Below, piece by piece: positions 1 through 43,103 of a stretch of DNA of 43,103 nucleotides. Where the stretch lies: UHGV virus genome UHGV-0195171. One strand, 5' to 3'. Numbering within the stretch: position 1 is the stretch's first letter; each line of letters begins with the position of its first letter. The notes beneath the pieces are model-generated. The model did no database searches. It was not told where the DNA came from and worked only from the letters and a program-made list of their open reading frames with translations. Both the position numbers and the translations under genes were made by a program. The DNA is from a virus.

Positions 1-18
1 ATTACTTTTGCGAATAAT

Positions 19-483
19 ATGAACGCCATGAGAAAGAAAACGCTTGATGCAGCTGAAGCTGACGCAGCACAAAGGCTGCGGGACATATGGAACGAGAAAA
101 AAGTAACTTTACGTCTGACTCAGGAAAAGGCGGCGGATGCACTCGGCTTTAGTACTCAGGCAACAGTTAGCCAGTATTTAAATGGCAGCATCCCCCTCAA
201 TACCGATGCAACATTGAAGTTTTCTGCATTGTTGGGGGTTAAACCAGAAGATATTCGCCCTGATCTTGCTGAGTTAATGAACTACGTACGGAAAACAGGA
301 GCGTATGTTCAGGATTATTCCGCTGCTGGTTGGCGGCTACTTAAACCAGAAGATGCTGAATTGATAGAGCTTTACGAAAGACTACCGCAAAGCGAAAAAG
401 AAAGACATCTAACTGAATTAAAAGAAAAAGTATCAGGGTTCGATCGCCTATTTGAAGAACTTTTAGCCACCAGAAAACAGTAA
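19..483 (+). CDS. CI-like lysogeny repressor; HTH DNA-binding protein with no S24 peptidase domain
   Basis: 154-aa ORF with an HTH-like segment QEKAADALGFSTQATVSQYLNG. No Ala-Gly / Ser..Lys autocleavage module is visible. A hairpin+T-run terminator follows directly. It is divergent from the Cro-like gene at the other end of the window if the sequence is circular. Confidence 0.55.
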   Translation: MNAMRKKTLDAAEADAAQRLRDIWNEKKVTLRLTQEKAADALGFSTQATVSQYLNGSIPLNTDATLKFSALLGVKPEDIRPDLAELMNYVRKTGAYVQDYSAAGWRLLKPEDAELIELYERLPQSEKERHLTELKEKVSGFDRLFEELLATRKQ

Positions 484-499
484 CTCTCCCCTCCAATCA

Positions 500-524
500 A
501 TCCCGCATAGTCGGGATTTTTTTA
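500..524 (+). terminator. rho-independent terminator after the repressor gene
   Basis: atcccg-catagt-cgggat hairpin followed by ttttttt. Confidence 0.6.
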
Positions 525-577
525 TTCTTTCTAATCAACAACATAAAATAAATATTCGTAATGCGATTATTTTTATC

Positions 578-606
578 TTGACCTATAATATACGCATAAC
601 TAATAT
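578..606 (+). promoter_or_regulatory. sigma70-type early-left promoter (pL-like)
   Basis: TTGACC (578-583), 17-nt spacer, TAATAT (601-606). A CGAATA-type operator-like half-site (551-561) lies just upstream. Confidence 0.5.
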
Positions 607-607
607 C

Positions 608-1036
608 ACACCCATCAACGACGCACTAACCACGCGGCAGTTGTTCAGAAACAGTTCTGACAGCCCGGAAAGACGGGCACGAATTCTTCGGGTCGCCGAA
701 AGTACGATGGCATGCGGGAAAGACTGCAACCGGCGTATGGCACATGCGTCGAAGCGGTCCGGGGGCTCCTTGGTACATGGCCCAGCGGGTAGCCGGAATG
801 TGCAAGCCAGGTGTCCAGGCACGACAGGCGATTCACCATCGTGGCGGTACGGTGTGACTCCCGGGAAGAGTCCGGGATACAACATGAGAGCGCACTTCAT
901 TTTTATCAGTTATGGCGATGTTGTTAAATCAAAAGGGCGGAGTGCGCTCCCAGTTGTAAAGAATCACGTAGCCAGCGTGGTACCAGAGAAAATTGCTGTA
1001 TGTAGTCTTGGCCCGGGCGCCCCGGGCATTTTTTTA
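608..1036 (+). ncRNA. GC-rich structured leader or candidate noncoding RNA; identity unknown
   Basis: About 430 nt, visibly more GC-rich than its flanks, starting at the pL-like promoter and ending at a strong terminator. Contains several short perfect hairpins (663-678 GCCCG-GAAAGA-CGGGC; 860-876 CCCGG-GAAGAGT-CCGGG). The only long ORF (578-1045) starts with TTG inside the -35 box and has an R/G/S/P-rich composition typical of noncoding GC-rich DNA. Confidence 0.3.
1011..1035 (+). terminator. rho-independent terminator (tL1-like)
   Basis: gcccggg-cgc-cccgggc hairpin followed by attttttt. Confidence 0.6.
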
Positions 1037-1099
1037 ACACAGTGACGGTTTTACCGTTGTGCCTGAGTCCCCGAACGGAGAGGCCAAACCCGCAACGTG

Positions 1100-1345
1100 A
1101 CACCAGGGAAAGACCGGAGGAAGTACAACGCCTGACCAGCGTCAACCTGAGCATGACCAGCTCTGGCACCGGGGAAGACCGGAAAAGGAAAGACCAATGG
1201 GCCTAACCAGCCTGACAGCCGGGAAAGACCGGCACCCTTTAGATGGCAAAAGGCCCGCACAAGGCGGGCCAGTTACCCCGGGCGGCGACCAAACCACCCA
1301 GATTCCGTAGGGGACCAACCCTACGGAGAGGAAAGACCAATGCCG
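1100..1345 (+). repeat. cluster of GGAAAGACC-type motifs in small hairpins within the early-left leader
   Basis: GGGAAAGACC 1106-1115; CCGG-GGAAGA-CCGG 1169-1182; AGGAAAGACCAATG 1186-1199; GCCGG-GAAAGA-CCGGC 1218-1233; GAGAGGAAAGACCAATG 1326-1342. Two further 7-bp-stem hairpins at 1252-1270 and 1305-1326. About 10 GGA triplets fall within 245 nt. Confidence 0.6.
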
Positions 1346-1394
1346 ACAGAATCAACACTGATCGGCTCTGAGTATACATCAACAAGGAGTCGCT

Positions 1395-1718
1395 ATGGAA
1401 GCGCTTACCATCCCAGTAACAATCTACGTTATGGCAACAACCAATCCATATCTACCAACGTCTTATCACTCATTCACCTGTGACATGTCACAACAATACC
1501 CTGATCTGTATGTCCTCGTTACTACCAAAACGATAGAGGTTGCCATTCCGGCTTTAGAGCCAATCGACATTATTGGTATGCAGGTTAATGCCCTTCGTGC
1601 GAAGAAAGAGAAAATCTCTGCCGAAGCTAAGAAGGAGCTGGGTGTTATTGAAGACCAGATTCAGCAGCTGCTGTGCATCGACCACTCTCCGATTGAAGAA
1701 AGCGACGTACCTTTTTGA
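1395..1718 (+). CDS. hypothetical early protein
   Basis: 107-aa ORF with an AAGGAG SD 6 nt upstream of the ATG. Confidence 0.6.
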   Translation: MEALTIPVTIYVMATTNPYLPTSYHSFTCDMSQQYPDLYVLVTTKTIEVAIPALEPIDIIGMQVNALRAKKEKISAEAKKELGVIEDQIQQLLCIDHSPIEESDVPF

Positions 1719-1725
1719 GGTTCTT

Positions 1726-1971
1726 ATGACAAATAACCCATTCATCGAAAAAATAATCGATGCTGGCTTATCAGCATTTGAGCACGAAAATAATAGCGAC
1801 TTTGGTTCAGGGACGACGCATATCACCATTATCGGCGGTGTTCGTCGTGTCGAGTTCTACCCAACCACCGGTACAGTTTACGCTAATGCTGAAAAGGGAA
1901 AATTCCCGACATTTCTACAGAAAAAAGCCGGGATTAAAGTTGCTATCCGTCTAGCTAAATCTGGCGCCTGA
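1726..1971 (+). CDS. hypothetical early protein (81 aa)
   Basis: ATG at 1726 preceded by a GAGG SD. It starts 8 nt after the previous stop. The ORF-track entry 1573-1971 is the same frame with a later start. Confidence 0.55.
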   Translation: MTNNPFIEKIIDAGLSAFEHENNSDFGSGTTHITIIGGVRRVEFYPTTGTVYANAEKGKFPTFLQKKAGIKVAIRLAKSGA

Positions 1972-2000
1972 CCTGCGCCTGCAACAAAGAGGAAAGACCA

Positions 2001-4130
2001 ATGACCATATACAACGGCTTATTTGAGCCCAAGAAATCGGCAATCAAAGACTGCGGTGCCGTGCAGCTGGCGATCGCCGTCGAAGCACCGAACAAGAAAG
2101 TCGCTGAAAGCATTATGACCGGAAAACTCTGGGAGTCTTACCCGGCGAACGGAGACAACTATTTCAAACCTAAGCTGTGGGAACACATTGAAGGCCAGCC
2201 ACTGCCGGCAGTCGGCCAGTTCGATGAACATTTCGCCCAGGAAAATACCTTTGATGGTGAAAAATGGGTGGCTAACAGCCAGGATGACGGCGCCACCGAG
2301 TTGCCGGCAGGCGATGAAGTTATCGATCTGATGACGGTATCCCCCAGGGAGCGTTTTGCTGCTGTATTACTCTTCAGCAAATTAGAGATAAACGGCCAGC
2401 TCTATTCGCAGGTTGTAGATTATCTTGATGATCTGGATAACCACAACGAATCCATAGAAGAGGATGACCGTTTTAATTTCAATGTGCTTTGCGCCCTGCA
2501 CAATAACGAACCAGTGAAACATATGCACGTGGAAGGTCTGAACAATCTGATCCATGGCATCTTCTCCCATTTTGAAAACCAGATGCCGGGTAAAGCGGCT
2601 ATTTCTCAATTTGTAAAACGCTGGCTTGAAAATCCCGGTAAACGCGAAGAAATGGTACCAGGCCAAAATTATGCCCCCAGCACTGATAACAACGTTAAAA
2701 TCGCGCCAAAGCGTGGTTATAAACATACCTACGCAACACTGGATCAGGAGATCGCTGTTGCGCTGCTCCCTATCTCTCCCGACGCGCCAGTATTATCAGG
2801 CAACCTTCGCGACGCGGAGAAAATCATTGCAGACGATCGTGAGGATTTTAAACGTTGGTCTGCATCACTGCATGTCACACCGAACATACTCAAATATGAC
2901 CGTGCCAGCATTTTCGGCGTAGTGCAGAACGTTCCGGCGAAAGATACTTACCATTTTCCGGAAAGTCTGCGCCGCCATATTACTTCATGGCTTGAAGCTA
3001 ACGGCCGCTTTGAAGAAGACGAAGGCTCATCACAAAAACAACCGACAGCGGAGCAAAATACCGCCTCAAACGTGGTCAAAAAAGAGGAAGTGCCGCCGCC
3101 GGTTGTAACCGATACCCAGGCCAAACAGGCGCGTGAGACGCTCAACGATATGGGCTATGGCGTATATGCCTCTGGTGAAGGAGCAGAGCCAGAAGAGAAG
3201 TTGAGTGAAAAAGTAAAAACTATCGTTCAGGACGTTGATCAGCTTGTTGAACGAATTAACCGAGAAGAGAACCTGCCGAAAGCTTCCGAAGTCGTCCAGA
3301 GCATTAACGAAATGCAGGAAACAGAACGTGACAATCTGGAACTATGGAAACGAGTTTTCAAAACTGATGAACGGTTTACTAAAGCCTTTACGCAGAACGG
3401 CGGCGGCACCTCGATCAATGGCACGTACCTAACGATGTTAGCAACACGTGAGTTTGGCTTGAAAGGGAGCGGCTGGGGCGTCGATATTCTGGAAGAACGC
3501 TTTGATGATGGCGCACCAATTACACGTACAGTAAAAGGAGCTGACGGTAATAATACATGGGAACTGATCCCTGATGGTAATGGTGGCTTCCTAACTGAAA
3601 AACACCATGTGATAAAAATTAGGCTGTGGTACCTGGTAAACGGTGTTCGTGGTGAAGAATACGCCTACGGATGTACCCCTTACATTTACGGCAGTAAATA
3701 CGGCCCTATCTGCGACGGCGAAGCTACTAAAAAATCACTAACTGACGCCACCAAAAAGGCATTATCCGGCCTCGGATTCAGCGGCGATATATTTATGGGG
3801 CTTTACGACAATCTGGAGTACCGCCAAAAGAACAAGGCCGAATTTGATCTTAAGAACGCCAGCGAAACCGCCGAAGATGCAGCGCGGTTGCGTCAGGAGT
3901 TCGATGACAAACTAACCCGCGTCGCCAATACACTAGCACATGGCGTAACAGTGAACGAAATAAACGGTGTGTTCTCCCCTATCGCACGTGAAATCGATGT
4001 TCACATTAAGGCCGCACAGGCCAACGGCGACAAGCAACATGAACGCTATCTTTCTGGTCGCCTGCGCCGCCTGATTGCCATTAAAGATGGTCGTCTCAAA
4101 GAACTGAATAAAGCCGAGGAGAAAGCATAA
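2001..4130 (+). CDS. Rad52/Sak/Erf-superfamily single-strand annealing protein with a roughly 440-aa N-terminal extension
   Basis: The C-terminal third carries the Rad52-like annealing signature (…YAYGCTPYIYGSKYG…EATKKSLTDATKKALSGLGFSGDIFMGLYDN…). Preceded by GAGGAAAGACCAATG. Located upstream of the gp157-like gene, as in phage recombination modules. Confidence 0.6.
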   Translation: MTIYNGLFEPKKSAIKDCGAVQLAIAVEAPNKKVAESIMTGKLWESYPANGDNYFKPKLWEHIEGQPLPAVGQFDEHFAQENTFDGEKWVANSQDDGATELPAGDEVIDLMTVSPRERFAAVLLFSKLEINGQLYSQVVDYLDDLDNHNESIEEDDRFNFNVLCALHNNEPVKHMHVEGLNNLIHGIFSHFENQMPGKAAISQFVKRWLENPGKREEMVPGQNYAPSTDNNVKIAPKRGYKHTYATLDQEIAVALLPISPDAPVLSGNLRDAEKIIADDREDFKRWSASLHVTPNILKYDRASIFGVVQNVPAKDTYHFPESLRRHITSWLEANGRFEEDEGSSQKQPTAEQNTASNVVKKEEVPPPVVTDTQAKQARETLNDMGYGVYASGEGAEPEEKLSEKVKTIVQDVDQLVERINREENLPKASEVVQSINEMQETERDNLELWKRVFKTDERFTKAFTQNGGGTSINGTYLTMLATREFGLKGSGWGVDILEERFDDGAPITRTVKGADGNNTWELIPDGNGGFLTEKHHVIKIRLWYLVNGVRGEEYAYGCTPYIYGSKYGPICDGEATKKSLTDATKKALSGLGFSGDIFMGLYDNLEYRQKNKAEFDLKNASETAEDAARLRQEFDDKLTRVANTLAHGVTVNEINGVFSPIAREIDVHIKAAQANGDKQHERYLSGRLRRLIAIKDGRLKELNKAEEKA

Positions 4131-4696
4131 TGACTTCCACAACTGCAATCGCTATTGCTGCTGATATGTCTAAACTCCAGGCGCTTCTGGAAAATGAAGA
4201 CGGTTCTGGTCTGTCAGCTGAAATGATCGCCGATACAATGGAGGGGCTCGAGCTGCAGCTCGGCGACAAACTCGACGCGGTATTCGTCCATGTTCGCAAC
4301 CTTGAAGGTCTGGCGAAAACCTGCGACGAAGAAGCCAAACGCCTGGCCGCCCGTAAAAAGTCATTCGAAGGTAAGATCATCAACCTGAAGAATTATGTGC
4401 TTCAGTGCCTGCTGGCCGCGGGGCAGGATACCGTTAAAACTGCAAAGAACACCTTCACCGCCCGCAAAGGTGCAATCAACGTGGTGATCGATAATGTCGA
4501 TTTACTTCCGGATGATTTGGTAACCGTTGAGACAGTGGTTACGCCGGACAAAAAGGCAATCAAAGAGGCTATCGAATCCTCGCAGGCGGCGGCTGCACAG
4601 ATTACTGCTGATGGCGGAGAGATACCGGGAGAACTGTTAAATCCAGTGCCGGGCGCTCACCTTGAGATTGGCGAACGTTCACTGCAGGTGCGCTGA
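4130..4696 (+). CDS. Gp157-family protein (Sipho_Gp157-like); recombination-module accessory
   Basis: 188 aa. Charged N-terminal half, then a …FTARKGAINVVIDNVDLLP…TPDKKAIKEAIE…AHLEIGERSLQVR pattern typical of Gp157 proteins found next to Sak/RecT. ATGA overlap with the upstream gene. Confidence 0.5.
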   Translation: MTSTTAIAIAADMSKLQALLENEDGSGLSAEMIADTMEGLELQLGDKLDAVFVHVRNLEGLAKTCDEEAKRLAARKKSFEGKIINLKNYVLQCLLAAGQDTVKTAKNTFTARKGAINVVIDNVDLLPDDLVTVETVVTPDKKAIKEAIESSQAAAAQITADGGEIPGELLNPVPGAHLEIGERSLQVR

Positions 4697-4697
4697 T

Positions 4698-4883
4698 ATG
4701 CTGAGACTATCTCTGAAAAAAGGTGATGCAGTTCATATCGTGTTACCGGATGGGACTAACGCAATTATCGAAGCGCTGGCCCGGTGTGAACTCGGTATGC
4801 ACTTCCCCCGCAATATCAAGATAACGCGTGAGGATGGTGCATTCCAACCGAAACAAAACCTGATTAAGCATAATCAGAAATAG
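4698..4883 (+). CDS. CsrA/RsmA-like small RNA-binding protein (carbon storage regulator family homolog)
   Basis: 61 aa from the ATG at 4698 (stop/start overlap TGAtATG). The N-terminus is MLRLSLKKGDAVHIV versus CsrA MLILTRRVGETLMIG. The core is LGMHFPRNIKITRED versus CsrA IGVNAPKEVSVHREE, including the conserved Arg at the position equivalent to CsrA R44. Confidence 0.5.
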   Translation: MLRLSLKKGDAVHIVLPDGTNAIIEALARCELGMHFPRNIKITREDGAFQPKQNLIKHNQK

Positions 4884-4932
4884 CCCATCACTACCGCTAG
4901 CATTGTGGTCTACCAATAAACCGGAGATCACA

Positions 4933-5127
4933 ATGCTACGTTGGCAACCAGGTGTAGTTTTACTTTCTGAATTCGATATCAAAATTGGCAGGCTATCAGC
5001 CAGCGTTAGAAAAAGGACTCTGACCCAGTCCGATATCCATATCGCTTGTGATACAGCTGACAACGCAATAGCCCGGCTTATGAGGAAAGACCATGACCAG
5101 AGAAAACGATCTCCTGACCGACGATGA
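4933..5127 (+). CDS. hypothetical small protein
   Basis: 64-aa ORF from the ATG at 4933 with a GGAGA SD. It overlaps the start of the next gene by 35 nt, so it is uncertain. Confidence 0.3.
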   Translation: MLRWQPGVVLLSEFDIKIGRLSASVRKRTLTQSDIHIACDTADNAIARLMRKDHDQRKRSPDRR

Positions 5128-5317
5128 ACTGATAGAATTGACCGGATACCGATTTCCTTCTAAGCAGTGCTCGGCTTTAGCTAAATCCGGTATTTCGTTT
5201 GTTAAACGTCGGGACGGCCGGCCTCGCGTGACATGGACACATGTGAATGCAGCGCTATTCGGAGACAGAAAAATAGTTGCTGACGAAGAAGAAAAACCAA
5301 ACTTTGATGCTATTTAA
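5093..5317 (+). CDS. DUF4224-type excisionase-like protein (putative Xis)
   Basis: 74 aa with LTDDELIELTGYRFPSKQCSALAKSGISFVKR…, directly upstream of int. Preceded by GAGGAAAGACCATG. Confidence 0.55.
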   Translation: MTRENDLLTDDELIELTGYRFPSKQCSALAKSGISFVKRRDGRPRVTWTHVNAALFGDRKIVADEEEKPNFDAI

Positions 5318-5320
5318 ATT

Positions 5321-6349
5321 ATGGGAAGAAAAAGAAAAAACCAGGAGGATAACAAACTTCCTCCCCGCGTTTATTCAAATAAGTACAGTTACTATTACAA
5401 ACCAACCTCAAAAGAATGCATCACAATTGGCCCCGTATCAATGCCCTTGTCTCAGTTATGGGCAAGATATGAGGCATTAATTGACGAACAGGCCAACGTA
5501 ATGACATTCAGTAAATTATGGGGGTTATTTCTTAAGAGTGCCTATTATCTTGAATTGAAACCAAGGACGCAGAAAGATTATCTGCAACACCAGAAAAAGC
5601 TACTTGCTGTATTTGGGAAGATTACGGCAGATAAAATTAAAACTGAAGATATCAGGATGTTTATGGATAGGCGAGGCTTGCAAAGTAAAACGCAGGCAAA
5701 TCATGAAATGAGTAGCATGTCTCGTGTTTTCAGATGGGGTTTTGAGCGGGGTATGGTTAAAGGGAATCCTTGCCAGGGCGTCAGTAAATTTAAAGCTGTC
5801 GCCCGCGGAAGGTACATTACCGACGCGGAATATGAGGCTATCTATAATGAGGCGGATGATGTCGTTCGTACAGCAATGGAAATTGCCTATCTTTGCGCTG
5901 CCCGCCTGGCTGATGTACTCGGCATGCAGTGGCGACAGGTAACGCCGGAAGGAATCTTCATTCAGCAGGGTAAAAACAATGTTAGCCAGATCAAGCAGTG
6001 GACAGACCGGCTTAAACAGGCTTTCGAACTCGCAAAAACATTCTCTAATTCCGGCAATCCAGGAGCATTCGTCCTGATGGGCTCACATGGTAGCGGGTTC
6101 AGTAAAAGAGGATTCAGCCACCGATGGGAGGAGGCAAGGCATAAAGCTTCTGTAAAACTGGGGTACGTTCTCGACTGTACGTTCCACGATCTGAAGGCGA
6201 AAGGTATCTCTGATTACGAAGGAAGCAGCCGGGATAAACAACTGTTCAGCGGACATAAAACAGAAAGCCAGGTTCTGATTTATGATCGTAAAACGAAGGT
6301 GTCACCCACTCTCGACAAGCCGCCAATTGAGACTAAAAATTCTAAGTGA
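5321..6349 (+). CDS. int: tyrosine integrase, lambda Int family
   Basis: 342 aa. Lambda-Int-like N-terminal arm-binding region (LPPRVYSNKYSYYYKP…). Catalytic-domain motifs …AARLADVLGMQWRQV…, …HDLKAKG…, and SGHKTESQVLIYDRK with the catalytic Tyr. It is transcribed toward the attP core. Confidence 0.85.
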   Translation: MGRKRKNQEDNKLPPRVYSNKYSYYYKPTSKECITIGPVSMPLSQLWARYEALIDEQANVMTFSKLWGLFLKSAYYLELKPRTQKDYLQHQKKLLAVFGKITADKIKTEDIRMFMDRRGLQSKTQANHEMSSMSRVFRWGFERGMVKGNPCQGVSKFKAVARGRYITDAEYEAIYNEADDVVRTAMEIAYLCAARLADVLGMQWRQVTPEGIFIQQGKNNVSQIKQWTDRLKQAFELAKTFSNSGNPGAFVLMGSHGSGFSKRGFSHRWEEARHKASVKLGYVLDCTFHDLKAKGISDYEGSSRDKQLFSGHKTESQVLIYDRKTKVSPTLDKPPIETKNSK

Positions 6350-6370
6350 ATATTCTAAGTCTATTCTAAG
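6339..6370 (+). promoter_or_regulatory. three direct ATTCTAAG repeats (candidate Int arm-type binding sites)
   Basis: ATTCTAAG at 6339-6346, 6352-6359 and 6363-6370. They span the int stop codon and sit next to the attP core. Confidence 0.4.
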
Positions 6371-6383
6371 ACACCAAAGCAAA

Positions 6384-6416
6384 AAGGGGTTACCTTTCGG
6401 TAACCCCTTCTTTTAT
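6384..6416. terminator. bidirectional rho-independent terminator between int and the tRNA-derived core
   Basis: aaggggttacc-tttc-ggtaacccctt hairpin with T-runs on both strands. Confidence 0.6.
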
Positions 6417-6417
6417 A

Positions 6418-6476
6418 TGGCGGAAGCGCAGAGATTCGAACTCTGGAACCCTTTCGGGTCGCCGGTTTTCAAGACC
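6418..6476 (-). tRNA. 3' portion (anticodon stem through CCA) of tRNA-Ser(UGA); phage attP core
   Basis: The minus strand reads GGTCTTGAAAACCGGCGACCCGAAAGGGTTCCAGAGTTCGAATCTCTGCGCTTCCGCCA. This has the anticodon loop CTTGAAA, a long variable arm, T-arm GGTTCGAATC, acceptor stem and CCA, matching the 3' part of enterobacterial serT as recalled. The 5' half of the tRNA is absent. Confidence 0.75.
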
Positions 6477-6607
6477 AAATCAAATGGATTTATAATCAGT
6501 ATGTTATGCTACATTCATAGAATAAAGTCGTTATTTGACACCACTAAAAATCAATCAGTTACACTTAATGCATGGGCTTTATTCTTTCAACTTTTAAGGT
6601 ATCTCCC

Positions 6608-6657
6608 TTGACTTCCTTACAGTTTCAAGAGTAAAAATACTGTACATAAAAACAGTA
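6608..6657 (+). promoter_or_regulatory. SOS-type promoter: TTGACT -35, A/T-rich -10, then a near-consensus LexA box
   Basis: TTGACT at 6608-6613. TACTGTACATAAAAACAGTA at 6638-6657 (CTGT-N8-ACAG with TA flanks). Confidence 0.55.
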
Positions 6658-6669
6658 TTGGTGGCCAAA

Positions 6670-6945
6670 ATGATCAACAGAGAATCCAACGCATCGAGCA
6701 TTCCAGAACTGACTGGCTTTAACGTCAGCCATTCGGCTTTAACCCGTCAGGTGTTCCTCAATGCTACTTTTACGGACAACATGGCGTCAGTACCTCACTG
6801 GCCACTGAAAGAGTTTCCTGACCTGTTTTGTTGCATCTCCAGGGATAGGGCGGAAGCCTTGCTCCATCAACTCCAGCGAGCGATCGATTATCTGGATGCC
6901 GGGATGGATTCGCCCTCGCTATTTCTTATCGACGATGACCTCTGA
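6670..6945 (+). CDS. hypothetical 91-aa protein downstream of the LexA box (candidate SOS-induced effector or antirepressor)
   Basis: ATG at 6670 with a GGTGG SD. Same frame as ORF-track entry 6658-6945. Located in the AT-rich att-proximal region. Confidence 0.4.
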   Translation: MINRESNASSIPELTGFNVSHSALTRQVFLNATFTDNMASVPHWPLKEFPDLFCCISRDRAEALLHQLQRAIDYLDAGMDSPSLFLIDDDL

Positions 6946-7224
6946 TGCGGAGCAATAGCGATAGATGGTTTTCACATCGACACCAATCACCGCGGAAACC
7001 TGCTGCCGGCTGGCTCCGTTCACCAGCATCTGGCGGCAGCGTTCCACTACCTCAGTGGTCATAATCCGGCGGCGGCCGCCGATTCTCCCCTGCTCCCTAG
7101 CCGCGGCTAAACCAGCGCGGGTTCGCTCAACTATCAATTCTCGCTCCATCTCTGCCAGCGCGCTCATGACGTGAAAGAAAAAGCGCCCGGCGGGCAGGAT
7201 GGTATCAATCAGCAAATAATCCAA
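6919..7224 (-). pseudogene. truncated serine DNA invertase (Hin/Gin/Pin family) lacking the catalytic N-terminal domain
   Basis: The 101-aa ORF matches the invertase core and C-terminal HTH (GRFFFHVMSALAEMERELIVERTRAGLAAAREQGRIGGRR…KTIYRY). The roughly 85-aa catalytic-Ser domain is missing. A short MSIGNIWII stub at 7235-7262 in another frame suggests an internal deletion or frameshift. Confidence 0.6.
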
Positions 7225-7424
7225 ATATTACCGATAGACATGCTCACAGGAAATCAAGTATTCATGCTCTATTAACACGCTGAAATCCCATAAGGATGGA
7301 CAAGCATGGTATAATTAACCACGATTTGTCAGGAAAAAAAAAGGTAAGCGATGAGCCCATAGTCATGAAAAGGTAAATACACCCGACGCGTACGCTTGAT
7401 ATAAACATTCCCATGCCCTCTCAG

Positions 7425-8288
7425 TTAAATAATTCCTTCTTTCCTAGCGTTAGACAAATAAACTATATGATTTACACTATTGCTTTTCCTTACACCTCTT
7501 AACTCAACCTTTAGTTTAACAAACCCTTCTGCTACAGATAACACCCCACCAATAATAGCCGTCGTTAGTGGCATTGGAGACTGAGACGCCCCAAGTAACG
7601 CAGCAAATCCTGCTCTTATATTAGACACATCAAATTCAGATGATATATCTAAGTTAAACCTTACAGGACTTTGCCAGACTTCATTATTTATTTTATCTAA
7701 GTCCTCAACTGCCTTTTTAAGTTTGGAAAAATTCCTTGCGCGAAGTAAATTGGGATCTGCCGAGTTTAAAATTTCCAGGTACAATTCATCACAATAATAA
7801 TGAAGGGCGACTAACTCAGCGTTTCTTCTGAGTTTAAATTCCAGAATATCATGCAAATGAACGCTACCGTCCGGTACAGGTAGCACGCCCAACAACTCAA
7901 TCCTAATAAGTTCTCTCTGAACCAATTCTATATACTCACTTTCTCGATAAATAACATCATTACCTATCTGATGTATTCGCCAATCTGTATCACTTTCTTT
8001 GCTCCGGAGGAGATCAAGTGCGTAGAATTGCGCATTTACGAGTTCAGAAATATATGTATCACTGGAAAACACACGAGGGCTAAATATAAAACGACTTAGC
8101 ATACCACAAGATTCAAGCTCATCTGTAATGTGTGGTATAAACCTCATTTGACCATTCTCAGGAATAACCAACTTATCCCAATAAAGACAAAAGTAATTTA
8201 TCTCCAATCGAGAAATTATTCTTTTTAGAGTAAAACCGCCTGCTTTTCTCTCAAAAACACCCGGAGGTGTAACAATCCCTCTTTTCAT
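7425..8288 (-). CDS. hypothetical 287-aa protein; AT-rich orphan/moron gene in the att-proximal region
   Basis: Long ORF with visibly lower GC than the phage core. It has its own AT-rich upstream region (8289-8504). No family recognised. Confidence 0.6.
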   Translation of the reverse strand: MKRGIVTPPGVFERKAGGFTLKRIISRLEINYFCLYWDKLVIPENGQMRFIPHITDELESCGMLSRFIFSPRVFSSDTYISELVNAQFYALDLLRSKESDTDWRIHQIGNDVIYRESEYIELVQRELIRIELLGVLPVPDGSVHLHDILEFKLRRNAELVALHYYCDELYLEILNSADPNLLRARNFSKLKKAVEDLDKINNEVWQSPVRFNLDISSEFDVSNIRAGFAALLGASQSPMPLTTAIIGGVLSVAEGFVKLKVELRGVRKSNSVNHIVYLSNARKEGII

Positions 8289-8504
8289 TAAGCCACCCTG
8301 AAATTTACCGCCTCACGCTCAAGGGAGTTAAATCATAAAATATTACTGTTGTAAAGTAAATTTTATTTACACAATGTTAAAAGAACTTTGATTGCTTGCA
8401 ATTTTCCTTTTATTTTCATGGTGTTAATCATGTTAATTTTTATTAAAACACCCTCGCGACGCATCACAAGCGCATTAATGGACCCGCCATCCATGGCAGG
8501 ATAA

Positions 8505-11500
8505 TCATTTGCTCTCCAGCGCAGACAATCGAGCCTCAATAGATTTCTGCTTCTCTACGGTTGCTCGCAGCATCCACAGAAGCAGCTCTTCTTTCCTGAA
8601 AGAATAATCTTCCCCGGCAGGGTATGGCGCCAGATATTGACCCGTTTCCGGATCAATGCCACCAGGCCAGGAAGGCCAACTGTTATAGCAAAATGCCGAG
8701 TAACTACTCCAGTCCAGGCCGTGTTTTTCCATTATGGCTATTGCGTCCTGTACGGTGGGGCCAGAATGCAGGCGAGCGTCATCACCTTCTGCCTGGTATT
8801 TTTCAAGCCACTGCCACACAAAGGGCAACAGGGCTATCTCATAGAACGCATCGTTCTCTACGTCTGATGGGTCCCTGAGTCCTCTTTTCTTCAACTTGTT
8901 AGAGCTTCCCATTGTGCTGTTGGTCGCATAAAGCTGCGTCCAGCGCAACGATGCCGCACCCAGCGCCGACTGGTTATCAACGGTTGGCGAAATACCACTC
9001 GCCCCGACAGAAGCGCCGCCAGCCGGGGTGGTGGGTGCGCCAGCAGCATAGACGTCAATCCTGAATGAGGTCGGGTAATAGCTGACTTTCAGTCCACCGA
9101 TACCAGCGTTATCTGCATATCCGTTAGGGTTGGCCGCATTTTTGCCATGATTGTAAGACATCACGAAAGGCGAAGATGACAACTGTGACATGTCGTCGGT
9201 GTAGAAACGCAGGTACGCGCCAGAATAAGGATGCTCCCATGCCGCCATCGCGCCAGCTTCTGAATCAACACGTCCGCCACGGACATAACGTGCAACAGGG
9301 CGTAGAGACAGCGTTCCACGCTTCTGCCCACGCAGCTCTGATACCTGGTCGGTCGCTGTCGCTTTCAGGGTTCGTGTTACATCAACCAGGGGTTCAAGGT
9401 TGACCTTGCTGGAGTTATAGACCAGATTATTAACGTTCTTACCGTAGTTTCCTGCATACAGTTCGCCCGCCTGCGCTCCGATCTGATGGTTTATCATGTA
9501 GGTCTGATGTGCATCGCTGACCGCATTTCCTGCCTGGCAGTTCTGCATTACTGAGCCAATGCCAATAACGGTAAGGTCAACACCACCCGTAACCAGCCCA
9601 TTCCCGACGCTCACGCATTTATCGACTAACTGCTGTCGGCCTTCTTTCGCAATCAGACCGTGCGAGCCATTGCCCTCGGTGTGACAACTGATAAACCGGT
9701 TATACCCGCCCTGACCCACTATGCCGGTTCGGCGATTGCCAATCCCCCGGCAGTTGGTCGCGGTCAGGTGCTGGTCGAGATAGGTCGTTGCACCTGAGCC
9801 GTATGCGTTCTGCACGTCAAATCCGTCATACCACTGACCTGCACCCAGGCAGTCGGTGACGTTGATATTGGTTGAACAGATATCGGTATCGGTCCATTCA
9901 CGCACGATGTACTGCCCGAATTTAACGCCCGATTCTGCGTTATCAATAAAATTACAGCCGCTGACGTAGATTCCGTCCGTGCCCGTAATGTTGAGACCCA
10001 TCGCGCGCCCTTCGAACAGCGTGCAGTTGGTGACAGTATGGTTTTTCCCGCGCGCCCACTTGAAATCATTCAGGTTTGTGGCGCTGGTTTCATGGACATA
10101 CCCAGACATGACTGTATCGCGGGTATGGTTGAGGATGTTGATAACCCCCATATTAGAACCGCCGCGAATGATGCAGCCATCAAACAGAGTATTAATAAAC
10201 CCGGCTGCAATGACAGAGGCATAACTCCCCCTGACGCCGGTGACCGTCAATCCATCCTGTGCGGTTGTATCTGATGAACGGAATACAATCGCACAGCAGA
10301 TGTCCTGATAAATATATTCAGGGGCAATGCCGGTGGCGTCCTGAAAAGGCATTCGGCCATAACCCAGCCGCCCCTGCTCTTTTATCGTCCAGTCGTCATT
10401 ATAAATAACCGCCCACGGGGTTGTTTTGCTGAGTAAGTTGCCACCTCTCCATACGGACCCGGCACCATCAATAATATCCACAGCCACACCGTCACAGACG
10501 ATTTTAGCCGTCCCGGCATCAACATTGATTTTACCTGTGTACTGAATAACTCCCGACTGGATGTTGTAGGTTTTTGTCGAGTCAAGGACGACCTGTGCCG
10601 CATTCTGGTTCAGCGCCCACTTGATGGCTGCCGTATCCGCGTCAGCATTGCCAACGCCCGTCACAAAACCGGACATTTCCGGTGTGACGTAGTTAAGACC
10701 GCCGATGAGTTTTGCGCCGTCGCTTGAACCCAGGTTTGAGCGAAGAGTCGCATCGGTAACGTCGATCCACTTACCCTTTCCTGTACCGCCAGCCGTCGCC
10801 GGCGTGCTACCAGGTAAAACGACCTTAGGCATTACGCCATCCCAGCGCCAGTATTCGTCCGTGGATTCCCACAGAAGAACCTCAAAACGTTGAGTGAGTA
10901 GCGATCCCTGCTCAAACGAACCTATGGCCGGAACGTATCCCCATAGCCCCGTCCCTGCAGGGTCCTGCAATTTAGGCTGACCAGCACCGTCAAAACCCAA
11001 CCCCTTCCAGGCGCGGTCTTGGGCCGATGGTAGCTGGCTTATACAGGAGTCAGGGACACGCAGCGAACGATTAAAGTTGCTGGTTATCTGCTGCTGCAGA
11101 TCGATATCACTACTATCGACGTAGCTTTTTGTTGCGGCATCCTGCGCCAGTGAAGGATCACGCAGGTTACGAATACGGTTATTGAGCGCGTCATAATAGT
11201 TAGCGAAGATATTTGGCTTTTTCAGAGCCAAAGAGTCCCACCACCAACCGAATTTTTGGATAAGCATAGTCAGCTTATCAAGCGCGCGTTCATGGCTTGT
11301 CGCAGGAAACTTACCGGTCGCCAGATAACTGGTTAACTGGGTCGCATCGGGATCACGATAAATCAGTAGCGTAGCGCCACTGTGTGCGGAGAGCAAAGTC
11401 AGCTGACCGCCATTCTTATCGCCGGCGCCGTTCAGATAATAATCAACATCAATAGTCAGCGTAGTTTTGTTAAAGTCGTCACCGTTCTGTGTATACAGTT

Positions 11501-11606
11501 CCGCGACAATATGCCCGTTTTCAATGAAGTAGAAAGGGATGCTAAAAGGGCCAGTGCTGGTTGATAGCTGATACTCAACCGATGAAGTGTCGTTCTCGAC
11601 CATCAT
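8505..11606 (-). CDS. tailspike/tail fibre protein with a C-terminal intramolecular chaperone (peptidase S74-like) domain
   Basis: 1033 aa. Gly/Asn/Thr-rich beta-helix-like central region. C-terminal …RGLRDPSDVENDAFYEIALLPFVWQWLEKYQAEG…LLLWMLRATVEKQKSIEARLSALESK, typical of self-cleaving chaperone domains of endosialidase and T5-type fibres. Confidence 0.8.
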   Translation of the reverse strand: MMVENDTSSVEYQLSTSTGPFSIPFYFIENGHIVAELYTQNGDDFNKTTLTIDVDYYLNGAGDKNGGQLTLLSAHSGATLLIYRDPDATQLTSYLATGKFPATSHERALDKLTMLIQKFGWWWDSLALKKPNIFANYYDALNNRIRNLRDPSLAQDAATKSYVDSSDIDLQQQITSNFNRSLRVPDSCISQLPSAQDRAWKGLGFDGAGQPKLQDPAGTGLWGYVPAIGSFEQGSLLTQRFEVLLWESTDEYWRWDGVMPKVVLPGSTPATAGGTGKGKWIDVTDATLRSNLGSSDGAKLIGGLNYVTPEMSGFVTGVGNADADTAAIKWALNQNAAQVVLDSTKTYNIQSGVIQYTGKINVDAGTAKIVCDGVAVDIIDGAGSVWRGGNLLSKTTPWAVIYNDDWTIKEQGRLGYGRMPFQDATGIAPEYIYQDICCAIVFRSSDTTAQDGLTVTGVRGSYASVIAAGFINTLFDGCIIRGGSNMGVINILNHTRDTVMSGYVHETSATNLNDFKWARGKNHTVTNCTLFEGRAMGLNITGTDGIYVSGCNFIDNAESGVKFGQYIVREWTDTDICSTNINVTDCLGAGQWYDGFDVQNAYGSGATTYLDQHLTATNCRGIGNRRTGIVGQGGYNRFISCHTEGNGSHGLIAKEGRQQLVDKCVSVGNGLVTGGVDLTVIGIGSVMQNCQAGNAVSDAHQTYMINHQIGAQAGELYAGNYGKNVNNLVYNSSKVNLEPLVDVTRTLKATATDQVSELRGQKRGTLSLRPVARYVRGGRVDSEAGAMAAWEHPYSGAYLRFYTDDMSQLSSSPFVMSYNHGKNAANPNGYADNAGIGGLKVSYYPTSFRIDVYAAGAPTTPAGGASVGASGISPTVDNQSALGAASLRWTQLYATNSTMGSSNKLKKRGLRDPSDVENDAFYEIALLPFVWQWLEKYQAEGDDARLHSGPTVQDAIAIMEKHGLDWSSYSAFCYNSWPSWPGGIDPETGQYLAPYPAGEDYSFRKEELLLWMLRATVEKQKSIEARLSALESK

Positions 11607-11694
11607 CTACTCCAAAACAGTTCGACATGGTGGCATTGTCAGAATCGTTTTGAAGCTGGGCAAAAGTAAGGCCGCAATATGCGGCCCTGAGGGG

Positions 11695-11847
11695 TTATTT
11701 CTCGGTGGTTTCCGATGCTTTGGCTGCGACAGCATCATCAAATTTTTTCTGGAAGTAGGCCCGGATTGACTTGTAACCTCCCGCTACCAGATATAGAGCC
11801 GATACCACTACGCTGAAGTAAAGTAAGCCCGTTTGCACGTTCGTCAT
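11695..11847 (-). CDS. small membrane protein (50 aa) translationally coupled to Rz
   Basis: The ATG at 11847 overlaps the Rz stop as ATGA. AGGAG SD. One predicted TM helix (GLLYFSVVVSALYLVAGGY). Missed by the ORF track because it is under 60 aa. Confidence 0.4.
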   Translation of the reverse strand: MTNVQTGLLYFSVVVSALYLVAGGYKSIRAYFQKKFDDAVAAKASETTEK

Positions 11848-12374
11848 TTTTTCTCCTGTCTTTTCTGTTCAATCTGGCGAATACCAGCCAGCTGGTTATT
11901 TGCTTTTTCAATGGCAGCAAGTAATGGGGTTATCCATAAAACAGCCTGGCAATATGTCAGTTCGCCGGCGGTAATGGTGCCAGTACTGGGCTTGTCAGAT
12001 CCGTCGGTATTGGCGTGCACTGCGCTGGAACGTAAACTGTTCGTGTATTCGAGCAGCCCACCAGAAACGTCAGCAGGAACAGGCATATCACACGTTTTTT
12101 CGCGCTTGAGAATCGTTCGATATTCAATGATTTTTTCCTCTGTACCGGCATCTACCGCCCTGTTTTTTTCCTGGACATCGCCGCTTATAGTTTGAAAAGC
12201 AGCGATATTATCCGCCTGTATTTGGATAACCCTTGCCTGCAGCGTCACCTGACTTTCAGCCGTTTCAGCTCTCCTGGATGCCGAGCTATATCGATAGCCC
12301 AGCCCTGCGGCGATTGTGAGCCCGATGATAAGAAGAAGCATAATAACTGCCGCGGCGATGGATTCTGGTTTCAC
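11844..12374 (-). CDS. i-spanin (Rz-like)
   Basis: 176 aa with an N-terminal TM helix, then a charged coiled-coil-like periplasmic part. Follows the endolysin and contains a nested lipoprotein ORF. Confidence 0.7.
   Translation of the reverse strand: MKPESIAAAVIMLLLIIGLTIAAGLGYRYSSASRRAETAESQVTLQARVIQIQADNIAAFQTISGDVQEKNRAVDAGTEEKIIEYRTILKREKTCDMPVPADVSGGLLEYTNSLRSSAVHANTDGSDKPSTGTITAGELTYCQAVLWITPLLAAIEKANNQLAGIRQIEQKRQEKK
11957..12151 (-). CDS. o-spanin (Rz1-like lipoprotein) nested in the +1 frame inside Rz
   Basis: Lipobox-like LVGC after a basic/hydrophobic signal segment. Pro-rich C-terminus PIPTDLTSPVLAPLPPAN. Entirely embedded in Rz. Confidence 0.55.
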   Translation of the reverse strand: MPVQRKKSLNIERFSSAKKRVICLFLLTFLVGCSNTRTVYVPAQCTPIPTDLTSPVLAPLPPAN

Positions 12375-12910
12375 TTATCGATCCCCCAACATGTCAAGGC
12401 GCTTTCCTGGTCACGTCGCTCAACCTGACCGTAGCAACCTTTCTTCTGGCCTTTGGTGAGGCGGCAGTCACGGCCACCATCAAAGATCCAACGACGAATT
12501 TCAGAGCACGCCCCTTTACGGTCGCCCGCATTCAGCTTGCGGTAGAACGTGCTGGGGAAACATTTCCCCGGCCCGATGTTGTACGGGCAGAAGCTGGCGA
12601 TACCAACTTTCTGTGGTGCCGTCAGCGGGACTCTGATGTTCTGGTCAACCCATGCCAGGGCCTTGTTACGTTCAATAGCGTTCACCTGGTCGCATTTGGC
12701 CTGCGTCAACTTCATCCCCTTCGTTACTGGCTTGCCGTCAATGCGGGTTGCCCCCCGACAAATAGTCCAGACACCAGACCCGTCAAGGTATGCAGTTAGA
12801 CTGTTGCCCTCTTTCTCGTTCAAGAACTGATCCATGAGCGTTGGCGCGGATGCACCGGCGGCAATTAGCGCCAGCATGGCTGCACTGAGCTTTGCTTTGG
12901 TCGAAGCCAT
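12371..12910 (-). CDS. SAR endolysin (GH24 lysozyme with an N-terminal signal-arrest-release segment)
   Basis: N-terminal weakly hydrophobic AKLSAAMLALIAAGASAP. Catalytic E…D…T spacing (EGNSLTAYLDGSGVWTICRG) and a T4/P22-lysozyme-like core. Confidence 0.75.
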   Translation of the reverse strand: MASTKAKLSAAMLALIAAGASAPTLMDQFLNEKEGNSLTAYLDGSGVWTICRGATRIDGKPVTKGMKLTQAKCDQVNAIERNKALAWVDQNIRVPLTAPQKVGIASFCPYNIGPGKCFPSTFYRKLNAGDRKGACSEIRRWIFDGGRDCRLTKGQKKGCYGQVERRDQESALTCWGIDK

Positions 12911-12911
12911 A

Positions 12912-13127
12912 TTATTCTTCCGAGAACTTGCCGCGGCGATACGCGAGCCATTTGAAGTAGATATTTACGAGAAAGGTCAAAGCGGTGAACACCAAGCTGC
13001 CAATGACGCCAATAGCTGCCCACTGGCCGGGGGTGTATGAATCAAGCAGCTGCGAAAACCAATACGTAGCGCTGACTGTTGACGTCCCGTAGGTGATGAC
13101 CTCGGAAACTCTGTGTGTCATTTTCAT
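12912..13127 (-). CDS. pinholin (phage 21 S21-like) with a dual-start motif
   Basis: 71 aa. Two TMDs ([14 protein letters not shown] and [23 protein letters not shown]) closely resembling the S21 pattern. MKM N-terminus (Met1-Lys2-Met3) typical of holin/antiholin dual starts. Strong SD. Confidence 0.7.
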
Positions 13128-13241
13128 CGTTCCTTACCTCCCGGCCGGGATGGCTGATTTAAGTGGCAAGGAAGATTTTGATAGGGCCTATCACACTGGG
13201 CAAAAGCTGATCATTTATCAGGATTCATGAAATGAAACAGG

Positions 13242-13250
13242 TGCTATAGT
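13242..13250 (+). promoter_or_regulatory. extended -10 promoter candidate (TGcTATAGT) for the plus-strand moron cluster
   Basis: TGCTATAGT lies 40 nt upstream of the first small secreted-peptide gene. The -35 is weak. Confidence 0.3.
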
Positions 13251-13292
13251 GGTTTTGGGATTATCCCTATGGCAATGATTAAGGAATGACGA

Positions 13293-13424
13293 ATGAAAAA
13301 AATAATCGCTCTGTTACTGGTTGCAGTATTTGGTGTGATGTCAGTGTCGGCGATGGCTTGCCCGAAAGGCACCCACCCACATGGCGGCACTGGTTCTCAT
13401 CATAAAGGCGGTACCTGTTCCTGA
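13293..13424 (+). CDS. small secreted peptide (43 aa; signal peptide plus a 21-aa His/Gly-rich mature part with two Cys)
   Basis: MKKIIALLLVAVFGVMSVSAMA|CPKGTHPHGGTGSHHKGGTCS. AAGGA SD. Not in the ORF track because it is under 60 aa. Confidence 0.45.
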   Translation: MKKIIALLLVAVFGVMSVSAMACPKGTHPHGGTGSHHKGGTCS

Positions 13425-13457
13425 TAGGATTTAAAAACTACACACAAGGCAAAAAGC

Positions 13458-13610
13458 ATGAAAAAATTATTCACGGTGTTATTTGTTCTGCTCTCTCTGG
13501 GGTCTGTGACGCAGGCCTATGCTGGAAACTGCCAGCATCCTGACGATACCGCTGCTGACGGTTCACGTTGTGGTGGTCGTTCGGCTGACTCTCGCCCGGG
13601 CGGGCAGTAA
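13458..13610 (+). CDS. small secreted peptide (50 aa; signal peptide plus a 28-aa mature part with two Cys)
   Basis: MKKLFTVLFVLLSLGSVTQAYA|GNCQHPDDTAADGSRCGGRSADSRPGGQ. AAGG SD. Followed by a terminator. Confidence 0.45.
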   Translation: MKKLFTVLFVLLSLGSVTQAYAGNCQHPDDTAADGSRCGGRSADSRPGGQ

Positions 13611-13615
13611 TGATA

Positions 13616-13643
13616 AAGCCCACCATGCGGTGGGCTTATTTAT
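13616..13643. terminator. rho-independent terminator (possibly bidirectional)
   Basis: aagcccacc-atgc-ggtgggctt hairpin followed by a T-rich run. Confidence 0.5.
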
Positions 13644-13754
13644 GCCGCAGTACATTTCACCACGCAGCTCACCACTGTTTAAATATCAGGGTTTTCTCTT
13701 GTCAAATGTCAGATTATGTTTCTACCTATCACGAATTTTTAAGAGCATTACCAT

Positions 13755-14408
13755 ATGGAAATTTTTTGGGTTGTGGTGGGCGTTGTGGTTGTGATTTTGT
13801 ACCTCATCAACCAGAACAAAACCAGAGTGACAAACAGAACTGAGATAACCAGAGATCGCAAGATAAAAACGGATGACGGCGAAATCAGCATACGTGAACG
13901 ACAGGTTATAGACAGTGTATCAACCCAATACACTAAACCAAATACAGTGAACGTCGCACAGCCGGATTATGACAACGCGGTGATATCTGATTACTACAAA
14001 CAACTAGCTAAGCAAAAAGCTATTGAGTCTCTAAGGCAAAACCAAACACAGCCTGTTGCATCAAGCAGACCTGTGGAGAAGATAGTCAACCCATTGCCAA
14101 GAGTTGAGCAGAAACAAATCACACCTAAAACCGAATCTGCGCCGGTGGAACACAGAAAAGTGTGTACCAGATGCAGTCGCAATCTACCGATGGATAAGTT
14201 CAGAAAGTCGAGCAAGTCCCATCATGATGGTTACACCACATGGTGCGCCCATTGTCTTGATGGCCCCAAAAACACTAGGCACACCAAATGGTGTCCAATT
14301 TGCGAGATCCGCCGCAAACGAACCAGTTACTATAAGAATGCTAACAATGCGGACGGATTGATGTCATGGTGTAAAAGTTGCTGGGATTCTTATCGCGGAA
14401 GAAGTTAA
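13755..14408 (+). CDS. membrane-anchored protein with a C-terminal double zinc-ribbon (4x CxxC)
   Basis: 217 aa. N-terminal TM helix (IFWVVVGVVVVILYLI), a long polar linker, then CTRC…CAHC…CPIC…CKSC. Plus-strand gene inside an otherwise minus-strand late region. Confidence 0.55.
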   Translation: MEIFWVVVGVVVVILYLINQNKTRVTNRTEITRDRKIKTDDGEISIRERQVIDSVSTQYTKPNTVNVAQPDYDNAVISDYYKQLAKQKAIESLRQNQTQPVASSRPVEKIVNPLPRVEQKQITPKTESAPVEHRKVCTRCSRNLPMDKFRKSSKSHHDGYTTWCAHCLDGPKNTRHTKWCPICEIRRKRTSYYKNANNADGLMSWCKSCWDSYRGRS

Positions 14409-14471
14409 GCCCACCTAAGTGGGCTGATTATCTGTTATATTAAAAAGATACTTCTGTAATGGTGAATAATA

Positions 14472-14684
14472 ATGAACCGTGAGTACAGCCAGGTAATATA
14501 TCTCGCGATCGGTATTGCTATAGCAATCAGCTTTGTTACCGTTCTGAATGATGGGTTTTCACTGCTGAACATTCTGTGTGGCCCTTTTGCAGTAATCGGA
14601 ACTGTTGCAGGATTATGTATCGCTTGGTATTCCACTATCGGCATCAATAAAATCCTGCAAAAATTTGGGTTCAGGGATTACTGA
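14472..14684 (+). CDS. small 2-TM membrane protein (70 aa)
   Basis: Two hydrophobic helices (VIYLAIGIAIAISFVTVL and FAVIGTVAGLCIAWYSTIGI). Converges on the ejection-protein gene. Confidence 0.5.
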   Translation: MNREYSQVIYLAIGIAIAISFVTVLNDGFSLLNILCGPFAVIGTVAGLCIAWYSTIGINKILQKFGFRDY

Positions 14685-17609
14685 TTATCGTCCCAACATA
14701 AACTGCGAAGGCGGGATAATAAAGTCGTTTCCCTGCTCTTCCTTCACGCGCTGCTGGTAGCGTTGCAAAGAGCCAGGTGACATCCATTCCCGCATCTGGT
14801 TCAGGATCAGGAAGTCCATCACCGGGCGCACCACATGCAGGTTCATGTACGGCGTGTGGTTTATCGCAAAGTTGAAGTAATCAGCGGCTTTTGCATCCCC
14901 CTGTTTCGTCAGTCCAAAAAGATTAACCAGTTGTGCTGCATCTGATGCAAACGGACCAGCCAGCGACGTCGCCGGGGTATTTCCGAACCGGTTGTACTCC
15001 CCAAATAGGAAATCCCCCAGAATACCCAGCCCACCGCCCTGCGCCATGGCTGCTGTCCATGTACTGACATTGTCGGCAGGGCGCGGGGTCTGGCCCCTAA
15101 GCATCAGCTTCGTCTGCATGGAGAGATAACCGAACGCCGTCGCCCACAGGAAAAGCTGAGCAATGCCCATCAGCTCACCGTTTCCATTACGCATCGCCCG
15201 GATCAGAGCGTTATTGCGAAAGGTATTATTCTGGCTTAGTGAACCAAAATCATAACCACGCCCGTAGAGCTCTCGACCGATCGCGTTCTGCATAAAGCTG
15301 GCTGTAAAAGATTTAAACTGCCATGCAAATCGCAGCATTTCGCCATAGGCAGTGCCTCGCTGCATACCCTGCTTCATGATCGACATTGTGCGTGCATCCG
15401 GTTCGTTCAGAGCTACGCCAACGCGATCGAGTATATAACCGCGCACCTTATCGGAGAGAAGCTCGCGAGCGTATTCTACTGAACGATCATTGATTTTTAT
15501 CCCGCGGTTGGTGAGGTAATTCTCTATATCTGTTCGAGGTATATCTGCTACTCCGTCAGGAGTCATGTAGGCGTTACCGTCCGCTGCGTGCAGTTTCATT
15601 TTGCTGAGCGCTGCCCATTCGTTTTCTTCAATGCCATGCATCGATAGAACCCGGCGCAGTTCTTCCGGAACATCACGGAAAGATTTTCCGGCATGCGCCC
15701 CCATCCACTCAGAAACCATCATGCCTGTACTGTAGCGGCTGCTGTTAGTCCACCAGCTTTGCAGGTTCAGCCGGAAATAATTTCGCATTGCTCTGTTAAC
15801 TCTACCGGGCATCGAATTGTCAGCACTGAAGCGATAGATTAGCTCATCTTTCATCGCATCAGCATGTAACCCGATCGATTTAAGCACCTGCTGACGCTCC
15901 GCATTTTTCCAGCGCGTTAACTGGACTTTATTGGCCGTAGCTTCCCAAATAGAGCCCAACATATTTCGTCCCTGATACCGCATCTCCATAGCTTGGGTAG
16001 CGATATCATTGAATGATGAAATCATTGAGCCGCCGAGCTTCATCATGGTTTCTATCGCGCGGGTTGTTGCTGCGACCCTGGCGAGCGCGGCATTACCGGG
16101 AATGTTGGTTTGCCCGGTGATTTCCTTCAACTGACTGGTCAAAGATGTGTTTCGTTTCTGGCGGAATTTATTCAACGCATTATCATCTTTCGCGGCTTTG
16201 TAGCGCTGTTCGATCCGGTCGGCAAGCTCATTAAACATGTTTTCCGGATTGGTACCCATACGCCGCATCAGTCCGGTAGTTTCAGCTGAATGAATAAGAC
16301 CGCTCCCCACGGCTTCACGCAAGTTACCCACGCCAAATTTATCGTTGTAGCGGTACCACGACAGACCGTCTTTGAAATGCAATACGCGTTCCTGGCTCGC
16401 CCGGCGCGCAACGTTGGTGCTACCGCCTTTAAAACCCGTCATCCAGTCCGGGCGGTCAGTACGTAAATGGACGCCGGAAGACAGCCCCACGTAAACGTTA
16501 TGCAAAAAATCGTCGATGACCGCCTGTGATGGCGACAGTCCGCCCGGCGCCGCCGGATCAAAACGCGGGATCCGCCCAGCGACGCTCACCCACTCGCCGC
16601 CGTCATTCCGGAAACCAACGATATCACCGAGATCGATATCCTGCCCGTTAGCCAGCAAATCACCATTGCGGAAATTCGCCCGCACCACCTGCCCGTTACC
16701 GCGCATGAGATCGACATTTTCGCTGACAATACCTTTGATATAAAAACGTCCATCAGCACGCTGCGCCAGCGCTCCCACGTTTTCAGGTTTCAGTGGTTTG
16801 GCCGGGCGGGCACGTCCGTAAATCTGGTCTTCCGTCATCACCGTCGCTTTTCGAACGGTCACGCCGTTTTGACCATTAACGTCCAGACCTTCGAAAGTCC
16901 GAGGGTCAAGCTCCGGAAGGATGGCATCACGCCAGGCCTCAAAGCCTGCGGTTCGAATTTTATGGATATCGTGAGACTGGCGGGCAATATAGCCGGGCAA
17001 TTTGCCTATCGACGCGCCAGCACGGTTTGCATCGATGCGGGCTTTTTCCTGCCACTTCTCCAGCACGCGGGCAATTTTGATTGCGTCTTCCGGGATATGC
17101 CCCACATCAAGGTTGTTACCCAACCGCCACATAGCATCAGCAATATTCTGATCCAGTGAGCCATTAGCAAAAACAGGTAAAACGCCCTGCGCTTCCAGAT
17201 CATTGGCAAGACCGGAAATGTAGTGATCGCGCAGTTGTCGCATGTTATTAAACGCGCTGTCGCGGGAACCGGCCACAGCCTCATTGCGCCCCACCATGAT
17301 AGCGGACAAGGCGAGATCAGGGCGTCCACCGAAGGCATCAATACGCTGAAGGTTCTCATGCATCAGGCGCAGATTGATAACCCGGTTTCGCGCTTCGATG
17401 TGCTTCGCCAGCGCATCATCACGCGCCACTTCATCAGCAGCACGGAGAGCGGCTTCCTCCAAGGATAACCCCTGATTTTCTGCCCGTATACGCGCGACAG
17501 TAGATTCCATACGGGTAACCAGATCCAGCATCTCATCCTCACCGAGCTGGCGCCCGGCCGCCGTGTTTACTGCCTGCTCGCAGGCTGTCAGAAATTCACC
17601 CTGTGCCAT
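14685..17609 (-). CDS. large internal virion / DNA-ejection protein (974 aa)
   Basis: Third of three consecutive very large ORFs between the head/tail-hub genes and the lysis cassette. Coupled ATG/stop overlap with the upstream gene. Confidence 0.55.
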   Translation of the reverse strand: MAQGEFLTACEQAVNTAAGRQLGEDEMLDLVTRMESTVARIRAENQGLSLEEAALRAADEVARDDALAKHIEARNRVINLRLMHENLQRIDAFGGRPDLALSAIMVGRNEAVAGSRDSAFNNMRQLRDHYISGLANDLEAQGVLPVFANGSLDQNIADAMWRLGNNLDVGHIPEDAIKIARVLEKWQEKARIDANRAGASIGKLPGYIARQSHDIHKIRTAGFEAWRDAILPELDPRTFEGLDVNGQNGVTVRKATVMTEDQIYGRARPAKPLKPENVGALAQRADGRFYIKGIVSENVDLMRGNGQVVRANFRNGDLLANGQDIDLGDIVGFRNDGGEWVSVAGRIPRFDPAAPGGLSPSQAVIDDFLHNVYVGLSSGVHLRTDRPDWMTGFKGGSTNVARRASQERVLHFKDGLSWYRYNDKFGVGNLREAVGSGLIHSAETTGLMRRMGTNPENMFNELADRIEQRYKAAKDDNALNKFRQKRNTSLTSQLKEITGQTNIPGNAALARVAATTRAIETMMKLGGSMISSFNDIATQAMEMRYQGRNMLGSIWEATANKVQLTRWKNAERQQVLKSIGLHADAMKDELIYRFSADNSMPGRVNRAMRNYFRLNLQSWWTNSSRYSTGMMVSEWMGAHAGKSFRDVPEELRRVLSMHGIEENEWAALSKMKLHAADGNAYMTPDGVADIPRTDIENYLTNRGIKINDRSVEYARELLSDKVRGYILDRVGVALNEPDARTMSIMKQGMQRGTAYGEMLRFAWQFKSFTASFMQNAIGRELYGRGYDFGSLSQNNTFRNNALIRAMRNGNGELMGIAQLFLWATAFGYLSMQTKLMLRGQTPRPADNVSTWTAAMAQGGGLGILGDFLFGEYNRFGNTPATSLAGPFASDAAQLVNLFGLTKQGDAKAADYFNFAINHTPYMNLHVVRPVMDFLILNQMREWMSPGSLQRYQQRVKEEQGNDFIIPPSQFMLGR

Positions 17610-19315
17610 TAGATGGCTCTCCTCAACATACAGGCAGCAAATGCGCGTGCAGCCTGAGCAAAACTCATATCCCCGGCCCCAGCCTGAATTTCGGCAAGGT
17701 GGGCGTTTATTTCTGCCTGATTTTCCAGCCCATTAAAATGCGCCTGGGCCAGTTCCATTTCAGACTGCAGGTCTTCCTGCGCTGCCCGCAGTTCGTCGTC
17801 TCCGCGCTGCTGGATGGTTTGTTCTGCATCTGTGCTGGCTGCACGTGCGGCCGCATCAGAATGCCGCTGGTTATCAGCCTGCATCTTCAGGCGATTCAGT
17901 GCAGCGCTACGTTCTGCCGGATCTGCAAGACGGAAAAAATCCTCAATATCAGGATTGTAACCGTCTACTGCCTGGCGAATCGCAGACCTCAGTGCATTCT
18001 GGCGAACAAAGATATTCGCATCGCTGAAACGCTCAGACGCGGTTCTTACACCGCCAGCCAGCGGAGAAACCTGCAACCCTTGTTTGATTTGCCCGGCCCT
18101 AGCTTCAATCAGACTTGCAAGATCATCCGGAATTTCCCCACGCTCAAGCTGGCGTAATTTGCCGCGTGAGATTTCTGCGTCCCGGTTGGCAGAAATTTCT
18201 TCGCGTAACCGTGATGTCGATTCCTCAGTGTTCTGGCGGATTTGCTCAATATCTTTTCGCGCACGGGCTTCCGCCTGTTTTCGGCTCATGCGCTGGCCCT
18301 GATACTGTTTTGCCAGGTCACGGAATTGCTGATCTGACTGCTGCAATGAGACTTCATTTTCGGCAATCTGCCGGTTGATGTCGGCAATGCGGGGCGACTG
18401 TCCGCCAAGCTGCCCGGAGAGAGAATCACGATAGGGCTGAATAGTTTCGTTCCATGCACGCTGCCAAGCATAATCATCAAGGCCAGTGTTAATGGTTCGG
18501 GCCAGGTCAGTCTGTGCGTCGGCAAAACTGTCACGCAATACAGGGGTGTTGTCCGGGGTGAGCCCAGCGGCATTAACGATATCCGCCTGCCCTGCTGGCG
18601 CAGCGTCAGAAACCGCCTGCGGGTTATCCTGCTGTAAACGCTGCTGACGCCTGGCGGCTATTGAATCACGAATGGCACCGCCAAAGGCATGCAATCCACC
18701 GCCGGCTATCGTGTTCATGAAGAAATTTTCCACTGCCTGGCCGAGGGTGTAATCATCACCTTCAGACGCTGATGCCAGGGTATTAATAGGTTCAGCAACC
18801 AGAGACTGGACGGCACCGGCGCTGGCACCCTGTACAAATCGCTGTGCAAATCGACCTGCAACGCTGGCCGCTCTCACCTCCCCAAGACCTGGAACAAACC
18901 CCAGAGCAAGGTTACCTGGGTCCGTCATTGCGCCAGCCAGCCCCGCGGTAAAAATAAGAGGTGTTGCTACGCCGGAAGGCGCGGACTGCAATATTGCTCG
19001 CCGCTCCTGTGTCGCCCGGCTTGTCTCGGTTACATGGTCCAGATACGCTTGTGTTACACCCTGTTCGGGTACTTTGATATTTTTGATGCCCAGAGAGTCA
19101 AACTTTTGCTGAGCCGTCTGCTGATCTACTAAAGGAGATGTAGGATCATTAGCATAGGCCTCGGATTCAAAAAACCGACTTCCAGCGTTGGCTGGTCCTG
19201 AGCGCATTCCTTCAGAAAAAGCAGCCCCCAAAGCCTGACCAAATCCGCTTTCAAAGTTACTACCTGGCTGCTGCAGGCCTGAACCTGCGTCACCATCATC
19301 AACGAATATTGGCAT
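17609..19315 (-). CDS. internal virion / ejection protein (568 aa; Ala/Gln-rich)
   Basis: Position in the structural module and composition. Confidence 0.5.
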   Translation of the reverse strand: MPIFVDDGDAGSGLQQPGSNFESGFGQALGAAFSEGMRSGPANAGSRFFESEAYANDPTSPLVDQQTAQQKFDSLGIKNIKVPEQGVTQAYLDHVTETSRATQERRAILQSAPSGVATPLIFTAGLAGAMTDPGNLALGFVPGLGEVRAASVAGRFAQRFVQGASAGAVQSLVAEPINTLASASEGDDYTLGQAVENFFMNTIAGGGLHAFGGAIRDSIAARRQQRLQQDNPQAVSDAAPAGQADIVNAAGLTPDNTPVLRDSFADAQTDLARTINTGLDDYAWQRAWNETIQPYRDSLSGQLGGQSPRIADINRQIAENEVSLQQSDQQFRDLAKQYQGQRMSRKQAEARARKDIEQIRQNTEESTSRLREEISANRDAEISRGKLRQLERGEIPDDLASLIEARAGQIKQGLQVSPLAGGVRTASERFSDANIFVRQNALRSAIRQAVDGYNPDIEDFFRLADPAERSAALNRLKMQADNQRHSDAAARAASTDAEQTIQQRGDDELRAAQEDLQSEMELAQAHFNGLENQAEINAHLAEIQAGAGDMSFAQAARAFAACMLRRAI

Positions 19316-22013
19316 TGGTGTCCCTCATTCCTTCAGAAAAGGATGGGCCGCTTTGCGACTGGCCGCCGTACGTTTCACGTAATCCCTGAAGTTTCTGCGC
19401 GCGCGCATCTCGTTCAGTTCCTGGTGTATACGGCGTCTCCTGGGATGCGAATTTTTTAACGCTCTGCCACCAGGAGGGATCAGCTTTCGCCATTTTGTCG
19501 AGATCGGCAAAGCTGACGGTAACCGGATTGCCGTCGGCATCATTCTGTACGTTGTTTCCAAGGTAAAGCACCAGCCCGGAATCATCGGAATTATTCACCC
19601 AGTGAGCGTTATTTTTCACCTCGTAAAGCGTCTGCGATTTGGTGAATTCGTCAGGCGTTTTACTACCAAAATTAAGAGGCTGAAGCTGATCGGCTGTCAG
19701 TTTGTCTTTAAACAGACTAGCGCCGCGGGCAATATAATCAGGCTGATAGCCAAGATACGTTGGAACGCGATACGTATCGTTGACAGTGTATTGACTAGTG
19801 AACATATCGGCAGCGGCCTGCTTTGCCGCAGCGCCGGCATCCATTCCACGCAACACGTTGATCATCGTCAGCCGCTGACCCTGTTCGTCCAGTGTGGACC
19901 AGCTTCCTGCACCGCCTGGCTGCACAAGCATAGTTTGCCGGAAATCTGCAGACGCATCTGCCCATTCTTGCGCTACTGAGGTATCCGACCCTTTCCCATT
20001 TTTCGCAATCACGGACTCCTTCAGGCTTGCCGTTGGCGTGTTTCTTTCCTGCCACAACGGTACACTTGCCCGCGGATTTCCAGCTGATAATGCACCAACC
20101 AGAGGACCATTTTTACTTTGCCCCATAATCTGTCGGCCAACCGCCTGCGAATATGGCCCAAACGCGTTCAGCTGCTGCCTGATGGATTCAACCGTTGTTT
20201 CTTTGTTGTTGTTAAATCCTTCAGCCATAGCCTGCGCTATCGAGTCAGGCAGCACCTTCTGACTGCTGATACCGAATCGGCTTTTCTCTGACTGCACCGA
20301 AGCAATAAATGACTGTGCCATAGTAGGATCGGCGGGGTTTTGTTGCCATGAGTTATATGCCTGCTGCACAAGTGGCGAGTTTTTCATAAACCACGCGCCG
20401 GGATCACTTTTGCGCTGTTGAGTTACCTGCTGCAACTGGGCGGAAGCTTTCTGGTACAAAGACATCTTACGATCAAAATCCGGGTCGTTGGGTTGCGGGT
20501 ATAGCGCCTGAACACTCTGCTGCGCCATCGCGACAGGCTGCGTCATTATCGTGTTATAGGTTGGCACCAGCGCTTTTGTCGCTTCATATTCATCATACTG
20601 GCGGTTGAATTGCTCAAGTTGTGGTGCAGTTGCCCCCTGCGGCAGATAGGAGAGATATTCCTGGCGAGTGACGTCACGCGTGGGCATGATCCCATTCTGC
20701 ATCTGAGCCATGTTGTTTTGCATGGTGTCCTGCAGGTTCTGCATGCCGTACGCGCGTTGGCGGTTTACCTCAGATGCCATTTGTCCAATGAGCGCGCTTT
20801 TTTGTTCCGGGCTGGCAGTCTGATACCATGGCATAGAGGTTATTTGTTGCAGGTCATTCTGCGGTGTCAGTATTTGAGCGCGGCTTAATACGCCCATCGT
20901 GTAATCCCTGGTCTCGTTGAATGGGATACCTGCAATAAACTGATCGTTAGAAATTTCACCTTTATTGGGATTTCCCAGGCGAACAAGACTATTATTTTTA
21001 CCTGTTTTGTTAGTTCCGTTAATCCAGTCATCAACAGCACCAGGGCCCGCGTTATATGCAGCGACAGTTAGAGCCTGATTACCACCATATTTTTGTGTCA
21101 AGTCCTGGTGATACAATTGTCCCAGATTCATGTTATAGCTGGCATCATTCATAAACCTCTGCGGATCCCATGCAATACCATGCTTTCTGGCTACTTCTTC
21201 TGCCGTGGATGGAAGCATCTGTGCAACACCCATGGCGCCAGCAGACGACGTAAGCGTCTTCCCGTTGCCATCAAACTGCTGCCCCTTTGATTCAAAGTAG
21301 GTCATCGAAGACCAGACACTCCCTGGAGTAATGTTTCCTGGCGTGAAGGTAGCTGGGTTTGCTAATTGCTGAGCACGCTGATCTGCTGCAAATGACTGAA
21401 TTGCATTGCTGGACATCTGCTGCTCAGTTTTACGAATTTCACCATCTATCAGCTCCTGCGACCAACCGTTAGATTGCCCATAAGAAGTGATGTTATCTTT
21501 CATTCTGGCTAGGGTTAATTGATAGTTTGGCGTATCAGCACGGAACGTCTGGGCATCTGCGATAGCCATTTCCCGGTTACCTTCGTACTGCCCACGCTTG
21601 AATGCCTGGTGCTGGTCAAGCTCATGTGTGTCGGTTGTGCTCTGGAGTTGAAGGCGAGTGATGGCAGCCTGTCTGTCCCACTCCTCCATACGGGACTGAG
21701 GGATATTTTGCCTGAGGGTGGCGGCGTAATCGTCAAACTGGGAAAGTGCTTGATCAGATGATCCATCGGCATTAATCCCCAATTTCTTTTGTTGTTCTTC
21801 TGCAAGGTTGTAACGGCTATACGTAAGCTTCAGGAGATTATCCTGTACAGAAGTATCATCCAGATGGGACTGGATTGATACCGCAGCTCTCGACGCTGCG
21901 TCGGACCCTTCGTCTAAAAACTGCTGATCAGTAGTAGAGTTGGGGAGGTTAACAGGACCCGCTCCGAGGCCCTGAGTCGTCACCTGACGGTTGTAAAAAG
22001 GAAGTTGTGGCAT
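19299..22013 (-). CDS. internal virion protein with a lytic transglycosylase (SLT) domain (904 aa)
   Basis: The central segment GVAQMLPSTAEEVARKHGIAWDPQRFMNDASYNMNLGQLYHQDLTQKYGGNQALTVAAYNAGPGAVDDW is a typical SLT-domain signature. Confidence 0.7.
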   Translation of the reverse strand: MPQLPFYNRQVTTQGLGAGPVNLPNSTTDQQFLDEGSDAASRAAVSIQSHLDDTSVQDNLLKLTYSRYNLAEEQQKKLGINADGSSDQALSQFDDYAATLRQNIPQSRMEEWDRQAAITRLQLQSTTDTHELDQHQAFKRGQYEGNREMAIADAQTFRADTPNYQLTLARMKDNITSYGQSNGWSQELIDGEIRKTEQQMSSNAIQSFAADQRAQQLANPATFTPGNITPGSVWSSMTYFESKGQQFDGNGKTLTSSAGAMGVAQMLPSTAEEVARKHGIAWDPQRFMNDASYNMNLGQLYHQDLTQKYGGNQALTVAAYNAGPGAVDDWINGTNKTGKNNSLVRLGNPNKGEISNDQFIAGIPFNETRDYTMGVLSRAQILTPQNDLQQITSMPWYQTASPEQKSALIGQMASEVNRQRAYGMQNLQDTMQNNMAQMQNGIMPTRDVTRQEYLSYLPQGATAPQLEQFNRQYDEYEATKALVPTYNTIMTQPVAMAQQSVQALYPQPNDPDFDRKMSLYQKASAQLQQVTQQRKSDPGAWFMKNSPLVQQAYNSWQQNPADPTMAQSFIASVQSEKSRFGISSQKVLPDSIAQAMAEGFNNNKETTVESIRQQLNAFGPYSQAVGRQIMGQSKNGPLVGALSAGNPRASVPLWQERNTPTASLKESVIAKNGKGSDTSVAQEWADASADFRQTMLVQPGGAGSWSTLDEQGQRLTMINVLRGMDAGAAAKQAAADMFTSQYTVNDTYRVPTYLGYQPDYIARGASLFKDKLTADQLQPLNFGSKTPDEFTKSQTLYEVKNNAHWVNNSDDSGLVLYLGNNVQNDADGNPVTVSFADLDKMAKADPSWWQSVKKFASQETPYTPGTERDARAQKLQGLRETYGGQSQSGPSFSEGMRDTNANIR

Positions 22014-22385
22014 TTACGCTTCCTCTGGTTTTGTTTCAGTAAGCATAGTTGCGCCCATGTAATTTAATGAGCCGGGGGCTGCCCCATGTTCCTGCTGGAG
22101 CAGAGAATTACGTGTAGCAAGAAAATCCTTTGTCGCTTCTTCTGCTACCGGCGCGGTGGCTAGCAGTTTTTCCAAATCTTCCTGCTGCGCCTTCATTTCT
22201 TTCTGCTTTTCAATGCCCGCGTAGACATCCTTTAACGCTATATCAAGCAGGCTACGCACCAGTTCGGGGATAGACGGCGCAGCGCCGTAAGGAGAACGCG
22301 CCCGCTCTTCACTCTGGATAATTTCCAGTGCTTCGCGTTGTGCGTAGGTTAAAAGGATCGGTTTGGTTTTGGTCAGCTGATTCAT
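22014..22385 (-). CDS. hypothetical virion-module protein (123 aa)
   Basis: ORF with an AGGAGGAAAGACCATG initiation region. Its SD lies inside a perfect 11-bp hairpin. Confidence 0.55.
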   Translation of the reverse strand: MNQLTKTKPILLTYAQREALEIIQSEERARSPYGAAPSIPELVRSLLDIALKDVYAGIEKQKEMKAQQEDLEKLLATAPVAEEATKDFLATRNSLLQQEHGAAPGSLNYMGATMLTETKPEEA

Positions 22386-22388
22386 GGT

Positions 22389-22419
22389 CTTTCCTCCTGT
22401 TTGGGTTTCAGGAGGAAAG
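22389..22419 (-). promoter_or_regulatory. SD-sequestering hairpin upstream of the 123-aa gene
   Basis: The minus-strand mRNA reads CTTTCCTCCTG-aaacccaaa-CAGGAGGAAAG-acc-ATG: a perfect 11-bp inverted repeat whose 3' arm is the SD. Confidence 0.5.
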
Positions 22420-22496
22420 TACGTTGGGCGCTATTTACTGGGCAAATTTATTTCGTTTGGCTTTGGCTTGCGTGCTCAACTGGGCGAAACAGGTTG

Positions 22497-22994
22497 CTAT
22501 GTCTTCTTCCCGTACTTCGCCCCGAGAAACGTTGACGCCACTGATGTACCTGCTCCCAAATAGCCCAGTAAGCCTGGTCGTGCAGCTTTAGACTGCTGAC
22601 GCATGGCACTGGCCTGATTATTCAGGGCATCAGACTGGAGAATTCCTTCGTTAGCAACGGCGTTTGCATCCTCCTGGATGTTGAGCGCGGTCTGCCGGCG
22701 CAGCAGCGCATTCGTGCCACCAAAGCCGGTACCACTTGCAGCAATACGCGCATCCTGATCTCCCTGGAACTGGGCACCACGACGGCGAATAAGCGCCGAT
22801 TGCTGCCCGGCATTTAAAACCGCCTGGTTCGCCTGCTGGTCGAGCAGCTGCGCGTTGGTGTTCAGGTTACTGGATTGCTGACGCGTGCTACTTAATGATG
22901 AGAATGCATTTAACGCAGAGCTTGAGGTTTGCGTTATTGGTACTGCATTATTTTTGAAACTGTCGCCGACCGTCTGCCAGTTTACAGAATCCAT
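22497..22994 (-). CDS. hypothetical virion protein (165 aa; Ala/Gln/Asn-rich)
   Basis: ORF in the structural module. Confidence 0.5.
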   Translation of the reverse strand: MDSVNWQTVGDSFKNNAVPITQTSSSALNAFSSLSSTRQQSSNLNTNAQLLDQQANQAVLNAGQQSALIRRRGAQFQGDQDARIAASGTGFGGTNALLRRQTALNIQEDANAVANEGILQSDALNNQASAMRQQSKAARPGLLGYLGAGTSVASTFLGAKYGKKT

Positions 22995-22997
22995 AGA

Positions 22998-23429
22998 TCA
23001 CCTCGTTATCGCCCACAGGGAAGAATCCTCTCCCCTGTGGTTAAATTTATTCAGATGCCCCTCACATCGCATACCCAGCATCGCCAGCATTCTTTCGCCT
23101 TCCGGGAATGTGGTGCTGGCCTCGATGCGGTGATAGTTCGCCAGCGCCCGGCGTAATTCCCGGCGCGTTGCCCTGAATATCTCCGGCCAGAGGTGAGTAA
23201 TCCCGGCCGAAATCATCATCCAGGCGTACCCTATGCCGGAGTCAAATACCAGTCCGTACTTTTCCGCGGGTACGATGCCGCCTATAGCCACAGGCTGGCC
23301 ATTGTGCAGACAGGTAAACGCGCCGACACTGGCAATGTTCCCGGCGTGCTGTTCAGTCCTGATACTGCCGATCTGATGTGGTTGCGGCGTAATGGCTACC
23401 AGGTGCCAGGGCTCAAACGGAACGATCAT
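22998..23429 (-). CDS. hypothetical virion protein (143 aa)
   Basis: ORF tightly packed in the structural module. Confidence 0.5.
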   Translation of the reverse strand: MIVPFEPWHLVAITPQPHQIGSIRTEQHAGNIASVGAFTCLHNGQPVAIGGIVPAEKYGLVFDSGIGYAWMMISAGITHLWPEIFRATRRELRRALANYHRIEASTTFPEGERMLAMLGMRCEGHLNKFNHRGEDSSLWAITR

Positions 23430-23716
23430 CAGCCACCCAGCAGCGTCTTCTGGCCTGAAGTATTAGCAGCGGTTCCCGAAGCTCCCGTTACGTTGCTTTG
23501 GTTCCCCTGCCGCTGCCGGCGGCGCAGCAGGTCATCGGATTCAGCAACTGAAGCATCCTGCGTAACCTGCGCCGATGGCTTTATGACGCTTCCTTTTTTA
23601 TTTGCGCTGGAGATGGCTGAATAAGTTCCTGCACCAGCCGACAGAACAGCGGCACCAGCAGCCCATGATGCCGGGTCAGTTTCCAGTGTGAATTTGCGTT
23701 TAAACAGCATGATCAC
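23429..23716 (-). CDS. hypothetical virion protein (95 aa)
   Basis: ORF in the structural module with start/stop overlap. Confidence 0.45.
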   Translation of the reverse strand: MIMLFKRKFTLETDPASWAAGAAVLSAGAGTYSAISSANKKGSVIKPSAQVTQDASVAESDDLLRRRQRQGNQSNVTGASGTAANTSGQKTLLGG

Positions 23717-24114
23717 CTCACGATTGAAAATAATCTGGCGTCACAGCCAGGCTGATAATTGCGGATAATAGCGTCCTGCTGGTAACTGAGCATTTTTGCA
23801 ACGCGGGCAGACAGGTTATCGGCGCAGATGCATTCCACTCGATAATTTTCGGATAACGCTATTTCGGTAAACCGCAGTGCAGCACGGAAAATATGAACAG
23901 GGAACTGTTCTGCATCTGGTACGGTATGTAACCAGAGTCTGACCCGGCCCGGGGCTAACTGAATGGCGCCACCAGCGGCAAGTGTTTTTTCCCCGTATTC
24001 CATCGCAAACGATGGGAAAGATACCAGCGACGCAACAGCCTCCGGCGATAATGAGTCCGGGAATATTTCATTAAGGTGGAACTCCTCAAGATGGACGATT
24101 ACAGGCTCAGTCAT
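23713..24114 (-). CDS. hypothetical virion protein (133 aa)
   Basis: ORF in the structural module with start/stop overlap. Confidence 0.5.
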   Translation of the reverse strand: MTEPVIVHLEEFHLNEIFPDSLSPEAVASLVSFPSFAMEYGEKTLAAGGAIQLAPGRVRLWLHTVPDAEQFPVHIFRAALRFTEIALSENYRVECICADNLSARVAKMLSYQQDAIIRNYQPGCDARLFSIVR

Positions 24115-26383
24115 CTTCCATTTCTCCTACTGGATCGATGCTGACAATGGTCATTGGCTGCGGCAGGTCCTGCACGATACGGATGCTTCCATTCTCATTA
24201 AACTCGCCAGGCCACGGAACGGTAACCACGCCATTAAACAGCGGAGGCGCCTCATCCATATTGTCTGAGTAATCTCGCGCGCGAAGCTTATCCAGATATT
24301 TGCCGCCCTCATCGCCGAATTTACCGCCAAGCGTATCGATAAATCGCAGTCGTGCTTTGGCAAAGCGTTTAATCCCCCCTTCCAGAGGCAAGGTGATAAT
24401 TTCAGCCGCATTATTGATTCCGACGTGAACAACAGATGATGGCCAGTCCAGCGTGATGCTGCCTCCGCTTACCGTTCGCGATGCGTGCGTGGCGCCGTCG
24501 GTCACGACTGCCACCGTCTGCCCTTCCAGAAACCCCAGTCCGGAAATGACCGTTGTCGCAACGCCGTTGTATGTCGCCATACAATCCAGCACTCGCGCCC
24601 ATTCCTGGGTGATAAACGCGCTGTCATATTCCTGCAGCATATATTCCAGATAGCGCACCGTTGCGCCGTTTATGGTTCGTCTAACAACCATCCACAGCTC
24701 ATCGCGTCCGCCATCGATATCCGGAATGACCTTGATACTTTCCACCGCACCGCCGGTAGCATGCTCATGCCAGCCGGTGATGTTTTGCTCTGCGTCATAG
24801 GTCAGTCCCAGCAGTTTGCCTTCTTCCAGCAACACCCAAAGGATCCGGTTGGGCTCCTGCTGATACGCCAGAGCAATTATTTCAGACGTAAAAAGATGGG
24901 GGGCCAGAATGCAGGAATTGGTTGCTGAAAACGAGTCACTGCCCGAATCATAGGCGGCAATCATCACCTTGCGCCCAGCACGCTGCACAAACGCAACTCG
25001 ATCAAAAAGGCGCTCTGCCTGCACTTCGTTGCTGCCGATCGTACTGTTCAGCTCAACCTTTGTATTACCCGCGCCAAAAACGGAAGTCAGGCTTTGCTCG
25101 CCATAGGAGAATTCATACCCGGCAGTCCCGATAAATATTTTCCCTGCGGAGGCGACCAGCCATTGCATGGTGTCCTGAGTATCATCAATGCGATCATTAA
25201 TCGAATCGTCGCTTTCTGCCTCATAGCCATTTGTCATTGGGCTGAAGTTCTGCAGATCACCAGCGACGCTGGACCATATTTTTTGCCGGCCAGCGAAGAC
25301 CAGGCGTCCCCGGAAAAATGCCGCAAACTGGGGGTAGCGGAGAACATCAGACCAGTCACCGAAAGCGTATTTATACGTTTTCCCAACTGTGTTTCTGACG
25401 CTGGGTGGTAGTTCAGTGACGATCTTACCGGTTGCGGATGTGGCACTATTGACCGCTGTTATCTCAATGATCCCCCAGCCACCGCCTGAATATCGCCAGA
25501 GCGACGCATCACCACCGCTTCCATCCCTGTGGGCGCCAGCTGTCCATGTAGGCTGCGTATTACCGGTCTTGGTGCCGTCCATGTCTTCGTAATATTTCCC
25601 ATCTGAACGGCAGAAAACACCGGCGGAGAAAGTTTCTGATGTGCCAGCAGCCCAGGCGGGTATGTAACCGCTATGACCGGTATCATCATCCACTGCATCA
25701 GTGCTGGCTTCGATGTAAAAAAGACACCCTACATGCGCAGTCTGAAAAATATCTGTGTTGGCAGTGATGTTGCAGAGGCTTGTAGTGGTTGGGGTGCCGT
25801 CAGGCAAATCGTTTCCATCCTCAGACCAGATCCTGAACTGGTCGGTGTAAACGACGCTGGATTTGTCAGAATTAATATCAGCGAATGGCCCCCCCGAAAA
25901 ACCGGCCTCTGCCAGGCTCCAGTTGGTATTAGTGTTTCGGGTCAGCTTATGAACCGGGTAATTTCCATTTGTGCAGGTTATGTAAATCACATCTGCTGAC
26001 TGCTGCAGAGACAGGCCAAATTTCCCGTTACGGGTCAGATCATCAGCTCCCCACGGCGTTTCAATTTCAAGAATGTTGTTATCGCCATCCAGCAGTTGCG
26101 CATGGTTGTACCAGAACCGGATGTATCCAGGGCCAAACTCCAGGATAAAAGCCTCCGTCGTACTAAACTGAAATGATGCTAACCAGACTCGGTCGCTGCT
26201 GTTTTTTACTGAACCGGCGTATTGCGTCCCGCCGCGGCGACGCGCGGGCCCCTGCGGTAGCGGTATGAAGTTTTTCATGTACTTGACGGCGCTGGCCCAC
26301 TTATCAAAATCTACTTGCCCATACATCACAGGCGAAAGTATTCCAGCATTAAAGCTACGCTTTATAGGACGGATTTTTGCCAT
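24107..26383 (-). CDS. large virion structural protein (758 aa; putative tail hub/adaptor)
   Basis: Long ORF between the head genes and the ejection proteins. No coiled-coil tape-measure character. Confidence 0.5.
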   Translation of the reverse strand: MAKIRPIKRSFNAGILSPVMYGQVDFDKWASAVKYMKNFIPLPQGPARRRGGTQYAGSVKNSSDRVWLASFQFSTTEAFILEFGPGYIRFWYNHAQLLDGDNNILEIETPWGADDLTRNGKFGLSLQQSADVIYITCTNGNYPVHKLTRNTNTNWSLAEAGFSGGPFADINSDKSSVVYTDQFRIWSEDGNDLPDGTPTTTSLCNITANTDIFQTAHVGCLFYIEASTDAVDDDTGHSGYIPAWAAGTSETFSAGVFCRSDGKYYEDMDGTKTGNTQPTWTAGAHRDGSGGDASLWRYSGGGWGIIEITAVNSATSATGKIVTELPPSVRNTVGKTYKYAFGDWSDVLRYPQFAAFFRGRLVFAGRQKIWSSVAGDLQNFSPMTNGYEAESDDSINDRIDDTQDTMQWLVASAGKIFIGTAGYEFSYGEQSLTSVFGAGNTKVELNSTIGSNEVQAERLFDRVAFVQRAGRKVMIAAYDSGSDSFSATNSCILAPHLFTSEIIALAYQQEPNRILWVLLEEGKLLGLTYDAEQNITGWHEHATGGAVESIKVIPDIDGGRDELWMVVRRTINGATVRYLEYMLQEYDSAFITQEWARVLDCMATYNGVATTVISGLGFLEGQTVAVVTDGATHASRTVSGGSITLDWPSSVVHVGINNAAEIITLPLEGGIKRFAKARLRFIDTLGGKFGDEGGKYLDKLRARDYSDNMDEAPPLFNGVVTVPWPGEFNENGSIRIVQDLPQPMTIVSIDPVGEMEDD

Positions 26384-26991
26384 TACAAACGAGCCTCCAT
26401 CCAGGTTGAAGGTGGGAATTTCTCACTGGGCTTTTCTATAGCGTTTACGCGAATGGCTCCTGCGATGATCATCTGGAACTGCTGCAACAGCGATTCAACC
26501 AGCGTATCCTTGCCGGTCACCGCTTTACAGGAGCGAACTGCCAGCATACAAGCCAGCGCATCAACAAAGGTGGAGTCGAATTGTGATGCATCGGTTACTC
26601 TGGCCCGATAGCGCAAGCTAAGCGGTGGCTGTAGATCCGTCAGCAATTCCCGCCCCTCGATGCGATATTCAGCCGTGACCAGGCGGGGATCGTATTCAGA
26701 GAAATCACGCCCGTAATATCTGTCCCCCACCGATACCAGTACCATTAAATCAACGGGCAGCTGGTAAGCGTATTGATAGTCGATGACAGGCGTTTTGTTT
26801 AATGGGGTAAGCTGGGTGCTGCGGGCGCAAAAATTCCAGGCATATTCGCGCTGTAGTTTTTCGAGGAGGGGGTTGTAAATCAGGTTCATCACGCGCGTGT
26901 TTTTATCCTGCTCATCACGATCCATGAGATGGTCGGATCCCAGGAAGGAAACCAGCGCCAGATTCATGATATCTGTCTGACCGGTCATCAT
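26383..26991 (-). CDS. hypothetical head-tail joining / virion protein (202 aa)
   Basis: ORF in the structural module. Confidence 0.5.
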   Translation of the reverse strand: MMTGQTDIMNLALVSFLGSDHLMDRDEQDKNTRVMNLIYNPLLEKLQREYAWNFCARSTQLTPLNKTPVIDYQYAYQLPVDLMVLVSVGDRYYGRDFSEYDPRLVTAEYRIEGRELLTDLQPPLSLRYRARVTDASQFDSTFVDALACMLAVRSCKAVTGKDTLVESLLQQFQMIIAGAIRVNAIEKPSEKFPPSTWMEARL

Positions 26992-27000
26992 AATACCTCA

Positions 27001-27026
27001 TAAAAAAGCAGGGGCCGCAGCCCCTG
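27001..27026 (-). terminator. rho-independent terminator after the capsid-associated gene
   Basis: The minus strand reads caggggc-tgcg-gcccctg followed by ctttttt. Confidence 0.5.
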
Positions 27027-27049
27027 AAAACGCACTCACTCCACCCTAA

Positions 27050-27523
27050 TTAAGCAATGCTGAGATTAAGCGCGGCGAACTCAACGTTATTAGCGTAAGA
27101 GCGCCATGTCTGTGCATCTTTCGTTATGAAGGCATCTAATGCGCCAGCGGTGAACGGGCCTGTAGCGACCGTATATTGCAGGCTTAAAAAGCGTTTATAA
27201 TTGGCCGAAGGCAGCGCCACCACGACAACCGGTTTACCTGCGACGAGACTGCCCAGCGCTTTCGCTGGAGTAGAAAAAATAACGGTTGGTGTATCGCTTT
27301 TGTCCTCATTGGCATAAGCGCGTAACTCAATCGCAAGCGTAGCCGCCCCTGCGGCCGTGAATGTCACCGACGGAGTCACAACCAGAAAAGTCGGCTCGCC
27401 AGCGCCAGCATCGATCACAGTGTTGTAATCAAAGGCTGGGTTAAAATCGATGATGTTCGTGCTGGCCGCTGAGGCGGTGATCGCCTGAGAGTCAGAAAAT
27501 TCAAGCTGGGCATCAACAAACAT
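27050..27523 (-). CDS. capsid-associated protein (157 aa; possible decoration/Ig-like)
   Basis: Ala/Thr/Val-rich beta-type composition. Lies immediately downstream of the major capsid gene. Confidence 0.45.
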   Translation of the reverse strand: MFVDAQLEFSDSQAITASAASTNIIDFNPAFDYNTVIDAGAGEPTFLVVTPSVTFTAAGAATLAIELRAYANEDKSDTPTVIFSTPAKALGSLVAGKPVVVVALPSANYKRFLSLQYTVATGPFTAGALDAFITKDAQTWRSYANNVEFAALNLSIA

Positions 27524-27561
27524 GGTTATCTCCTGAAAAAGTAAACCGGAAAATCGCCCCG

Positions 27562-28557
27562 TTAAGAGGCGACGACCTGAGCTTCCCCGATTTTTAACTG
27601 GTCAACCCGGCGCACCGGAACTTCGCCAAAGAACATCACACGACGTCCGCCAGCCATTTCCATTGTCAGGGTTGAGTTTTTCACGGCATCAACCAGCTGC
27701 AGACGCAGCATCGCGCGCAGTGTGCGGTTCATGTAATAAGCCGGGCTTACACCAACCAGTGACTGGATACGCTCTTCCGCGATAGCCATCAGTTTGATGA
27801 GGTTTGCACCCGCATTAGCGTTAGTACGCAGAGCGGTAACATCAATGTTGGCGATGCGTACGACGTAGCGCCAGTCGTGCAGCGCAATACCGAGATCCCA
27901 GGTATAGAGGTCCATCAGCGCCCGGAAGCGGTTGCCATCATCATCAAAGGCGTCGCCCTCGCCCAAATCACGATGAGTCAGACCGGCTTTTGAACCTTTC
28001 GGGAAAATTCCGTAGACCTTGTCAGGCGCCCATCCGATGAGATAAATCGAGGTGAGATTCGCACCAGTACCGCCGGCGTCGATGATGTTGTCGGCATTAG
28101 GCGCAGACAAATCGCTGAAGCGTGGAGCAATGCCCAGGAATGCCTCCGGTTGCCCAACAAGCGTGCCGTTAAGCATCTGGAATTGAGCCTTCTGGTTCAT
28201 CGCTTCCATGAACGGTTTAGACTGGTTGAAGCGAAAACCTGCCGTATTACCATTCAGCGCAGCAACCCGAACATCAACCTGAGAGCGGGCTTCAAGAAGA
28301 CCGGTAGTCTCATCTACCTGCGCGGTAGTTGCCTTGCTTTCCGGAATACCTTTGTTCAGCTTGCGCCAGTACACAGCAGGTAAACCAGTACGGGTTGTGA
28401 TGCGCGTTCCGGTCGGCAGGTTGCCTTCATAAAACGGGCAATCCCAGAGCATTTCGTTGTCCTGATCCAGAACCTCCGCGACATTCGCAGAAGTGCCATC
28501 AGGATCAAGCAATTTCGCTGCGTCCCAGAGAGTCGGTAAGCCGGTAAGTGTTGGCAT
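27562..28557 (-). CDS. major capsid protein
   Basis: 331-aa ORF following the scaffold gene. Size and position match HK97-fold capsid proteins of epsilon15-type phages. Confidence 0.65.
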   Translation of the reverse strand: MPTLTGLPTLWDAAKLLDPDGTSANVAEVLDQDNEMLWDCPFYEGNLPTGTRITTRTGLPAVYWRKLNKGIPESKATTAQVDETTGLLEARSQVDVRVAALNGNTAGFRFNQSKPFMEAMNQKAQFQMLNGTLVGQPEAFLGIAPRFSDLSAPNADNIIDAGGTGANLTSIYLIGWAPDKVYGIFPKGSKAGLTHRDLGEGDAFDDDGNRFRALMDLYTWDLGIALHDWRYVVRIANIDVTALRTNANAGANLIKLMAIAEERIQSLVGVSPAYYMNRTLRAMLRLQLVDAVKNSTLTMEMAGGRRVMFFGEVPVRRVDQLKIGEAQVVAS

Positions 28558-28567
28558 TTAAAACTCC

Positions 28568-29326
28568 TTATTGCATGTTCGGCCACATGCGGTGGGCAAT
28601 GTCTTTTTCTGCTGCATTCCCCGTCGCTGCGGCTGTAACTGTTTTGTCTTCACCTAGCGCTTTACCGATCGCCAGGACTGCATTCACAAGGTCTGGGTCA
28701 TTGAGTAATCCCGCAGTGTTGAATTTTTCAATCACAGCATCGGGGAAAAATCGCTGCACGGCGTTCTGGAGGATCGCTGTATTTGCCTCAACTTCACTTC
28801 CCCAGGACTTGATAACCTTTTCCCGGTTAGCAGCATTTTGATTAGCAATATTTTCCTGGGCACTTTTTTGTTGTTCGGCTGCATATTCGTTGAATTTATT
28901 AATTACGGTTTCAGCCTGCTTTTTATTGAGCCCGCTTTCATGCATCCAGCTCAAGGCCGTATTTAAAAATGTCCCATCGCTGCCTTCCGGTGGCTTAATA
29001 CCGTAGTCTTCAACTTTTTCCGGGCGCCCCAACTTCTCGTAAAGTTCCTGCCAGCCTTTTTCGTCGCTATCTTCTGGGAGTTTTTCGAGGAATGGCGCGG
29101 TGGTCTGCGACTGCTGTTGGGCGGCTTGCTGCTGTTGCTGCTGTCCCTCTCCCCCCTGCTGTTGCTGAGCGCCTGGATTTAAAAGGTTTTGTTGCTGGGC
29201 CGCATCGCTAATCTGCTGCTGGGCGGCAGAATCAACACCTGCGGCAGCGGCAGCGCCACCACCTTCCCCGCCTTCAATGGTTGCATTCATCAGACGGCGC
29301 AGGATTAAGCGTTCAAACAGATTCAT
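28568..29326 (-). CDS. scaffolding protein (Gln-rich)
   Basis: 252 aa, acidic and helical, with a poly-Q tract (QQQGGEGQQQQQQAAQQQ). Lies between the portal and capsid genes. Confidence 0.55.
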   Translation of the reverse strand: MNLFERLILRRLMNATIEGGEGGGAAAAAGVDSAAQQQISDAAQQQNLLNPGAQQQQGGEGQQQQQQAAQQQSQTTAPFLEKLPEDSDEKGWQELYEKLGRPEKVEDYGIKPPEGSDGTFLNTALSWMHESGLNKKQAETVINKFNEYAAEQQKSAQENIANQNAANREKVIKSWGSEVEANTAILQNAVQRFFPDAVIEKFNTAGLLNDPDLVNAVLAIGKALGEDKTVTAAATGNAAEKDIAHRMWPNMQ

Positions 29327-29639
29327 TGTTGTCGTCCTCGTTAAGTTCGTTCATCTCTTCGGCGATCATTGCGGCAATATCAGATTGCGACAGGCCGAGA
29401 TAGTGGTTTATGTGCAGGAAAACTTCCCGGCGGCCCTCCGAAACAAATACGGCGTATGGGTCGGTTTGCTGGGTCGTTGGGGAAATAGCGACACTGGAAG
29501 AATTGACGTGACAGAGTTTTGCCAATAGTCGGATGACAACTTTCTGTTCCGGCGTCATGTTCCCCGGGGTGCCGAAGACTGACTGGAAAGCCCGCGCACG
29601 GTTCAGCGTGAGCCACAGACTTTTTATACGGTTCATCAT
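29313..29639 (-). CDS. hypothetical head-assembly protein (108 aa)
   Basis: ORF between the portal and scaffold genes. Confidence 0.45.
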   Translation of the reverse strand: MMNRIKSLWLTLNRARAFQSVFGTPGNMTPEQKVVIRLLAKLCHVNSSSVAISPTTQQTDPYAVFVSEGRREVFLHINHYLGLSQSDIAAMIAEEMNELNEDDNNESV

Positions 29640-31303
29640 TATCCCTGTAACGCTGGCGACGGCGCAGGTGTCTGCGCAATCTGATTGGCCTGGGCGAAAT
29701 CTTTAGCTGCGGTTGCAGCCACCGGCGCTGCGGCAAGCAGCTGCTGTAGTTGCAGTTGCTGCTGATCTGCAGCATCCTGCGCAGCCATTTCATCTTCGGT
29801 TTTAACCACCTGTAGCGGTGCACCACTGGCTTTAGCAATAAAGCGCAATGCGGCATCGCCATTCAGGGTGCGGGCGATATTCTGATCAAACTGTCCGATA
29901 GTGCCGGCAGCATTAATGACGTTCATAATCCCGCTCGCTTCTTCACTCATCTGCAGGCGCACCAGCGGGCTGGTGTATTCGATATCGTATTCGCCACCAA
30001 TTTCTTTCAGTTGTTCGGGCGGTTCGGGCAGCAGACCGTTCTGATAAGCAATGTCAATTTCCCGCAGGATCATAGTCCCCAGGAACTCGGCCTGAATACG
30101 CCCGGCGGTCGGCGCCAGCAACTGACCTTTTTCCTGCGCACGCAGCATCGCTTCTGTTGCAGTCATTTGCGGGTTATCAACGAGGATCTGGAAGAGCGTG
30201 ATAAAAAAACCGTCGTTGATGGTCTGTCGTTTCTGCTCTGCCAGCGTCATCGCCACGCTAAAATCAGTAGCAGTATTCAGAGGTAAGGCAAGTGGTTTAC
30301 CGTCCCGGTTCATTCCGCCGAAGTTCAGCGCGCCAGGCATCATTTTGAACGGTTGCAGAATGCCGTCTTCCGGTAACAGCATCGGCGGGCGCACGGCCAT
30401 TTGCGCACCCTCGATAATGGCGCGGTTGATTTCGTTCAGCAGCTTAATATCCGGTAGAACAACCATTGCAGGTGAGCGTCCATATACCTCACCCGGCGCG
30501 GTGTAATATCGGCTGATTGCATAGGGCTGTGACCAGTAGCCGCCCTCCTGCACAATCTTGCTTCCCTCCATGCAAATATGCACAGACCGGAATGGCATGC
30601 CCTCTTTGTCCTGCCGTGACATGTCACGTTTATCATTAGGTTCGACGCGGTGCAGGAAGTTAAATTGCTTTGACGGATCGTTCTTCGCGGTCGTTCTTAC
30701 CTGTTGAGGGAGATTATCTTCACCAAATTGCTGAATAGCCTGACGGGCAGTCATGCAATATTTACGGTGAACAACATCGATCATCCCCTGGAAATTCTCA
30801 GTGAAATAAATTTCTCGCAGGTGATAAGTGCAATAACGCGGGCCTTTTCCGATCACGTTATCAACGAACGTGCAGCCGGTCCCAAATGCACCCGAGGAAA
30901 TATAATGCTCATGAGATTGCGAGGCGAAATTAGCCCACGGTGCATAACGGAGGCGGAAGAGAATATCGCGAACCTCCTGGAAATAACGCTGCACCTCTTC
31001 ATCATCAGAAAATCGCTCATTGCTGAGAGTGTGCCATTTCTGTGTTCTCGGGGTGATAACTGATTCGATGGCCGCTCCGAATTTTTGCAACGCCAGCGCG
31101 CCGGTAGCATCTATCGCTTTCTCGGTACGTTTACCGCCCTTCTGCCTGGTCCCTTTGAACTCGGCACTGCGCGGTAGAATGCGCTCTGCTATTTCCTGCC
31201 AGTGCTGCTCGAACACGGAACGATCGGTTTCCATGCTTTTTTGCTCACGCAGTATCCGGCCGATACGCTCTGATTCATTTTCTTGTGTTTTTTGGTCTGA
31301 CAT
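29639..31303 (-). CDS. portal protein
   Basis: 554-aa ORF immediately after the large terminase, coupled by an ATGA overlap. Confidence 0.7.
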   Translation of the reverse strand: MSDQKTQENESERIGRILREQKSMETDRSVFEQHWQEIAERILPRSAEFKGTRQKGGKRTEKAIDATGALALQKFGAAIESVITPRTQKWHTLSNERFSDDEEVQRYFQEVRDILFRLRYAPWANFASQSHEHYISSGAFGTGCTFVDNVIGKGPRYCTYHLREIYFTENFQGMIDVVHRKYCMTARQAIQQFGEDNLPQQVRTTAKNDPSKQFNFLHRVEPNDKRDMSRQDKEGMPFRSVHICMEGSKIVQEGGYWSQPYAISRYYTAPGEVYGRSPAMVVLPDIKLLNEINRAIIEGAQMAVRPPMLLPEDGILQPFKMMPGALNFGGMNRDGKPLALPLNTATDFSVAMTLAEQKRQTINDGFFITLFQILVDNPQMTATEAMLRAQEKGQLLAPTAGRIQAEFLGTMILREIDIAYQNGLLPEPPEQLKEIGGEYDIEYTSPLVRLQMSEEASGIMNVINAAGTIGQFDQNIARTLNGDAALRFIAKASGAPLQVVKTEDEMAAQDAADQQQLQLQQLLAAAPVAATAAKDFAQANQIAQTPAPSPALQG

Positions 31304-32697
31304 CAGTTGTCCCCATACAGATCCCAGTCGGAATCAGCGTAAAACTGCTGGCTATGTCCAGGAGGGTTATAAGGATCGTAATTGGACTGGGCAAATTGCT
31401 GGGTTGTGTGGCGGTTGCCGCTACGCAAAGACTTACTGCCTACTGCACCATAACGGAATGAGTCTGCGCCGTGAGACGTCCAGTTATGCAGAGGGGTTGG
31501 CTTATACATTTTTCGAGTGTCGTCCCACTCTTTTTGATACTGTCCCAGAGCCTCCAGGCCTTTTTCGCATTTGGTTTTGTCGAACCAACAGGATCGCAGC
31601 ATCATACGCACCTCGCTGATACCATCATCAACCGATGTGGCCGGCAGTACCTTGCAGCGTATCCCCAGCTTGCCCAGCGTCTCTTCGCGTGATGCTCCGG
31701 TGCTCAGTTCTCGGGCGCGTACATCGTGCGGGAAGAAATGACGCTCAGCATAGGTATACGGTTTCTCGCGCAATATTTTTACGTAGTGCTCCAGGCCAAC
31801 ACCGGACGATTCGTAATAATCAATGACGCGTACCTCTTTGCCGATAAACTGATAAAACCAGATAGCCGTTGCGTCGCCAATGCCCAGGTCCCATGACGTA
31901 TAAACCTCATACTGGGGATCCCACGGCACATTCCCTATTTGCCCTGCCTTCTCCAGACCAACCAAAATCGATGAGTAATAGGCGCCGGGTATTGCAGCGT
32001 TCCAGTCGCACATGTATTCCTGATTGAACAGAGCTTGCCCCTCATCCTCCCCGCGCTCTGCCTGCATCTCGCGCAACTCCTGAGCGAGTGTTTCCGGTGG
32101 GATGTGCAGCGTAATATCGGCGCTTAAATGATCACAAAACCAGTTGTCAGGATCCTTTAACCCACCCTGGAACATTTTGTAGAAGTGGTTTTTCCCGCGT
32201 GGTGTGGAGACAAAAAAAGCCCAGCCGCCGTTATCAGCCAGTATCGGTCGCAAAAATGCCCACGCAGAGGGGTTACTTAGTGCCCATTCAGAGAAAACAA
32301 TCCCGACATGACCGGAACCAATGAGCGCGCCATAGTTGTCGCTGCCGACTGCCTGCCACGTGGAACCGTTGATGAACTCGATCATCATCTCGTTATCGAG
32401 CGTTTTTCTTCTCAACTCATGAGGAAAAGCCTCATCGATACGCAGACGCCCCGTCCTCGGATTAACCGCCTTCCAGATAGCCTTTCTTACCTGGTTCGCC
32501 TGCGGCAGGCAGTGGGCATAGTTCCCGACACGCTCGAATGCCTTACATGCTGTCATGTGCAGGCTGAAATCATCTTTCCCGTAACGGCGAGGCCAGCAAA
32601 GCGCCGCTCTTTTTTTTCCACCCTGAATTTCAGCCCATGCCCTTCGCTGATGTGGGCGGGGAGTCCAGTTGTTCGCCGGGAGAATAATTTCTGCCAT
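31303..32697 (-). CDS. terminase large subunit
   Basis: 464 aa. N-terminal ATPase region with a P-loop-like WPRRYGKD. C-terminal nuclease-like region with acidic residues. Confidence 0.75.
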   Translation of the reverse strand: MAEIILPANNWTPRPHQRRAWAEIQGGKKRAALCWPRRYGKDDFSLHMTACKAFERVGNYAHCLPQANQVRKAIWKAVNPRTGRLRIDEAFPHELRRKTLDNEMMIEFINGSTWQAVGSDNYGALIGSGHVGIVFSEWALSNPSAWAFLRPILADNGGWAFFVSTPRGKNHFYKMFQGGLKDPDNWFCDHLSADITLHIPPETLAQELREMQAERGEDEGQALFNQEYMCDWNAAIPGAYYSSILVGLEKAGQIGNVPWDPQYEVYTSWDLGIGDATAIWFYQFIGKEVRVIDYYESSGVGLEHYVKILREKPYTYAERHFFPHDVRARELSTGASREETLGKLGIRCKVLPATSVDDGISEVRMMLRSCWFDKTKCEKGLEALGQYQKEWDDTRKMYKPTPLHNWTSHGADSFRYGAVGSKSLRSGNRHTTQQFAQSNYDPYNPPGHSQQFYADSDWDLYGDN

Positions 32698-32781
32698 TTA
32701 TTCACTTCCTATTCACTCTACTGGATAAAATGCCGGGGTTTTTCTCATTCAATCGATTAACCAGGCAATTGAAACGCCTGG

Positions 32782-33234
32782 CTATTCTTTTTCGTTGAAG
32801 TGCTTTACCTTGACGGTCATTTCCAGATCACCCTCAACAGATTTTTTTTCCACCAGCCCAAGCTCGCGAGCAATGATGTTGGCGTTAAGCAGATCAGCGG
32901 CAGCGCCAGAAAATTTCTGCTCATAGATGAGGCTTTCCACTCGCGTAGTGATCGGGAGTAAATCTTTTTTCTTCGCGTATGCTTCCCACGTCTTCCGGTC
33001 TATATCGAGGAACAGGAACAAGCCGCTAAGCGTCATAGCACGCATTTTCGGGAGTCTGGCTTTAGTGATTGTCCCCTGAAAACTAAATGCTTTGGTTTCC
33101 CACAGAGGGTGTTTTTCCACCCAGTCGAAATATTCACAGCAGGCATCCCACAGCTTTTCAGGATCAGAGAACTTTGGGTTTCTCCCGTGCTTGCTGCGTG
33201 CCAGCCAGAATTTATTGCCCTTTGGCGCTGCCAT
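32782..33234 (-). CDS. terminase small subunit
   Basis: 150 aa. N-terminal [40 protein letters not shown] resembles P22 gp3-type small terminases. Confidence 0.65.
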
Positions 33235-33240
33235 ATCTCA

Positions 33241-33501
33241 TTACTCCGTGTTACGACGGGTGTATTTCCGCTTCTGCTGAATTTCTTCGGGATCGCTTTT
33301 TGGCTCTTCAATTTTCTCATCGCGTGGTTTTTCTTCCGGGTAAAGCGACAGGAATGCATCCACGACAGATCTGACAATGTCTTTAGCTGCCTGCGTTCCG
33401 TCCGAACCGCCGGGCCAGCCGAAATTTTTAGCCAGAACAGCGCCAGCACTTTTAACGATCTCCACCTGAATACTGGTGTCTAACTCATGCAGTTTTTTCA
33501 C
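33241..33501 (-). CDS. hypothetical protein (86 aa)
   Basis: ORF upstream of the terminase genes. Confidence 0.45.
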   Translation of the reverse strand: MKKLHELDTSIQVEIVKSAGAVLAKNFGWPGGSDGTQAAKDIVRSVVDAFLSLYPEEKPRDEKIEEPKSDPEEIQQKRKYTRRNTE

Positions 33502-33718
33502 TGTTGTCTTCCTCTTCAGGGATAAGGCCCATAGCGGTCATCAGGATTTTCAGTTCTGGTGCGTCACCGTTTTTTACTGCGCGTAAAATCACACGGTCAG
33601 AATTGCCGTTCGCGTAAGCAGCTGCGCCATACATGGCTGTGTTCAAGTGCGCTTTAAGAAAGCGGGCTTTCATCAGCTCCAAGAGTTTTTCGGCTTCTTC
33701 GTCATTAAGGGTGATCAT
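33485..33718 (-). CDS. hypothetical protein (77 aa)
   Basis: ORF with an AAGGAG SD. Confidence 0.5.
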   Translation of the reverse strand: MITLNDEEAEKLLELMKARFLKAHLNTAMYGAAAYANGNSDRVILRAVKNGDAPELKILMTAMGLIPEEEDNSEKTA

Positions 33719-33786
33719 TGGTTTCTCCTTTCATGCTGCTTGCAGTGAGGCCACCAACTGAAATGGCCTCTTGATCTCCGGATTTG

Positions 33787-34071
33787 TTAGCAGTCTGCAT
33801 CAGGGCGGGAGACTGCACGGCATGCCCACATACAGGCTTCCTGCATTTTGGTGCGCGCGATAGCCATGCAGCGCAAAGCTTCTGCTCTCTCGGTTTCGGC
33901 CTGACTACCACGCTCGACAACTTCAGCCGTTGCAACCTCTCGCTCTGTATCGAGCAGACTGCAAAAATGCCGGCTGACACCTTTGAGACGATTCATACGC
34001 TCAATGTCACCCGTGGTTAATGTGCGGTAGCCCTTTACGGTGCTGCCGTCCTGCGGTTTAGCTTCGCTCAT
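33787..34071 (-). CDS. hypothetical protein (94 aa)
   Basis: ORF with an AGAGGA SD. Preferred over the overlapping alternative 33705-33980 on composition and RBS. Confidence 0.5.
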   Translation of the reverse strand: MSEAKPQDGSTVKGYRTLTTGDIERMNRLKGVSRHFCSLLDTEREVATAEVVERGSQAETERAEALRCMAIARTKMQEACMWACRAVSRPDADC

Positions 34072-34424
34072 TGGTTTTCCTCTTTCGGTGGTTGTCGTGC
34101 ACTCCGCAGCAGCAGAGTGATCATGTAGTTTTTGCTGTGGCGCCGGCAGGAGTCGAAAAAGCTTTCGCGTTTGCTCATAGGGATTTTGTTTCCGGAAAAC
34201 TTCTCCGCCAGCTCTGCCGTTGGGAAATAAATGCGACGTGAATTTCGTCCTGTTTCGTTGTGGGCGCGGAATATAAGATTGTCTTTAAGCAGACTGTCCA
34301 AAATAAAAAATACAGTGCTGCGTGACATACCGAGCGAATACATCACTTCGGCAGAAGTTACCCCTTCCGAACAGGTGCGAATAAGCTCAAGCACCGCAAT
34401 TTTTTTTCTGGTTAAACCCGACAT
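34068..34424 (-). CDS. winged-helix DNA-binding protein (candidate late-gene regulator)
   Basis: 118 aa. The segment …IAVLELIRTCSEGVTSAEVMYSLGMSRSTVFFILDSLLKDNLI… looks like a MarR/PadR-type wHTH. Located just upstream of the packaging genes. Confidence 0.4.
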   Translation of the reverse strand: MSGLTRKKIAVLELIRTCSEGVTSAEVMYSLGMSRSTVFFILDSLLKDNLIFRAHNETGRNSRRIYFPTAELAEKFSGNKIPMSKRESFFDSCRRHSKNYMITLLLRSARQPPKEENQ

Positions 34425-34714
34425 AGGCGCAATACCTTCACTTCAGTCGTCACCTGATCGAGCAACTCCAGTTCGGTACCGTATTTGCCCTCCCATGTCT
34501 TTTGTCCGGCATGAATTGCCACACCAAAACCGCCAGTGCGGTGATGTGCAGGGCAAAGAGGCAAGGTTCTTTTGTGATTTGCGCGCTGGCCGGCGCCCTG
34601 ACCGGTTCGGATGTGGTGAATTTCTGCCGGAGTGGAACCGAAACCGAGATTGCGACAGACAATGCAACCCAATTCGGCTACGTCTGACAGCCAGTCTTTA
34701 TCGTCTTTAGTCAT
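34412..34714 (-). CDS. Ref-like HNH endonuclease (phage P1 recombination-enhancement-function family)
   Basis: 100 aa from the ATG at 34714 (MTKDDKDW…). …CIVCRNLGFGSTPAEIHHIRTGQGAGQRANHKRTLPLCPAHHRTGGFGVAIHAG… carries CxxC plus HH/HH metal-binding motifs. Confidence 0.55.
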   Translation of the reverse strand: MTKDDKDWLSDVAELGCIVCRNLGFGSTPAEIHHIRTGQGAGQRANHKRTLPLCPAHHRTGGFGVAIHAGQKTWEGKYGTELELLDQVTTEVKVLRLCRV

Positions 34715-34724
34715 GGTGGTGACC

Positions 34725-35318
34725 TCAGGCCGCATAACTGAAAAGCTGAGAGGCTGCGTTTTCTGCTGCCTGCTGCGTTGGGAAGGTGCGGAACAGAATG
34801 AAGTTCCAGAGAACGTCGAGGACTGACTTATAAAGCTGGGAGAATTCAAGGTCGTCCATTTTGGCGAACGATATGGACTTTGGCTCTTTGCGGATGGTGC
34901 CATCAGGCATCTGATATTCGTTATAAAAACCAGCTTCGATGGTTACCCAGGCACGAAACGCCTCGAATGATTTAACAGCGCTGATATTCCCGGCGCGTTT
35001 TTCCGCCTCATCGCGAAGATATTGATCCGCCAGTTCCTGCAATGTGTCGCCGTGCCCGGCATAGTGGGCCACCAGCTGCACGTAACCACGAACCAGTTTT
35101 TTATCGGCTGGCGATATTGCACCGCCAGAAGGTTGCCAGTAATCAAATCCCAGATTCAGGAGGGCAAAAAATTTGCGGTGAAATGCCGGGTTTCTTGCCT
35201 GCTTAAAATCAGAGTAAAGGACTGCCCCCAGGCGAATTTTCTTCACAAACTCGCGGGCGTCTGGAGATGCAGGGATTAATACATCGCCTGCTGATTTGAT
35301 AAATGAATACTGCGCCAT
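34725..35318 (-). CDS. DUF1367-like phage protein (197 aa)
   Basis: ORF in the nin-like region. Family assignment is from memory of conserved prophage proteins. Confidence 0.4.
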   Translation of the reverse strand: MAQYSFIKSAGDVLIPASPDAREFVKKIRLGAVLYSDFKQARNPAFHRKFFALLNLGFDYWQPSGGAISPADKKLVRGYVQLVAHYAGHGDTLQELADQYLRDEAEKRAGNISAVKSFEAFRAWVTIEAGFYNEYQMPDGTIRKEPKSISFAKMDDLEFSQLYKSVLDVLWNFILFRTFPTQQAAENAASQLFSYAA

Positions 35319-35386
35319 TGGGTTCCCCTTTAGCGCAGCAATTGTTCAGAATTACATTGTGTTGGGTGTTCAGGCCAACAGGGTAA

Positions 35387-35578
35387 TTATAGCATAGTAC
35401 CGTCTGGTTTGATAATGGTGTAACCAGTCAATTTAGCTAACTCAAACAACGCGTTAAGTGTCGCCACATGCTCATCAGAGTGGACTGTTCGGGTCTTCTT
35501 GATCTTCCCATTTTCACACGTTATCAGTACATCGCCATCGTCGGGGAGAAGGTCTCCTGCGTCTTTCTTATCAACCAC
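35387..35578 (-). CDS. small protein (63 aa, GTG start) downstream of a LexA box; candidate SOS-induced antirepressor
   Basis: ORF with a GGGAGAGG SD region. The start codon appears to be GTG at 35578. A near-consensus LexA box lies 19 nt upstream. Confidence 0.4.
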   Translation of the reverse strand: MVDKKDAGDLLPDDGDVLITCENGKIKKTRTVHSDEHVATLNALFELAKLTGYTIIKPDGTML

Positions 35579-35596
35579 TACCTCTCCCTCAACAAA

Positions 35597-35616
35597 TACT
35601 GTATAAATTTACAGTA
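35597..35616. promoter_or_regulatory. LexA (SOS) box
   Basis: TACTGTATAAATTTACAGTA (CTGT-N8-ACAG with TA flanks). It overlaps the -10 candidates of the minus-strand promoter for the 63-aa gene. Confidence 0.6.
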
Positions 35617-35714
35617 CATATACTACCAACTGACAGTGAGCGCAAATTTTTAAGAGCACTAATAGTTAAAAATCAACAATAAAACAGAAAATTATATGCT
35701 TGAATTAAAAAGAA

Positions 35715-35741
35715 AACCGCCATTCCTGACGGTTCGTTTTT
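35715..35741. terminator. weak bidirectional terminator after the 113-aa gene
   Basis: aaccg-N10-cggtt hairpin with T-runs on both strands. Confidence 0.3.
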
Positions 35742-35759
35742 GTCTGGTGTGGTCAATCA

Positions 35760-36101
35760 CTATGCTGACAGTTTGGTTTCGTGCCAGCCGTACATTACCC
35801 AGCATGCAGCTTCTCCGGAGTGCGGGCAGGATGACACCGGCAACCGATCACCGCACTTTCCGCAGCGCCGTTTGCTGATGGCTTTAATCCGGCCGCGCAC
35901 CCGGGCATCATCCTGGCGGATCAGCAGCGCTATGTACTCCGCTATTTCGTAAGGATCACGACCAGGGCGCCGGGCGGCGCAATTTCGCGCCAGCATTTCC
36001 TGCTCCTGCTCATCCAGCACCAGTTCAATCTTGCGCTCACCGGCAGCAGACTGCCGTGCGCGCTGAGCAGCTTTGCGTTCTGCGGGGGATTTAGGCATCA
36101 A
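35760..36101 (-). CDS. hypothetical protein with a Cys-rich C-terminus (113 aa)
   Basis: ORF. C-terminal RCGKCGDR…SCPHSGEAAC suggests metal binding. Confidence 0.5.
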   Translation of the reverse strand: MMPKSPAERKAAQRARQSAAGERKIELVLDEQEQEMLARNCAARRPGRDPYEIAEYIALLIRQDDARVRGRIKAISKRRCGKCGDRLPVSSCPHSGEAACWVMYGWHETKLSA

Positions 36102-36295
36102 CTTGCCTCCCGCTCAATGTCAGGAAGCACTGCTTTAACGGCTTCGCGGACCTCTTTCATTGAACGATCAAACCAGTTTACCGAGGTTGTATAACCGTCG
36201 AACTTCGCGCCTTTGGCATTAATTTTTGCTACCGTAATATCTCTGGCCGCATTAATCATCGCTACGGCTACAGCTTCAGGGATTTGGTTACTCAC
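36098..36295 (-). CDS. hypothetical protein (65 aa)
   Basis: ORF with start/stop overlaps to its neighbours. Confidence 0.45.
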   Translation of the reverse strand: MSNQIPEAVAVAMINAARDITVAKINAKGAKFDGYTTSVNWFDRSMKEVREAVKAVLPDIEREAS

Positions 36296-36971
36296 CTTTC
36301 ACCTCCCGTGGGGCGGCTTTACGTTCTGCGGAAGATTTAGCCACTTTCCCAGTTTTGATGGACAAACGTTTGATCGCATGGCGCAGCATTACCTGTGCAT
36401 ACAGCGCTGGAGCAAGCACCTGCGGCATTTTCGAGTAGCCTGCGCCAGAGAACAGTCTGCGTATTTCTTTCGGTGCCGCGCGCAGATTATCGATATTGTT
36501 ATTATTTAGATCATTATCCAGATGGATAACCGAATAACCGGGCGGCAACTTTCCATGTGCGCATTCATATACGTATACATCGAGTCTAATTTTCTCTTTA
36601 TTAACAGTTATGTACTGGGAAAGAATACGTTTCCGACCTTTAGGCTCGCGAGTCCATCCACGAGCTATCTTTACATCCTTGATATTGTCAGGCTTTTTAT
36701 CGGTACCGAATCGTCTGTTGAACCGTTCTGTAAGTTCAGCATTCGTTAGATTCCTATTGGCATAAATGAAAGTTAGCTGCTCATCGGTATAGCGCGGCTC
36801 AATCAAAAACTGCTTTCCTAGCCCATGCGATTTGCACCAAATACGGATAGCCCCAACGCTCTTATTAGTACAAAATTGAGCGTTAAACATTTCAGTTAAT
36901 TCACGCGCAGTAGAACTTTTAATATGCCGCTTTATAAACAATTCTTGGGCTGGAGAGTATTTTTCTATCAT
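36288..36971 (-). CDS. HNH homing-type endonuclease with duplicated N-terminal DNA-binding modules
   Basis: 227 aa. HNH motif …ECAHGKLPPGYSVIHLDNDLNNNNIDNLR…. Two similar N-terminal repeats (…TARELTEMFNAQF… and …TNAELTERFNRRF…). Visibly AT-rich relative to its flanks. Confidence 0.6.
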   Translation of the reverse strand: MIEKYSPAQELFIKRHIKSSTARELTEMFNAQFCTNKSVGAIRIWCKSHGLGKQFLIEPRYTDEQLTFIYANRNLTNAELTERFNRRFGTDKKPDNIKDVKIARGWTREPKGRKRILSQYITVNKEKIRLDVYVYECAHGKLPPGYSVIHLDNDLNNNNIDNLRAAPKEIRRLFSGAGYSKMPQVLAPALYAQVMLRHAIKRLSIKTGKVAKSSAERKAAPREVKGE

Positions 36972-37198
36972 TTTTCGATCCCCATAATCTTAGGCACATT
37001 CCCCGCTGTGCCGTCATAAATAGCCTTCTGAGCATCGAGGGCGACGCGATAAGTGCCCACCATCACCCCAACGATTTCCACTACCGCTTTAGCCCTCGAT
37101 AACTCTTCCTGAAGCAGTTCGCCTTTGATGTTGGGATCGGTGACGGTTTCCAGCATTGCGAACTGGTGATTCATTAAGTCCTGAATTGTGTTTTTCAT
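36968..37198 (-). CDS. hypothetical protein (76 aa)
   Basis: ORF. ATGA overlap with the HNH gene start. Confidence 0.45.
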   Translation of the reverse strand: MKNTIQDLMNHQFAMLETVTDPNIKGELLQEELSRAKAVVEIVGVMVGTYRVALDAQKAIYDGTAGNVPKIMGIEK

Positions 37199-37200
37199 GG

Positions 37201-37791
37201 CTAAGCAACCTCTCCGATATATTCGGCAATGCCCGGCAGCAGCGCCACCGCTGGCGATTCACACTGATTGCCCCACACATCGAAACCATGCGATGACTGG
37301 CGGGCGAATAACTCAATACGCGGTACATCGCCCAGCAGCTGCACCAGCTTTTCGCGCACGATATCTGGTTTGCGCGAATGCTCCTGACGCGGGGCGGTGA
37401 ATGACTGAACGATCCCTGCATCCAACCGGGCGGGTAATTTCCCCTGCACAGCGAAAAGACAATCCTCGCTGTTCGCCCTGGTTAAATGGCCCATTCCCAG
37501 GGCCAGTTTGTTGGTCTGCCGGCTGTAGCATTTATTCCAAGTAAAGCCTTTCATGGTCATCAGGCGGAAGCCCCACGCCTCGACTACCCGCAACGCCTCC
37601 AGCGGCTGAGTCGGAACCCACCACATAGCCAGCAGGCAGTTTTCAGCGGCCAGCTCCCAGACCGGGAGACGGCAGATATCGAGCACAGTCATTGTCTGGT
37701 ATTTATGCCCGGCGCCACGTTCTCCATCTTTGGCTTTGTCGCGGTAGGTCCAGGGCGGATCCGCATAGATCAGGGTGTATTTTTCGTTCAT
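37201..37791 (-). CDS. DNA N6-adenine methyltransferase (MT-A70-like; DPPW motif)
   Basis: …YTLIYADPPWTYRDK… catalytic motif. Start taken as the ATG at 37791 (MNEKYTL…). An alternative GTG at 37803 is used by the ORF track. Confidence 0.65.
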   Translation of the reverse strand: MNEKYTLIYADPPWTYRDKAKDGERGAGHKYQTMTVLDICRLPVWELAAENCLLAMWWVPTQPLEALRVVEAWGFRLMTMKGFTWNKCYSRQTNKLALGMGHLTRANSEDCLFAVQGKLPARLDAGIVQSFTAPRQEHSRKPDIVREKLVQLLGDVPRIELFARQSSHGFDVWGNQCESPAVALLPGIAEYIGEVA

Positions 37792-37922
37792 GCCGTCCAC
37801 CACTCAATCAGTTTGCAGATCCCCCAGGTCACGACGATAACAGCGACCCAACCGGCAATGTCGATCACAGCTGCGAACCAGAGCAGAGCGCGCCGGCTAT
37901 AATTTTCAGGTTCAAAGTTCAT
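37788..37922 (-). CDS. small membrane peptide (44 aa) between the ParB-like and methyltransferase genes
   Basis: MNFEPENYSRRALLWFAAVIDIAGWVAVIVVTWGICKLIEWWTA. ATGA overlaps at both ends. Not in the ORF track because it is under 60 aa. Confidence 0.35.
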   Translation of the reverse strand: MNFEPENYSRRALLWFAAVIDIAGWVAVIVVTWGICKLIEWWTA

Positions 37923-38719
37923 TGAGCCTCCCCAAGCACCCAGCGCAGTGCTTCAGCGTATTCACCGCTGGCACCTTCGAGGGCTTTTGTGATTTCTTTA
38001 CGGGTTTTCAGACGTGGTTTTGCTTCACCAAGAACCTGGCGCTGCCGACGGGCTTTTTCGTGGCCAGTTGTGCCAGCTGTCGCCTGCTCGATTTCCGCTA
38101 CCTTTTCCCGCTGTTCTTCGGGTTTCAGTGACGCCAGTTGACGCGCCTGAGTAACCGTCACTGTGCCGGACTCTACAGCGTCTTTGACTGCCTGGGTGGC
38201 ATCCAGCAGGGATAGCGTTGCGCGTACTGTCTGGACACTCACGCCAAACATCAGCGCTAAATCGTCCTCGTCGTGCCCGCGCTCCAGCGCATCAGCCATT
38301 TTCTTTGCCCGGCCCAGCGGTGTATCTGCCTGGCGGATTTCGTTAGCACTTACCATCGCCTGCGCCATGCGAACGGCGGAGCCACGTTTAGTGACTGCCG
38401 GAACCAGTAACGGCTCTTTGCCCTCTTTGGACAGACGCTTGTTGGCTTCCAGTGTATGGCGCACGCGCTGACGACCATCCACCACACAGGCCAGCCCGCT
38501 TTCGGGGTCTTTCCAGACGATAATCGGCTCAAGAACGCCCTGGTCCATGATGTTCAGCACCATTGCCTCGCTGATAGGCAGGTGGATACGCTCATCGTAA
38601 AGCGTGTGCGTTTTGTCGGTAACCAGATGCAGCTTTTCCGGTTCGAACATCAGAACGTTGGTTTTTCCGCTGGCGCCATACGCGTCGATCGAGTTTTTAG
38701 CCATTTTTTTGAACTCCAA
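37919..38719 (-). CDS. ParB-like nuclease domain protein
   Basis: 266 aa. The N-terminal ParB/sulfiredoxin-type region (…EPIIVWKDPESGLACVVDGRQRV…) commonly precedes phage adenine methyltransferases. Confidence 0.55.
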   Translation of the reverse strand: MEFKKMAKNSIDAYGASGKTNVLMFEPEKLHLVTDKTHTLYDERIHLPISEAMVLNIMDQGVLEPIIVWKDPESGLACVVDGRQRVRHTLEANKRLSKEGKEPLLVPAVTKRGSAVRMAQAMVSANEIRQADTPLGRAKKMADALERGHDEDDLALMFGVSVQTVRATLSLLDATQAVKDAVESGTVTVTQARQLASLKPEEQREKVAEIEQATAGTTGHEKARRQRQVLGEAKPRLKTRKEITKALEGASGEYAEALRWVLGEAQ

Positions 38720-38743
38720 TCAAACCGCTGTTTAGAAACTTTT

Positions 38744-38977
38744 TCATGCTCTCTTCTCCCGCCAAAAATTTAATCTCTCTTTGAAAAACTCCCGGTAGCT
38801 TTCCGGCGTCGCTGCAATCGACTCAACAATGAACTGACGAGTAACTTTCTTCTCGAACAGCTGACGTATGAGTGCCGCTGCCCGCATGTCGTAGTGCTCT
38901 TTGAGCTGGCACTCCTGCGGCCATTTGGCGCGATTGAGCGGTAAGCCGGGCGGCAGATAATCTGATTGCCCGGCCAT
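38744..38977 (-). CDS. hypothetical protein (77 aa)
   Basis: ORF. Confidence 0.45.
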   Translation of the reverse strand: MAGQSDYLPPGLPLNRAKWPQECQLKEHYDMRAAALIRQLFEKKVTRQFIVESIAATPESYREFFKERLNFWREKRA

Positions 38978-38980
38978 GCC

Positions 38981-39631
38981 TCATGCCCTCGTTTTTTCTG
39001 AGTTGGCGTAATAGCGGGGATCCACGCTGGTCAGTGTGAAATGCGGCACTGGCATGTCGTCATGCCGAATAATTCCGACGTGATTCGATGCGAGCATTGT
39101 CGAGATACGTTTTTGCAGATCACGTAAGGTGATCTCAGCATCAGGATGATGTTTTTTGATGGCTGAAAGAATGTTCTGATACGACAGTGTTTTACCCTTC
39201 ATCAGCGCAACCAGCTGCTGGGCGGAAACTTCATCGATGGTGCTATTCAGGGGTTTAATACTCTCCAGCAGCAGGCGATGCCGGCCAATGCTGCCGACAC
39301 GCTGGCCAGTTTTTTTATCAAAATGCTCATTTGGTCCAGCAGACCAGACGGTAGCACCCTCGCTGAGCCGTACAGTTTTTTCACCCTTGTAATAAATCAC
39401 GGTGCCGACATGTGTTTTACGACGGCGGCTAGATACAGCGGGCGCAGCAGTTTCACGTTTTACCGGTTTTTTCGGGGTGAGCCCCGGAACTGGTACTGGC
39501 CGCGGGGCAGCGACGAACACAGAACGGCTACGCGCACGGGCGCCGGCGTTCATGCGCCACAGAATTACGGGGATCCAGTTACAGCCATCGTCTGGATTAA
39601 CTGGTTTTGGGTAATTTAAATTCGTGGTCAT
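38981..39631 (-). CDS. hypothetical protein (216 aa)
   Basis: ORF preceded by CCGAGGAAAGACCTATG. Confidence 0.5.
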   Translation of the reverse strand: MTTNLNYPKPVNPDDGCNWIPVILWRMNAGARARSRSVFVAAPRPVPVPGLTPKKPVKRETAAPAVSSRRRKTHVGTVIYYKGEKTVRLSEGATVWSAGPNEHFDKKTGQRVGSIGRHRLLLESIKPLNSTIDEVSAQQLVALMKGKTLSYQNILSAIKKHHPDAEITLRDLQKRISTMLASNHVGIIRHDDMPVPHFTLTSVDPRYYANSEKTRA

Positions 39632-39669
39632 AGGTCTTTCCTCGGTTATATTGCGCTGGTCAGGCGCAG

Positions 39670-41058
39670 TTAAAATGTATCGGTGTTGTACTTATCTGAA
39701 TATCTACGCGGTTGTTTTCGTGGTTTTGCTGCCTCCAACTGAATGCGTGTTTTCTCTTTGCCGACATGCTGATCAACGTGCAGGAAGTGACCGTTTTTAA
39801 ACTCCTGATAGATAACGGCACCAGCAGCACTGAATCGACTTTTCCCCAGGATGATTTCGGCGATCCCCGCCGCCGGACTTTCAGGGTTGTAGACTTCATC
39901 GCGGTACAGGAACATGATGCTGTCGGCATCCTGCTCGATAGAACCGGAGTCGCGGAGGTCTGACATAACCGGGCGACGCTGGCCCGCCGGACGGGAATCC
40001 ACGGCGCGCGAAAGCTGGCTAAGCGCGAACGTCGGCGTATGCAGGCGCATAGCCATAGTTTTAAGGTTTCGGGAAATGTGGGCGATCGCCAGGTCGTTAC
40101 GTTCTGCCTTTGGTTTTTTAATCAGGCCAAGGTAATCAACAACGATCATCGCTAGATGCGGATAGCGGCGCTTATGCGTCTCTGCAACAGCCCGGATTTG
40201 CTCAATCGTCAGATCGGTAGCATCGACGATCCAGATATCGCGCCCGTTCATGGTCTCCATGGCCGCTGTAAAGCGCGCCCAGTCCTCATCCTGCATATCG
40301 AGGGGATTACGCAGGCGCGACACCGACATGTTGCCTGAGCCAGCCAGAGAGCGTTCTACGATTTGCGCAGCAGCCATTTCCATACTGAATATCAGCGCTC
40401 CACCGCCGGCAGCGGTAACGCCATCGACAATCTTCAGCGCAAATTCCGTTTTACCCATGCCAGGACGGCCAGCGACAACAATCAAATCCTGCAGGTTAAT
40501 ACCGCCAGTGGCATCGTCCAGTTCGTCGATCCCGGTCTTTAAATTTCGGGTGCCCTCTTCGCCGTCCATGCGTTTCTGCATGGTTTCCATGTACACAGGC
40601 AATAATTCGCTCATGTGTACCGGCTGCACGTCGCCAGTGTCGCCGGTCATGTCCAGCAGCTGCGCCACGGCAGTTTCAACAACCTGATCACGCTGTTCCT
40701 GGTTGTTTGCCTGCCGGATGCCATCAGCGCCCTGCTGCAGTAATTCGGCCATACGGCGGCTGCGCCACGCCTTAACCATTTTGCCAGCGTAACCCTTCAG
40801 GTTCGGTACCGTGGCAGGCATACGTGTAATTTCTGATAAATCAGCCAGGCTACTACCGCCCAGCGCTTCACTGACAAACAGCATGTCGATCAGGCCGTTC
40901 GCCAGCGCCTGTTTTTTAATTTCGGAGAACGCGCGACGGTGAAACCCGATGCTGAAAGATTCTTCAGGCGTAGAGGCGATCACATCGAATGCGTCCGGAC
41001 TGGCGCCGCCATTTAGCAGGCCAGCCAGCACACAAGCTTCCAGTTCCTGCGGAGTCAT
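39670..41058 (-). CDS. replicative DNA helicase (DnaB family)
   Basis: 462 aa. Walker A GRPGMGKT, …IVVDYLGLI…, and the DnaB C-terminal RecA-like fold pattern. Confidence 0.8.
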   Translation of the reverse strand: MTPQELEACVLAGLLNGGASPDAFDVIASTPEESFSIGFHRRAFSEIKKQALANGLIDMLFVSEALGGSSLADLSEITRMPATVPNLKGYAGKMVKAWRSRRMAELLQQGADGIRQANNQEQRDQVVETAVAQLLDMTGDTGDVQPVHMSELLPVYMETMQKRMDGEEGTRNLKTGIDELDDATGGINLQDLIVVAGRPGMGKTEFALKIVDGVTAAGGGALIFSMEMAAAQIVERSLAGSGNMSVSRLRNPLDMQDEDWARFTAAMETMNGRDIWIVDATDLTIEQIRAVAETHKRRYPHLAMIVVDYLGLIKKPKAERNDLAIAHISRNLKTMAMRLHTPTFALSQLSRAVDSRPAGQRRPVMSDLRDSGSIEQDADSIMFLYRDEVYNPESPAAGIAEIILGKSRFSAAGAVIYQEFKNGHFLHVDQHVGKEKTRIQLEAAKPRKQPRRYSDKYNTDTF

Positions 41059-42038
41059 AACGAACCTTCCCGGGTATTACGTAACGTTTCTGGTTTCATC
41101 AGGTAATCAAAGCTGGCTCGCCATCCGCCATCTGTACCGAAATAAAAATCAGGAGCATCAGCGCGGAATTTTTCGAAGTACCCCAGGAATGCACCGGTAG
41201 TTTTATTTTTCATGTGGGCAGCCAGGCGGGTGATCATCCGGCGGCGGTCGGCATCCAGTTCAGCAGCAGGCAGAACGTCAGCGAAAATTTCGTTGTAGCC
41301 GTTCATGACGGCTTCCGGGTCAATCTTCGCCTCTAAAACAGCCCACGCCTCAGCGTCGGCAAGATAGCCATCAAAGCGGTTTATCCGGCAGATGTTCGCA
41401 GGCTTCGGCAGGCTATCGCCGCGACGGCGCCATGTGGCCAGCACCCAGCGGATAACCAACTGCAGTTCGTCCAGGGTGTACCCTTCCCGAGTGGTGGTAG
41501 GAGTCAGCATCATCACAAACGGCTTTAGGTCACGGCAGCGGGTACCGGTTTGCTGGTTGTAAAACTCCAGGACTTTTTGAGCATCAGAAAAAATATGCTC
41601 TTCGCCTTCCCCCGTTTGGGGGTTAGGGGGATCTTTAGGTTCTATGACTGGTTCAAAAGAGTGACTGGTTCTGGTGCCGCCACACGGCATAGGGGCTATG
41701 CTTTCTGGCGGCACACCTATGCTTTCTGACGGCATAGGGGCTATGCTTTTTGGCGGCATAGGGTTATCGAGATTCATGCAATACAGATTCGATGCGTTAC
41801 CCTTCCCGTTTTTTACCCCCGGGCGGTTTTCTTTAACCAGCAGGCCCATAGAAATTAATGCATCGATATGGTCACGAACTGCGCTTTTGCTGCATTCGCA
41901 GTGATCAGCAATATGCTTATAAGACGGCCAGCATTCGCCGGAATCATTGGCGTTATCCGCCAGTTTGATCAGCACTAGTTTTCGTATCGGGTTTCCGGTT
42001 TTGATGGCCATTGCTTTGGCCATAAGCGTCATACTCAT
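41055..42038 (-). CDS. replication initiation protein (lambda O-like organiser) with an internal origin
   Basis: N-terminal HTH-like region. A central repeated peptide (SIAPMP / ESIGVPP) encoded by the DNA iterons. Start set at the ATG at 42038 directly after the upstream stop; the ORF track's 42074 start is an upstream in-frame ATG. Confidence 0.6.
   Translation of the reverse strand: MSMTLMAKAMAIKTGNPIRKLVLIKLADNANDSGECWPSYKHIADHCECSKSAVRDHIDALISMGLLVKENRPGVKNGKGNASNLYCMNLDNPMPPKSIAPMPSESIGVPPESIAPMPCGGTRTSHSFEPVIEPKDPPNPQTGEGEEHIFSDAQKVLEFYNQQTGTRCRDLKPFVMMLTPTTTREGYTLDELQLVIRWVLATWRRRGDSLPKPANICRINRFDGYLADAEAWAVLEAKIDPEAVMNGYNEIFADVLPAAELDADRRRMITRLAAHMKNKTTGAFLGYFEKFRADAPDFYFGTDGGWRASFDYLMKPETLRNTREGSL
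41686..41771. repeat. four tandem iterons (candidate replication origin) inside the O-like gene
   Basis: GGCATAGGGGCTATGCTTTCTGGC 41686-41709; GGCACACCTATGCTTTCTGAC 41710-41730; GGCATAGGGGCTATGCTTTTTGGC 41731-41754; GGCATAGGGTTATCGAG 41755-41771. An A/T-rich stretch (about 41585-41600) follows in the coding direction, as in lambda ori. Confidence 0.6.
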
Positions 42039-42040
42039 AG

Positions 42041-42262
42041 TCAGATCCCCAGCGTATCGGCCAGCTGGCGGCAAGCTATTTCATATTCTTTCTGGGTCAG
42101 ACCTAATTCCTGCAGTTCTGCCTTCCGCAGCTCGTAGCGTTCCCAGATCGTCAGCGCAGCAGCACGACGCTCCTCGAAAATCGATTCGATATCTTCCATC
42201 GGGACTTGCACCCCATTCCGGCGAAACCCGTTCCGCCAGGTGATGCGATCTTGTGTTCTCAT
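42041..42262 (-). CDS. hypothetical early protein (73 aa)
   Basis: ORF preceded by CCGAGGAAAGACCAATG. Confidence 0.5.
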   Translation of the reverse strand: MRTQDRITWRNGFRRNGVQVPMEDIESIFEERRAAALTIWERYELRKAELQELGLTQKEYEIACRQLADTLGI

Positions 42263-42282
42263 TGGTCTTTCCTCGGCACAGG

Positions 42283-42729
42283 TTAAACGCTGGTCAGGCG
42301 CTGTGTTTCTCTCATCGCTTGCAATGCCTTTGCAACTTGCTGCGGGCCGTCTCTGGCTTCGAGCAATAACGCGATAATGGCCGCCGCAAACTCGCGTATG
42401 GCGACACAGATCAAATACTGGGTTGACATGTCCAGCCGCGCGTAACGTTCCGCCGGCAGCGCTGCTTCCATCGCTTTGGCCAGGGCCATAGTTTTGGTTC
42501 TGGCCGCTTTAGTTTCTCCACGCAGCCAGCGAAAAATCTGCTGGCGGTTGTTGTTGATGGCCCGCCAGTCTGCTTTTCCATCTGCATCTTCAATCTGGTG
42601 CAGTTTCAGCACGCCGGTGTTACCACCGAGACGAAACCACATACGGCTTATCTCGATGGCAACCAGCTCCTGCCCACTTTCTGCCGCCCAGCTGAATATC
42701 TCTCGCTTCAGTTCCTCGATGTTTTCCAC
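42283..42729 (-). CDS. YdaT-like protein (Rac prophage toxin/regulator family; occupies the cII position)
   Basis: 148 aa, GTG start with an AGGAGA SD. …WAAESGQELVAIEISRMWFRLGG…DW…QQIFRWLRGE… matches the E. coli YdaT pattern as recalled. Directly downstream of the Cro-like gene, as ydaS-ydaT are in Rac. Confidence 0.45.
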   Translation of the reverse strand: MENIEELKREIFSWAAESGQELVAIEISRMWFRLGGNTGVLKLHQIEDADGKADWRAINNNRQQIFRWLRGETKAARTKTMALAKAMEAALPAERYARLDMSTQYLICVAIREFAAAIIALLLEARDGPQQVAKALQAMRETQRLTSV

Positions 42730-42789
42730 TTCGCGTCTCCTGTCGCTGAAAATTGATTAAGCGTAATCAGATTTAGATCACACCAGTTG

Positions 42790-43023
42790 TTAAGCTGCGT
42801 TCTGTTCGGGGATGCCATCGGTAGGTTTCCGATAAATGTTTGGTAGCAGGTCATGTGGTGTTACCTGATACCCGGTGGCCGCAGCCCATTTCAAGGCCGT
42901 TGCAGCCCCAAGCAGGCATTTACCAGAGGCGACACGACTTACATACCCCTGTGATTCACCGACCAATTGAGCAAAGTCCTGCTGGCGCACGCCAGAGGTC
43001 TTCAGATAGTTTTTGAGATCCAT
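42790..43023 (-). CDS. Cro-like HTH regulator
   Basis: 77 aa from the ATG at 43023 (MDLKNYLKTSGVRQQDFAQLVGESQGYVSRVASGK…) with a GAGGAAG SD. First gene of the minus-strand early operon. Confidence 0.6.
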   Translation of the reverse strand: MDLKNYLKTSGVRQQDFAQLVGESQGYVSRVASGKCLLGAATALKWAAATGYQVTPHDLLPNIYRKPTDGIPEQNAA

Positions 43024-43103
43024 ATGTCTTCCTCGGTATATGTGACACATGAATATTAGTATCACGAATACAAAAGTGTCAATAGCTACACGATTGGGAG
43101 TAA
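43024..43103. promoter_or_regulatory. immunity-switch intergenic region with CGAATA-type operator-like half-sites (continues at 1-18 if the sequence is circular)
   Basis: TCACGAATACA at 43062-43072, TTGCGAATAAT at 8-18, and the reverse-complement TTACGAATATT at 551-561 next to the pL-like promoter. Confidence 0.3.

Follow-up and report, generated by a model that had tools for sequence, protein, structure and literature searches.

What is specified by the GC-rich block that separates an early promoter from a strong terminator in the virus genome UHGV-0195171? In the stretch of DNA analysed here, 43,103 nucleotides in full and referred to as the window, the block directly follows a pL-like promoter, and a preliminary description made from the letters alone had suggested for it an sRNA, an antitermination RNA of the put type or another cis regulator, or alternatively an Arg-rich N-like protein. 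The reading that we favor, with a probability of about one half, is that the early-left (pL-type) transcript begins with 608-1036 as an untranslated part, that this part consists of three separable RNA modules, and that it is processed and acts in trans. The observation behind the preliminary description was confirmed and its interpretation was partly supported.

The features of the region are collected in Table 1. The promoter, the two perfect hairpins (GCCCG-GAAAGA-CGGGC, and CCCGG-GAAGAGT-CCGGG at 860-876) and the terminator at 1011-1035, whose stem has 7 G-C pairs and is followed by T7, were all recovered as they had been described. The pL-like site lies 50 nt past the terminator of the repressor-like gene, transcription from it should start near 612-614, and the homology of BUCT708/709 to the window starts at about 597-600, which places a mosaic junction at the promoter. 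The parallel drawn earlier with the map position of nutL/N in lambda also held, as the element is directly preceded by a pL-like promoter and, before that, by an HTH_3 repressor-like gene with its terminator; the same position is seen in relatives, in which module A (Table 1) lies behind an annotated prophage repressor (mEp390) or behind repressor-like HTH/XRE genes (two E. coli prophages). GC content is 0.58-0.61 across 601-900 versus 0.33-0.41 across 401-700, and the 433 nt of 608-1040 fold with a z score of -2.30, with 3 of 100 shuffles being equally good. The GC-rich, structured block is thus real, but its supposed end at the terminator is not, since GC content is still 0.58-0.62 as far as about 1400 and the block continues to about 1340. 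The leader has a second GGAAAGAC motif at 717-724 and a 24-nt unit, CTGACAGCCCGGAAAGACGGGCAC, that is found again at 1212-1235, and it is kept in the E. coli prophage L129 on either side of an insertion of two ORFs. The stretch past the terminator, which is outside the finding, contains a segment (1181-1330) that folds with a z score of -4.06, hairpins consisting of (Y)UGACA and a GAAAGA loop (1100-1118, 1168-1182 and 1212-1235), a hairpin with a GACCAA loop (1303-1327) whose L129 counterpart has the same loop on a different stem, and the repeat families D1-D5; these elements are restricted to this phage lineage. A search of the + strand from 1037 to 1394 gave no promoter-like site, and the early-left genes extend from 1395 onward, with an integrase-like ORF at 5321-6349. 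The modular build of the region, and the membership of its core module in a widespread mobile RNA family, had been overlooked in the preliminary description.

Table 1. Features of the window from the repressor-like gene to the end of the structured block
Feature	Position	Strand	Evidence
Repressor-like HTH gene, 154 aa	19-483	+	Pfam HTH_3, E = 4e-6
Intrinsic terminator of the repressor-like gene	499-526	+	Stem 499-518, then T-run
pL-like sigma-70 promoter, TTGACC-17-TAATAT	578-606	+	9/12 matches
Leader with small hairpins at 645-660, 663-678 (GCCCG-GAAAGA-CGGGC) and 687-700	612-727	+	Fold z = -1.69
Module A, RNA of ~155 nt with covariation-supported helices	728-880	+	CM R1 148 bits, E = 3e-44
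Module B, conserved long hairpin	878-958	+	Fold z = -4.03, 0/200 shuffles as good
Module C, sRNA-like unit	959-1036	+	Fold; terminator 1011-1027 + U7
T-poor, structured, untranslated stretch past the terminator (outside the finding)	1037-1340	+	AT skew up to 0.58

Three open reading frames overlap the block, namely a frame that starts with TTG (578-1045, 155 aa), a frame that starts at ATG 707 and shares its end (707-1045, 112 aa), and a frame on the minus strand (583-900, 105 aa), and none of them had a Pfam match. As a coding test, the window was aligned with L129, to which it is about 75% identical across the region. Substitutions in the TTG frame fell 34/34/45 on the three codon positions, that is, without third-position bias, the indels measured 10, 2, 1, 1, 2, 24, 9 and 3 nt, and the homologous stretch of L129 has stops in all three frames. 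On the basis of these substitution counts, non-triplet indels and stops, a protein-coding gene with a conserved frame and third-position conservation was rejected. The proposed Arg-rich N-like protein from ATG 707 was likewise rejected because relatives have indels and stops that interrupt its frame and because it has no Pfam match, while the suspicion that the TTG ORF is only translated noncoding noise proved right, as that frame is not kept either. Conservation in the alignment tracks helices and not codons; the codon-type conservation that would have refuted the preliminary description did not appear, and these comparisons mark 608-1036 as untranslated, non-coding sequence.

When the window was compared with other genomes by BLAST, only about 726-891 was common to many otherwise unrelated phages, and this part mostly lies in unannotated DNA there. 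For this part, module A, an alignment of 30 diverse copies (A1) and a covariance model (CM R1, 155 model positions) were prepared. The alignment supports helices P1 (731-739/743-751), P2 (base at 758-761/786-789, with a variable distal part), P4 (828-831/839-842, with the loop UUCACCA) and P5 (860-864/872-876, the second of the hairpins described earlier), as well as an H-type pseudoknot in which CACC (834-837) in the P4 loop pairs with GGUG (851-854) in a downstream strand; helix P3 (about 807-825) is variable, and a 19-nt strand, GGUAGCCGGAAUGUGCAAG (788-806), is invariant, as are about 59 positions of the 30-sequence alignment. In the helices of A1, 97.7% of the cells were paired, versus 88.1% in column shuffles (a value of 97.7% was reached by none of 500) and at most 53% in slid controls, and 10 pairs had changed on both sides. 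For instance, pair 8-20 is GC in 17 copies and AU in 13, and pair 34-94 is CG in 21 and UA in 9. The strongest point of the predicted structure is the pseudoknot: for helix P4 and the pseudoknot, which are free of gaps in 42 sequences, 98.5% of the cells were paired versus 79.1% after shuffling and at most 56.5% in slid controls, and for the pseudoknot itself the value was 98.8%, with three of its four pairs changed on both sides. It exists in three compensating states, CACC:GGUG in most copies, AACC:GGUU in two separate lineages and GGUC:GACC in Jedunavirus. The G-U pairs occur on the + strand only, which indicates that the structure is formed by RNA and not by DNA. Helix P5 is missing in the Jedunavirus copies and replaced in some others, and is therefore peripheral to the conserved core, and GGUAGCCGGAAUGUGCAAG was still invariant, with one G-to-U change seen, when copies were fished with a different, 5' bait. 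Alone, module A has an ordinary folding energy (z = +0.28), and the support for its predicted fold comes from covariation rather than from folding energy. A second pseudoknot, formed by the P1 loop GCACAU with AUGUGC, is plausible in the structural model; no compensating change was seen in it, three sequences have an uncompensated U-to-C change, and of the IMG/VR variants sought at three positions, C110U gives a G-U pair, U108C is uncompensated and for G109 none was found. Mimicry of or pairing with rRNA was considered and rejected, as short BLAST searches against rrnH gave 13-14-nt matches at chance level and duplexes of the invariant strand with the 16S, 23S and 5S rRNA had worse energies than those of shuffles. 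Resemblances to RNase P RNA, SRP RNA and Y-RNA were also considered and dropped, as they depend on a handful of bases or on the variable part of P2 and have no Rfam match. Taken together, the alignments define module A as a conserved RNA with five predicted helices, an H-type pseudoknot and a 19-nt invariant strand.

Module A was found in at least 120 IMG/VR contigs, which were fished with its invariant 15-mer, and in at least 144 phage records. A query comprising modules A, B and C had matches in 1452 of 5426 complete E. coli genomes, with the A part being matched in the rows sampled; 477 of the matched places were on plasmids (about 77-98 kb in the rows sampled), and the module A-bearing plasmid that was examined is P1-like. 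No feature is annotated under most of the matches, and the others carry only 'hypothetical protein' or RBS. In the 43-kb window CM R1 had a single match, even at E values up to 10, and it detected clear copies in every related locus, whereas no copy was detected in the HK022 record (24000-40751), rrnH, or the K-12 prophages e14 and CPS-53. A K-12 copy that could link module A to published data was looked for in e14 and CPS-53 and not found, e14 containing only modules B, D and C. Among species-representative genomes there were 22 true matches, 21 of them in Enterobacterales (20 Enterobacteriaceae and Candidatus Erwinia dacicola) and the remaining one in a 1.7-kb contig labelled Bacillota.

The carriers of module A are lambdoid prophages, P1/P7, Uetakevirus and Jedunavirus, and the module occurs in four contexts. 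In the window, in mEp390 and in two E. coli prophages it comes after a repressor gene of the cI type and a pL-like promoter, and in e14-like prophages it is found deeper inside the same operon. In the third context, it heads free-standing ncRNA arrays with a promoter-like site just upstream (Geezett and SPN1S), which in Uetakevirus and Jedunavirus lie on the strand opposite to the structural genes; downstream of module A these arrays contain B-type hairpins, tRNA-Arg or tRNA-like scaffolds and a C-type unit, and their end is marked by a terminator or terminator-like hairpin that stands opposite a convergent gene. Finally, it stands alone in the ban mRNA leader of phages P1 and P7. In P7 (Punavirus), module A (129.8 bits) is located within an unannotated 288-nt gap, 16 nt after trnI (tRNA-Ile) and 94 nt before ban, and the same trnI-ban stretch was matched at 95% identity in phage P1 records. 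This distribution shows, at the level of sequence, that members of the module A family pass from one enterobacterial phage to another, unrelated one. Frequent companions of the module are tRNAs for rare codons and tRNA-shaped scaffolds whose cargo varies.

An Rfam scan, which had been suggested as a check, gave no match in the window at the Rfam 15 gathering threshold, and at E values up to 10 it gave chance-level matches only, with the exception of RprA. In 12 related loci, the only Rfam 15 matches were tRNA, C4, isrK and int-alpA, all elsewhere in the loci. No paper with the sequence of module A, B or C was found in the searchable literature, nor was anything relevant found there on ymfH, on RNAs that counter defence or on the transcriptome of P1. 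The Pas sRNAs (Zhu, Shabalina and Storz 2026 preprint) belong to the late region and are unrelated to the modules, and the EHEC anti-sRNAs (Tree et al. 2014) are late-region morons. Module A accordingly appears as an RNA family undescribed in Rfam 15 and in the searchable literature.

The other two modules are simpler. Module B has the layout ACAAC-AUGA-GAGCGCACU ... AGUGCGCUC-CCA-GUUGU with a variable interior, and a regular-expression scan of related loci lists 27 distinct sequences of it, several of which are the two strands of one site because module B is nearly palindromic. Its stem has undergone compensating changes (GAGCGCAC/GUGCGCUC versus AAGCGCAC/GUGCGCUU versus AAGCGCGC/GCGCGCUU), and together with the fold these establish module B as a predicted long hairpin that is conserved. 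Module C consists of a 5' hairpin (963-981), the single strand UUGCUGUAUGUAGUCUU (993-1009) and then the terminator, and it therefore has each part of the anatomy of an Hfq-type sRNA, namely a 5' hairpin, a single-stranded seed and a Rho-independent terminator with a U-tail. The Rfam model of RprA (RF00034) scored 39.2 bits (E = 0.005) on the window and 37.4 bits on L129, both under the gathering score of 70. The RprA 3' domain, UUGCUGUGUGUAGUCUUU, differs from 993-1009 of the window at one position; in L129 the sequence is UUUGCUGUGUUUAGUCUUUGCCCAGUCCGCACGAUGGGCC versus AUUGCUGUGUGUAGUCUUUGCCCAUCUCCCACGAUGGGCU in E. coli RprA, and the terminator is shared too. The likeness is limited to about the last 50 nt of RprA and is close there. 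A unit of UGCUGUGUGUAGUCUU plus a terminator-like hairpin was found in most of 30 distinct sequences, three or four of which look like chance, and such a unit closes many related arrays. By its predicted fold, then, module C has Hfq-type sRNA anatomy and has 16-17 nt in common with the 3' third of RprA, and the earlier suggestion of an sRNA is borne out for this 3' end of the block.

These results can be arranged into the following mechanism. Upon loss of the repressor, the RNA of 608-1036 would be made before any early-left protein gene, and most transcripts would end at the terminator 1011-1035, which is the 3' end of module C. The product of about 420 nt would be cut into stable pieces, with presumed ends and stability, that act in trans on the host. 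Module C is predicted to act by base pairing, like the 3' domain of RprA, and module A may bind, as a decoy or sponge-type RNA, some conserved macromolecule of the host that possibly has to do with defence or with the translation/tRNA machinery. The early-left genes (1395 onward, with the integrase at 5321-6349) would then be reached only by a read-through fraction, so that the terminator 1011-1035 would also attenuate them. It is with modest confidence that we favor module A being a trans-acting, processed early RNA over its being a cis antiterminator, and we do so because it opens arrays in which read-through would reach no protein gene, and because it is also found by itself in an mRNA leader.

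More tentatively, module A might represent a new functional RNA class, either catalytic or serving as decoy or inhibitor of some factor conserved in enterobacteria, for instance a nuclease of a defence system or part of the machinery for translation or RNA processing, that is deployed at the start of infection by very different phages. The phages concerned would be P1/P7, Stx and other lambdoid phages, epsilon15-like phages and Jedunavirus. The 19 invariant unpaired nucleotides and the three-state pseudoknot point to a specific molecular partner or chemistry, and the presumed early expression, together with the company of tRNAs and tRNA-like scaffolds, suggests host takeover or counter-defence by RNA.

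In the main rival of the trans-acting reading, module A would work in cis as an RNA for processive antitermination or against Rho, like HK022 put or rrn boxA; nascent module A would fold and modify RNA polymerase, which would then cross the leader, the terminator 1011-1035 and later terminators. There is a good reason to think of such a device, since the strong terminator stands before the whole early-left operon and no promoter-like site lies between 1037 and 1394, so that some means of read-through is needed; about 800 nt of untranslated RNA precede all of the early-left genes, and neither an N-like ORF, nor a boxA within 560-1400, nor an internal promoter-like site was found. Furthermore, module A has a putL-like position after a repressor-controlled promoter (the window, mEp390, L012, L033/L118 and Geezett), it often lies, as putL does, within about 10 nt of the predicted transcript start, and it is usually the first element of untranslated arrays, like boxA in rrn operons. 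There is also a precedent in put, which suppresses both intrinsic and Rho-dependent termination without protein factors (PMC9378689). However, module A is present in a single copy, with nothing at the rightward operon, and a put-like cis role is weakened by the free-standing ncRNA arrays that it heads, which lack a protein gene and end at a terminator opposite a convergent gene. In addition, a boxA-like sequence comes directly after module A in L089, where it agrees with the boxA of the rrnH spacer at 21 of 22 positions, and more loosely in L029/L081, which would make an antiterminator role of module A redundant there. A relationship to put itself, as had been proposed, is not supported. HK022 put is about 70 nt long, forms two stem-loops, has copies at PL and PR (putL/putR) and binds the zinc-binding domain of the RNAP beta' subunit (PMC9378689), while module A measures about 155 nt, has five helices and a pseudoknot, occurs once, and has no likeness to put in sequence or structure. 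Positions 24000-40751 of HK022, which hold its immunity and early genes, contain neither a CM match nor the invariant 15-mer within three mismatches, and identity with put was rejected because the tests of size, copy number and sequence all failed. Terminators were detected between module A and the next ORF in 42 of 121 cases, which is a lower bound, since the detector demands perfect stems and the ORF caller takes spurious frames, and was not used to decide. On balance, we regard the cis-acting role as rather unlikely, but as carrying more weight than the ribozyme, protein-site and riboswitch readings.

It is improbable, for example, that module A is a self-cleaving ribozyme or processing element that separates an ncRNA array or a downstream mRNA from upstream RNA. 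The boundaries in question would be that between tRNA-Ile, module A and ban in phage P1 and that between mRNA, module A and array in e14-like prophages. A compact pseudoknotted fold with many invariant unpaired nucleotides and the constant position of module A at a boundary between units of a polycistronic RNA would fit such an element, and small self-cleaving ribozymes are common in prophage and tRNA-rich contexts, where their roles are unknown. Against this, no Rfam ribozyme was matched even at E values up to 10, the number of invariant positions (about 59) is far above that of the small self-cleaving classes, and the sequence suggests no cleavage site.

We give a similarly low weight to the possibility that the repeated unit of (Y)UGACA and a hairpin with a GAAAGA or GAAGAG loop is a nut-like site for a phage RNA-binding protein, whether an antiterminator or a translational regulator. 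This unit comprises P5 of module A and copies at 657-680, 1093-1117, 1156-1180 and 1206-1235. It includes a 25-nt repeat family with five copies, GGAAAGACC occurs 10 times versus 0.33 expected, and the loops resemble lambda boxB (GAAGA/GAAAA). Six to eight of the GGAAAGACC copies are GAGGAAAGACC(A)ATG start contexts, and the GGAAAGACC core is also present in the ribosome-binding sites of several phage genes. The conserved core of module A nevertheless does not include P5, and the extra copies are particular to this phage lineage. There is no conserved candidate protein, as a 42-aa Arg-rich ORF (1243-1371) and an ORF at 1340 lose their ATG in L129, and no boxA was found within three mismatches in 560-1400. 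A CsrA sponge formed by GGA hairpins was also considered and rejected, as the GGA count was not above composition and only the longer GGAAAGACC was enriched, mostly in RBS context.

Still less probable is a riboswitch, with module A as the aptamer for a metabolite or signalling nucleotide and the early operon under its control. The 5'-leader position, the pseudoknotted fold and the long invariant unpaired strands would suit an aptamer, but a conserved expression platform is missing, the 3' neighbour being module B, a boxA-like sequence, the ban leader or other modules; module A often precedes non-coding RNAs only, and no Rfam aptamer was matched. The idea that the region encodes a protein after all, from the TTG ORF, from ATG 707 or from the minus-strand ORF annotated in BUCT709, is hardly credible, because, besides the broken frames and the lack of third-position bias and of Pfam matches set out above, the helices of module A are kept while its variable hairpins vary in length by non-multiples of three, and module A falls in unannotated gaps in most records, even though frames of 155, 112 and 105 aa are open and a 'hypothetical protein' is annotated over the element in BUCT709, mEp390 and Tyrion. 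Several such annotations over these elements are probably wrong, including ymfH in e14 of E. coli K-12.

If module A is the RNA that it seems to be, a strictly constrained structured RNA has been overlooked in textbook phages, between trnI and ban of P1/P7; it is also present in Stx-converting phages, and about a quarter of complete E. coli genomes have it in prophages. The locus also offers a testable case, in which a lambdoid phage without N faces a strong terminator ahead of its entire early-left operon. The interest of the region lies in module A, while the remainder follows a familiar theme, with an sRNA located at a promoter-proximal terminator, with hairpins and with a repeat that resembles an RBS.

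The region can be compared with several known systems. With nutL/N of lambda it shares the map position after a cI-type gene and pL, and its purine-rich GAAAGA and GAAGAG loops recall boxB; in contrast to lambda, a conserved N-like ORF is missing ahead of the terminator, no boxA was found within three mismatches in 560-1400, the boxB-like hairpins at 663-678 and 860-876 have loops of 6-7 nt, and P5 is dispensable in divergent members. As in HK022, the element is located just past a repressor-controlled early promoter, with no visible N gene and with terminators downstream to be crossed, whereas module A, unlike put, is also found in free-standing ncRNA arrays and in phage P1. Module C resembles RprA in having UUGCUGU(G/A)UGUAGUCUU just ahead of a G+C-rich terminator and in the overall sRNA layout, but the 5' two-thirds of RprA, including the region that pairs with rpoS, are missing from it, and it is carried by a phage, controlled by a repressor and included in a longer transcript. 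StxS is an sRNA that arises by early termination of the late transcript of Stx phage (PMC7547250). In both cases, a promoter-proximal terminator yields (in the window, would yield) a short RNA and read-through of that terminator expresses downstream genes, but StxS depends on the constitutive late promoter PR' and on Q control, while the window has an early-left promoter and no known antiterminator. GOLLD and ROOL are several-fold larger than module A and occur in other bacterial phyla, and they differ also in that module A, which has no Rfam match, is restricted to phages of Enterobacterales. Like module A, however, GOLLD, ROOL and the tRNA/ncRNA 'moron' clusters of phages are phage-borne structured RNAs, often located beside tRNA genes, and mobile.

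The RNA leader of the early-left operon does not end at its terminator in this phage, and an untranslated stretch follows it that is confined to this phage lineage. The AT skew in this stretch reaches 0.58, and its structure is strong (fold z = -4.06 for window 1181-1330). When it was compared with the E. coli prophage relative L129, the hairpin loops GAAAGA and GACCAA were found to be kept, while their stems are quite different. For example, the hairpin with the GACCAA loop reads CCGUAGGG-GACCAA-CCCUACGG in the window and UCACAAGU-GACCAAA-CUUGUGA in L129. The L129 leader is also interrupted by an insertion, located between its first hairpin and the remaining leader, and leader sequence is conserved on either side of the two inserted ORFs; therefore, the leader tolerates insertion of a moron.

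A single ribosome-binding context, GAGGAAAGACC(A)ATG, is used repeatedly by the phage: it precedes two short ORFs as well as five or more real genes. Its core, GGAAAGACC, occurs 10 times in the window against 0.33 expected, always oriented along the direction of transcription, and also lies within the loops of hairpins in the non-coding leader (667, 717, 1107, and 1222).

Features in the window and in related loci
Feature	Location	Remarks
Untranslated RNA continuing past the terminator	window 1037-1340	~300 nt; T-poor, structured
Ribosome-binding context GAGGAAAGACC(A)ATG	window 1187, 1330, 1991, 5084, 22394(-), 39641(-), 42272(-)	
ymfH (b1142), annotated gene over array modules	L161 (E. coli K-12 prophage e14) 5070-5460	minus strand
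Recurrent tRNA-shaped scaffold	L130 (STEC prophage) 3160-3290; also L012, L021, L085, L100, L118	in arrays that lie 3' of module A
Gap between tRNA-Ile(CAU) and ban	L214 (phage P7) 1583-1870	unannotated, 288 nt; contains full module A
Equivalent tRNA-Ile(CAU)-ban stretch	L128 (P1-like plasmid) 2908-3187	contains full module A
Two overlapping opposite-strand ORFs inserted in leader	L129 3336-3891	125 and 72 aa
C4 antisense RNA and isrK, adjacent	L130 627-815	minus strand; rightward region; 80 and 61 bits
'Hypothetical protein' over module A or its neighbours	L001 (phage BUCT709) 4014-4304	minus strand
'Hypothetical protein' over module A or its neighbours	L004 (mEp390_036) 3066-3308	
'Hypothetical protein' over module A or its neighbours	L006 (Tyrion gp54) 2665-2826	

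Module A, the conserved pseudoknotted RNA of the leader, is followed in several related loci by arrays in which a tRNA-shaped scaffold recurs. This scaffold, for which an Rfam search returned no match, consists of an acceptor-like stem (GUGGUGA/CACCAC-A) and two hairpins, GCGCAGGCUGAUGCGC and GCCGGAGAUCAGCACCGGC, whose loops are mutually complementary (CUGAU/AUCAG), and the position of the anticodon arm is taken by a variable insert. In L100, the insert resembles 16S rRNA near position 260 (26/29 nt, E = 2e-4). The STEC prophage L130, which carries module A, also contains a second, known RNA-based control module, C4/isrK. In the P7 and P1-like plasmid loci, the start of ban is overlapped by a short upstream ORF.

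Several of these RNA regions are annotated as genes. The array modules under ymfH are a tRNA-like scaffold and a unit of the module C type, UGCUGUGUGUAGUCUUGGCGGUACCAG...CUGGUACCGCCCUUUUU. The ymfH gene probably does not encode a protein, and an RprA-like prophage sRNA that has so far not been described may be produced in K-12. Likewise, the 'hypothetical protein' annotations in BUCT709, mEp390_036, and Tyrion gp54 are probably artefacts of ORF calling in GC-rich structured RNA. The two phage records closest to window 597-1450, BUCT708 and BUCT709 (OM816834 and OM816835; 98-99% identity), are labelled as Stenotrophomonas phages, and all other relatives of this region are from Enterobacterales; module A was also found in Klebsiella phage BUCT711, from the same study series. 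The Stenotrophomonas host label is worth checking.

In the related locus L089, module A is directly followed on its 3' side by a hairpin and then a boxA sequence, and a looser version of this boxA, TAGCTCTTTAATAAT, is present in L029 and L081. Because the L089 boxA, TTTGCTCTTTAACAATCTGGAT, matches the boxA of the rrnH spacer at 21 of 22 positions, its sequence suggests that the early-left operon of this phage uses Nus-dependent antitermination of the rrn type.

Follow-up and report, generated by a model that had tools for sequence, protein, structure and literature searches.

What is the function of the short segment at positions 1100-1345 of this viral DNA, in which copies of one purine-rich motif and several small hairpins lie close together? 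An earlier note on the window (the whole stretch of 43,103 nucleotides that was analyzed) had taken the segment for a CsrB/RsmZ-like leader RNA with a phage-encoded CsrA-like protein as its partner. The five motif copies on which this view was built were recovered: GGRAAGAC occurs five times in 1100-1345, compared with 0.06 expected from dinucleotide shuffles (0 of 2000 reached five). These are four exact copies of GGAAAGACC and one of GGGAAGACC, with starts at 1107, 1172, 1187, 1222 and 1330. Over the whole window GGAAAGAC was counted 12 times against an expectation of 1.17, and all 12 copies lie on the sense strand of the local genes. The enrichment in GGA triplets (about 10 against about 4) that had also been described did not hold up as a local property. 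Ten GGA are present where 8.97 are expected from the local dinucleotide content, and 771 of 2000 shuffles of 1100-1345 reached ten; only when the rate for the whole window (2.7) is taken as reference is there an excess. What is truly enriched is the 8-9-mer, together with GACC (9 vs 3.1) and GACCA (6 vs 0.84). The segment is very poor in T (21 of 246 bases). The motif extends upstream of 1100, with copies in hairpins at 663-678 and 713-728 that the earlier note does not contain, and it occurs at five real gene starts, which were overlooked there as well.

We compared the segment among 49 viral loci and 10 prophages (Klebsiella-type, E. coli, Serratia, Enterobacter, Raoultella and Rosenbergiella). 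Throughout this set both the hairpins, with compensatory changes, and the motif copies are kept; the two small ORFs noted before, at 1197-1310 (37 aa) and 1340-1483 (47 aa), are not. Both ORFs exist in the window, and we rejected them as genes because their ATGs are lost in many relatives and their frames are broken by indels of 1-3 nt. An Arg-rich 42-aa ORF (1243-1371) and a 48-aa ORF on the minus strand (1239-1385) were rejected on the same grounds. This comparison had been proposed as the check on an RNA function, and its outcome supports the view of a conserved non-coding regulatory RNA region whose motif also lies on ribosome binding sites. Of 5426 complete E. coli genomes, 1037 (about one fifth) carry the leader, which is also present, unannotated, in prophages of Klebsiella, Serratia, Enterobacter, Raoultella and Rosenbergiella. 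A scan of viral contigs for GACCAA-N9-14-GGAAAGACC gave mostly chance matches, with 16 of 80 being real.

The sequence comparison indicates that 1100-1345 is a composite segment, which combines an untranslated leader on the plus strand with a predicted structured RNA on the minus strand. The leader in question is long and belongs to the early-left operon, whose genes are gp107, exonuclease-like, Gp157, small protein, xis and int. A promoter and terminator scan placed a PL-like sigma-70 promoter (TTGACC-17-TAATAT) at 578-606 on the plus strand, a position that is kept in related loci; it lies downstream of a cI-like repressor gene (19-483) and of the terminator of that gene (499-518). The conserved 5' leader module, with 88-96% identity between loci, contains two plus-strand hairpins with GAAAGA hexaloops, at 663-678 (GCCCG/CGGGC) and 713-728 (TGCGG/CTGCA). 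Their stems vary among homologs (GTCCG/CGGGC, GTCTG/CAGGC, CTGCA, CCGTA and, in E. coli, GAGG/CTTC), and the non-Watson-Crick pairs are all plus-strand G·U, with zero A·C. Further downstream on the same strand, the terminator scan found the 3' domain of a KilS-like small RNA at 918-1037, with a strong terminator (stem 1011-1027, then T7). This domain is predicted to end a leader-derived small RNA upstream of the motif-dense segment. In blastn it matches the kilS locus of the E. coli K-12 Rac prophage with 79% over 43 nt and 90% over 21 nt; an Rfam match to RprA is sub-threshold (39 bits, E = 0.005), and a KilS model was not encountered in Rfam. Pairing of a KilS-like seed (GUAGUCUUGG) with the motif was rejected, since it covers just 6 nt, is bulged and fails in the window.

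The leader contains two copies of GGAAAGACC(AA) before the KilS-like terminator and three to five after it. Those in 1107-1195 (plus strand) belong to a variable cassette block with GGAAAGACC at 1107-1115, the hairpin CCGG-GGAAGA-CCGG at 1169-1182 and GGAAAGACC again at 1187-1195; TGACCAGC is repeated in this block at 1133-1140 and 1154-1161. About one third of the relatives lack 1048-1185 (the 214-225-nt leader class). Over all 49 viral loci and 10 prophages, 1100-1185 is dispensable and 1186-1394 is always kept. The hairpin GCCGG-GAAAGA-CCGGC at 1218-1233 (tentatively plus strand), which like that at 1169-1182 was present as reported, carries a motif copy in its loop and was found in 40 leader sequences. 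One double change preserves a pair in it (GTCGG/CCGAC, in locus L059), and three variants are plus-strand A·C. The complement of the plus-strand GGAAAGACC copy at 1330-1338 is the single-stranded seed of the antisense RNA predicted below, and all 29 distinct homologs have GGTCTTTCC unchanged. Because the ATG after 1330-1338 is gone in many relatives, which have AACG, AATAAC or GATAAC instead, this copy is not a real start site. A further plus-strand hairpin (1342-1366) lies just 5' of the true Shine-Dalgarno sequence AAGGAG (1384-1389) of gene 1395-1718. Its stem covaries (CAGAGCCG/CGGCTCTG, GGAGCT/AGCTCC, GGCACC/GGTGCC), and one class has a plus-strand G·U.

The remaining two hairpins reported as leader elements, at 1252-1270 (7 bp) and 1305-1326 (8-9 bp in our analysis), were found as well. 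All four cited hairpins therefore exist, but these two belong to a predicted RNA of the minus strand. Judged from the comparison of homologs, the hairpins at 1252-1270, 1278-1301 and 1304-1327 are structures of such an RNA; that at 1278-1301 had been overlooked. A covariance model, covariation, the asymmetry between G·U and A·C pairs and the fold together show, at the level of predicted RNA structure, that a previously undescribed structured RNA, some 120 nt long, is encoded at roughly 1243-1366 on the minus strand. In 5' to 3' order this predicted antisense RNA consists of a 5' hairpin, the single-stranded UUGGUCUUUCCUC, a stem-loop (1327-1304), a second stem-loop (1301-1278), the terminator (1270-1252) and a U-run. 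Its fold has an energy of -69.9 kcal/mol (z = -7.6) and accounts for 60% of the ensemble. In the fold computed for the window's own copy of the RNA, the 5' hairpin conceals the UUGGUC portion of the seed.

The minus-strand covariance model detects the RNA in every related locus, with 57-127 bits. On this strand 99.1% of the pair cells in alignment A9 are paired, with two-sided changes in 19 of 25 pairs. The same holds for a second sequence set (99.4% of cells paired, 16 of 25 pairs changed on both sides). The covariation score of A9 is 0.512 compared with 0.231 for shuffles (0 of 500), and the shuffled and slid controls were nowhere near the observed minus-strand pairing. Minus-strand pair cells include 60 G·U and one A·C, which would leave the plus strand about 91% paired. 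A model-free test with ungapped, loop-anchored arms on 27 hairpin variants gave about 31 plus-strand A·C versus 2 G·U. Since the upstream GAAAGA hairpins have only plus-strand G·U, this strand asymmetry is local and not a mutation bias. The minus-strand stem-loop at 1304-1327, which corresponds to the reported 1305-1326 hairpin, occurs in more than 10 stem variants around an invariant UUGGUC loop; every plus-strand mismatch in its stem is A·C, i.e. a minus-strand G·U. The second stem-loop (1278-1301, minus strand) has the same invariant UUGGUC loop and 47 G·U versus 0 A·C cells, and for nine of its ten variants the minus-strand fold is the more stable one, with a margin of 2.6 to 8.9 kcal/mol. 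A global RNAalifold structure of the plus strand was discarded because it missed the local hairpins through register shifts; each hairpin was analyzed locally instead.

The 1252-1270 hairpin, with its GC-rich 7-bp stem and U-run on the minus strand, is the predicted intrinsic terminator of the antisense RNA. On the minus strand most lineages have a C-G pair closing a UUCG, UCCG or UACG loop, with U5-U7 after the hairpin; in the window itself the U-run is only 4. The stem covaries (GGCCCGC, AGCCCAC, ACCCGC, ACCCAC). At the other end of the RNA, TATACT at 1371-1376 (minus strand) is a candidate -10 box with a predicted start near 1364. A box of the form TATAAT, TATACT, TATATA or TATAAA is present in every true homolog, 32-42 nt upstream of GGTCTTTCC across indels (55 nt in one insertion class). 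It often has a TGn extension; the TATACT of the window is without a correctly spaced TGn. A -35 element for the antisense RNA was not found, and a generic promoter scan gave no promoter at this place.

The single-stranded UUGGUCUUUCCUC of the predicted RNA is perfectly complementary to the GAGGAAAGACCAA cassette, which is found at the starts of five genes, exo and xis among them, and again in several copies in the leader on the plus strand. At least five cassettes lie 1-6 nt before start codons. On the plus strand, GAGGAAAGACCAATG is at 1991-1999 at the start of the exonuclease-like gene (2001-4130), where it is also kept in relatives whose protein is only 37-57% identical. The motif search located the cassette of the excisionase-like gene (5093-5317) at 5084-5092, likewise on the plus strand, and that of gene 22014-22385 at 22386-22394 on the minus strand. 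Two more minus-strand cassettes start gene 38981-39631 (phrog_4183; cassette at 39633-39641, preceded by CCTGACCAGC) and gene 42041-42262 (phrog_2465, after a cII-like gene; cassette at 42264-42272, in all related loci). GGAAAGACC is retained at the starts of exo, xis and other genes even where the proteins share only 37-50% identity. At such diverged gene starts its distance to the ATG is variable and its strand is always sense.

The seed GGUCUUUCC and the UUGGUC loops are invariant or nearly so in the Klebsiella-type, E. coli, Serratia, Enterobacter and Rosenbergiella elements. Seed and cassette show no covariation, both being invariant, and their flanks do not co-vary either. Two loci (L048 and L056) have CCGAT in the seed and mostly CCAAT in their own cassettes. 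Cassette-bearing sites make up 6 of the 12 best predicted trans duplexes in the window, i.e. the five real gene starts and the leader copy at 1187. These six duplexes are contiguous, with predicted energies of -25.7 to -31.4 kcal/mol compared with a background of -12 ± 3.8. Any antisense RNA is automatically complementary to a leader copy that it overlaps. All 55 loci with an exo homolog and with DNA upstream of it contain the predicted antisense RNA. RNA, cassette and small protein form a constant set within a single syntenic phage group, so that their joint presence does not tell which of them is the partner of the motif.

The protein that the earlier note had called CsrA-like has 61 aa (4698-4883, plus strand; phrog_2482) and was examined with homology and fold tests, none of which bore out this assignment. 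With the Pfam CsrA profile PF02599 it reaches 17.2 bits, where 27 would be needed; of 11 family members, 5 match this profile with E up to 1, the best with 0.005. When the PDB was searched with a profile of the family, CsrA chains were absent from the matches up to E = 10, the top match being an Ig-like Bap repeat, and hhalign gave a probability of 4.6% against six CsrA/RsmA/RsmE sequences. The AlphaFold model of the monomer has 4 strands (pLDDT 72), and this monomer has no Foldseek match at E up to 0.001. On these grounds membership in CsrA was rejected. An indexed search with the protein returned only 5 near-identical matches and an exhaustive search a tiny family of 7 clusters; a genome scan yielded no confirmed loci, and a literature search on phage-encoded CsrA nothing relevant. 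The view of the segment as a CsrB/RsmZ-like RNA fared similarly. Apart from the missing local enrichment, GGA in the hairpins straddles the stem-loop junction and is not inside the loop. Rfam gave zero matches for the whole window at gathering thresholds, CsrB/RsmY/RsmZ-type included, and for 450-1500 at E up to 10 neither a family of this type nor another one for the motif segment.

These results bear on the explanation that the leader on the plus strand works as a platform or sponge of the CsrB/RsmZ kind, in which GGAAAGACC copies shown by hairpins bind the 61-aa protein, which would also bind the motif at ribosome binding sites. The leader does contain 5-7 copies of the motif, some of them in the loops of hairpins, and further copies lie on start sites; the 61-aa gene belongs to this operon in all loci that extend far enough to include it. 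The weak Pfam match from single sequences (E = 0.005) is full-length, and an Arg at the position that corresponds to R44 of CsrA is invariant in the family. However, with no GGA enrichment over local composition, with the sub-threshold profile results and no fold match for the monomer model, and with two of the cited hairpins folding on the opposite strand, we consider this explanation distinctly unlikely. It is very unlikely that the minus-strand hairpins are a mere terminator or insulator against antisense or convergent transcription, with no discrete RNA, no trans targets and an independent motif array. The missing -35 element would fit, and some lineages have a 1252-1270 hairpin that looks like a terminator whichever strand is read (in Serratia with UCUUUU on the plus and U7 on the minus strand). 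Yet a terminator cannot explain two more stem-loops with compensatory and G·U changes and invariant UUGGUC loops, nor a -10 box kept 32-42 nt upstream of the seed.

Another explanation concerns the cassette itself. GGAAAGACC could be part of a start or junction cassette (stop codon, CCAGC, spacer, GAGGAAAGACC, ATG) that is read by the ribosome or some other factor, or a recombination linker for module swaps. The leader array would then be a set of empty cassettes from unequal recombination, and the antisense overlap would be incidental. TGACCAGC and GGAAAGACC do recur as a pair, both in the leader and where real genes meet, each extra small gene between gp107 and exo adds one cassette (+358, +596, +674, +912), the leader copy number varies from 3 to 5 with indels, and there is a comparable unexplained motif in Cluster K mycobacteriophages (PMC3203893). 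We nevertheless judge this unlikely, incidental overlap included. The copies at 1330-1338 and 1218-1233 are near-invariant across genera and neither starts a conserved ORF, and UUGGUC, the complement of the 3' half of the cassette, is present three times in the antisense RNA, twice in loops, for which overlap alone is insufficient. Finally, the hairpins with GAAAGA loops could be boxB-like nut sites, at which antitermination lets the early-left transcript pass the 1011-1036 terminator and the 1252-1270 hairpin. Two of them lie between the promoter and a strong terminator that operon expression must pass, and their 4-5-bp stems and purine-rich loops resemble lambda boxB. The loops of lambda boxB are GAAGA or GAAAA, though, and the loop here has six bases, not five. 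Set against a lambda-type nut site (5-bp stem, GNRA-like pentaloop, boxA, N-like protein), the segment differs in the loop and in the protein, as no N-like arginine-rich ORF or family match was found among the proteins of the operon. A nut function also leaves unexplained why the same 9-mer lies unpaired on start sites elsewhere, late genes included, and we regard it as highly improbable.

The partner of the motif is likely the antisense RNA rather than a CsrA-like protein. Two of the cited hairpins lie in a minus-strand RNA that carries the exact complement of the motif, so that an RNA partner is better supported than a protein. On balance, and with moderate confidence, we favor the reading that the antisense small RNA pairs with the start-site cassettes, the leader copies being extra targets or decoys. 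The predicted RNA would pair with GGAAAGACCAA through its seed and the two UUGGUC loops, in cis with the leader that it overlaps and in trans with the cassette-bearing starts. Such pairing would cover the Shine-Dalgarno sequence and could hold down exo, xis and other genes, e.g. in the lysogen. For the extra leader copies we can offer more speculative roles. Some are in GAAAGA loops complementary to the seed UCUUUC; they may be targets in the nascent leader and might act as operator-like sites that favor early termination. Alternatively, they could be decoys that soak up the antisense RNA once the early-left promoter fires. A decoy role had also been part of the earlier proposal and is compatible with the present data; a CsrA-like protein as the partner is not supported. 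More tentatively, a prophage antisense RNA with three UUGGUC modules and an anti-Shine-Dalgarno seed might govern genes phage-wide via GGAAAGACCAA (recombination, excision, replication-region and one late gene), with the leader array as a sponge or operator that flips the system at promoter firing; we see this wider scheme as possible rather than probable. The module itself is kept across prophages of Enterobacterales. If the pairing is real, one small RNA would set the translation of several unlinked phage genes via a common ribosome binding site cassette, with the phage's own leader as the target array or decoy, which would make a compact RNA-only switch between lysogeny and induction. Even without a role in trans, the predicted RNA is a new, strongly covarying small RNA family that is absent from Rfam and for which a working covariance model is now available.

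Cis-encoded antisense RNAs against a leader or start site are known from FinP/traJ of the F plasmid, sar/ant of phage P22 and OOP/cII of lambda. The predicted RNA has the features expected of this class: it is short, comes from the opposite strand, and has secondary structure on the antisense strand with stem-loops and recognition loops followed by an intrinsic terminator. As in these systems, a block of translation or triggered cleavage would be expected. In contrast to these systems, the cassette to which its exposed seed and its two loops correspond recurs at several gene starts that are not linked, and several times in the leader, so that a multi-gene trans regulon is possible; a sequence or Rfam relationship with FinP, sar or OOP was not found. 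RNA immunity with repeated leader targets is known from the CI RNA of P4 (seqB against seqA/seqC), the c4 RNA of P1/P7 and the CA RNA of N15, all of which are processed from the same strand as their targets. The predicted RNA resembles them as a small phage RNA complementary to repeated short sites in an early leader, where nascent pairing would control downstream genes. It differs in that it comes from the opposite strand with its own candidate -10 box, and in that its putative targets include ordinary ribosome binding sites. The likeness to CsrB/RsmZ lies in the many short purine-rich motif copies, some in hairpin loops and overlapping ribosome binding sites; here, in contrast, the conserved unit is a 9-mer, GGA is not locally enriched, Rfam gives no match and the protein fails the CsrA tests.

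The KilS small RNA of the Rac prophage of E. coli K-12 was verified by northern blot (PMC8175672). The likeness to KilS in sequence, early-left leader position and terminator is confined to the 918-1037 module, which has in common with this early-left-leader small RNA the core AUUGCUGUGUGUAGUC and the terminator (PMC8175672). Unlike the phage studied here, Rac has KilS without the GGAAAGACC array and without the antisense RNA. The closest functional analogy for the motif itself is the start-associated sequence (SAS) of Cluster K mycobacteriophages, an asymmetric motif with a Shine-Dalgarno core that precedes the start codons of many genes by a few bases, always in the same orientation, and is conserved across diverged genes, with its function and partner ('RNA or protein') unknown (PMC3203893). 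GGAAAGACC fits this definition by analogy of function only, the sequences being unrelated. Unlike the SAS (GGGATAGGAGCCC), GGAAAGACC belongs to phages of other hosts and comes with a candidate complementary RNA and a leader array. If the proposed pairing is true, the antisense RNA would be the first identified and testable partner for a start-associated sequence, the function of which has been open since 2011 (PMC3203893).

The window is an essentially complete lambdoid temperate phage, and over the region it is 97% identical to a record named Stenotrophomonas phage vB_SmeS_BUCT709. In plus-strand order, the gene for a cI-like repressor (19-483) comes first with its terminator, followed by a sigma-70 promoter at 578-606, located by promoter scan, and by ~790 nt that contain no credible ORF. 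The motif-rich segment is located in this long non-coding leader of the early-left operon, downstream of a strong plus-strand terminator (stem 1011-1027, then T7). The first gene past the leader is the phrog_2479 gene (1395-1718); after it the plus strand carries a small gene, the exonuclease-like gene exo (2001-4130), Gp157 (4130-4696), the gene of a 61-aa protein (phrog_2482, 4698-4883), the excisionase-like gene xis (5093-5317) and the integrase gene.

Homologous loci were collected from three sources: 49 viral loci encoding a homolog of gene 1395-1718; one E. coli prophage, the leader having matches in 1037 of 5426 complete E. coli genomes; and nine prophages of Raoultella, Enterobacter, Serratia, Escherichia whittamii and Rosenbergiella. 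The motif-rich leader is present in all of them, with 5-7 motif copies in the 1.4 kb upstream of the gene in the main group and 2-3 in the most distant viral loci. Comparison across these loci shows that the leader is a mosaic of conserved and variable blocks. Block 613-730 is the most conserved (88-96% identity), 731-990 is an insertion limited to some relatives, the terminator region 991-1047 occurs in every relative, 1048-1185 is variable or missing, and 1186-1394 is again in every relative with ~76-78% identity. Hence about one third of segment 1100-1345 is dispensable. Past the terminator, leader length differs by class (214 to 359 nt), and 3 to 5 motif copies are present. Of the 1124 places matching 560-1394 in E. 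coli genomes, 221 are on plasmids and not on chromosomes.

The earlier note had likened segment 1100-1345 to CsrB/RsmZ-type titrating RNAs and suggested that it may be a binding platform for a CsrA-like protein. The five motif copies and four hairpins on which it based this reading are indeed present where it placed them. GGRAAGAC occurs five times in the segment against 0.06 expected, a number reached in none of 2000 shuffles, and GACC (9 vs 3.1 expected) and GACCA (6 vs 0.84) are also in excess. The proposed enrichment of GGA disappears when local dinucleotide content is considered (10 observed vs 8.97 expected). No conservation among relatives is seen for the ATG after either of these motif copies (1187 and 1330), so the mini-ORFs at these copies are not genes; the hairpins are conserved in the homologous phages.

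When every sequence variant was folded locally, five hairpins within 1218-1366 proved to be conserved, with a wide variety of stems, and the mismatches in these variants are one-sided. For the two hairpins with a GACCAA loop (1278-1301 and 1304-1327) the strand was determined by a model-free test, anchored on the loop and with ungapped arms. Among 27 distinct variants the non-Watson-Crick pairs comprised ~31 A·C on the plus strand, which are G·U on the minus strand; plus-strand G·U was seen just twice, each time at an outer position. A covariance model of the predicted antisense RNA (~120 nt, ~1243-1366), built on the minus strand, matches every related locus with 57-127 bits. In two alignments, A9 with 29 distinct sequences and A11 with 25, partly different from those in A9, standard pairs fill 99.1% and 99.4% of the cells, and 19/25 and 16/25 pairs, respectively, are changed on both sides. 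The covariation score was 0.512 vs 0.231 for shuffled A9 and 0.599 vs 0.259 for shuffled A11, with 0/500 shuffles reaching the observed value in either case; as a control, sliding the 3' partner left 38-52% and 41-52% paired. A direct count in A9 gave 60 G·U cells vs one A·C cell, while the same helices read on the plus strand are just 90.7% paired. A model-fitted alignment leans to its own model, and the model-free test gives the same answer. The asymmetry is local: upstream of the terminator the GAAAGA hairpins carry the opposite signature, at least five of their variants having plus-strand G·U and none having A·C. For the hairpins at 1169-1182 and 1218-1233 the strand signals are mixed. The true Shine-Dalgarno sequence of gene 1395-1718 is directly preceded by a further covarying hairpin, 1342-1366 (+); since this hairpin has plus-strand G·U in one lineage, it may be a plus-strand element overlapping the 5' end of the antisense RNA.

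On the minus strand, the sequence of 1252-1270 is that of a textbook intrinsic terminator, with a GC-rich, covarying 7-bp stem, in most lineages a loop of UUCG, UCCG or UACG with a closing C-G pair, and a tail of U5-U7 (U4 in the window). Every true homolog has a candidate -10 box (TATAAT, TATACT, TATATA or TATAAA, often with a TGn extension) 32-42 nt upstream of GGTCTTTCC, or 55 nt in one insertion-bearing class, and the box is retained despite indels between it and the Shine-Dalgarno sequence of the gene. No -35 element was found upstream of it, and a generic promoter scan of the window gave no promoter at this position. The 124-nt minus-strand RNA of the window folds with -69.9 kcal/mol (z = -7.6), and one structure accounts for 60% of the ensemble. 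Over 1240-1400, folding reaches -73.6 kcal/mol on the minus strand vs -61.9 kcal/mol on the plus strand. No Rfam family covers the antisense RNA.

Both stem-loops of this RNA have a UUGGUC loop, without variation in one case and with very little in the other. On their 5' side the sequence is (C/U)(A/G)U(U/C)GGUCUUUCCU, in which GGUCUUUCC is invariant in 29/29 sequences. This seed region is the exact complement of the start-site cassette GAGGAAAGACCAA. Across the whole window GGAAAGAC occurs 12 times vs 1.17 expected, always in the sense orientation relative to the local genes (12/12). Five motif copies lie 1-2 nt ahead of real start codons: those of exo (2001), xis (5093) and the minus-strand genes starting at 22385, 39631 and 42262. 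The corresponding GGAAAGACC cassettes are at 1991-1999 and 5084-5092 (+) and at 22386-22394, 39633-39641 and 42264-42272 (-); three of the five are preceded by CCTGACCAGC or a one-mismatch variant, a type that recurs in the leader. Two extra copies, ahead of segment 1100-1345, are in GAAAGA-hexaloop hairpins at 663-678 and 713-728. Relatives from Serratia, Rosenbergiella and E. coli conserve the cassette, with variable spacing to the ATG and every time on the sense strand, and it is retained at exo, xis and other starts down to protein identities of just 37-50%. In related loci, every small gene inserted between gp107, a gene of the same operon, and exo adds one cassette copy, as though gene swapping took place at the cassettes.

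When the seed region was scanned for duplexes against the whole window, cassette copies made up six of the 12 best trans positions, namely the five real gene starts and the leader copy at 1187. Predicted pairing at these six sites is contiguous, with -25.7 to -31.4 kcal/mol vs a background of -12 ± 3.8. Furthermore, UCUUUC in the seed is complementary to the GAAAGA loops that the leader hairpins carry, and the UUGGUC loops have their match in the numerous GACCA of the leader, TGACCAGC repeats included. At 1330-1338, the plus-strand copy that the antisense RNA overlaps does not serve as a start site conserved among relatives; the antisense RNA, or a factor binding the plus strand, accounts best for the invariance of this copy.

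The protein partner proposed earlier, the 61-aa product of 4698-4883, does not hold up as a CsrA homolog. Pfam CsrA scores 17.2 bits against a cut-off of 27, and 5/11 family members match it at E up to 1. A family profile search of the PDB at E up to 10 returned no CsrA chain, its best match being an Ig-like Bap repeat (E = 3e-7), and hhalign against six CsrA-family sequences gave 4.6% probability. The AlphaFold monomer has four strands (pLDDT 72), and a fold search with it found no match. The CsrA assignment was rejected; the protein may still bind RNA. It is encoded in all loci that extend far enough, and co-occurrence therefore cannot tell an RNA partner from a protein partner. The phrog_2482 family is very small (7 clusters in 1.8 billion representatives) and confined to this phage group; its profile is closer to the Ig-like repeat of biofilm-associated surface proteins than to CsrA. 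A 948-aa protein (P0007) matches the 61-aa protein in five stretches.

The leader contains other elements. The GAAAGA-hexaloop hairpins of 613-730 lie between the promoter and the strong terminator. At 918-1037 (+) there is a KilS-like small RNA 3' domain, AUUGCUGUAUGUAGUCUU followed by the strong terminator. This module is related to the kilS small RNA of the E. coli K-12 Rac prophage and has a sub-threshold Rfam match to RprA (39 bits); in every relative it follows the conserved 5' leader module and precedes the motif array. The insertion at 731-990 (+), ~260 nt of non-coding DNA present in just some close relatives, also occurs in E. coli prophages and, unannotated, in Klebsiella phages that are otherwise unrelated, and is conserved block-wise. 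In its 3' part it shares homology with the KilS 5' end, and Rfam gave no match for the insertion; it could be a mobile or structured RNA element. Related loci such as L004, L053 and L055 have two small covarying hairpins just past the KilS-like terminator, where the window (1040-1100) differs in sequence. In one of them the loop is a GAAA tetraloop (CTTCAGT-GAAA-ACTGAAG, CTTCGGT/ACCGAAG, CTCTGGT/ACCAGAG); this points to a structure of the plus strand that replaces 1040-1100 in these loci.

Together, the comparative data establish a conserved, structured RNA with a predicted terminator on the minus strand, and sense-strand cassettes, conserved at start sites and in the leader, that are exactly complementary to it. 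The existence of the RNA structure is well supported, its mode of action moderately so. We infer that the RNA would be transcribed from its own weak or extended -10 promoter, and that it would pair in cis with the overlapped leader and in trans with cassette-bearing start sites, masking the Shine-Dalgarno sequence. What the extra leader copies do is a matter of speculation. RNA immunity systems of P4, P1 and N15 have repeated target sites on the nascent leader, and by analogy the copies might be operator-like targets. Alternatively, they might be decoys titrating the antisense RNA after induction; part of the decoy idea would then survive with an RNA in place of the protein partner. The antisense RNA is closest in kind to FinP, sar and OOP, cis-antisense RNAs directed at leaders, and to the phage RNA-immunity systems in which the leader has repeated targets. 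In Cluster K mycobacteriophages the partner of the start-associated sequences, "RNA or protein", was left open (PMC3203893), and the cassette described here behaves like those sequences.

Follow-up and report, generated by a model that had tools for sequence, protein, structure and literature searches.

A short sequence repeated in front of genes of the temperate phage UHGV-0195171 is, in our reading, the target site of an antisense small RNA (sRNA) encoded by the same phage, which would act on several ribosome-binding sites (RBSs) as an anti-RBS regulon; we give this reading a probability of roughly 55%. The support comes from sequence comparison, which yields a -10 element, a terminator, covarying structure assigned to one strand, complementarity to the motif, and a concerted switch of RNA seed and targets. 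From these we infer that the RNA is made in this phage, acts in trans and represses, and that target copies in a leader serve as decoys. The window analyzed here is the whole 43,103-nt stretch of DNA.

The motif at gene starts

The initial annotation had described a recurrent 15-nt initiation motif at eight or more gene starts on both strands. Its recurrence is real: the exact string GAGGAAAGACCWATG occurs four times, at 1328-1342(+), 1989-2003(+), 39629-39643(-) and 42260-42274(-), with 0.00 copies expected from shuffles. The core GGAAAGACC occurs ten times in the window compared to 0.33 expected, and all ten copies lie in the sense of local transcription, so the genome-wide count confirms an excess over composition, far beyond chance. 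The number of genes proved smaller than claimed, as only five starts that carry the motif are credible. These are listed here with their upstream hairpins and a variant start:

1963-1979 (+): class A hairpin ggcgc-CUGACCU-gcgcc, 9 nt upstream of the 1989 motif
1989-2003 (+): motif GAGGAAAGACCAATG, start of the 709-aa gene 2001-4130
5015-5031 (+): hairpin ggacu-CUGACCC-agucc, ~50 nt upstream of the next motif
5082-5095 (+): motif GAGGAAAGACC-ATG (core at 5084-5092), start of the DUF4224 (xis-like) gene 5093-5317
22383-22396 (-): motif GAGGAAAGACC-ATG (core at 22386-22394), start of the 123-aa gene 22014-22385
39629-39643 (-): motif GAGGAAAGACCTATG, start of the 216-aa gene 38981-39631
39652-39668 (-): class A hairpin ugcgc-CUGACCA-gcgca, 8 nt upstream of the preceding motif
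42260-42274 (-): motif GAGGAAAGACCAATG, start of the 73-aa gene 42041-42262
42286-42302 (-): class A hairpin agcgc-CUGACCA-gcguu, 11 nt upstream of the preceding motif
43021-43037 (-): cro start with GAGGAAGACATATG, two core bases missing

The tenth core copy, at 38506-38514, lies within a ParB-like ORF. Homologues of the 709-aa gene in E. coli prophages carry the RefSeq label 'exonuclease family protein', and its motif copy gives the strongest predicted trans duplex with the RNA seed described below. The 73-aa gene follows the gene for YdaT, a CII analogue, while the 216-aa gene follows that for the DnaB helicase. The 123-aa gene is an insertion in the virion module that is absent in phage BUCT709, and the Shine-Dalgarno (SD) half of its motif can pair with CUUUCCUCCUG 9 nt upstream. 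The cro start, previously listed as a variant of the motif, scores like ordinary SD sites; its resemblance is weak and it is probably not a regulon member.

The stems of the upstream hairpins vary much more than their loops. We counted 52 different 5-bp stems, with the loop CUGACCA in 111 of 177 hairpins, and the stem at 39652-39668 covaries with cacgc/gcgug in E. coli prophage L002. Two of the hairpins overlap coding sequence: the UGA in the 1963-1979 loop is the stop codon of the gene at 1726-1971, and the 42286-42302 hairpin lies inside the 3' end of the YdaT gene.

To define the conserved unit we used 11 relatives, picked via a protein and not via the motif. They contain 76 core copies compared to 1.6 expected, 75 of them sense-oriented, with 41 at gene starts and 33 in the PL leader. 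The gap between GACC and the start codon was 0, 1, 2, 3 or 4 nt in 8, 13, 1, 12 and 7 cases, respectively, and the SD half of the motif also varied (GAGG, TAGG, AAGG). Because the gap varies, the start codon, previously counted as part of the 15-nt motif, is outside it; the conserved unit is GGAAAGACC(A), with the start codon 0-4 nt downstream. The core is unchanged across phages whose proteins have diverged to ~41% identity, and in a second group of phages it is replaced as a block by GGCAAGACC. This invariance and block switch support the earlier view that ordinary ribosome binding does not explain the conserved spacer, and with it the general idea of a sequence-specific trans-acting regulator, 'protein or RNA', of a phage regulon. 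Literature searches with the motif or its complement as a search string matched only unrelated primers.

A candidate antisense RNA opposite the PL leader

The two non-coding copies lie near the beginning of the window, in a long leader with the following features:

578-606 (+): PL-like promoter TTGACC-17-TAATAT
578-1037 (+): this promoter and the first ~420 nt of the PL leader, ending in a strong terminator (1011-1037)
663-678, 713-728, 1169-1182 and 1218-1233 (+): class B hairpins, loop GAAAGA
1104-1117 (+): imperfect class B hairpin
1128-1142, 1149-1163 and 1198-1214 (+): three class A hairpins, loops CUGACCA, AUGACCA and CUAACCA
1185-1199 (+): second non-coding leader copy of the motif, AAGGAAAGACCAATG
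1328-1342 (+): non-coding leader copy of the motif, whose complement is the antisense RNA seed UUGGUCUUUCCUC
1371-1376 (-): -10 element of the sRNA, TATACT
~1366-1246 (-): predicted ~120-nt IsrB-like antisense sRNA, ends inferred
1278-1327 (-): hairpins P2 (1278-1301) and P3 (1306-1327), loops complementary to GACCAA and UGACCA
1248-1270 (-): intrinsic terminator GGCCCGC-CUUGU-GCGGGCC followed by UUUU

Both leader copies had been taken for gene starts, of a 37-aa (1197-1310) and a 47-aa (1340-1483) mini-ORF. In 37 distinct homologues GGAAAGACCA is invariant at the leader, while the ATG after it is changed to ACG, deleted or frame-shifted. Since neither frame nor start codon is conserved, we rejected the mini-ORFs as leader peptides and regard the copies at 1185 and 1328 as non-coding. 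The mini-ORFs, like gp08 of Pectobacterium phage ZF40, are annotation artefacts of an RNA locus. The 1185-1199 copy adjoins class A and class B hairpins and is downstream of the predicted 3' end of the sRNA (~1246), and hence outside the stretch transcribed into it. The class B hairpins contain the motif 9-mer in UHGV-0195171 but stay GGGAAAGAC in the phages with the alternative motif (C-type, below). As they show no type switch there, we rejected them as part of the same code; they are probably an element separate from it.

From 5' to 3', the predicted sRNA consists of a 5' hairpin, the seed UUGGUCUUUCCUC, P3 (loop UUGGUC), P2 (loop UUUGGUCG), GGGGUAA and the terminator. The template of the seed is the leader copy at 1328-1340. 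A CU-rich anti-SD stretch, UCUUUCCUC, predicted to be single-stranded, is extended 5' by UUGGUC, which is displayed again in two hairpin loops, and contiguous complementarity between the sRNA and the target RBSs amounts to 11-16 nt. At both loci checked for orientation, those of the window and of ZF40, the sRNA is antisense to the PL operon.

Among 55 distinct loci, the -10 element is TATACT in 40, TATAAT in 14 and TATAAA in 1, and in one group of relatives it takes the form TGnTATAAT. The -35 element of the window is poor (TTCCAT, 18-nt spacer), and a promoter scan of the window did not flag the sRNA promoter. The terminator is followed by a U-run of 4-7 nt in 55 of 55 distinct loci and its stem covaries. 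This evidence comes from direct inspection, because RNAalifold on a first alignment mis-registered the terminator and the covariance-model alignment did likewise (helix 4 67% paired).

A covariance model built for the locus matches 1241-1371(-) at 147.8 bits and gives one full-length match per locus in 93 loci. Paired cells make up 88.7% of the sRNA alignment compared to 73.1% in shuffles, and the covariation score is 0.509 compared to 0.212 in shuffles (reached by 0 of 500) and 0.06-0.14 in slid controls. Compensatory changes were found at 8 of 8 pairs in P2 and 8 of 8 in P3; the alignment behind these covariation counts was fitted to the covariance model. The two covarying hairpins fold well on the minus strand only, and the non-Watson-Crick positions of the sRNA stems are far more commonly G.U on the minus strand (A.C on the plus strand) than the reverse. 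The target upstream hairpins have the opposite bias, with 51 G.U and 14 A.C in the mRNA sense. The predicted fold of the sRNA has an energy of -65 kcal/mol. Within the seed, the UUUCC part is predicted to be unpaired with a probability of 0.97, while the prediction places the GGUC part within a stem of the 5' hairpin (probability of being unpaired 0.008), which leaves only ~9 nt of the seed freely accessible. With a -10 element of its own, a terminator and a conserved structure, the locus has, at the sequence level, the attributes of a small-RNA gene. A likeness of the P3 stem CCGUAGGGGA to 16S helix 45 was dismissed as coincidence, the stem being wholly replaced in relatives.

Specificity types and candidate readers

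A second lineage, which includes ZF40, has GGCAAGACC at its gene starts and an RNA with GGUCUUGCC, located in ZF40 inside the mis-annotated gp08. At 54 loci with the seed GGUCUUUCC, the gene-start cores are A-type in 183 cases and C-type in 1, and at 39 loci with the seed GGUCUUGCC they are C-type in 136, A-type in 0 and T-type in 2. RNA type and gene-start type thus agree in 93 of 93 loci. The locus-retrieving searches left the seed unspecified, and most loci were retrieved by a pattern that included the gene-start motif, so only the seed side of this comparison is free of ascertainment. Our covariance model links A-type and C-type RNAs at 57-153 bits. We also looked for lineages of G or T type, but all matches were chance ones in coding sequence or tandem repeats. 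The related leader is present in ~8% of complete E. coli genomes (454 of 5,426), and the system also occurs in Klebsiella, Raoultella, Serratia, Yersinia, Pectobacterium, Providencia and Proteus. The A/C difference, which involves a single base of the RNA and its partner at 4-10 sites per genome, is a natural specificity switch that is already present.

We propose that this RNA reads the motif. Five early or accessory mRNAs, those of the 709-aa exonuclease-like, DUF4224/xis-like, 73-aa (behind YdaT), 216-aa (behind DnaB) and inserted 123-aa genes, carry its exact complement, GAGGAAAGACCA(A), across the RBS. In most cases there is also a small hairpin 8-11 nt upstream of the site, with the loop CUGACCA, complementary to the sRNA loops. 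First contact may be made through the loops, with pairing then spreading across the SD and excluding the ribosome, and in this way the sRNA would hold the target genes off together. The copies of the target elements in the PL leader could serve as a decoy once PL fires.

A broader proposal, which we consider less likely than not, is that this IsrB-relative sRNA controls early genes throughout a widespread family of temperate phages of Enterobacterales as a 'second immunity'. A fixed 9-13-nt code would lie in the RBSs of recombination, excision and replication-associated genes of both early operons, and leader decoys would titrate the sRNA once PL fires, making induction switch-like. The code has at least two types, A and C, which exclude each other, so a prophage could also shut down the early genes of any same-type phage that enters or shares its cell, irrespective of repressor immunity.

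Seed and targets would also be expected to agree if the leader copy were one more site of a co-evolving protein, or if recombination homogenized the copies. The initial annotation, which allowed for a protein or an RNA, had pointed to a CsrA-like protein encoded in the same genome, probably the following:

4698-4883 (+): gene for a 61-aa protein

Under this explanation, the motif (GAGGAAAGACCAA in RNA) would be recognized by an RNA-binding protein of the phage (the 61-aa candidate or some other early product) that controls translation of the regulon. The antisense RNA would be only a local cis regulator of the PL leader, and the GGA-rich leader hairpins a CsrB-like sponge. GGA is the core of CsrA sites, and the likeness to a CsrA/CsrB system extends to a GGA site overlapping the SD, a leader with several GGA hairpins (four or five have GGA at the loop edge) and a small all-beta protein encoded nearby. 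In addition, phages of either motif type keep the 61-aa gene in the PL operon, and in C-type phages the gene itself bears the motif. Switching of type across the genome would also follow from a co-evolving protein. However, membership in the CsrA family was not established. The 61-aa protein matches Pfam CsrA PF02599 at 17.2 bits (E = 0.005), below the cut-off of 27 bits, and only 6 of 24 family members match at all (best E = 0.002). A search of solved structures with a profile of the family did not retrieve CsrA, hhalign with a small CsrA alignment gave a probability of 0.5%, and a fold search with the protein did not establish membership either. In the window, tblastn with E. coli CsrA found no homologue, and the best six-frame match of a small home-made CsrA HMM (E = 1.3) was an ORF covering 4698-4883. 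C-type sites have GGC instead of GGA, so GGA is not present in every site, and the GAAAGA-loop hairpins keep their type in C-type phages. The two subfamilies of the protein disagree with motif type in 9 of 99 loci compared to 0 of 93 for the RNA seed. A protein reader would also leave the two invariant UUGGUC loops, on hairpins that fold on the minus strand only, without a reason. We therefore consider this explanation unlikely, and the RNA a better candidate regulator than the 61-aa protein.

Recombination belongs to a different account, without any trans factor, in which an efficient RBS cassette (SD, A-rich spacer and standby hairpin) is inherited with the early module, short-homology recombination at gene boundaries keeps its copies uniform, and the overlap with the RNA is an accident of position. 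The motif genes do occupy mostly the same four positions of one conserved module, and the gene after DnaB varies while the unit before it stays, as expected for a module junction. The phage encodes recombination functions of its own, and mosaic lambdoid phages have short conserved boundary sequences. Even so, the 9-mer is invariant while stems, SD bases, start spacing and proteins (41% identity) have drifted, and half of the copies are away from gene starts. There are two mutually exclusive types, with the seed matching in 93 of 93 loci, and homogenization of one base over 5-10 sites with ~13 nt of homology is unlikely without selection. Nor is a pairing partner for AAGACCA known at the 3' end of host 16S rRNA. 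Presumably GAGG alone pairs there, the possible partners of GACCAA lying inside helix 45, and extended pairing of the spacer was rejected. Together, these points make a cassette without a reader rather unlikely. A far more improbable explanation is that hairpins and linear motif form nut-like sites for processive antitermination from PL and PR. A strong terminator does lie within the PL leader (1011-1037), the GAAAGA-loop hairpins resemble boxB of lambda, whose loops are GAAAA/GAAGA, and boxB of P22 and phi21 is similar to the CUGACCA and CUAACCA loops. Yet among the early products we found neither an arginine-rich protein like N nor boxA, and in place of one nut site per operon before the first terminator there are many units per operon, each tied to an RBS 0-4 nt before a start codon. 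The class A units are downstream of the leader terminator, not before it, and the minus-strand RNA would be left unexplained.

Relation to described systems

The closest described phenomenon to the motif is the start-associated sequences (SAS) of Cluster K mycobacteriophages, described in 2011 (PMC3203893) and surveyed in 188 genomes (PMC12699233). Both are asymmetric conserved strings of ~13 nt with an SD core, a few bases before start codons, and both occur in one orientation and almost only at non-structural genes of several unrelated families. Placement here follows that of SAS, with the 22383-22396 copy in the virion module as the exception. Conserved positions without pairing potential to 16S rRNA and subcluster-specific variants are further shared traits. 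The sequences differ, GGGATAGGAGCCC for SAS compared to GGAAAGACCA here, as do the host phyla, and the SAS consensus is not matched within two mismatches by the present motif, GAGGAAAGACCA. About half of SAS sites have an upstream inverted repeat (ESAS), and the SAS authors considered both an RNA and a protein as reader (PMC3203893, PMC12699233). ESAS have conserved 17-bp imperfect inverted-repeat arms with a variable spacer, whereas the hairpins here have variable 4-5-bp arms and a conserved 7-nt loop; the two are analogous in position only. Phage start-associated motifs have thus been known since 2011 without a mechanism. Unlike SAS, the present motif comes with a candidate reader that can be named, an antisense RNA that has the exact complement and co-varies with the sites.

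The candidate RNA itself resembles IsrB, an antisense RNA of 88/94 nt detected in the Salmonella prophages Gifsy-1 and Gifsy-2 (Rfam RF01386; PMC2330248). In Salmonella, the only host for which the transcript and such an association are known, IsrB is associated with ProQ, and a role in lysogeny maintenance has been suggested (PMC5391140); we found no published function or target in the accessible literature. Both RNAs are antisense and occupy the same place, flanked by the immunity region on one side and by the exonuclease gene of the leftward early operon on the other, and both have a P2 hairpin with the loop UUUGGUCGG and a U-tailed, rho-independent terminator. The RNA of the window is longer (~120 nt) and has in addition a 5' hairpin, the seed UUGGUCUUUCCUC and another hairpin with UUGGUC. 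Against the Rfam isrB model, 1248-1320(-) of the window scores 13.5 bits (E = 3.5), below the gathering score of 35, while a C-type relative (L141, 9526-9607(-)) reaches 38.4 bits. Because the window scores so low but our own model links both groups, we regard its RNA as a distant IsrB relative and not a member by the Rfam criterion. In Gifsy-2, IsrB lacks the seed and early gene starts lack the motif. This joint absence supports the sRNA reading, but the missing seed also weakens it, since the ancestral role of the family may be purely cis-antisense. If the sRNA reading is true, it would provide a function for IsrB-type prophage RNAs, detected in Salmonella in 2008.

Phage antisense repressor RNAs are represented by P22 sar, P1/P7 c4 and lambda OOP (PMC12197685). 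Like these, the proposed sRNA would be a small phage RNA that pairs around an RBS and has complementary sequences in loops, and the P1 and P7 versions of c4 have different specificities (heteroimmunity), as do the A and C types here. While sar, c4 and OOP control one gene or operon (ant, cII), the proposed sRNA would address at least five dispersed RBSs in both early operons as well as decoy-like copies in a leader. If true, a phage sRNA would here govern a regulon of several genes of its own phage, and the control of lysis and lysogeny, possibly also prophage cross-immunity, would gain an RNA layer. As would be expected of a sar- or c4-type RNA, complementarity to RBSs of unlinked targets has been maintained in evolution, with seed type matching target type in 93 of 93 loci.

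Recurrent motif at early gene starts

The window comprises the complete genome of a temperate phage, in circularly permuted form. Behind the PL leader, the genes run in the order 107-aa, 81-aa, 709-aa, Gp157, 61-aa, DUF4224 (xis-like) and integrase, and RefSeq names the E. coli prophage homologues of the 709-aa gene 'exonuclease family'. On the minus strand, running down from 43023, are cro, YdaT (the CII-analogue), 73-aa, the replication initiator, DnaB, 216-aa and others, then the late genes. Of 5,426 complete E. coli genomes, 454 contain diverged versions of this early module. The nearest deposited genomes are the 'Stenotrophomonas' phages BUCT708/709 (92-95% identity). The host in the label of OM816835, 'Stenotrophomonas phage vB_SmeS_BUCT709', looks doubtful, because its relatives and the early module all come from Enterobacterales (Klebsiella/Raoultella group).

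Features of the early region
19-483, plus: cI-like gene, divergent from the cro-like gene across the window ends
42790-43023, minus: cro-like gene, divergent from the cI-like gene across the window ends
from ~578, plus: PL (leftward early) operon
578-606, plus: promoter-like site of PL, TTGACC-17-TAATAT
following the 578-606 site, plus: non-coding PL leader of ~780 nt
1011-1037, plus: strong terminator inside the PL leader
663-678, 713-728, 1169-1182, 1218-1233, plus: class B hairpins, with conserved loop GAAAGA and covarying GC stems
1376-1371, minus: -10 hexamer TATACT of the predicted antisense RNA

The initial annotation reported a recurrent motif at eight or more gene starts. The motif is real and far exceeds expectation, although its details need correction. 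Four exact copies of GAGGAAAGACCWATG occur in the window (0.00 expected), with a fifth at one mismatch, and the core GGAAAGACC occurs 10 times (0.33 expected), always oriented with local transcription. Credible genes follow five of the copies (starts 2001, 5093, 22385, 39631 and 42262), and predicted pairing with the motif complement sets these starts apart from all 45 others; the cro start, which had been listed as a variant, is a poor match. The copies at 1185 and 1328 lie within the PL leader. The 37-aa and 47-aa 'mini-ORFs' assigned to them are not conserved, their ATG being changed to ACG, deleted or frame-shifted among 37 distinct homologues, in which GGAAAGACCA is invariant. Nor does the start codon belong to the conserved string: in relatives it lies 0-4 nt beyond GACC, and the leading bases of the SD differ (GAGG, TAGG, AAGG). 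What is conserved is thus GGAAAGACC(A), whose 5' half doubles as the SD, rather than an 'SD-spacer-ATG' string.

A composite pattern that fixes the gene-start unit (CCTGACCAG, 10-22 nt, GAGGAAAGACC) matched >120 viral contigs, and 124 sequences totalling 1.28 Mb contain 687 copies of the core where ~10 would be expected. To avoid selecting on the motif, relatives were also fetched through the 107-aa protein, which yielded 11 prophages of Raoultella, Enterobacter, Citrobacter, Serratia, Rosenbergiella and Escherichia whittamii (protein identity 41-85%). All 11 contain the identical core. Together they have 76 copies, with 1.6 expected; 41 lie at gene starts and 33 in the PL leader, and 75 of the 76 are in sense orientation. 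The motif sits mainly at four module positions (the gene after DnaB, the exonuclease gene, 73-aa after YdaT, and DUF4224), with a few others.

Many copies are preceded, typically by 5-13 nt, by a small hairpin with a conserved loop and a variable stem: the loop reads CUGACCA in 111 of 177 cases, whereas 52 different 5-bp stems were found. At non-Watson-Crick stem positions, read in the mRNA sense, G.U (51 times) outnumbers A.C (14 times), and these target hairpins therefore fold in the mRNA. The CUGA that begins the loop would fit the YUNR U-turn motif of antisense-RNA recognition loops.

Three further loci in the window deserve mention. The GGAAAGACC copy at 38506-38514 (minus), within codons W-K-D of a ParB-like gene and kept in BUCT709 and a few relatives, is probably coincidental, since it has no GA prefix and no start codon behind it. 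The motif-bearing 123-aa gene (region 22014-22420, minus) is inserted between two virion genes and absent from BUCT709; its product has no Pfam match, and its SD could be masked by pairing within an 11-nt inverted repeat (CUUUCCUCCUG ... CAGGAGGAAAG). The 94-aa protein encoded at 33787-34071 (minus) is likely an anti-CBASS/Thoeris sponge, judging by its Acb2/Tad1 hairpin domain (PF24729, E = 5e-16); the start site of its gene carries a motif form short by one base, GAGGAAAACCAATG.

A predicted antisense RNA opposite the PL leader

Positions 1240-1380 are highly conserved non-coding DNA. Across 55 distinct loci the minus-strand -10 hexamer is TATACT (40), TATAAT (14) or TATAAA (1), and one group has a perfect extended -10, TGATATAAT. 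It is followed by a 5' hairpin, UUGGUCUUUCCUC, a UUGGUC-loop hairpin, a UUUGGUCG/A-loop hairpin, GGGGUAA and a GC-rich terminator with 4-7 U. UUGGUCUUUCCUC is invariant, and the UUGGUC loop is present in 82 of 94 sequences. Stem mismatches that read A.C on the plus strand and G.U on the minus strand are many times commoner than the reverse (in hairpin P2 alone, 49 G.U cells versus 1 A.C, summed from the pair table), and this wobble-pair asymmetry settles the strand as minus.

A covariance model built from 22 sequences of the A-type, one of two lineages differing in gene-start core and matching RNA seed, gave exactly one full-length match per locus in 93 loci; the window's lies at 1241-1371 (minus, 147.8 bits). 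In an alignment of 76 distinct rows, which was fitted to the model and hence favours structure, 88.7% of cells were paired versus 73.1% in shuffles, and the covariation score was 0.509 versus 0.212 in shuffles (0 of 500 reached it) and 0.06-0.14 with slid partners. Both sides changed in 8/8 pairs of hairpin P3 and 8/8 of P2, and an independent MAFFT/RNAalifold run returned the same two helices. The predicted fold has -65 kcal/mol and leaves the seed UUUCC unpaired (predicted probability 0.97), with the adjoining GGUC predicted to pair in the 5' hairpin. GAUCAG at the 5' end can pair with seed UUGGUC (99.8% of cells paired in the 76-row alignment) and could mask part of the seed. A 22-nt block at 1360-1381 (plus), CTGATCGGCTCTGAGTATACAT, holds the -10 and the first transcribed bases and is near-invariant across relatives.

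That the seed complements the leader copy at 1328 follows by construction, and the seed is also complementary to the five gene-start copies over 11-16 contiguous bases. The loops UUGGUC and UGGUCG/A are complementary to GACCAA of the motif and UGACCA of the target-hairpin loops, such that conserved loops of opposite-strand hairpins at unlinked places match one another. Invariant loops would be superfluous for a purely cis-acting antisense RNA. From such comparative sequence evidence, we infer that the RNA probably reads the motif.

Matched changes in seed and motif

The early module is shared by Pectobacterium phage ZF40, which has GAGGCAAGACC at seven gene starts and GGAAAGACC nowhere in its genome. 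More than 40 further viral contigs are of this C-type: each has 3-10 copies, and A-type copies are essentially confined to class B hairpins. They contain a homologous RNA locus (57-87 bits with the A-type model) whose seed is GGUCUUGCC. Among all loci with a model match, the 54 with seed GGUCUUUCC have 183 A-type gene-start cores and 1 C-type, and the 39 with GGUCUUGCC have 136 C-type, 0 A-type and 2 T-type; a regex-based count agrees. Because the retrieval patterns fixed the gene-start unit and not the seed, the seed-side agreement could have failed and so counts as a genuine test. Searches for G- or T-type lineages gave chance hits only. In ZF40 (NC_019522), the 5' part of gp08 (4919-5407, GTG start) overlies the RNA locus (model match 5229-5369, opposite strand). 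Gp08 appears mis-called; the ATG near 5230 (MKAPEITITLYIH...) is probably the start of the real gene, a homologue of the first PL gene (107-aa).

Alternative readers and known systems

The proposal of a sequence-specific regulator acting on a phage regulon is supported in RNA form, but not with the CsrA-like protein originally suggested, probably the 61-aa product of 4698-4883. By eye, this protein aligns without gaps to CsrA at M1, L2, L4, G9, G33, P37, R44 and E45. Its Pfam CsrA score is below the cut-off (E = 0.005; 17.2 bits versus 27), and only 6 of 24 relatives match. A family profile search against solved structures found a Rib-type repeat, not CsrA, and hhalign against three CsrA sequences gave a probability of 0.5%. 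Whatever its fold, its two subfamilies each occur with both motif types (9 of 99 loci are discordant), and GGA is missing from C-type sites. As a reader of the motif this protein is not the leading candidate; it may still bind some RNA here, such as the GAAAGA-loop hairpins.

These class B hairpins, often preceded by CUGACAG, share GGAAAGACC with the start motif in the window phage and keep GGGAAAGAC in C-type phages, and their loop resembles lambda boxB. A nut-like role for motif and hairpins is nevertheless unlikely given the many units per operon, their coupling to start codons, and the absence of an N-like protein among the early products. The idea that the motif is an efficient cassette kept uniform by recombination is weakened by a 9-mer that stays invariant while everything around it drifts, by the non-genic position of half the copies, by the mutual exclusion of the two types, and by a seed that always matches.

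The antisense RNA has a relative in IsrB. A C-type RNA reaches the Rfam isrB gathering score (38.4 bits versus 35), and because the window's RNA scores only 13.5 bits, we regard it as a distant, extended relative. In Salmonella, Gifsy-1 and Gifsy-2 each encode an IsrB RNA; the two are identical (88/94 nt), antisense to their neighbours and adjoining the exonuclease gene sbcA, with mapped 5' ends, a terminator and strong induction by starvation (PMC2330248). Lysogens express IsrB from the prophage (PMC7067206). We found no published target in the literature. Gifsy-2 IsrB keeps the P2 hairpin and terminator but lacks the GGUCUUNCC seed, and no Gifsy-2 early gene start has the motif, a third state consistent with the RNA-motif link. 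The closest known phenomenon is the start-associated sequences of Cluster K mycobacteriophages, which have almost every descriptive feature in common with the window motif. Several Cluster K genomes contain a single opposite-orientation copy (PMC3203893), which, speculatively, may mark an RNA gene.

The PL leader also contains an RprA-like element at 918-1037 (plus), matching Rfam RF00034 over the full model length at 39.2 bits, where the gathering score is 70. The 3' half of the element nearly equals the RprA consensus (AAUUGCUGUaUGUAGUCUUgGCCCGGG...) and finishes with the strong 1011-1037 terminator. The Citrobacter prophage L129 scores 47.1 bits, and the core ATTGCTGTGTGTAGTCTT recurs in Raoultella and Serratia relatives. 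The element may be a mimic, carried by the prophage, of the sRNA that activates rpoS.

Follow-up and report, generated by a model that had tools for sequence, protein, structure and literature searches.

CsrA-type proteins are master translational regulators of bacteria, and the CsrA homodimer is interdigitated, with β1 and β5 of one chain pairing with β4 and β2 of the other. Copies of CsrA are known from phages, to our knowledge none of them with an assigned role. A phage census reports csrA alleles in 30 of 2517 genomes; with E. coli CsrA as the query, PSI-BLAST recognises them at 26-63% identity (Sobrero and Valverde 2020, PMC7366521). In coliphage PTXU04, plaques shrink when the csrA homologue (gp28) is knocked down (PMC11879866). 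Given the catalogued alleles and the PTXU04 knock-down, a phage-borne csrA is not a new concept. The CsrA chain consists of five strands followed by a helix, L4 and R44 are critical RNA-binding residues in both CsrA and RsmE, and the stems preferred by CsrA have four or fewer base pairs; at the psl leader, RsmA stabilises a hairpin formed by the Shine-Dalgarno (SD) sequence and its anti-SD (PMC7652899). A second relevant system is the start-associated sequences (SAS/ESAS) of cluster K mycobacteriophages, which were described in 2011 without a known trans factor (PMC3203893).

We analysed a 43,103-nt stretch of the virus genome UHGV-0195171 (hereafter, the window), which amounts to the nearly complete genome of a temperate phage. 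A sequence-only reading of it had proposed that a 61-codon ORF in the early-left operon encodes a CsrA/RsmA-like RNA-binding protein.

The 61-codon gene and its operon

On the + strand, the window starts with a cI-type repressor gene (19-483), followed by about 800 nt without a credible ORF and then by small genes. The leftward early operon extends from the repressor gene as far as xis and int (Table 1), and the proposed place of the CsrA-like gene within it was correct. Wherever the neighbours were listed, the order exonuclease, Gp157, CsrA-like gene, Xis and Int was invariant; it was seen in Pectobacterium phage ZF40, Serratia, Salmonella bongori, Sodalis, Brenneria, E. coli and a metagenome contig, and it spans three Xis families (DUF4224, Exc and HTH_17). 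In related loci, the Pfam domains of the exonuclease are YdfE_N/C or Exonuc_VIII, and Gp157 is the constant upstream neighbour of the CsrA-like gene. The small ORF between the CsrA-like gene and xis was annotated in five loci and recovered from the DNA elsewhere. One locus is without it, that of P0016 (L012 4001-4204, on a JGI metagenome contig), an outlier in which N44/L45 replace R44/E45 and whose longer C-terminus overlaps an HTH_17-type xis.

Table 1 Coordinates of the features discussed, as positions in the window
Feature	Position	Strand	Remarks
Exonuclease gene, 709 aa	2001..4130	+	phrog_2489 'exonuclease'
Gp157 / Mu Gam-like gene	4130..4696	+	Pfam Sipho_Gp157, E 7e-34
Probable divergent CsrA-superfamily ORF	4698..4883	+	61 aa; PHROG 2482
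Conserved stem-loop, about 20 bp	4891..4944	+	Begins 8 nt past the end of the CsrA-like gene
64-aa ORF	4933..5127	+	phrog_27062 (unknown function); no Pfam match
Excisionase gene xis, DUF4224 type	5093..5317	+	Initiation region 5082-5095 is GAGGAAAGACCATG
Tyrosine integrase gene int	5321..6349	+	Last gene of the operon
Start-associated motif GAGGAAAGACC	1989..1999	+	Candidate binding site
Further start-linked copies of GAGGAAAGACC	1328-1338, 5082-5092	+	Candidate sites
Further start-linked copies of GAGGAAAGACC	42274-42264, 39643-39633, 22396-22386	-	Candidate sites

The ORF is real as it had been written, running from ATG 4698 to TAG 4881-4883, conserved and under purifying selection. Its 61-aa product, MLRLSLKKGDAVHIVLPDGTNAIIEALARCELGMHFPRNIKITREDGAFQPKQNLIKHNQK, is matched over its full length by PHROG 2482 (E 2e-39), which is filed under 'unknown function', and has a positive net charge by residue count. 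The frame was intact across 117 loci, whose 85 distinct coding sequences translate into 45 distinct proteins, and dN/dS against relatives was 0.04-0.13, counted only where dS was unsaturated. About 40 protein clusters of the family were found in a collection of 5.8 billion proteins, and the family was recorded in prophages of Klebsiella, Raoultella, E. coli, Salmonella bongori, Citrobacter, Enterobacter, Serratia and others. A PADLOC scan of the gene and its neighbours matched no defence system.

The TGA of the Gp157-like gene (4694-4696) lies one base before the ATG of the CsrA-like gene (TGAtATG), a spacing that makes translational coupling of the two plausible in the window phage. Stop and start codons abut in the Klebsiella-, E. 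coli- and Salmonella-type phages, whereas the Serratia- and ZF40-type relatives have a gap of 32-41 nt after Gp157 and a separate ribosome-binding site for the CsrA-like gene. The coupling put forward in the sequence-only reading is thus plausible for the window.

A segment of 1.6 kb (3800-5400) shares 92.5% identity with two GenBank records named Stenotrophomonas phage vB_SmeS_BUCT708 and BUCT709. At the protein level, relatives are found in Klebsiella, Raoultella, Serratia, Salmonella bongori and other Enterobacterales. Because the named and IMG/VR relatives point to hosts of the Klebsiella/Raoultella type, the Stenotrophomonas host label of OM816834/OM816835, the GenBank phages nearest to the window, looks doubtful.

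Probable distant kinship with CsrA and predicted structure

Judged by sequence comparison, the family is probably a far-diverged branch of the CsrA superfamily. Direct comparison gave little. The check proposed with the sequence-only reading, an HMM search with PF02599, aligned residues 1-45 of the window protein ungapped to positions 1-45 of the model (hmmscan, E 0.005), at 17.2 bits and so below the curated gathering score of 27. Among seven other family members, one reached E 0.048 with PF02599 and six had no match, and NCBIfam had no match to the window protein at E<=1. A search of the PDB with the family profile did not find CsrA chains, and hhalign of the family against canonical CsrA (gammaproteobacterial CsrA, both by itself and after the addition of B. 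subtilis CsrA and RsmE) scored 13.5, which is noise (95th percentile of shuffles, 13.4).

The link was instead made by two metagenomic proteins, P0015 (59 aa) and P0017 (94 aa), which a HMMER search of 1.8 billion representative proteins with the family HMM returned at E 5e-4, with alignments running from Met1 to about residue 50. Both score above the gathering threshold of the Pfam CsrA model (34.9 and 51.6 bits, respectively) and are matched by TIGR00202 (9e-6 and 2.5e-8). They share 39-42% identity with the window protein; P0017 reaches 42% over 50 residues (BLASTP 1e-12), and has 30% identity to P0053, a near-identical variant of E. coli CsrA. When used as tblastn queries on 2.3 Gb of phage DNA, P0017 and P0015 had the CsrA-like family as their top match (6e-5 and 7e-5, respectively), and the next match of P0017 was a Bacillus phage gene annotated as CsrA. 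Among the PHROG models, both matched phrog_2482 best, and also phrog_9500 'CsrA-like regulator'. The two profile comparisons far exceeded their controls, with hhalign scores of 56.7 between the family and the intermediates (best of 200 column shuffles, 16.9) and 60.8 between the intermediates and canonical CsrA (best of 100 shuffles, 22.0). A further protein search returned only near-identical gammaproteobacterial CsrA and left the set of intermediates unchanged, and synteny was uninformative on the short contigs of P0015 and P0017.

Other search results were set aside. When the window protein itself was compared with PDB sequences, nothing was returned beyond chance matches to PRL phosphatases. 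The family profile matched the C-repeats of staphylococcal Bap (7dm0) at E 6e-8 summed over two repeats, by way of residues 11-43 and a 'v.v.FPDGT..' β-hairpin, and several long repeat proteins matched through the same hairpin, which makes them false leads for small β-proteins; the 33-residue 'FPDGT' match to the Ig-like repeats of Bap was judged to be motif-level and rejected as homology. A paper on TldR/csrA-linked control of flagellin concerns chromosomal csrA genes, separate from the phage family.

An AlphaFold2 model of the monomer, with the family alignment as its sole input, had a mean pLDDT of 80.8 and predicted β-strands at residues 2-6, 11-15, 21-25, 30-34 and 41-45, while residues 46-61 were modelled without a helix at a pLDDT of about 60. 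This tail ends in a conserved LIxxNQK. As CsrA consists of five strands and a helix, the model agrees with it in the number and positions of the strands and disagrees in the helix; the CsrA β-strand pattern noted earlier is thus also what the model predicts. Fold searches with the monomer model returned cupins, TRAP and FN3-like sandwiches and no CsrA, although a monomer does not fairly test for a domain-swapped dimer.

Seven positions are invariant in all 45 distinct family proteins, namely M1, G9, D10 (E in CsrA), G19, I24, R29 and P37. L2 is present in 44 of the 45, L, M or I at position 4 in 43, and E45 in 43, and the equivalent of CsrA R44, which the sequence-only reading had singled out, is conserved in 44. 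These family-wide conserved positions coincide with ones that CsrA conserves too. R6/R7 of CsrA are replaced by L6 and K/A7, with K or R at position 8 in 42/45. Compared with canonical CsrA, the β2-β3 turn holds a PDG insertion common to the family and the intermediates, and the β3-β4 turn is shorter in the family than in the intermediates.

The links through the intermediates, the predicted strands and the conserved residues together support the designation 'divergent CsrA-superfamily member'. The family membership proposed from the sequence alone therefore stands as distant homology by way of intermediates, but the Pfam and NCBIfam thresholds are not reached and a direct profile match to canonical CsrA is absent.

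Candidate RNA sites in the operon

The conserved stem-loop downstream of the CsrA-like gene was predicted by folding at a dG of -28.1 (z -4.1). Its upper stem and loop contain the SD sequence GGAG (4923-4926), and its 3' arm takes in the beginning of the 64-aa ORF (AUG 4933 and the first four codons). Across 49 distinct sequences, 84.9% of the cells were paired, versus 27-55% with the partner slid; compensatory changes were found in 11 of the 20 pairs, and no shuffle reached the observed covariation score. The frequent G-U pairs indicate a + strand RNA. The 64-aa ORF overlaps the start of xis by 35 nt, and within the phage collection the set of records that have it is identical to the set that have the CsrA-like gene. 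It is left uncalled in some annotations, and shares 67% identity with its ZF40 counterpart (44% for the CsrA-like protein). By analogy with known CsrA sites, the SD of this hairpin is a candidate site for the CsrA-like protein; its GGA is the SD itself, and some relatives carry GAGG or GGGGG instead. Against such a role, the stem far exceeds the four or fewer base pairs preferred by CsrA. A role of the stem as a translational coupling device or as an RNase III site would explain it equally well.

The second candidate is a short motif at gene starts. The exact 9-mer GGAAAGACC occurs 10 times in the window versus about 0.3 expected, and six of the copies form GAGGAAAGACC(N0-1)ATG. Three of the six stand at the starts of genes on the - strand, the others at the exonuclease gene (initiation region 1989-2003, GAGGAAAGACCAATG), at xis and at a 47-aa ORF. 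One more copy (1187), which lies ahead of a 37-codon reading frame, is without the leading GA. The ZF40, Brenneria and Sodalis types have GAGGCAAGACC at xis and the exonuclease gene (with one base different at the ZF40 exonuclease gene), and, Sodalis excepted, also at the start of the CsrA-like gene itself. The consensus across the lineage is GAGG(A/C)AAGACC, and the form GAGGAAAGACCAUG, which occurs at xis and the exonuclease gene, is a candidate RNA target.

The motif lies 0-3 nt ahead of the ATG at a subset of genes in both directions of transcription, as seen in the window and in L001, L002, L005, L010, L011, L013 and L161, and it is retained at xis across differing Xis families. A small hairpin, GCGCCUGACC(A)GCGC, often precedes it and includes the stop codon of the upstream gene. 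All IMG/VR loci with several copies of the motif belong to the lineage of the CsrA-like phages; where such a locus seemed to be without the gene, the contig has it in another locus or ends before its position. P0016, the only family member without R44, comes from a locus without the downstream hairpin, the 64-aa ORF and the motif at gene starts. The co-occurrence of motif and gene is suggestive of a functional link, confounded by common descent, and the R44-less exception is a single lineage.

Several hairpins were found in the leader (645-1250, + strand), at about 663-679, 713-729, 1103-1117, 1168-1184 and 1217-1234. They have covarying stems and an invariant GAAAGA hexaloop closed by G-C, and contain GGAAAGACC (one example is GCCGGGAAAGACCGGC); CUGACAGCC often precedes them, and they look like boxB/nut sites. 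An identical hairpin unit occurs in phage mEp390 just after the repressor gene; mEp390 is absent from the tblastn matches of the family, and the 6.5-kb locus examined shows no CsrA-like gene. The leader hairpins are thus not a dedicated partner of the CsrA-like protein, and the G-C closure of the hexaloop means that the GGA is not free in the loop. The mEp390 unit and the GGA that is not free are the grounds on which these hairpins, the 'GGAAAGACC-containing leader' of the sequence-only reading, were rejected as a CsrB-like sponge or decoy. It is more likely that they belong to the transcription control of the operon. Rfam gave no match at gathering thresholds, and a dedicated GGA-rich decoy RNA was likewise not found.

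Two other features of the leader were observed on the + strand. A non-coding segment of 165 nt (about 727-892) shares 71-89% identity with mostly unannotated DNA in about 150 phage records, including Klebsiella phages, Stx phages, Salmonella SPN1S, Enterobacter Tyrion and mEp390, where the copy lies directly downstream of the repressor gene. The segment has no Rfam match and may act in cis as a put-type leader RNA. Positions 918-1037 match the RprA sRNA model over its full length at a sub-threshold score (39.2 bits versus a cut-off of 70, E 0.007) and end in a GC-rich hairpin and a T run (about 1010-1037), like an intrinsic terminator within the leader.

Possible functions and comparison with known systems

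On balance, and by analogy with CsrA, we lean towards a CsrA-like dimer that would bind GGA-containing ribosome-binding sites and thereby set the translation of phage messages. The protein would represent a very divergent CsrA/RsmA branch, small, basic and all-β, belonging to one lineage of temperate phages of Enterobacterales. Within the leftward early operon it would be expressed directly between the exonuclease and Gp157 genes on one side and xis and int on the other. By the CsrA analogy it would most likely form an interlocked homodimer, whose β1 and β5 surfaces (L2, the hydrophobic residue at position 4, K/R8, R44 and E45) could contact the GGA-containing sites. One candidate for such a site is the SD-bearing top of the downstream hairpin, which may already mask the start of the 64-aa ORF overlapping xis; the other is GAGG(A/C)AAGACC, which marks the starts of xis, of the exonuclease gene and also, among phages of the ZF40 type, of the CsrA-like gene itself. 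Dimerisation, RNA binding, the identity of the targets and the direction of regulation are what we infer for this protein.

A more far-reaching version, which we put forward tentatively and consider unlikely, makes the CsrA-like protein the trans factor of a start-associated-sequence regulon that would also read the SD in the hairpin of the 64-aa ORF and xis. Through GAGG(A/C)AAGACC at gene starts it would act on xis and the exonuclease gene, on its own gene too where the phage is of the ZF40 type, and on a few genes of the replication and late sides. The synthesis of Xis and the recombination proteins would then be timed or limited, which could bias excision versus stable lysogeny at the level of translation.

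Three other explanations compete with translational control through GGA-containing sites. Little weight is given to a CsrA-derived fold that has lost RNA binding and works through protein contacts, as an accessory of the exonuclease or Gp157 or with its LIxxNQK tail on a host factor. The adjacency to Gp157, invariable while the downstream Xis and Int families vary, would fit such a partner, as would the abutting stop and start codons in the Klebsiella-, E. coli- and Salmonella-type phages, the conserved C-terminal tail that is specific to the family and absent in CsrA, and the loss of R6/R7 and the α-helix of CsrA. Yet the best-conserved surface positions are the ones with which CsrA contacts RNA (L2, position 4, R44 and E45), and the protein is positively charged; moreover, gene order in a phage operon is weak evidence for physical partnership, and distant Gp157 homologues (about 30% identity) occur in phages outside the matches of the CsrA-like family. 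We regard as quite improbable an action on the Csr system of the host, whether on CsrA targets, on the CsrB/CsrC RNAs or through inactive mixed dimers with host CsrA, although the sequence-only reading also allowed for effects on host genes. Two reports propose host manipulation for csrA alleles of phages and plasmids (PMC7366521, PMC11879866), and the named genera of the family are Enterobacterales, several of which also yielded chromosomal CsrA sequences. However, the similarity to host CsrA is at noise level, the loops are altered and the helix is absent, so mimicry or mixed dimers are less likely here than for canonical phage alleles.

That the protein has no kinship with CsrA at all, and is a generic small β-protein with the common hairpin pattern ML.L..G..v.v..DG, is very unlikely in our judgement. 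The sub-threshold score against the direct CsrA profile would agree with it, and so would the Ig-like Bap repeats and long repeat proteins, whose E-values match or surpass the ones of the CsrA-like proteins, and the fold searches, which gave cupins, TRAP and FN3-like sandwiches without CsrA. But the repeat matches span 16-34 profile positions (within about 8-43) of multi-repeat proteins, whereas the CsrA-like intermediates are short (59 and 94 aa) and align from Met1 to about residue 50 at 39-42% identity. Both hhalign legs exceed every shuffle widely, independent PHROG models concur, and the monomer fold search is an unfair test for a domain-swapped dimer.

If the protein binds RNA, as in the reading we favour, it would make the translational control of excision and recombination genes by a phage protein accessible to experiment, and would be a candidate protein for lineage-specific start-associated motifs. 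Should the regulon version be true, it would be the first protein for a SAS-type motif and a CsrA-fold regulator of new RNA specificity. If it does not bind RNA, it would show the extent to which the CsrA fold can drift to another use.

With CsrA/RsmA (PF02599; E. coli CsrA 1Y00, RsmE 2JPP) the family shares a length of about 60 aa, an ML.L start, G9, an acidic residue 10, P37, R44-E45 and five predicted strands at matching positions. It differs in its scores under the cut-offs, the absent helix, the replaced R6/R7, the PDG insertion and the LIxxNQK tail. Like the csrA alleles of phages and plasmids, including PHROG 9500 'CsrA-like regulator', it is a CsrA-type protein on a mobile element; unlike them, it is filed as 'unknown' in PHROGs and has a fixed site by xis and int of temperate phages. 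The sequence-only reading had called such a placement unusual. Phage csrA as such is known (30/2517 genomes, PMC7366521), but ZF40, which carries the family, is absent from the text and Table 3 of that census. What is new is a cryptic, helix-less branch missed by standard models, its fixed place by xis and int, and its association with a structured start site and with the motif.

The layout at 4891-4944 resembles that of RsmA at psl in that an SD/anti-SD hairpin lies at a gene start, where a CsrA-type protein could by analogy stabilise it, but the stem of about 20 bp is stable alone (dG -28). The start-associated motif is like SAS/ESAS in being lineage-specific, asymmetric and SD-containing, in lying 0-3 nt before the ATG and in recurring at genes of different families. 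It differs from SAS/ESAS in its sequence, GAGG(A/C)AAGACC, in its hosts, and in co-occurring with the CsrA-like protein as a candidate factor.

What the first reader, a model, noticed from the sequence alone, without database searches (positions are those of the whole stretch)
35387..35616. Near-consensus LexA box ahead of a 63-aa gene, combined with a non-cleavable repressor: antirepressor-type SOS induction circuit
TACTGTATAAATTTACAGTA (35597-35616) matches the LexA consensus TACTG(TA)5CAGTA and overlaps the promoter of a small minus-strand gene (GTG start at 35578). A bidirectional terminator (35715-35741) isolates it from the upstream operon. The lysogeny repressor (19-483) has no S24 autopeptidase module. 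Induction is therefore probably indirect, through a LexA-controlled antirepressor as with coliphage 186 Tum or Gifsy/Fels-type prophages. The 63-aa product has no recognisable family.
Basis: partly seen in the sequence, partly recalled or inferred. Interest (0 to 1): 0.6.

Follow-up and report, generated by a model that had tools for sequence, protein, structure and literature searches.

The report
SOS-controlled small antirepressor of a Klebsiella phage
A LexA-repressed promoter in this temperate Klebsiella-type phage drives a 63-residue protein of the same family as E. coli Rem, so induction by DNA damage almost certainly follows the already known "antirepressor" route of Salmonella Gifsy prophages, not repressor self-cleavage.

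Summary
TACTGTATAAATTTACAGTA (35597-35616) differs from the LexA consensus at 2 positions, and no shuffle gave a comparable match. It abuts the -10 of a conserved promoter (TTGCGC-17-TATATG) ahead of a GTG-started 63-aa gene (35387-35578, minus strand). All 56 related loci keep a perfect CTGT-N8-ACAG core there, in 16 sequence variants.

The protein falls in phrog_340 together with E. coli Rem, the tested antirepressor of DicA. A family profile also hits the probable Fels-1 FsoA and the gene between dinI and irsA in Salmonella phage SEN34. The next gene downstream is an irsA homologue (57% identical to Gifsy-2 STM1020), as in the Gifsy dinI-antirepressor-irsA operon, although dinI is absent here.

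The repressor (19-483) has an HTH domain plus a DicA-type C-terminal module and no S24 domain. Of 46 related loci with an identifiable repressor, 44 full-length ones have this short DicA/GtgR-type tail. They span at least six immunity types.

Verdict: a new member of a known kind, of modest interest. A second LexA-controlled gene (6670-6945) next to attP remains unexplained.

The parts
35714..35735 (-). Intrinsic-terminator-like hairpin (GAACCGTCAGGAATGGCGGTTT) followed by TCTTTTT. It separates the upstream early-region genes from the SOS promoter.
   Evidence: Scan. Fold -12 kcal/mol, z -2.55. Present in most related loci, some with different stem sequences (read by eye from the alignment, not counted).
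35640..35645 (-). Predicted -35 hexamer TTGCGC
   Evidence: TTTGCG is conserved in nearly all of the 52 distinct upstream sequences, including otherwise unalignable ones; the E. coli phage L005 row is the outlier. The spacing to the -10 is 17 nt. This is an inference from conservation. The consensus scan did not call it.
35617..35622 (-). Predicted -10 hexamer TATATG (TATATA or TATAAA in most relatives)
   Evidence: Alignment of upstream regions.
35597..35616 (.). LexA operator TACTGTATAAATTTACAGTA. It abuts the -10 and covers the predicted transcription start.
   Evidence: Perfect CTGT-N8-ACAG core in 56/56 related loci, 16 variants, 18-45 nt from the start codon. Also present in BUCT708 and in E. 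coli phage 705R4.
35581..35589 (-). Shine-Dalgarno region AGGGAGAGG
   Evidence: Read from the sequence. Conserved as GAGGGAGAGG in most relatives; G-rich but different in the divergent ones.
35387..35578 (-). 63-aa antirepressor gene, GTG start (Rem/FsoA family, phrog_340)
   Evidence: phrog_340 E 8e-23. 64 relatives among 1.84 billion representative proteins. The start codon position is kept, with ATG replacing GTG in L012. AF2 pLDDT 90 with a 42-sequence alignment: helix, beta-hairpin, helix.
34725..35318 (-). irsA homologue (DUF1367), next gene in the same direction. No terminator was predicted between it and the antirepressor gene.
   Evidence: 57% identical to Gifsy-2 STM1020, E 2e-86. 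PF07105 E 7e-85. No minus-strand terminator in 35319-35386.
34412..34714 (-). Ref-like RecA-dependent nuclease / DUF968 gene, probably in the same transcription unit. The start at 34714 is inferred from the 100-aa BUCT708 annotation.
   Evidence: PF16786 E 6e-15 and PF06147. BUCT708 gene layout.
19..483 (+). Lysogeny repressor and presumed target. It has a lambda-CI-like HTH N-domain plus a DicA-type C-terminal module (about residues 106-154) and no S24 domain.
   Evidence: Pfam HTH_3 only. NF007257 DicA, E 3.5e-14 on residues 108-154. BLASTP to DicA 9e-13. N-domain matches lambda CI 1-92, E 8e-6. The C-module is conserved across at least 6 immunity types.
42790..43023 (-). Cro-like HTH gene, divergent from the repressor across the window junction, followed by a YdaT/CII-like gene (42283-42729). 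This places 19-483 in an immunity region.
   Evidence: phrog_35 and HTH_3; phrog_163 and PF06254. Junction sequence.

Best explanation
The locus is the SOS input of the phage's lysis-lysogeny switch, built as in Salmonella Gifsy prophages.

In a lysogen, host LexA binds the operator at 35597-35616. This operator abuts the -10 and covers the start site of a promoter (TTGCGC-17-TATATG), and so keeps it shut. DNA damage activates RecA, LexA cleaves itself, and the promoter fires. The first product is a 63-residue protein of the Rem/FsoA antirepressor family. This protein binds the phage's short DicA-type repressor (19-483), which cannot self-cleave, and takes it off its operators. The early operons are then derepressed. 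The same transcript probably continues into irsA (DUF1367) and a Ref-like RecA-dependent nuclease.

The likely docking site is the repressor's conserved C-terminal module. That module stays 49-65% identical across immunity types whose DNA-binding domains are only 20-29% identical.

Shown here: the operator, its position on a conserved promoter, its conservation across relatives, family membership, synteny and repressor type. Inferred: LexA binding in vivo, the antirepressor-repressor contact and where it docks, and co-transcription of the downstream genes.
For: Operator:
- 2 mismatches to consensus, with no comparable match in 100 shuffles.
- 56/56 related loci keep a perfect core in 16 sequence variants while the flanks diverge.
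- BUCT708 (78% identical protein) and E. coli phage 705R4 (36% identical, same position before DUF1367) also have boxes.

Family:
- The protein hits phrog_340 at E 8e-23, and Rem hits the same PHROG at E 4e-21.
- A profile built without Rem scores Rem at 26.9 bits, E 1.4e-10 for that single comparison.
- The same profile scores Fels-1 STM0898.2n at 54 bits. This ORF lies where the paper maps fsoA (PMC3121763).
- It scores SEN34_55 at 29 bits. That gene lies between dinI and irsA behind a LexA box.
- Rem derepresses the DicA-controlled dicBp promoter 165-fold (PMC10448788).
- The domain also forms the C-terminal module of KilA-N, P22_AR_N and Rha proteins and of PHROGs annotated as anti-repressor.

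Synteny: the downstream gene is 57% identical to Gifsy-2 irsA.

Repressor:
- HTH_3 plus a DicA C-module and no S24.
- Of 46 related loci with an identifiable repressor, 44 full-length ones have a short DicA/GtgR-type tail, one is truncated by the contig end, and one has S24. The short ones span at least 6 HTH types.

Only one family member is encoded in the window.
Against: - No experiment supports the model. Neither LexA binding nor the protein-protein contact was tested.
- Similarity to GftA, the best-studied Gifsy antirepressor, is marginal (no BLASTP alignment; hhalign probability 21%; 7 bits).
- dinI, the first gene of the Gifsy operon, is absent.
- A second LexA-controlled gene of unknown function exists in the same genome (6670-6945), so the 63-aa gene is not the only SOS output.
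- Family members in the left operons of Stx-type phages, and Rem itself, lack LexA boxes. In Fels-1, FsoA plays no part in its own phage's induction (PMC3121763). Membership alone therefore does not prove a role in self-induction.
- One related phage (L064) pairs the same cassette with an S24-type CI.
- The -35/-10 assignment rests on conservation. The consensus scan did not call it.
Confidence: 0.78

Rival explanations
1. The other LexA-controlled gene (91 aa, 6670-6945, next to attP) is the factor that inactivates this phage's repressor. On this reading the 63-aa protein acts only in trans on other prophages, or has another role.
For: A near-consensus LexA box (3 mismatches) overlaps a good promoter, TTGACT-18-TAAAAT, 12 nt upstream of the gene. 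Homologues in SEN34 and Fostie keep both the position next to int and a LexA box, and in Fostie dinI follows. FsoA shows that a member of the 63-aa family can be irrelevant to its own phage's induction (PMC3121763).
Against: The 91-aa protein has no similarity to any antirepressor family, to Tum or to DinI, and none of its relatives carries an informative name. SEN34 carries both this gene and a complete LexA-dinI-antirepressor-irsA operon, so the 91-aa gene accompanies an antirepressor and does not replace one. The 63-aa family contains tested antirepressors of DicA-type repressors.
Confidence: 0.07
2. The LexA-controlled promoter mainly serves DNA repair or recombination functions (irsA/DUF1367 and the Ref-like RecA-dependent nuclease). 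The 63-aa protein would then be an accessory SOS modulator and not a repressor antagonist.
For: The downstream genes are in the same orientation with no predicted terminator between them. One is a RecA-dependent nuclease homologue, which fits an SOS regulon.
Against: The 63-aa protein shows no DinI or Tum similarity and belongs with Rem and the probable FsoA. In Gifsy prophages, non-polar irsA and dinI deletions did not affect induction, whereas the small ORF alone triggered it (PMC3121763). A promoter-like site inside the 3' end of the ORF could feed irsA independently.
Confidence: 0.06
3. The cassette is a trans-acting 'crosstalk' device only. It induces co-resident heteroimmune prophages, while this phage's own repressor is inactivated by some other, unknown route.
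For: Near-identical antirepressors (95% identity or more) occur with several different repressor types, and once with an S24-type CI. Cross-acting antirepressors are documented (PMC3121763).
Against: The window's repressor carries the DicA-type C-module shared by 44 of the 45 full-length repressors in related loci and has no other recognisable inactivation domain. No other antirepressor-like gene was seen in the window. The simplest reading is that the cassette acts on the resident repressor and also on others.
Confidence: 0.06
4. The LexA-like palindrome is a chance match, and the ORF is not a gene.
For: None beyond the small size of the ORF and the absence of Pfam or NCBIfam hits.
Against: No comparable match arose in 100 shuffles. 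The box core is invariant in 56/56 loci. The protein family has 64 hits at E<1e-3 in a 1.84-billion-protein library, and the AF2 model reaches pLDDT 90.
Confidence: 0.01

Closest known systems
Gifsy-1/-2/-3 prophage induction system of Salmonella (LexA-repressed dinI-gfoA/gftA-irsA operon acting on GfoR/GfhR/GtgR; Lemire et al. 2011, PMC3121763)
   Same: A LexA box sits on the promoter. The antirepressor is small, starts at a non-ATG codon, lies outside the immunity region in the nin-like region, and is immediately upstream of irsA (57% identical). The repressor is short, DicA-related and lacks S24. In phage SEN34 the gene in the gfoA position belongs to the same profile family.
   Different: There is no dinI gene, so the antirepressor is the first gene after the operator. 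Similarity to GftA itself is marginal, and GfoA could not be compared. The host is Klebsiella-type, and the virion genes differ from those of the Gifsy siphoviruses. A Ref-like nuclease follows irsA.
E. coli Qin prophage Rem, antirepressor of DicA (Ragunathan et al. 2023, PMC10448788)
   Same: Same PHROG (phrog_340) and same profile family. The target repressor shares the DicA C-terminal module (BLASTP E 9e-13 to DicA).
   Different: Rem is 83 aa with an extra N-terminal copy of the hairpin segment. It is only about 20% identical, has no LexA box, and Qin is not mitomycin-inducible (PMC10448788). Here the gene is in an apparently intact phage and is under LexA control.
Fels-1 FsoA (PMC3121763)
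   Same: The Fels-1 ORF at the mapped position scores 54 bits with the family profile.
   Different: FsoA lies in the left operon under the phage repressor, not under LexA. Its own phage uses an S24-type repressor, and FsoA acts in trans on Gifsy-2. Homologues in Stx-type phages sit in the same kind of position.
Coliphage 186 Tum and N15 AntC (LexA-controlled antirepressors)
   Same: The logic is the same: LexA controls an antirepressor, which inactivates a non-cleaved repressor.
   Different: No sequence relationship was found. Tum falls in phrog_189 (a DinI fusion) and scores about 1 bit with the family profile. 186 CI is unrelated to this repressor. No family member lies in the N15 right arm, which carries that phage's LexA box.
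Large phage antirepressors (P22 Ant-type, KilA-N, Rha N-domains)
   Same: The roughly 50-residue fold of the 63-aa protein occurs as their C-terminal module (P0063, P0075, P0094; phrog_4792, phrog_2379).
   Different: The window protein is the module alone, with no N-terminal domain.

Membership tests
Gifsy-type SOS antirepressor circuit (GfoA/GftA/FsoA/Rem small antirepressors) | Small protein (about 60-85 aa) homologous to a characterised member | tested here: met
   Same PHROG as Rem. A profile built without Rem scores Rem at 26.9 bits, the probable FsoA at 54 bits and SEN34_55 at 29 bits.
Gifsy-type SOS antirepressor circuit (GfoA/GftA/FsoA/Rem small antirepressors) | Detectable homology to GftA/GfoA themselves | tested here: inconclusive
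   GftA gives no BLASTP alignment, hhalign probability 21% over 41 collinear columns and 7 bits. It falls in a different PHROG (4847). The GfoA sequence is not held. The paper reports a PSI-BLAST chain from GfoA to Rem (PMC10448788).
Gifsy-type SOS antirepressor circuit (GfoA/GftA/FsoA/Rem small antirepressors) | LexA operator on the promoter of the antirepressor operon | tested here: met
Gifsy-type SOS antirepressor circuit (GfoA/GftA/FsoA/Rem small antirepressors) | Gene outside the immunity region, immediately upstream of irsA (DUF1367) | tested here: met
   (57% identity to STM1020). The gene lies about 7.5 kb from the repressor.
Gifsy-type SOS antirepressor circuit (GfoA/GftA/FsoA/Rem small antirepressors) | dinI homologue as first gene of the operon | tested here: not met
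   There is no ORF between the operator and the 63-aa gene. This feature belongs to the Gifsy operon and is not needed for antirepressor function: dinI deletion had no effect on induction (PMC3121763).
Gifsy-type SOS antirepressor circuit (GfoA/GftA/FsoA/Rem small antirepressors) | Cognate repressor short, DicA/GfoR/GtgR-like, without an S24 autopeptidase domain | tested here: met
   S24 positive control.
Gifsy-type SOS antirepressor circuit (GfoA/GftA/FsoA/Rem small antirepressors) | Antirepressor binds the repressor and releases it from DNA; induction is lexA-dependent | not testable with these tools
   Needs genetics and biochemistry.
Coliphage 186 Tum | Homology to Tum (antirepressor fused to a DinI-like half) | tested here: not met
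   Tum is in phrog_189, which was not among the PHROG matches of the 63-aa protein. The family profile scores Tum at 1 bit. 186 CI is unrelated to the window repressor.
Lambda CI-type induction (RecA-stimulated self-cleavage) | Peptidase S24 C-terminal domain in the repressor | tested here: not met
   No S24 hit at E<=1. Only the N-terminal HTH domain resembles lambda CI.
P22 Ant / KilA-N / Rha multidomain antirepressors | N-terminal P22_AR_N, KilA-N, Bro-N or Rha domain | tested here: not met
   The 63-aa protein consists only of the module that forms their C-terminus.

The most novel reading that the evidence does not exclude
The roughly 50-residue fold may be a portable docking module for the conserved C-terminal module of DicA-family repressors (LPxSEKERHLxELxxKVxGFxRLFEELL), whatever their operator specificity. 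If so, one LexA-controlled copy could co-induce every heteroimmune DicA-type prophage in a Klebsiella cell. The same module, fused to KilA-N, Rha or P22-Ant N-domains, would be the repressor-binding end of the large antirepressors. The neighbouring, unrelated LexA-controlled 91-aa gene beside attP would then be a further, still unknown SOS-triggered phage function.
Probability: 0.3. Interest if true: 0.5.

Novelty: new member of a known kind. Interest (0 to 1): 0.3.

Why it matters
It assigns a function to a widespread 'hypothetical' small protein: phrog_340, listed with unknown function, has no Pfam or NCBIfam model in the copies searched here. It also shows that a group of Klebsiella prophages is wired to the SOS response through an antirepressor and not through repressor cleavage.

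This bears on prophage induction by DNA-damaging antibiotics such as fluoroquinolones in Klebsiella, and on cross-induction between co-resident prophages. It also bears on annotation, because these repressors would otherwise be read as non-inducible.

The conserved repressor tail paired with a conserved antirepressor gives a concrete, testable interface. The principle itself has been known since 2011, so the gain is incremental.

Tried and rejected
- Pfam and NCBIfam scans of the 63-aa protein gave only sub-threshold noise.
- Megablast of the locus against complete E. coli genomes found no match.
- The phage collection holds only the two BUCT708/709 records as close DNA relatives.
- The scan of species-representative genomes returned one real locus, Raoultella.
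- The first AF2 run with a shallow alignment gave pLDDT 63 and was unusable.
- A profile search against PDB sequences found nothing.
- Tum, DinI, 186 CI and the N15 right arm showed no relationship. Homology to Tum and AntC is rejected; only the analogy stands.
- The idea that the 91-aa gene is a Tum-like N-terminal half, prompted by dinI following it in Fostie, is rejected.
- The search for named relatives of the 91-aa protein returned only 'hypothetical protein'.
- The consensus promoter scan did not call the conserved promoter, because its -35 is weak.

Full report
**What the window is.** The 43.1-kb window reads as a complete temperate phage genome, opened between a divergent repressor and a cro-like gene. 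On the plus strand it carries:
- the repressor (19-483);
- an exonuclease and a Gam-like gene;
- an excisionase-sized ORF (5093-5317, not searched);
- an integrase-type ORF (5321-6349; the matching gene in the closest phage record is annotated as a tyrosine integrase);
- a tRNA 3' fragment that marks attP (about 6410-6480).

On the minus strand it carries:
- tail and head genes;
- a nin-like region;
- replication genes;
- a YdaT/CII-like gene (42283-42729);
- a Cro-like HTH gene (42790-43023).

The closest phage record is 'Stenotrophomonas' phage BUCT708, at 94% identity over 71% of the first 20 kb. The protein relatives and the tail-fibre matches are Klebsiella and Raoultella.

**Observation check.** TACTGTATAAATTTACAGTA lies at 35597-35616. 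It has two mismatches to TACTGTATATATATACAGTA. Only two sites in the window have three or fewer mismatches, and 100 dinucleotide-preserving shuffles gave none. The ORF at 35387-35578 (minus strand, 63 aa) starts with GTG, 18 nt from the box, behind AGGGAGAGG.

A hairpin with a T run at 35714-35735 (minus strand) is called as a terminator. It folds at -12 kcal/mol, z = -2.55. It recurs in most relatives, some with different stem sequences such as L028 and L042 (read by eye). The repressor shows HTH_3 only and no S24.

**Is the box under selection?** I fetched 57 IMG/VR loci and one Raoultella chromosome locus that encode relatives of the 63-aa protein, 68-98% identical. In all 56 loci where the upstream region is present, a perfect CTGT-N8-ACAG core lies 18-45 nt before the start codon. 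The box occurs in 16 sequence variants.

In an alignment of the 52 distinct upstream sequences, the box stands out together with TTTGCG (the -35 is TTGCGC, 35640-35645) and TAGTATA (the -10 is TATATG, 35617-35622, read as TATATA or TATAAA in most relatives). These elements stand out even where the rest cannot be aligned, as in L050, L056 and L066. The spacing is 17 nt. The box starts directly after the -10, so it covers the predicted start site.

BUCT708 (78% identical protein) has TACTGTATATAAAAACAGTG. An E. coli phage homologue only 36% identical, in the same position before a DUF1367 gene, has TACTGTATAAATATACAGGT. In L012 an ATG replaces the GTG at the same position, which supports the start codon.

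**What the protein is.**
- It matches phrog_340 at E 8e-23, and weakly the C-terminal part of PHROGs annotated as anti-repressor.
- E. coli Rem matches the same PHROG at E 4e-21.
- A profile search of 1.84 billion representative proteins found 64 relatives at E<1e-3. Most are 55-75 aa and share the motif LPxxGRVLxTxENGxxxSxRxxxxDEHxASLxxFxELAxxAGY.
- A profile I built from these without Rem scores Rem at 26.9 bits, E 1.4e-10 for the single comparison. Rem carries an extra N-terminal copy of the hairpin segment.
- The same profile scores a Fels-1 left-operon ORF (STM0898.2n) at 54 bits. This ORF lies in the interval where Lemire et al. mapped fsoA.
- It scores SEN34_55 at 29 bits. That gene lies between dinI and irsA behind a LexA box in Salmonella phage SEN34.
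- Similarity to GftA itself is marginal.

Rem is an experimentally shown antirepressor of DicA, giving 165-fold derepression of dicBp. It was found by PSI-BLAST starting from GfoA (PMC10448788).

The module also forms the C-terminus of proteins with KilA-N, P22_AR_N or Rha N-domains. With a 42-sequence alignment AlphaFold gives pLDDT 90: a short helix, a beta-hairpin and a helix. No solved or viral predicted structure resembles it.

**Context.** The next gene (34725-35318) is DUF1367 and is 57% identical to Gifsy-2 STM1020, that is irsA. In Gifsy-2 the order is LexA box, dinI, gftA (GUG start), irsA (PMC3121763). Here the order is LexA box, 63-aa gene (GTG start), irsA, with no dinI. A Ref-like RecA-dependent nuclease follows. 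No terminator is predicted between the 63-aa gene and irsA.

**The repressor.** It has a lambda-CI-like HTH N-domain plus a C-terminal module that matches DicA: NF007257 E 3.5e-14 on residues 108-154 and BLASTP E 9e-13. It also weakly matches GtgR.

In the related loci whose flank reaches the immunity region, a repressor could be identified in 46.
- 44 are full-length short repressors with a DicA/GtgR-type tail, of at least six HTH types.
- One (L055) is cut off by the contig end.
- One (L064) has a Peptidase_S24 domain.

Against the window's repressor, the heterologous short types are 20-29% identical in residues 1-105. In residues 106-154 the DicA-like types are 49-65% identical, with the motif LPxSEKERHLxELxxKVxGFxRLFEELL, while the GtgR-like one (L020) is 33% identical. 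Antirepressors at least 95% identical occur with several of these types. This pattern fits an antirepressor that recognises the conserved tail, as GfoA and GfhA act on heteroimmune repressors (PMC3121763). It does not prove it.

**Mechanism.** LexA holds the promoter shut. SOS-induced LexA cleavage releases it. The antirepressor then binds the non-cleavable DicA-type repressor and frees the early promoters. The steps established here and those still inferred are set out under the best explanation.

**Rivals.** It lies on a TTGACT-18-TAAAAT promoter, 12 nt before a 91-aa ORF (6670-6945) next to attP. This protein is in phrog_17793 with unknown function. Homologues in SEN34 and in E. coli phage Fostie sit next to int with their own LexA boxes, and in Fostie dinI follows. 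It is unrelated to Tum or DinI, and its relatives carry no informative name. Because SEN34 has both this gene and a full dinI-antirepressor-irsA operon, the 91-aa gene looks like an additional SOS output and not the antirepressor. Its function is open.

Other rivals are weaker, for the reasons given under each: an SOS repair operon with an accessory small protein, a purely trans-acting device, and chance.

**Comparison and novelty.** The circuit works like, and by the tests above belongs with, the Gifsy-type LexA-antirepressor systems. The protein is a member of the Rem/FsoA small-antirepressor family. It is only analogous to 186 Tum and N15 AntC. Lemire et al. already noted gfoR/gtgR homologues and the dinI-irsA region in Klebsiella. 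I found no paper treating this Klebsiella phage group specifically.

It is therefore a new member of a known kind. The minor new points are the dinI-less layout, the conserved repressor tail across immunity types, the module's fusion to large antirepressor N-domains, and the second LexA-controlled gene.

Noticed in passing
window 6609-6945: A second near-consensus LexA box (TACTGTACATAAAAACAGTA, 6638-6657) lies on a TTGACT-18-TAAAAT promoter, 12 nt before a 91-aa ORF (6670-6945, plus strand; phrog_17793, unknown function). It sits just beyond int and attP. Homologues in Salmonella phage SEN34 and E. coli phage Fostie keep the position beside int and have their own LexA boxes. In Fostie a dinI gene follows.
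   Followed up: partly
window 6410-6480: A tRNA 3'-end-like fragment lies directly after int (5321-6349) and is probably the attP core. ARAGORN finds no complete tRNA. About 100 bases here are roughly 90% identical to a Salmonella and an Escherichia phage record.
   Followed up: no
window 35386-35415 (minus strand): A promoter-like site, TTATCA-18-TATAAT with a TG extension (10 of 12 matches), lies inside the 3' end of the 63-aa ORF. It could transcribe irsA and the downstream genes independently of LexA.
   Followed up: no
window 34412-34714 and 34725-35318: The genes after the antirepressor are an irsA/DUF1367 homologue and a Ref-like RecA-dependent nuclease (PF16786/DUF968). The LexA-controlled transcript may therefore also deliver a RecA-filament-dependent nuclease.
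   Followed up: partly
L064 (IMGVR_UViG_2767802184_000002), repressor at about 3250-3540: One related phage combines the same LexA-box, antirepressor and irsA cassette with a CI that has a Peptidase_S24 domain. The antirepressor there may serve only in trans, or be redundant.
   Followed up: partly
L003 2465-2647, L004 2462-2695, L002 2495-2704: Members of the same small-protein family lie in the left (cI-side) operons of Stx-converting and other E. coli phages. They have no LexA box. In the Stx and ASU11 phages the resident repressor is annotated CI (not checked here for an S24 domain), which resembles the position of Fels-1 FsoA. phi467 carries a DicA-annotated repressor instead.
   Followed up: partly
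L001 2748-4399 (BUCT708): In the closest phage record an ATP-binding protein plus an RloB-domain protein, possibly a defence-type gene pair, is inserted directly upstream of the antirepressor promoter. In the window that position holds an HNH gene and small genes, so the site may be a hot spot for accessory-gene exchange.
   Followed up: no
window 6919-7224 (minus strand) and 7425-8288 (minus strand): A 101-aa ORF matches only the end of the resolvase domain plus the HTH of a DNA invertase, so it is probably a remnant. A DUF6236 gene lies beside it, between attP and the tail-fibre gene.
   Followed up: no
P0013: One close relative of the 63-aa protein carries a precomputed Pfam accession, PF27490. 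It did not appear for the window protein in the Pfam copy searched here. A newer Pfam release may already hold a model for this family.
   Followed up: no
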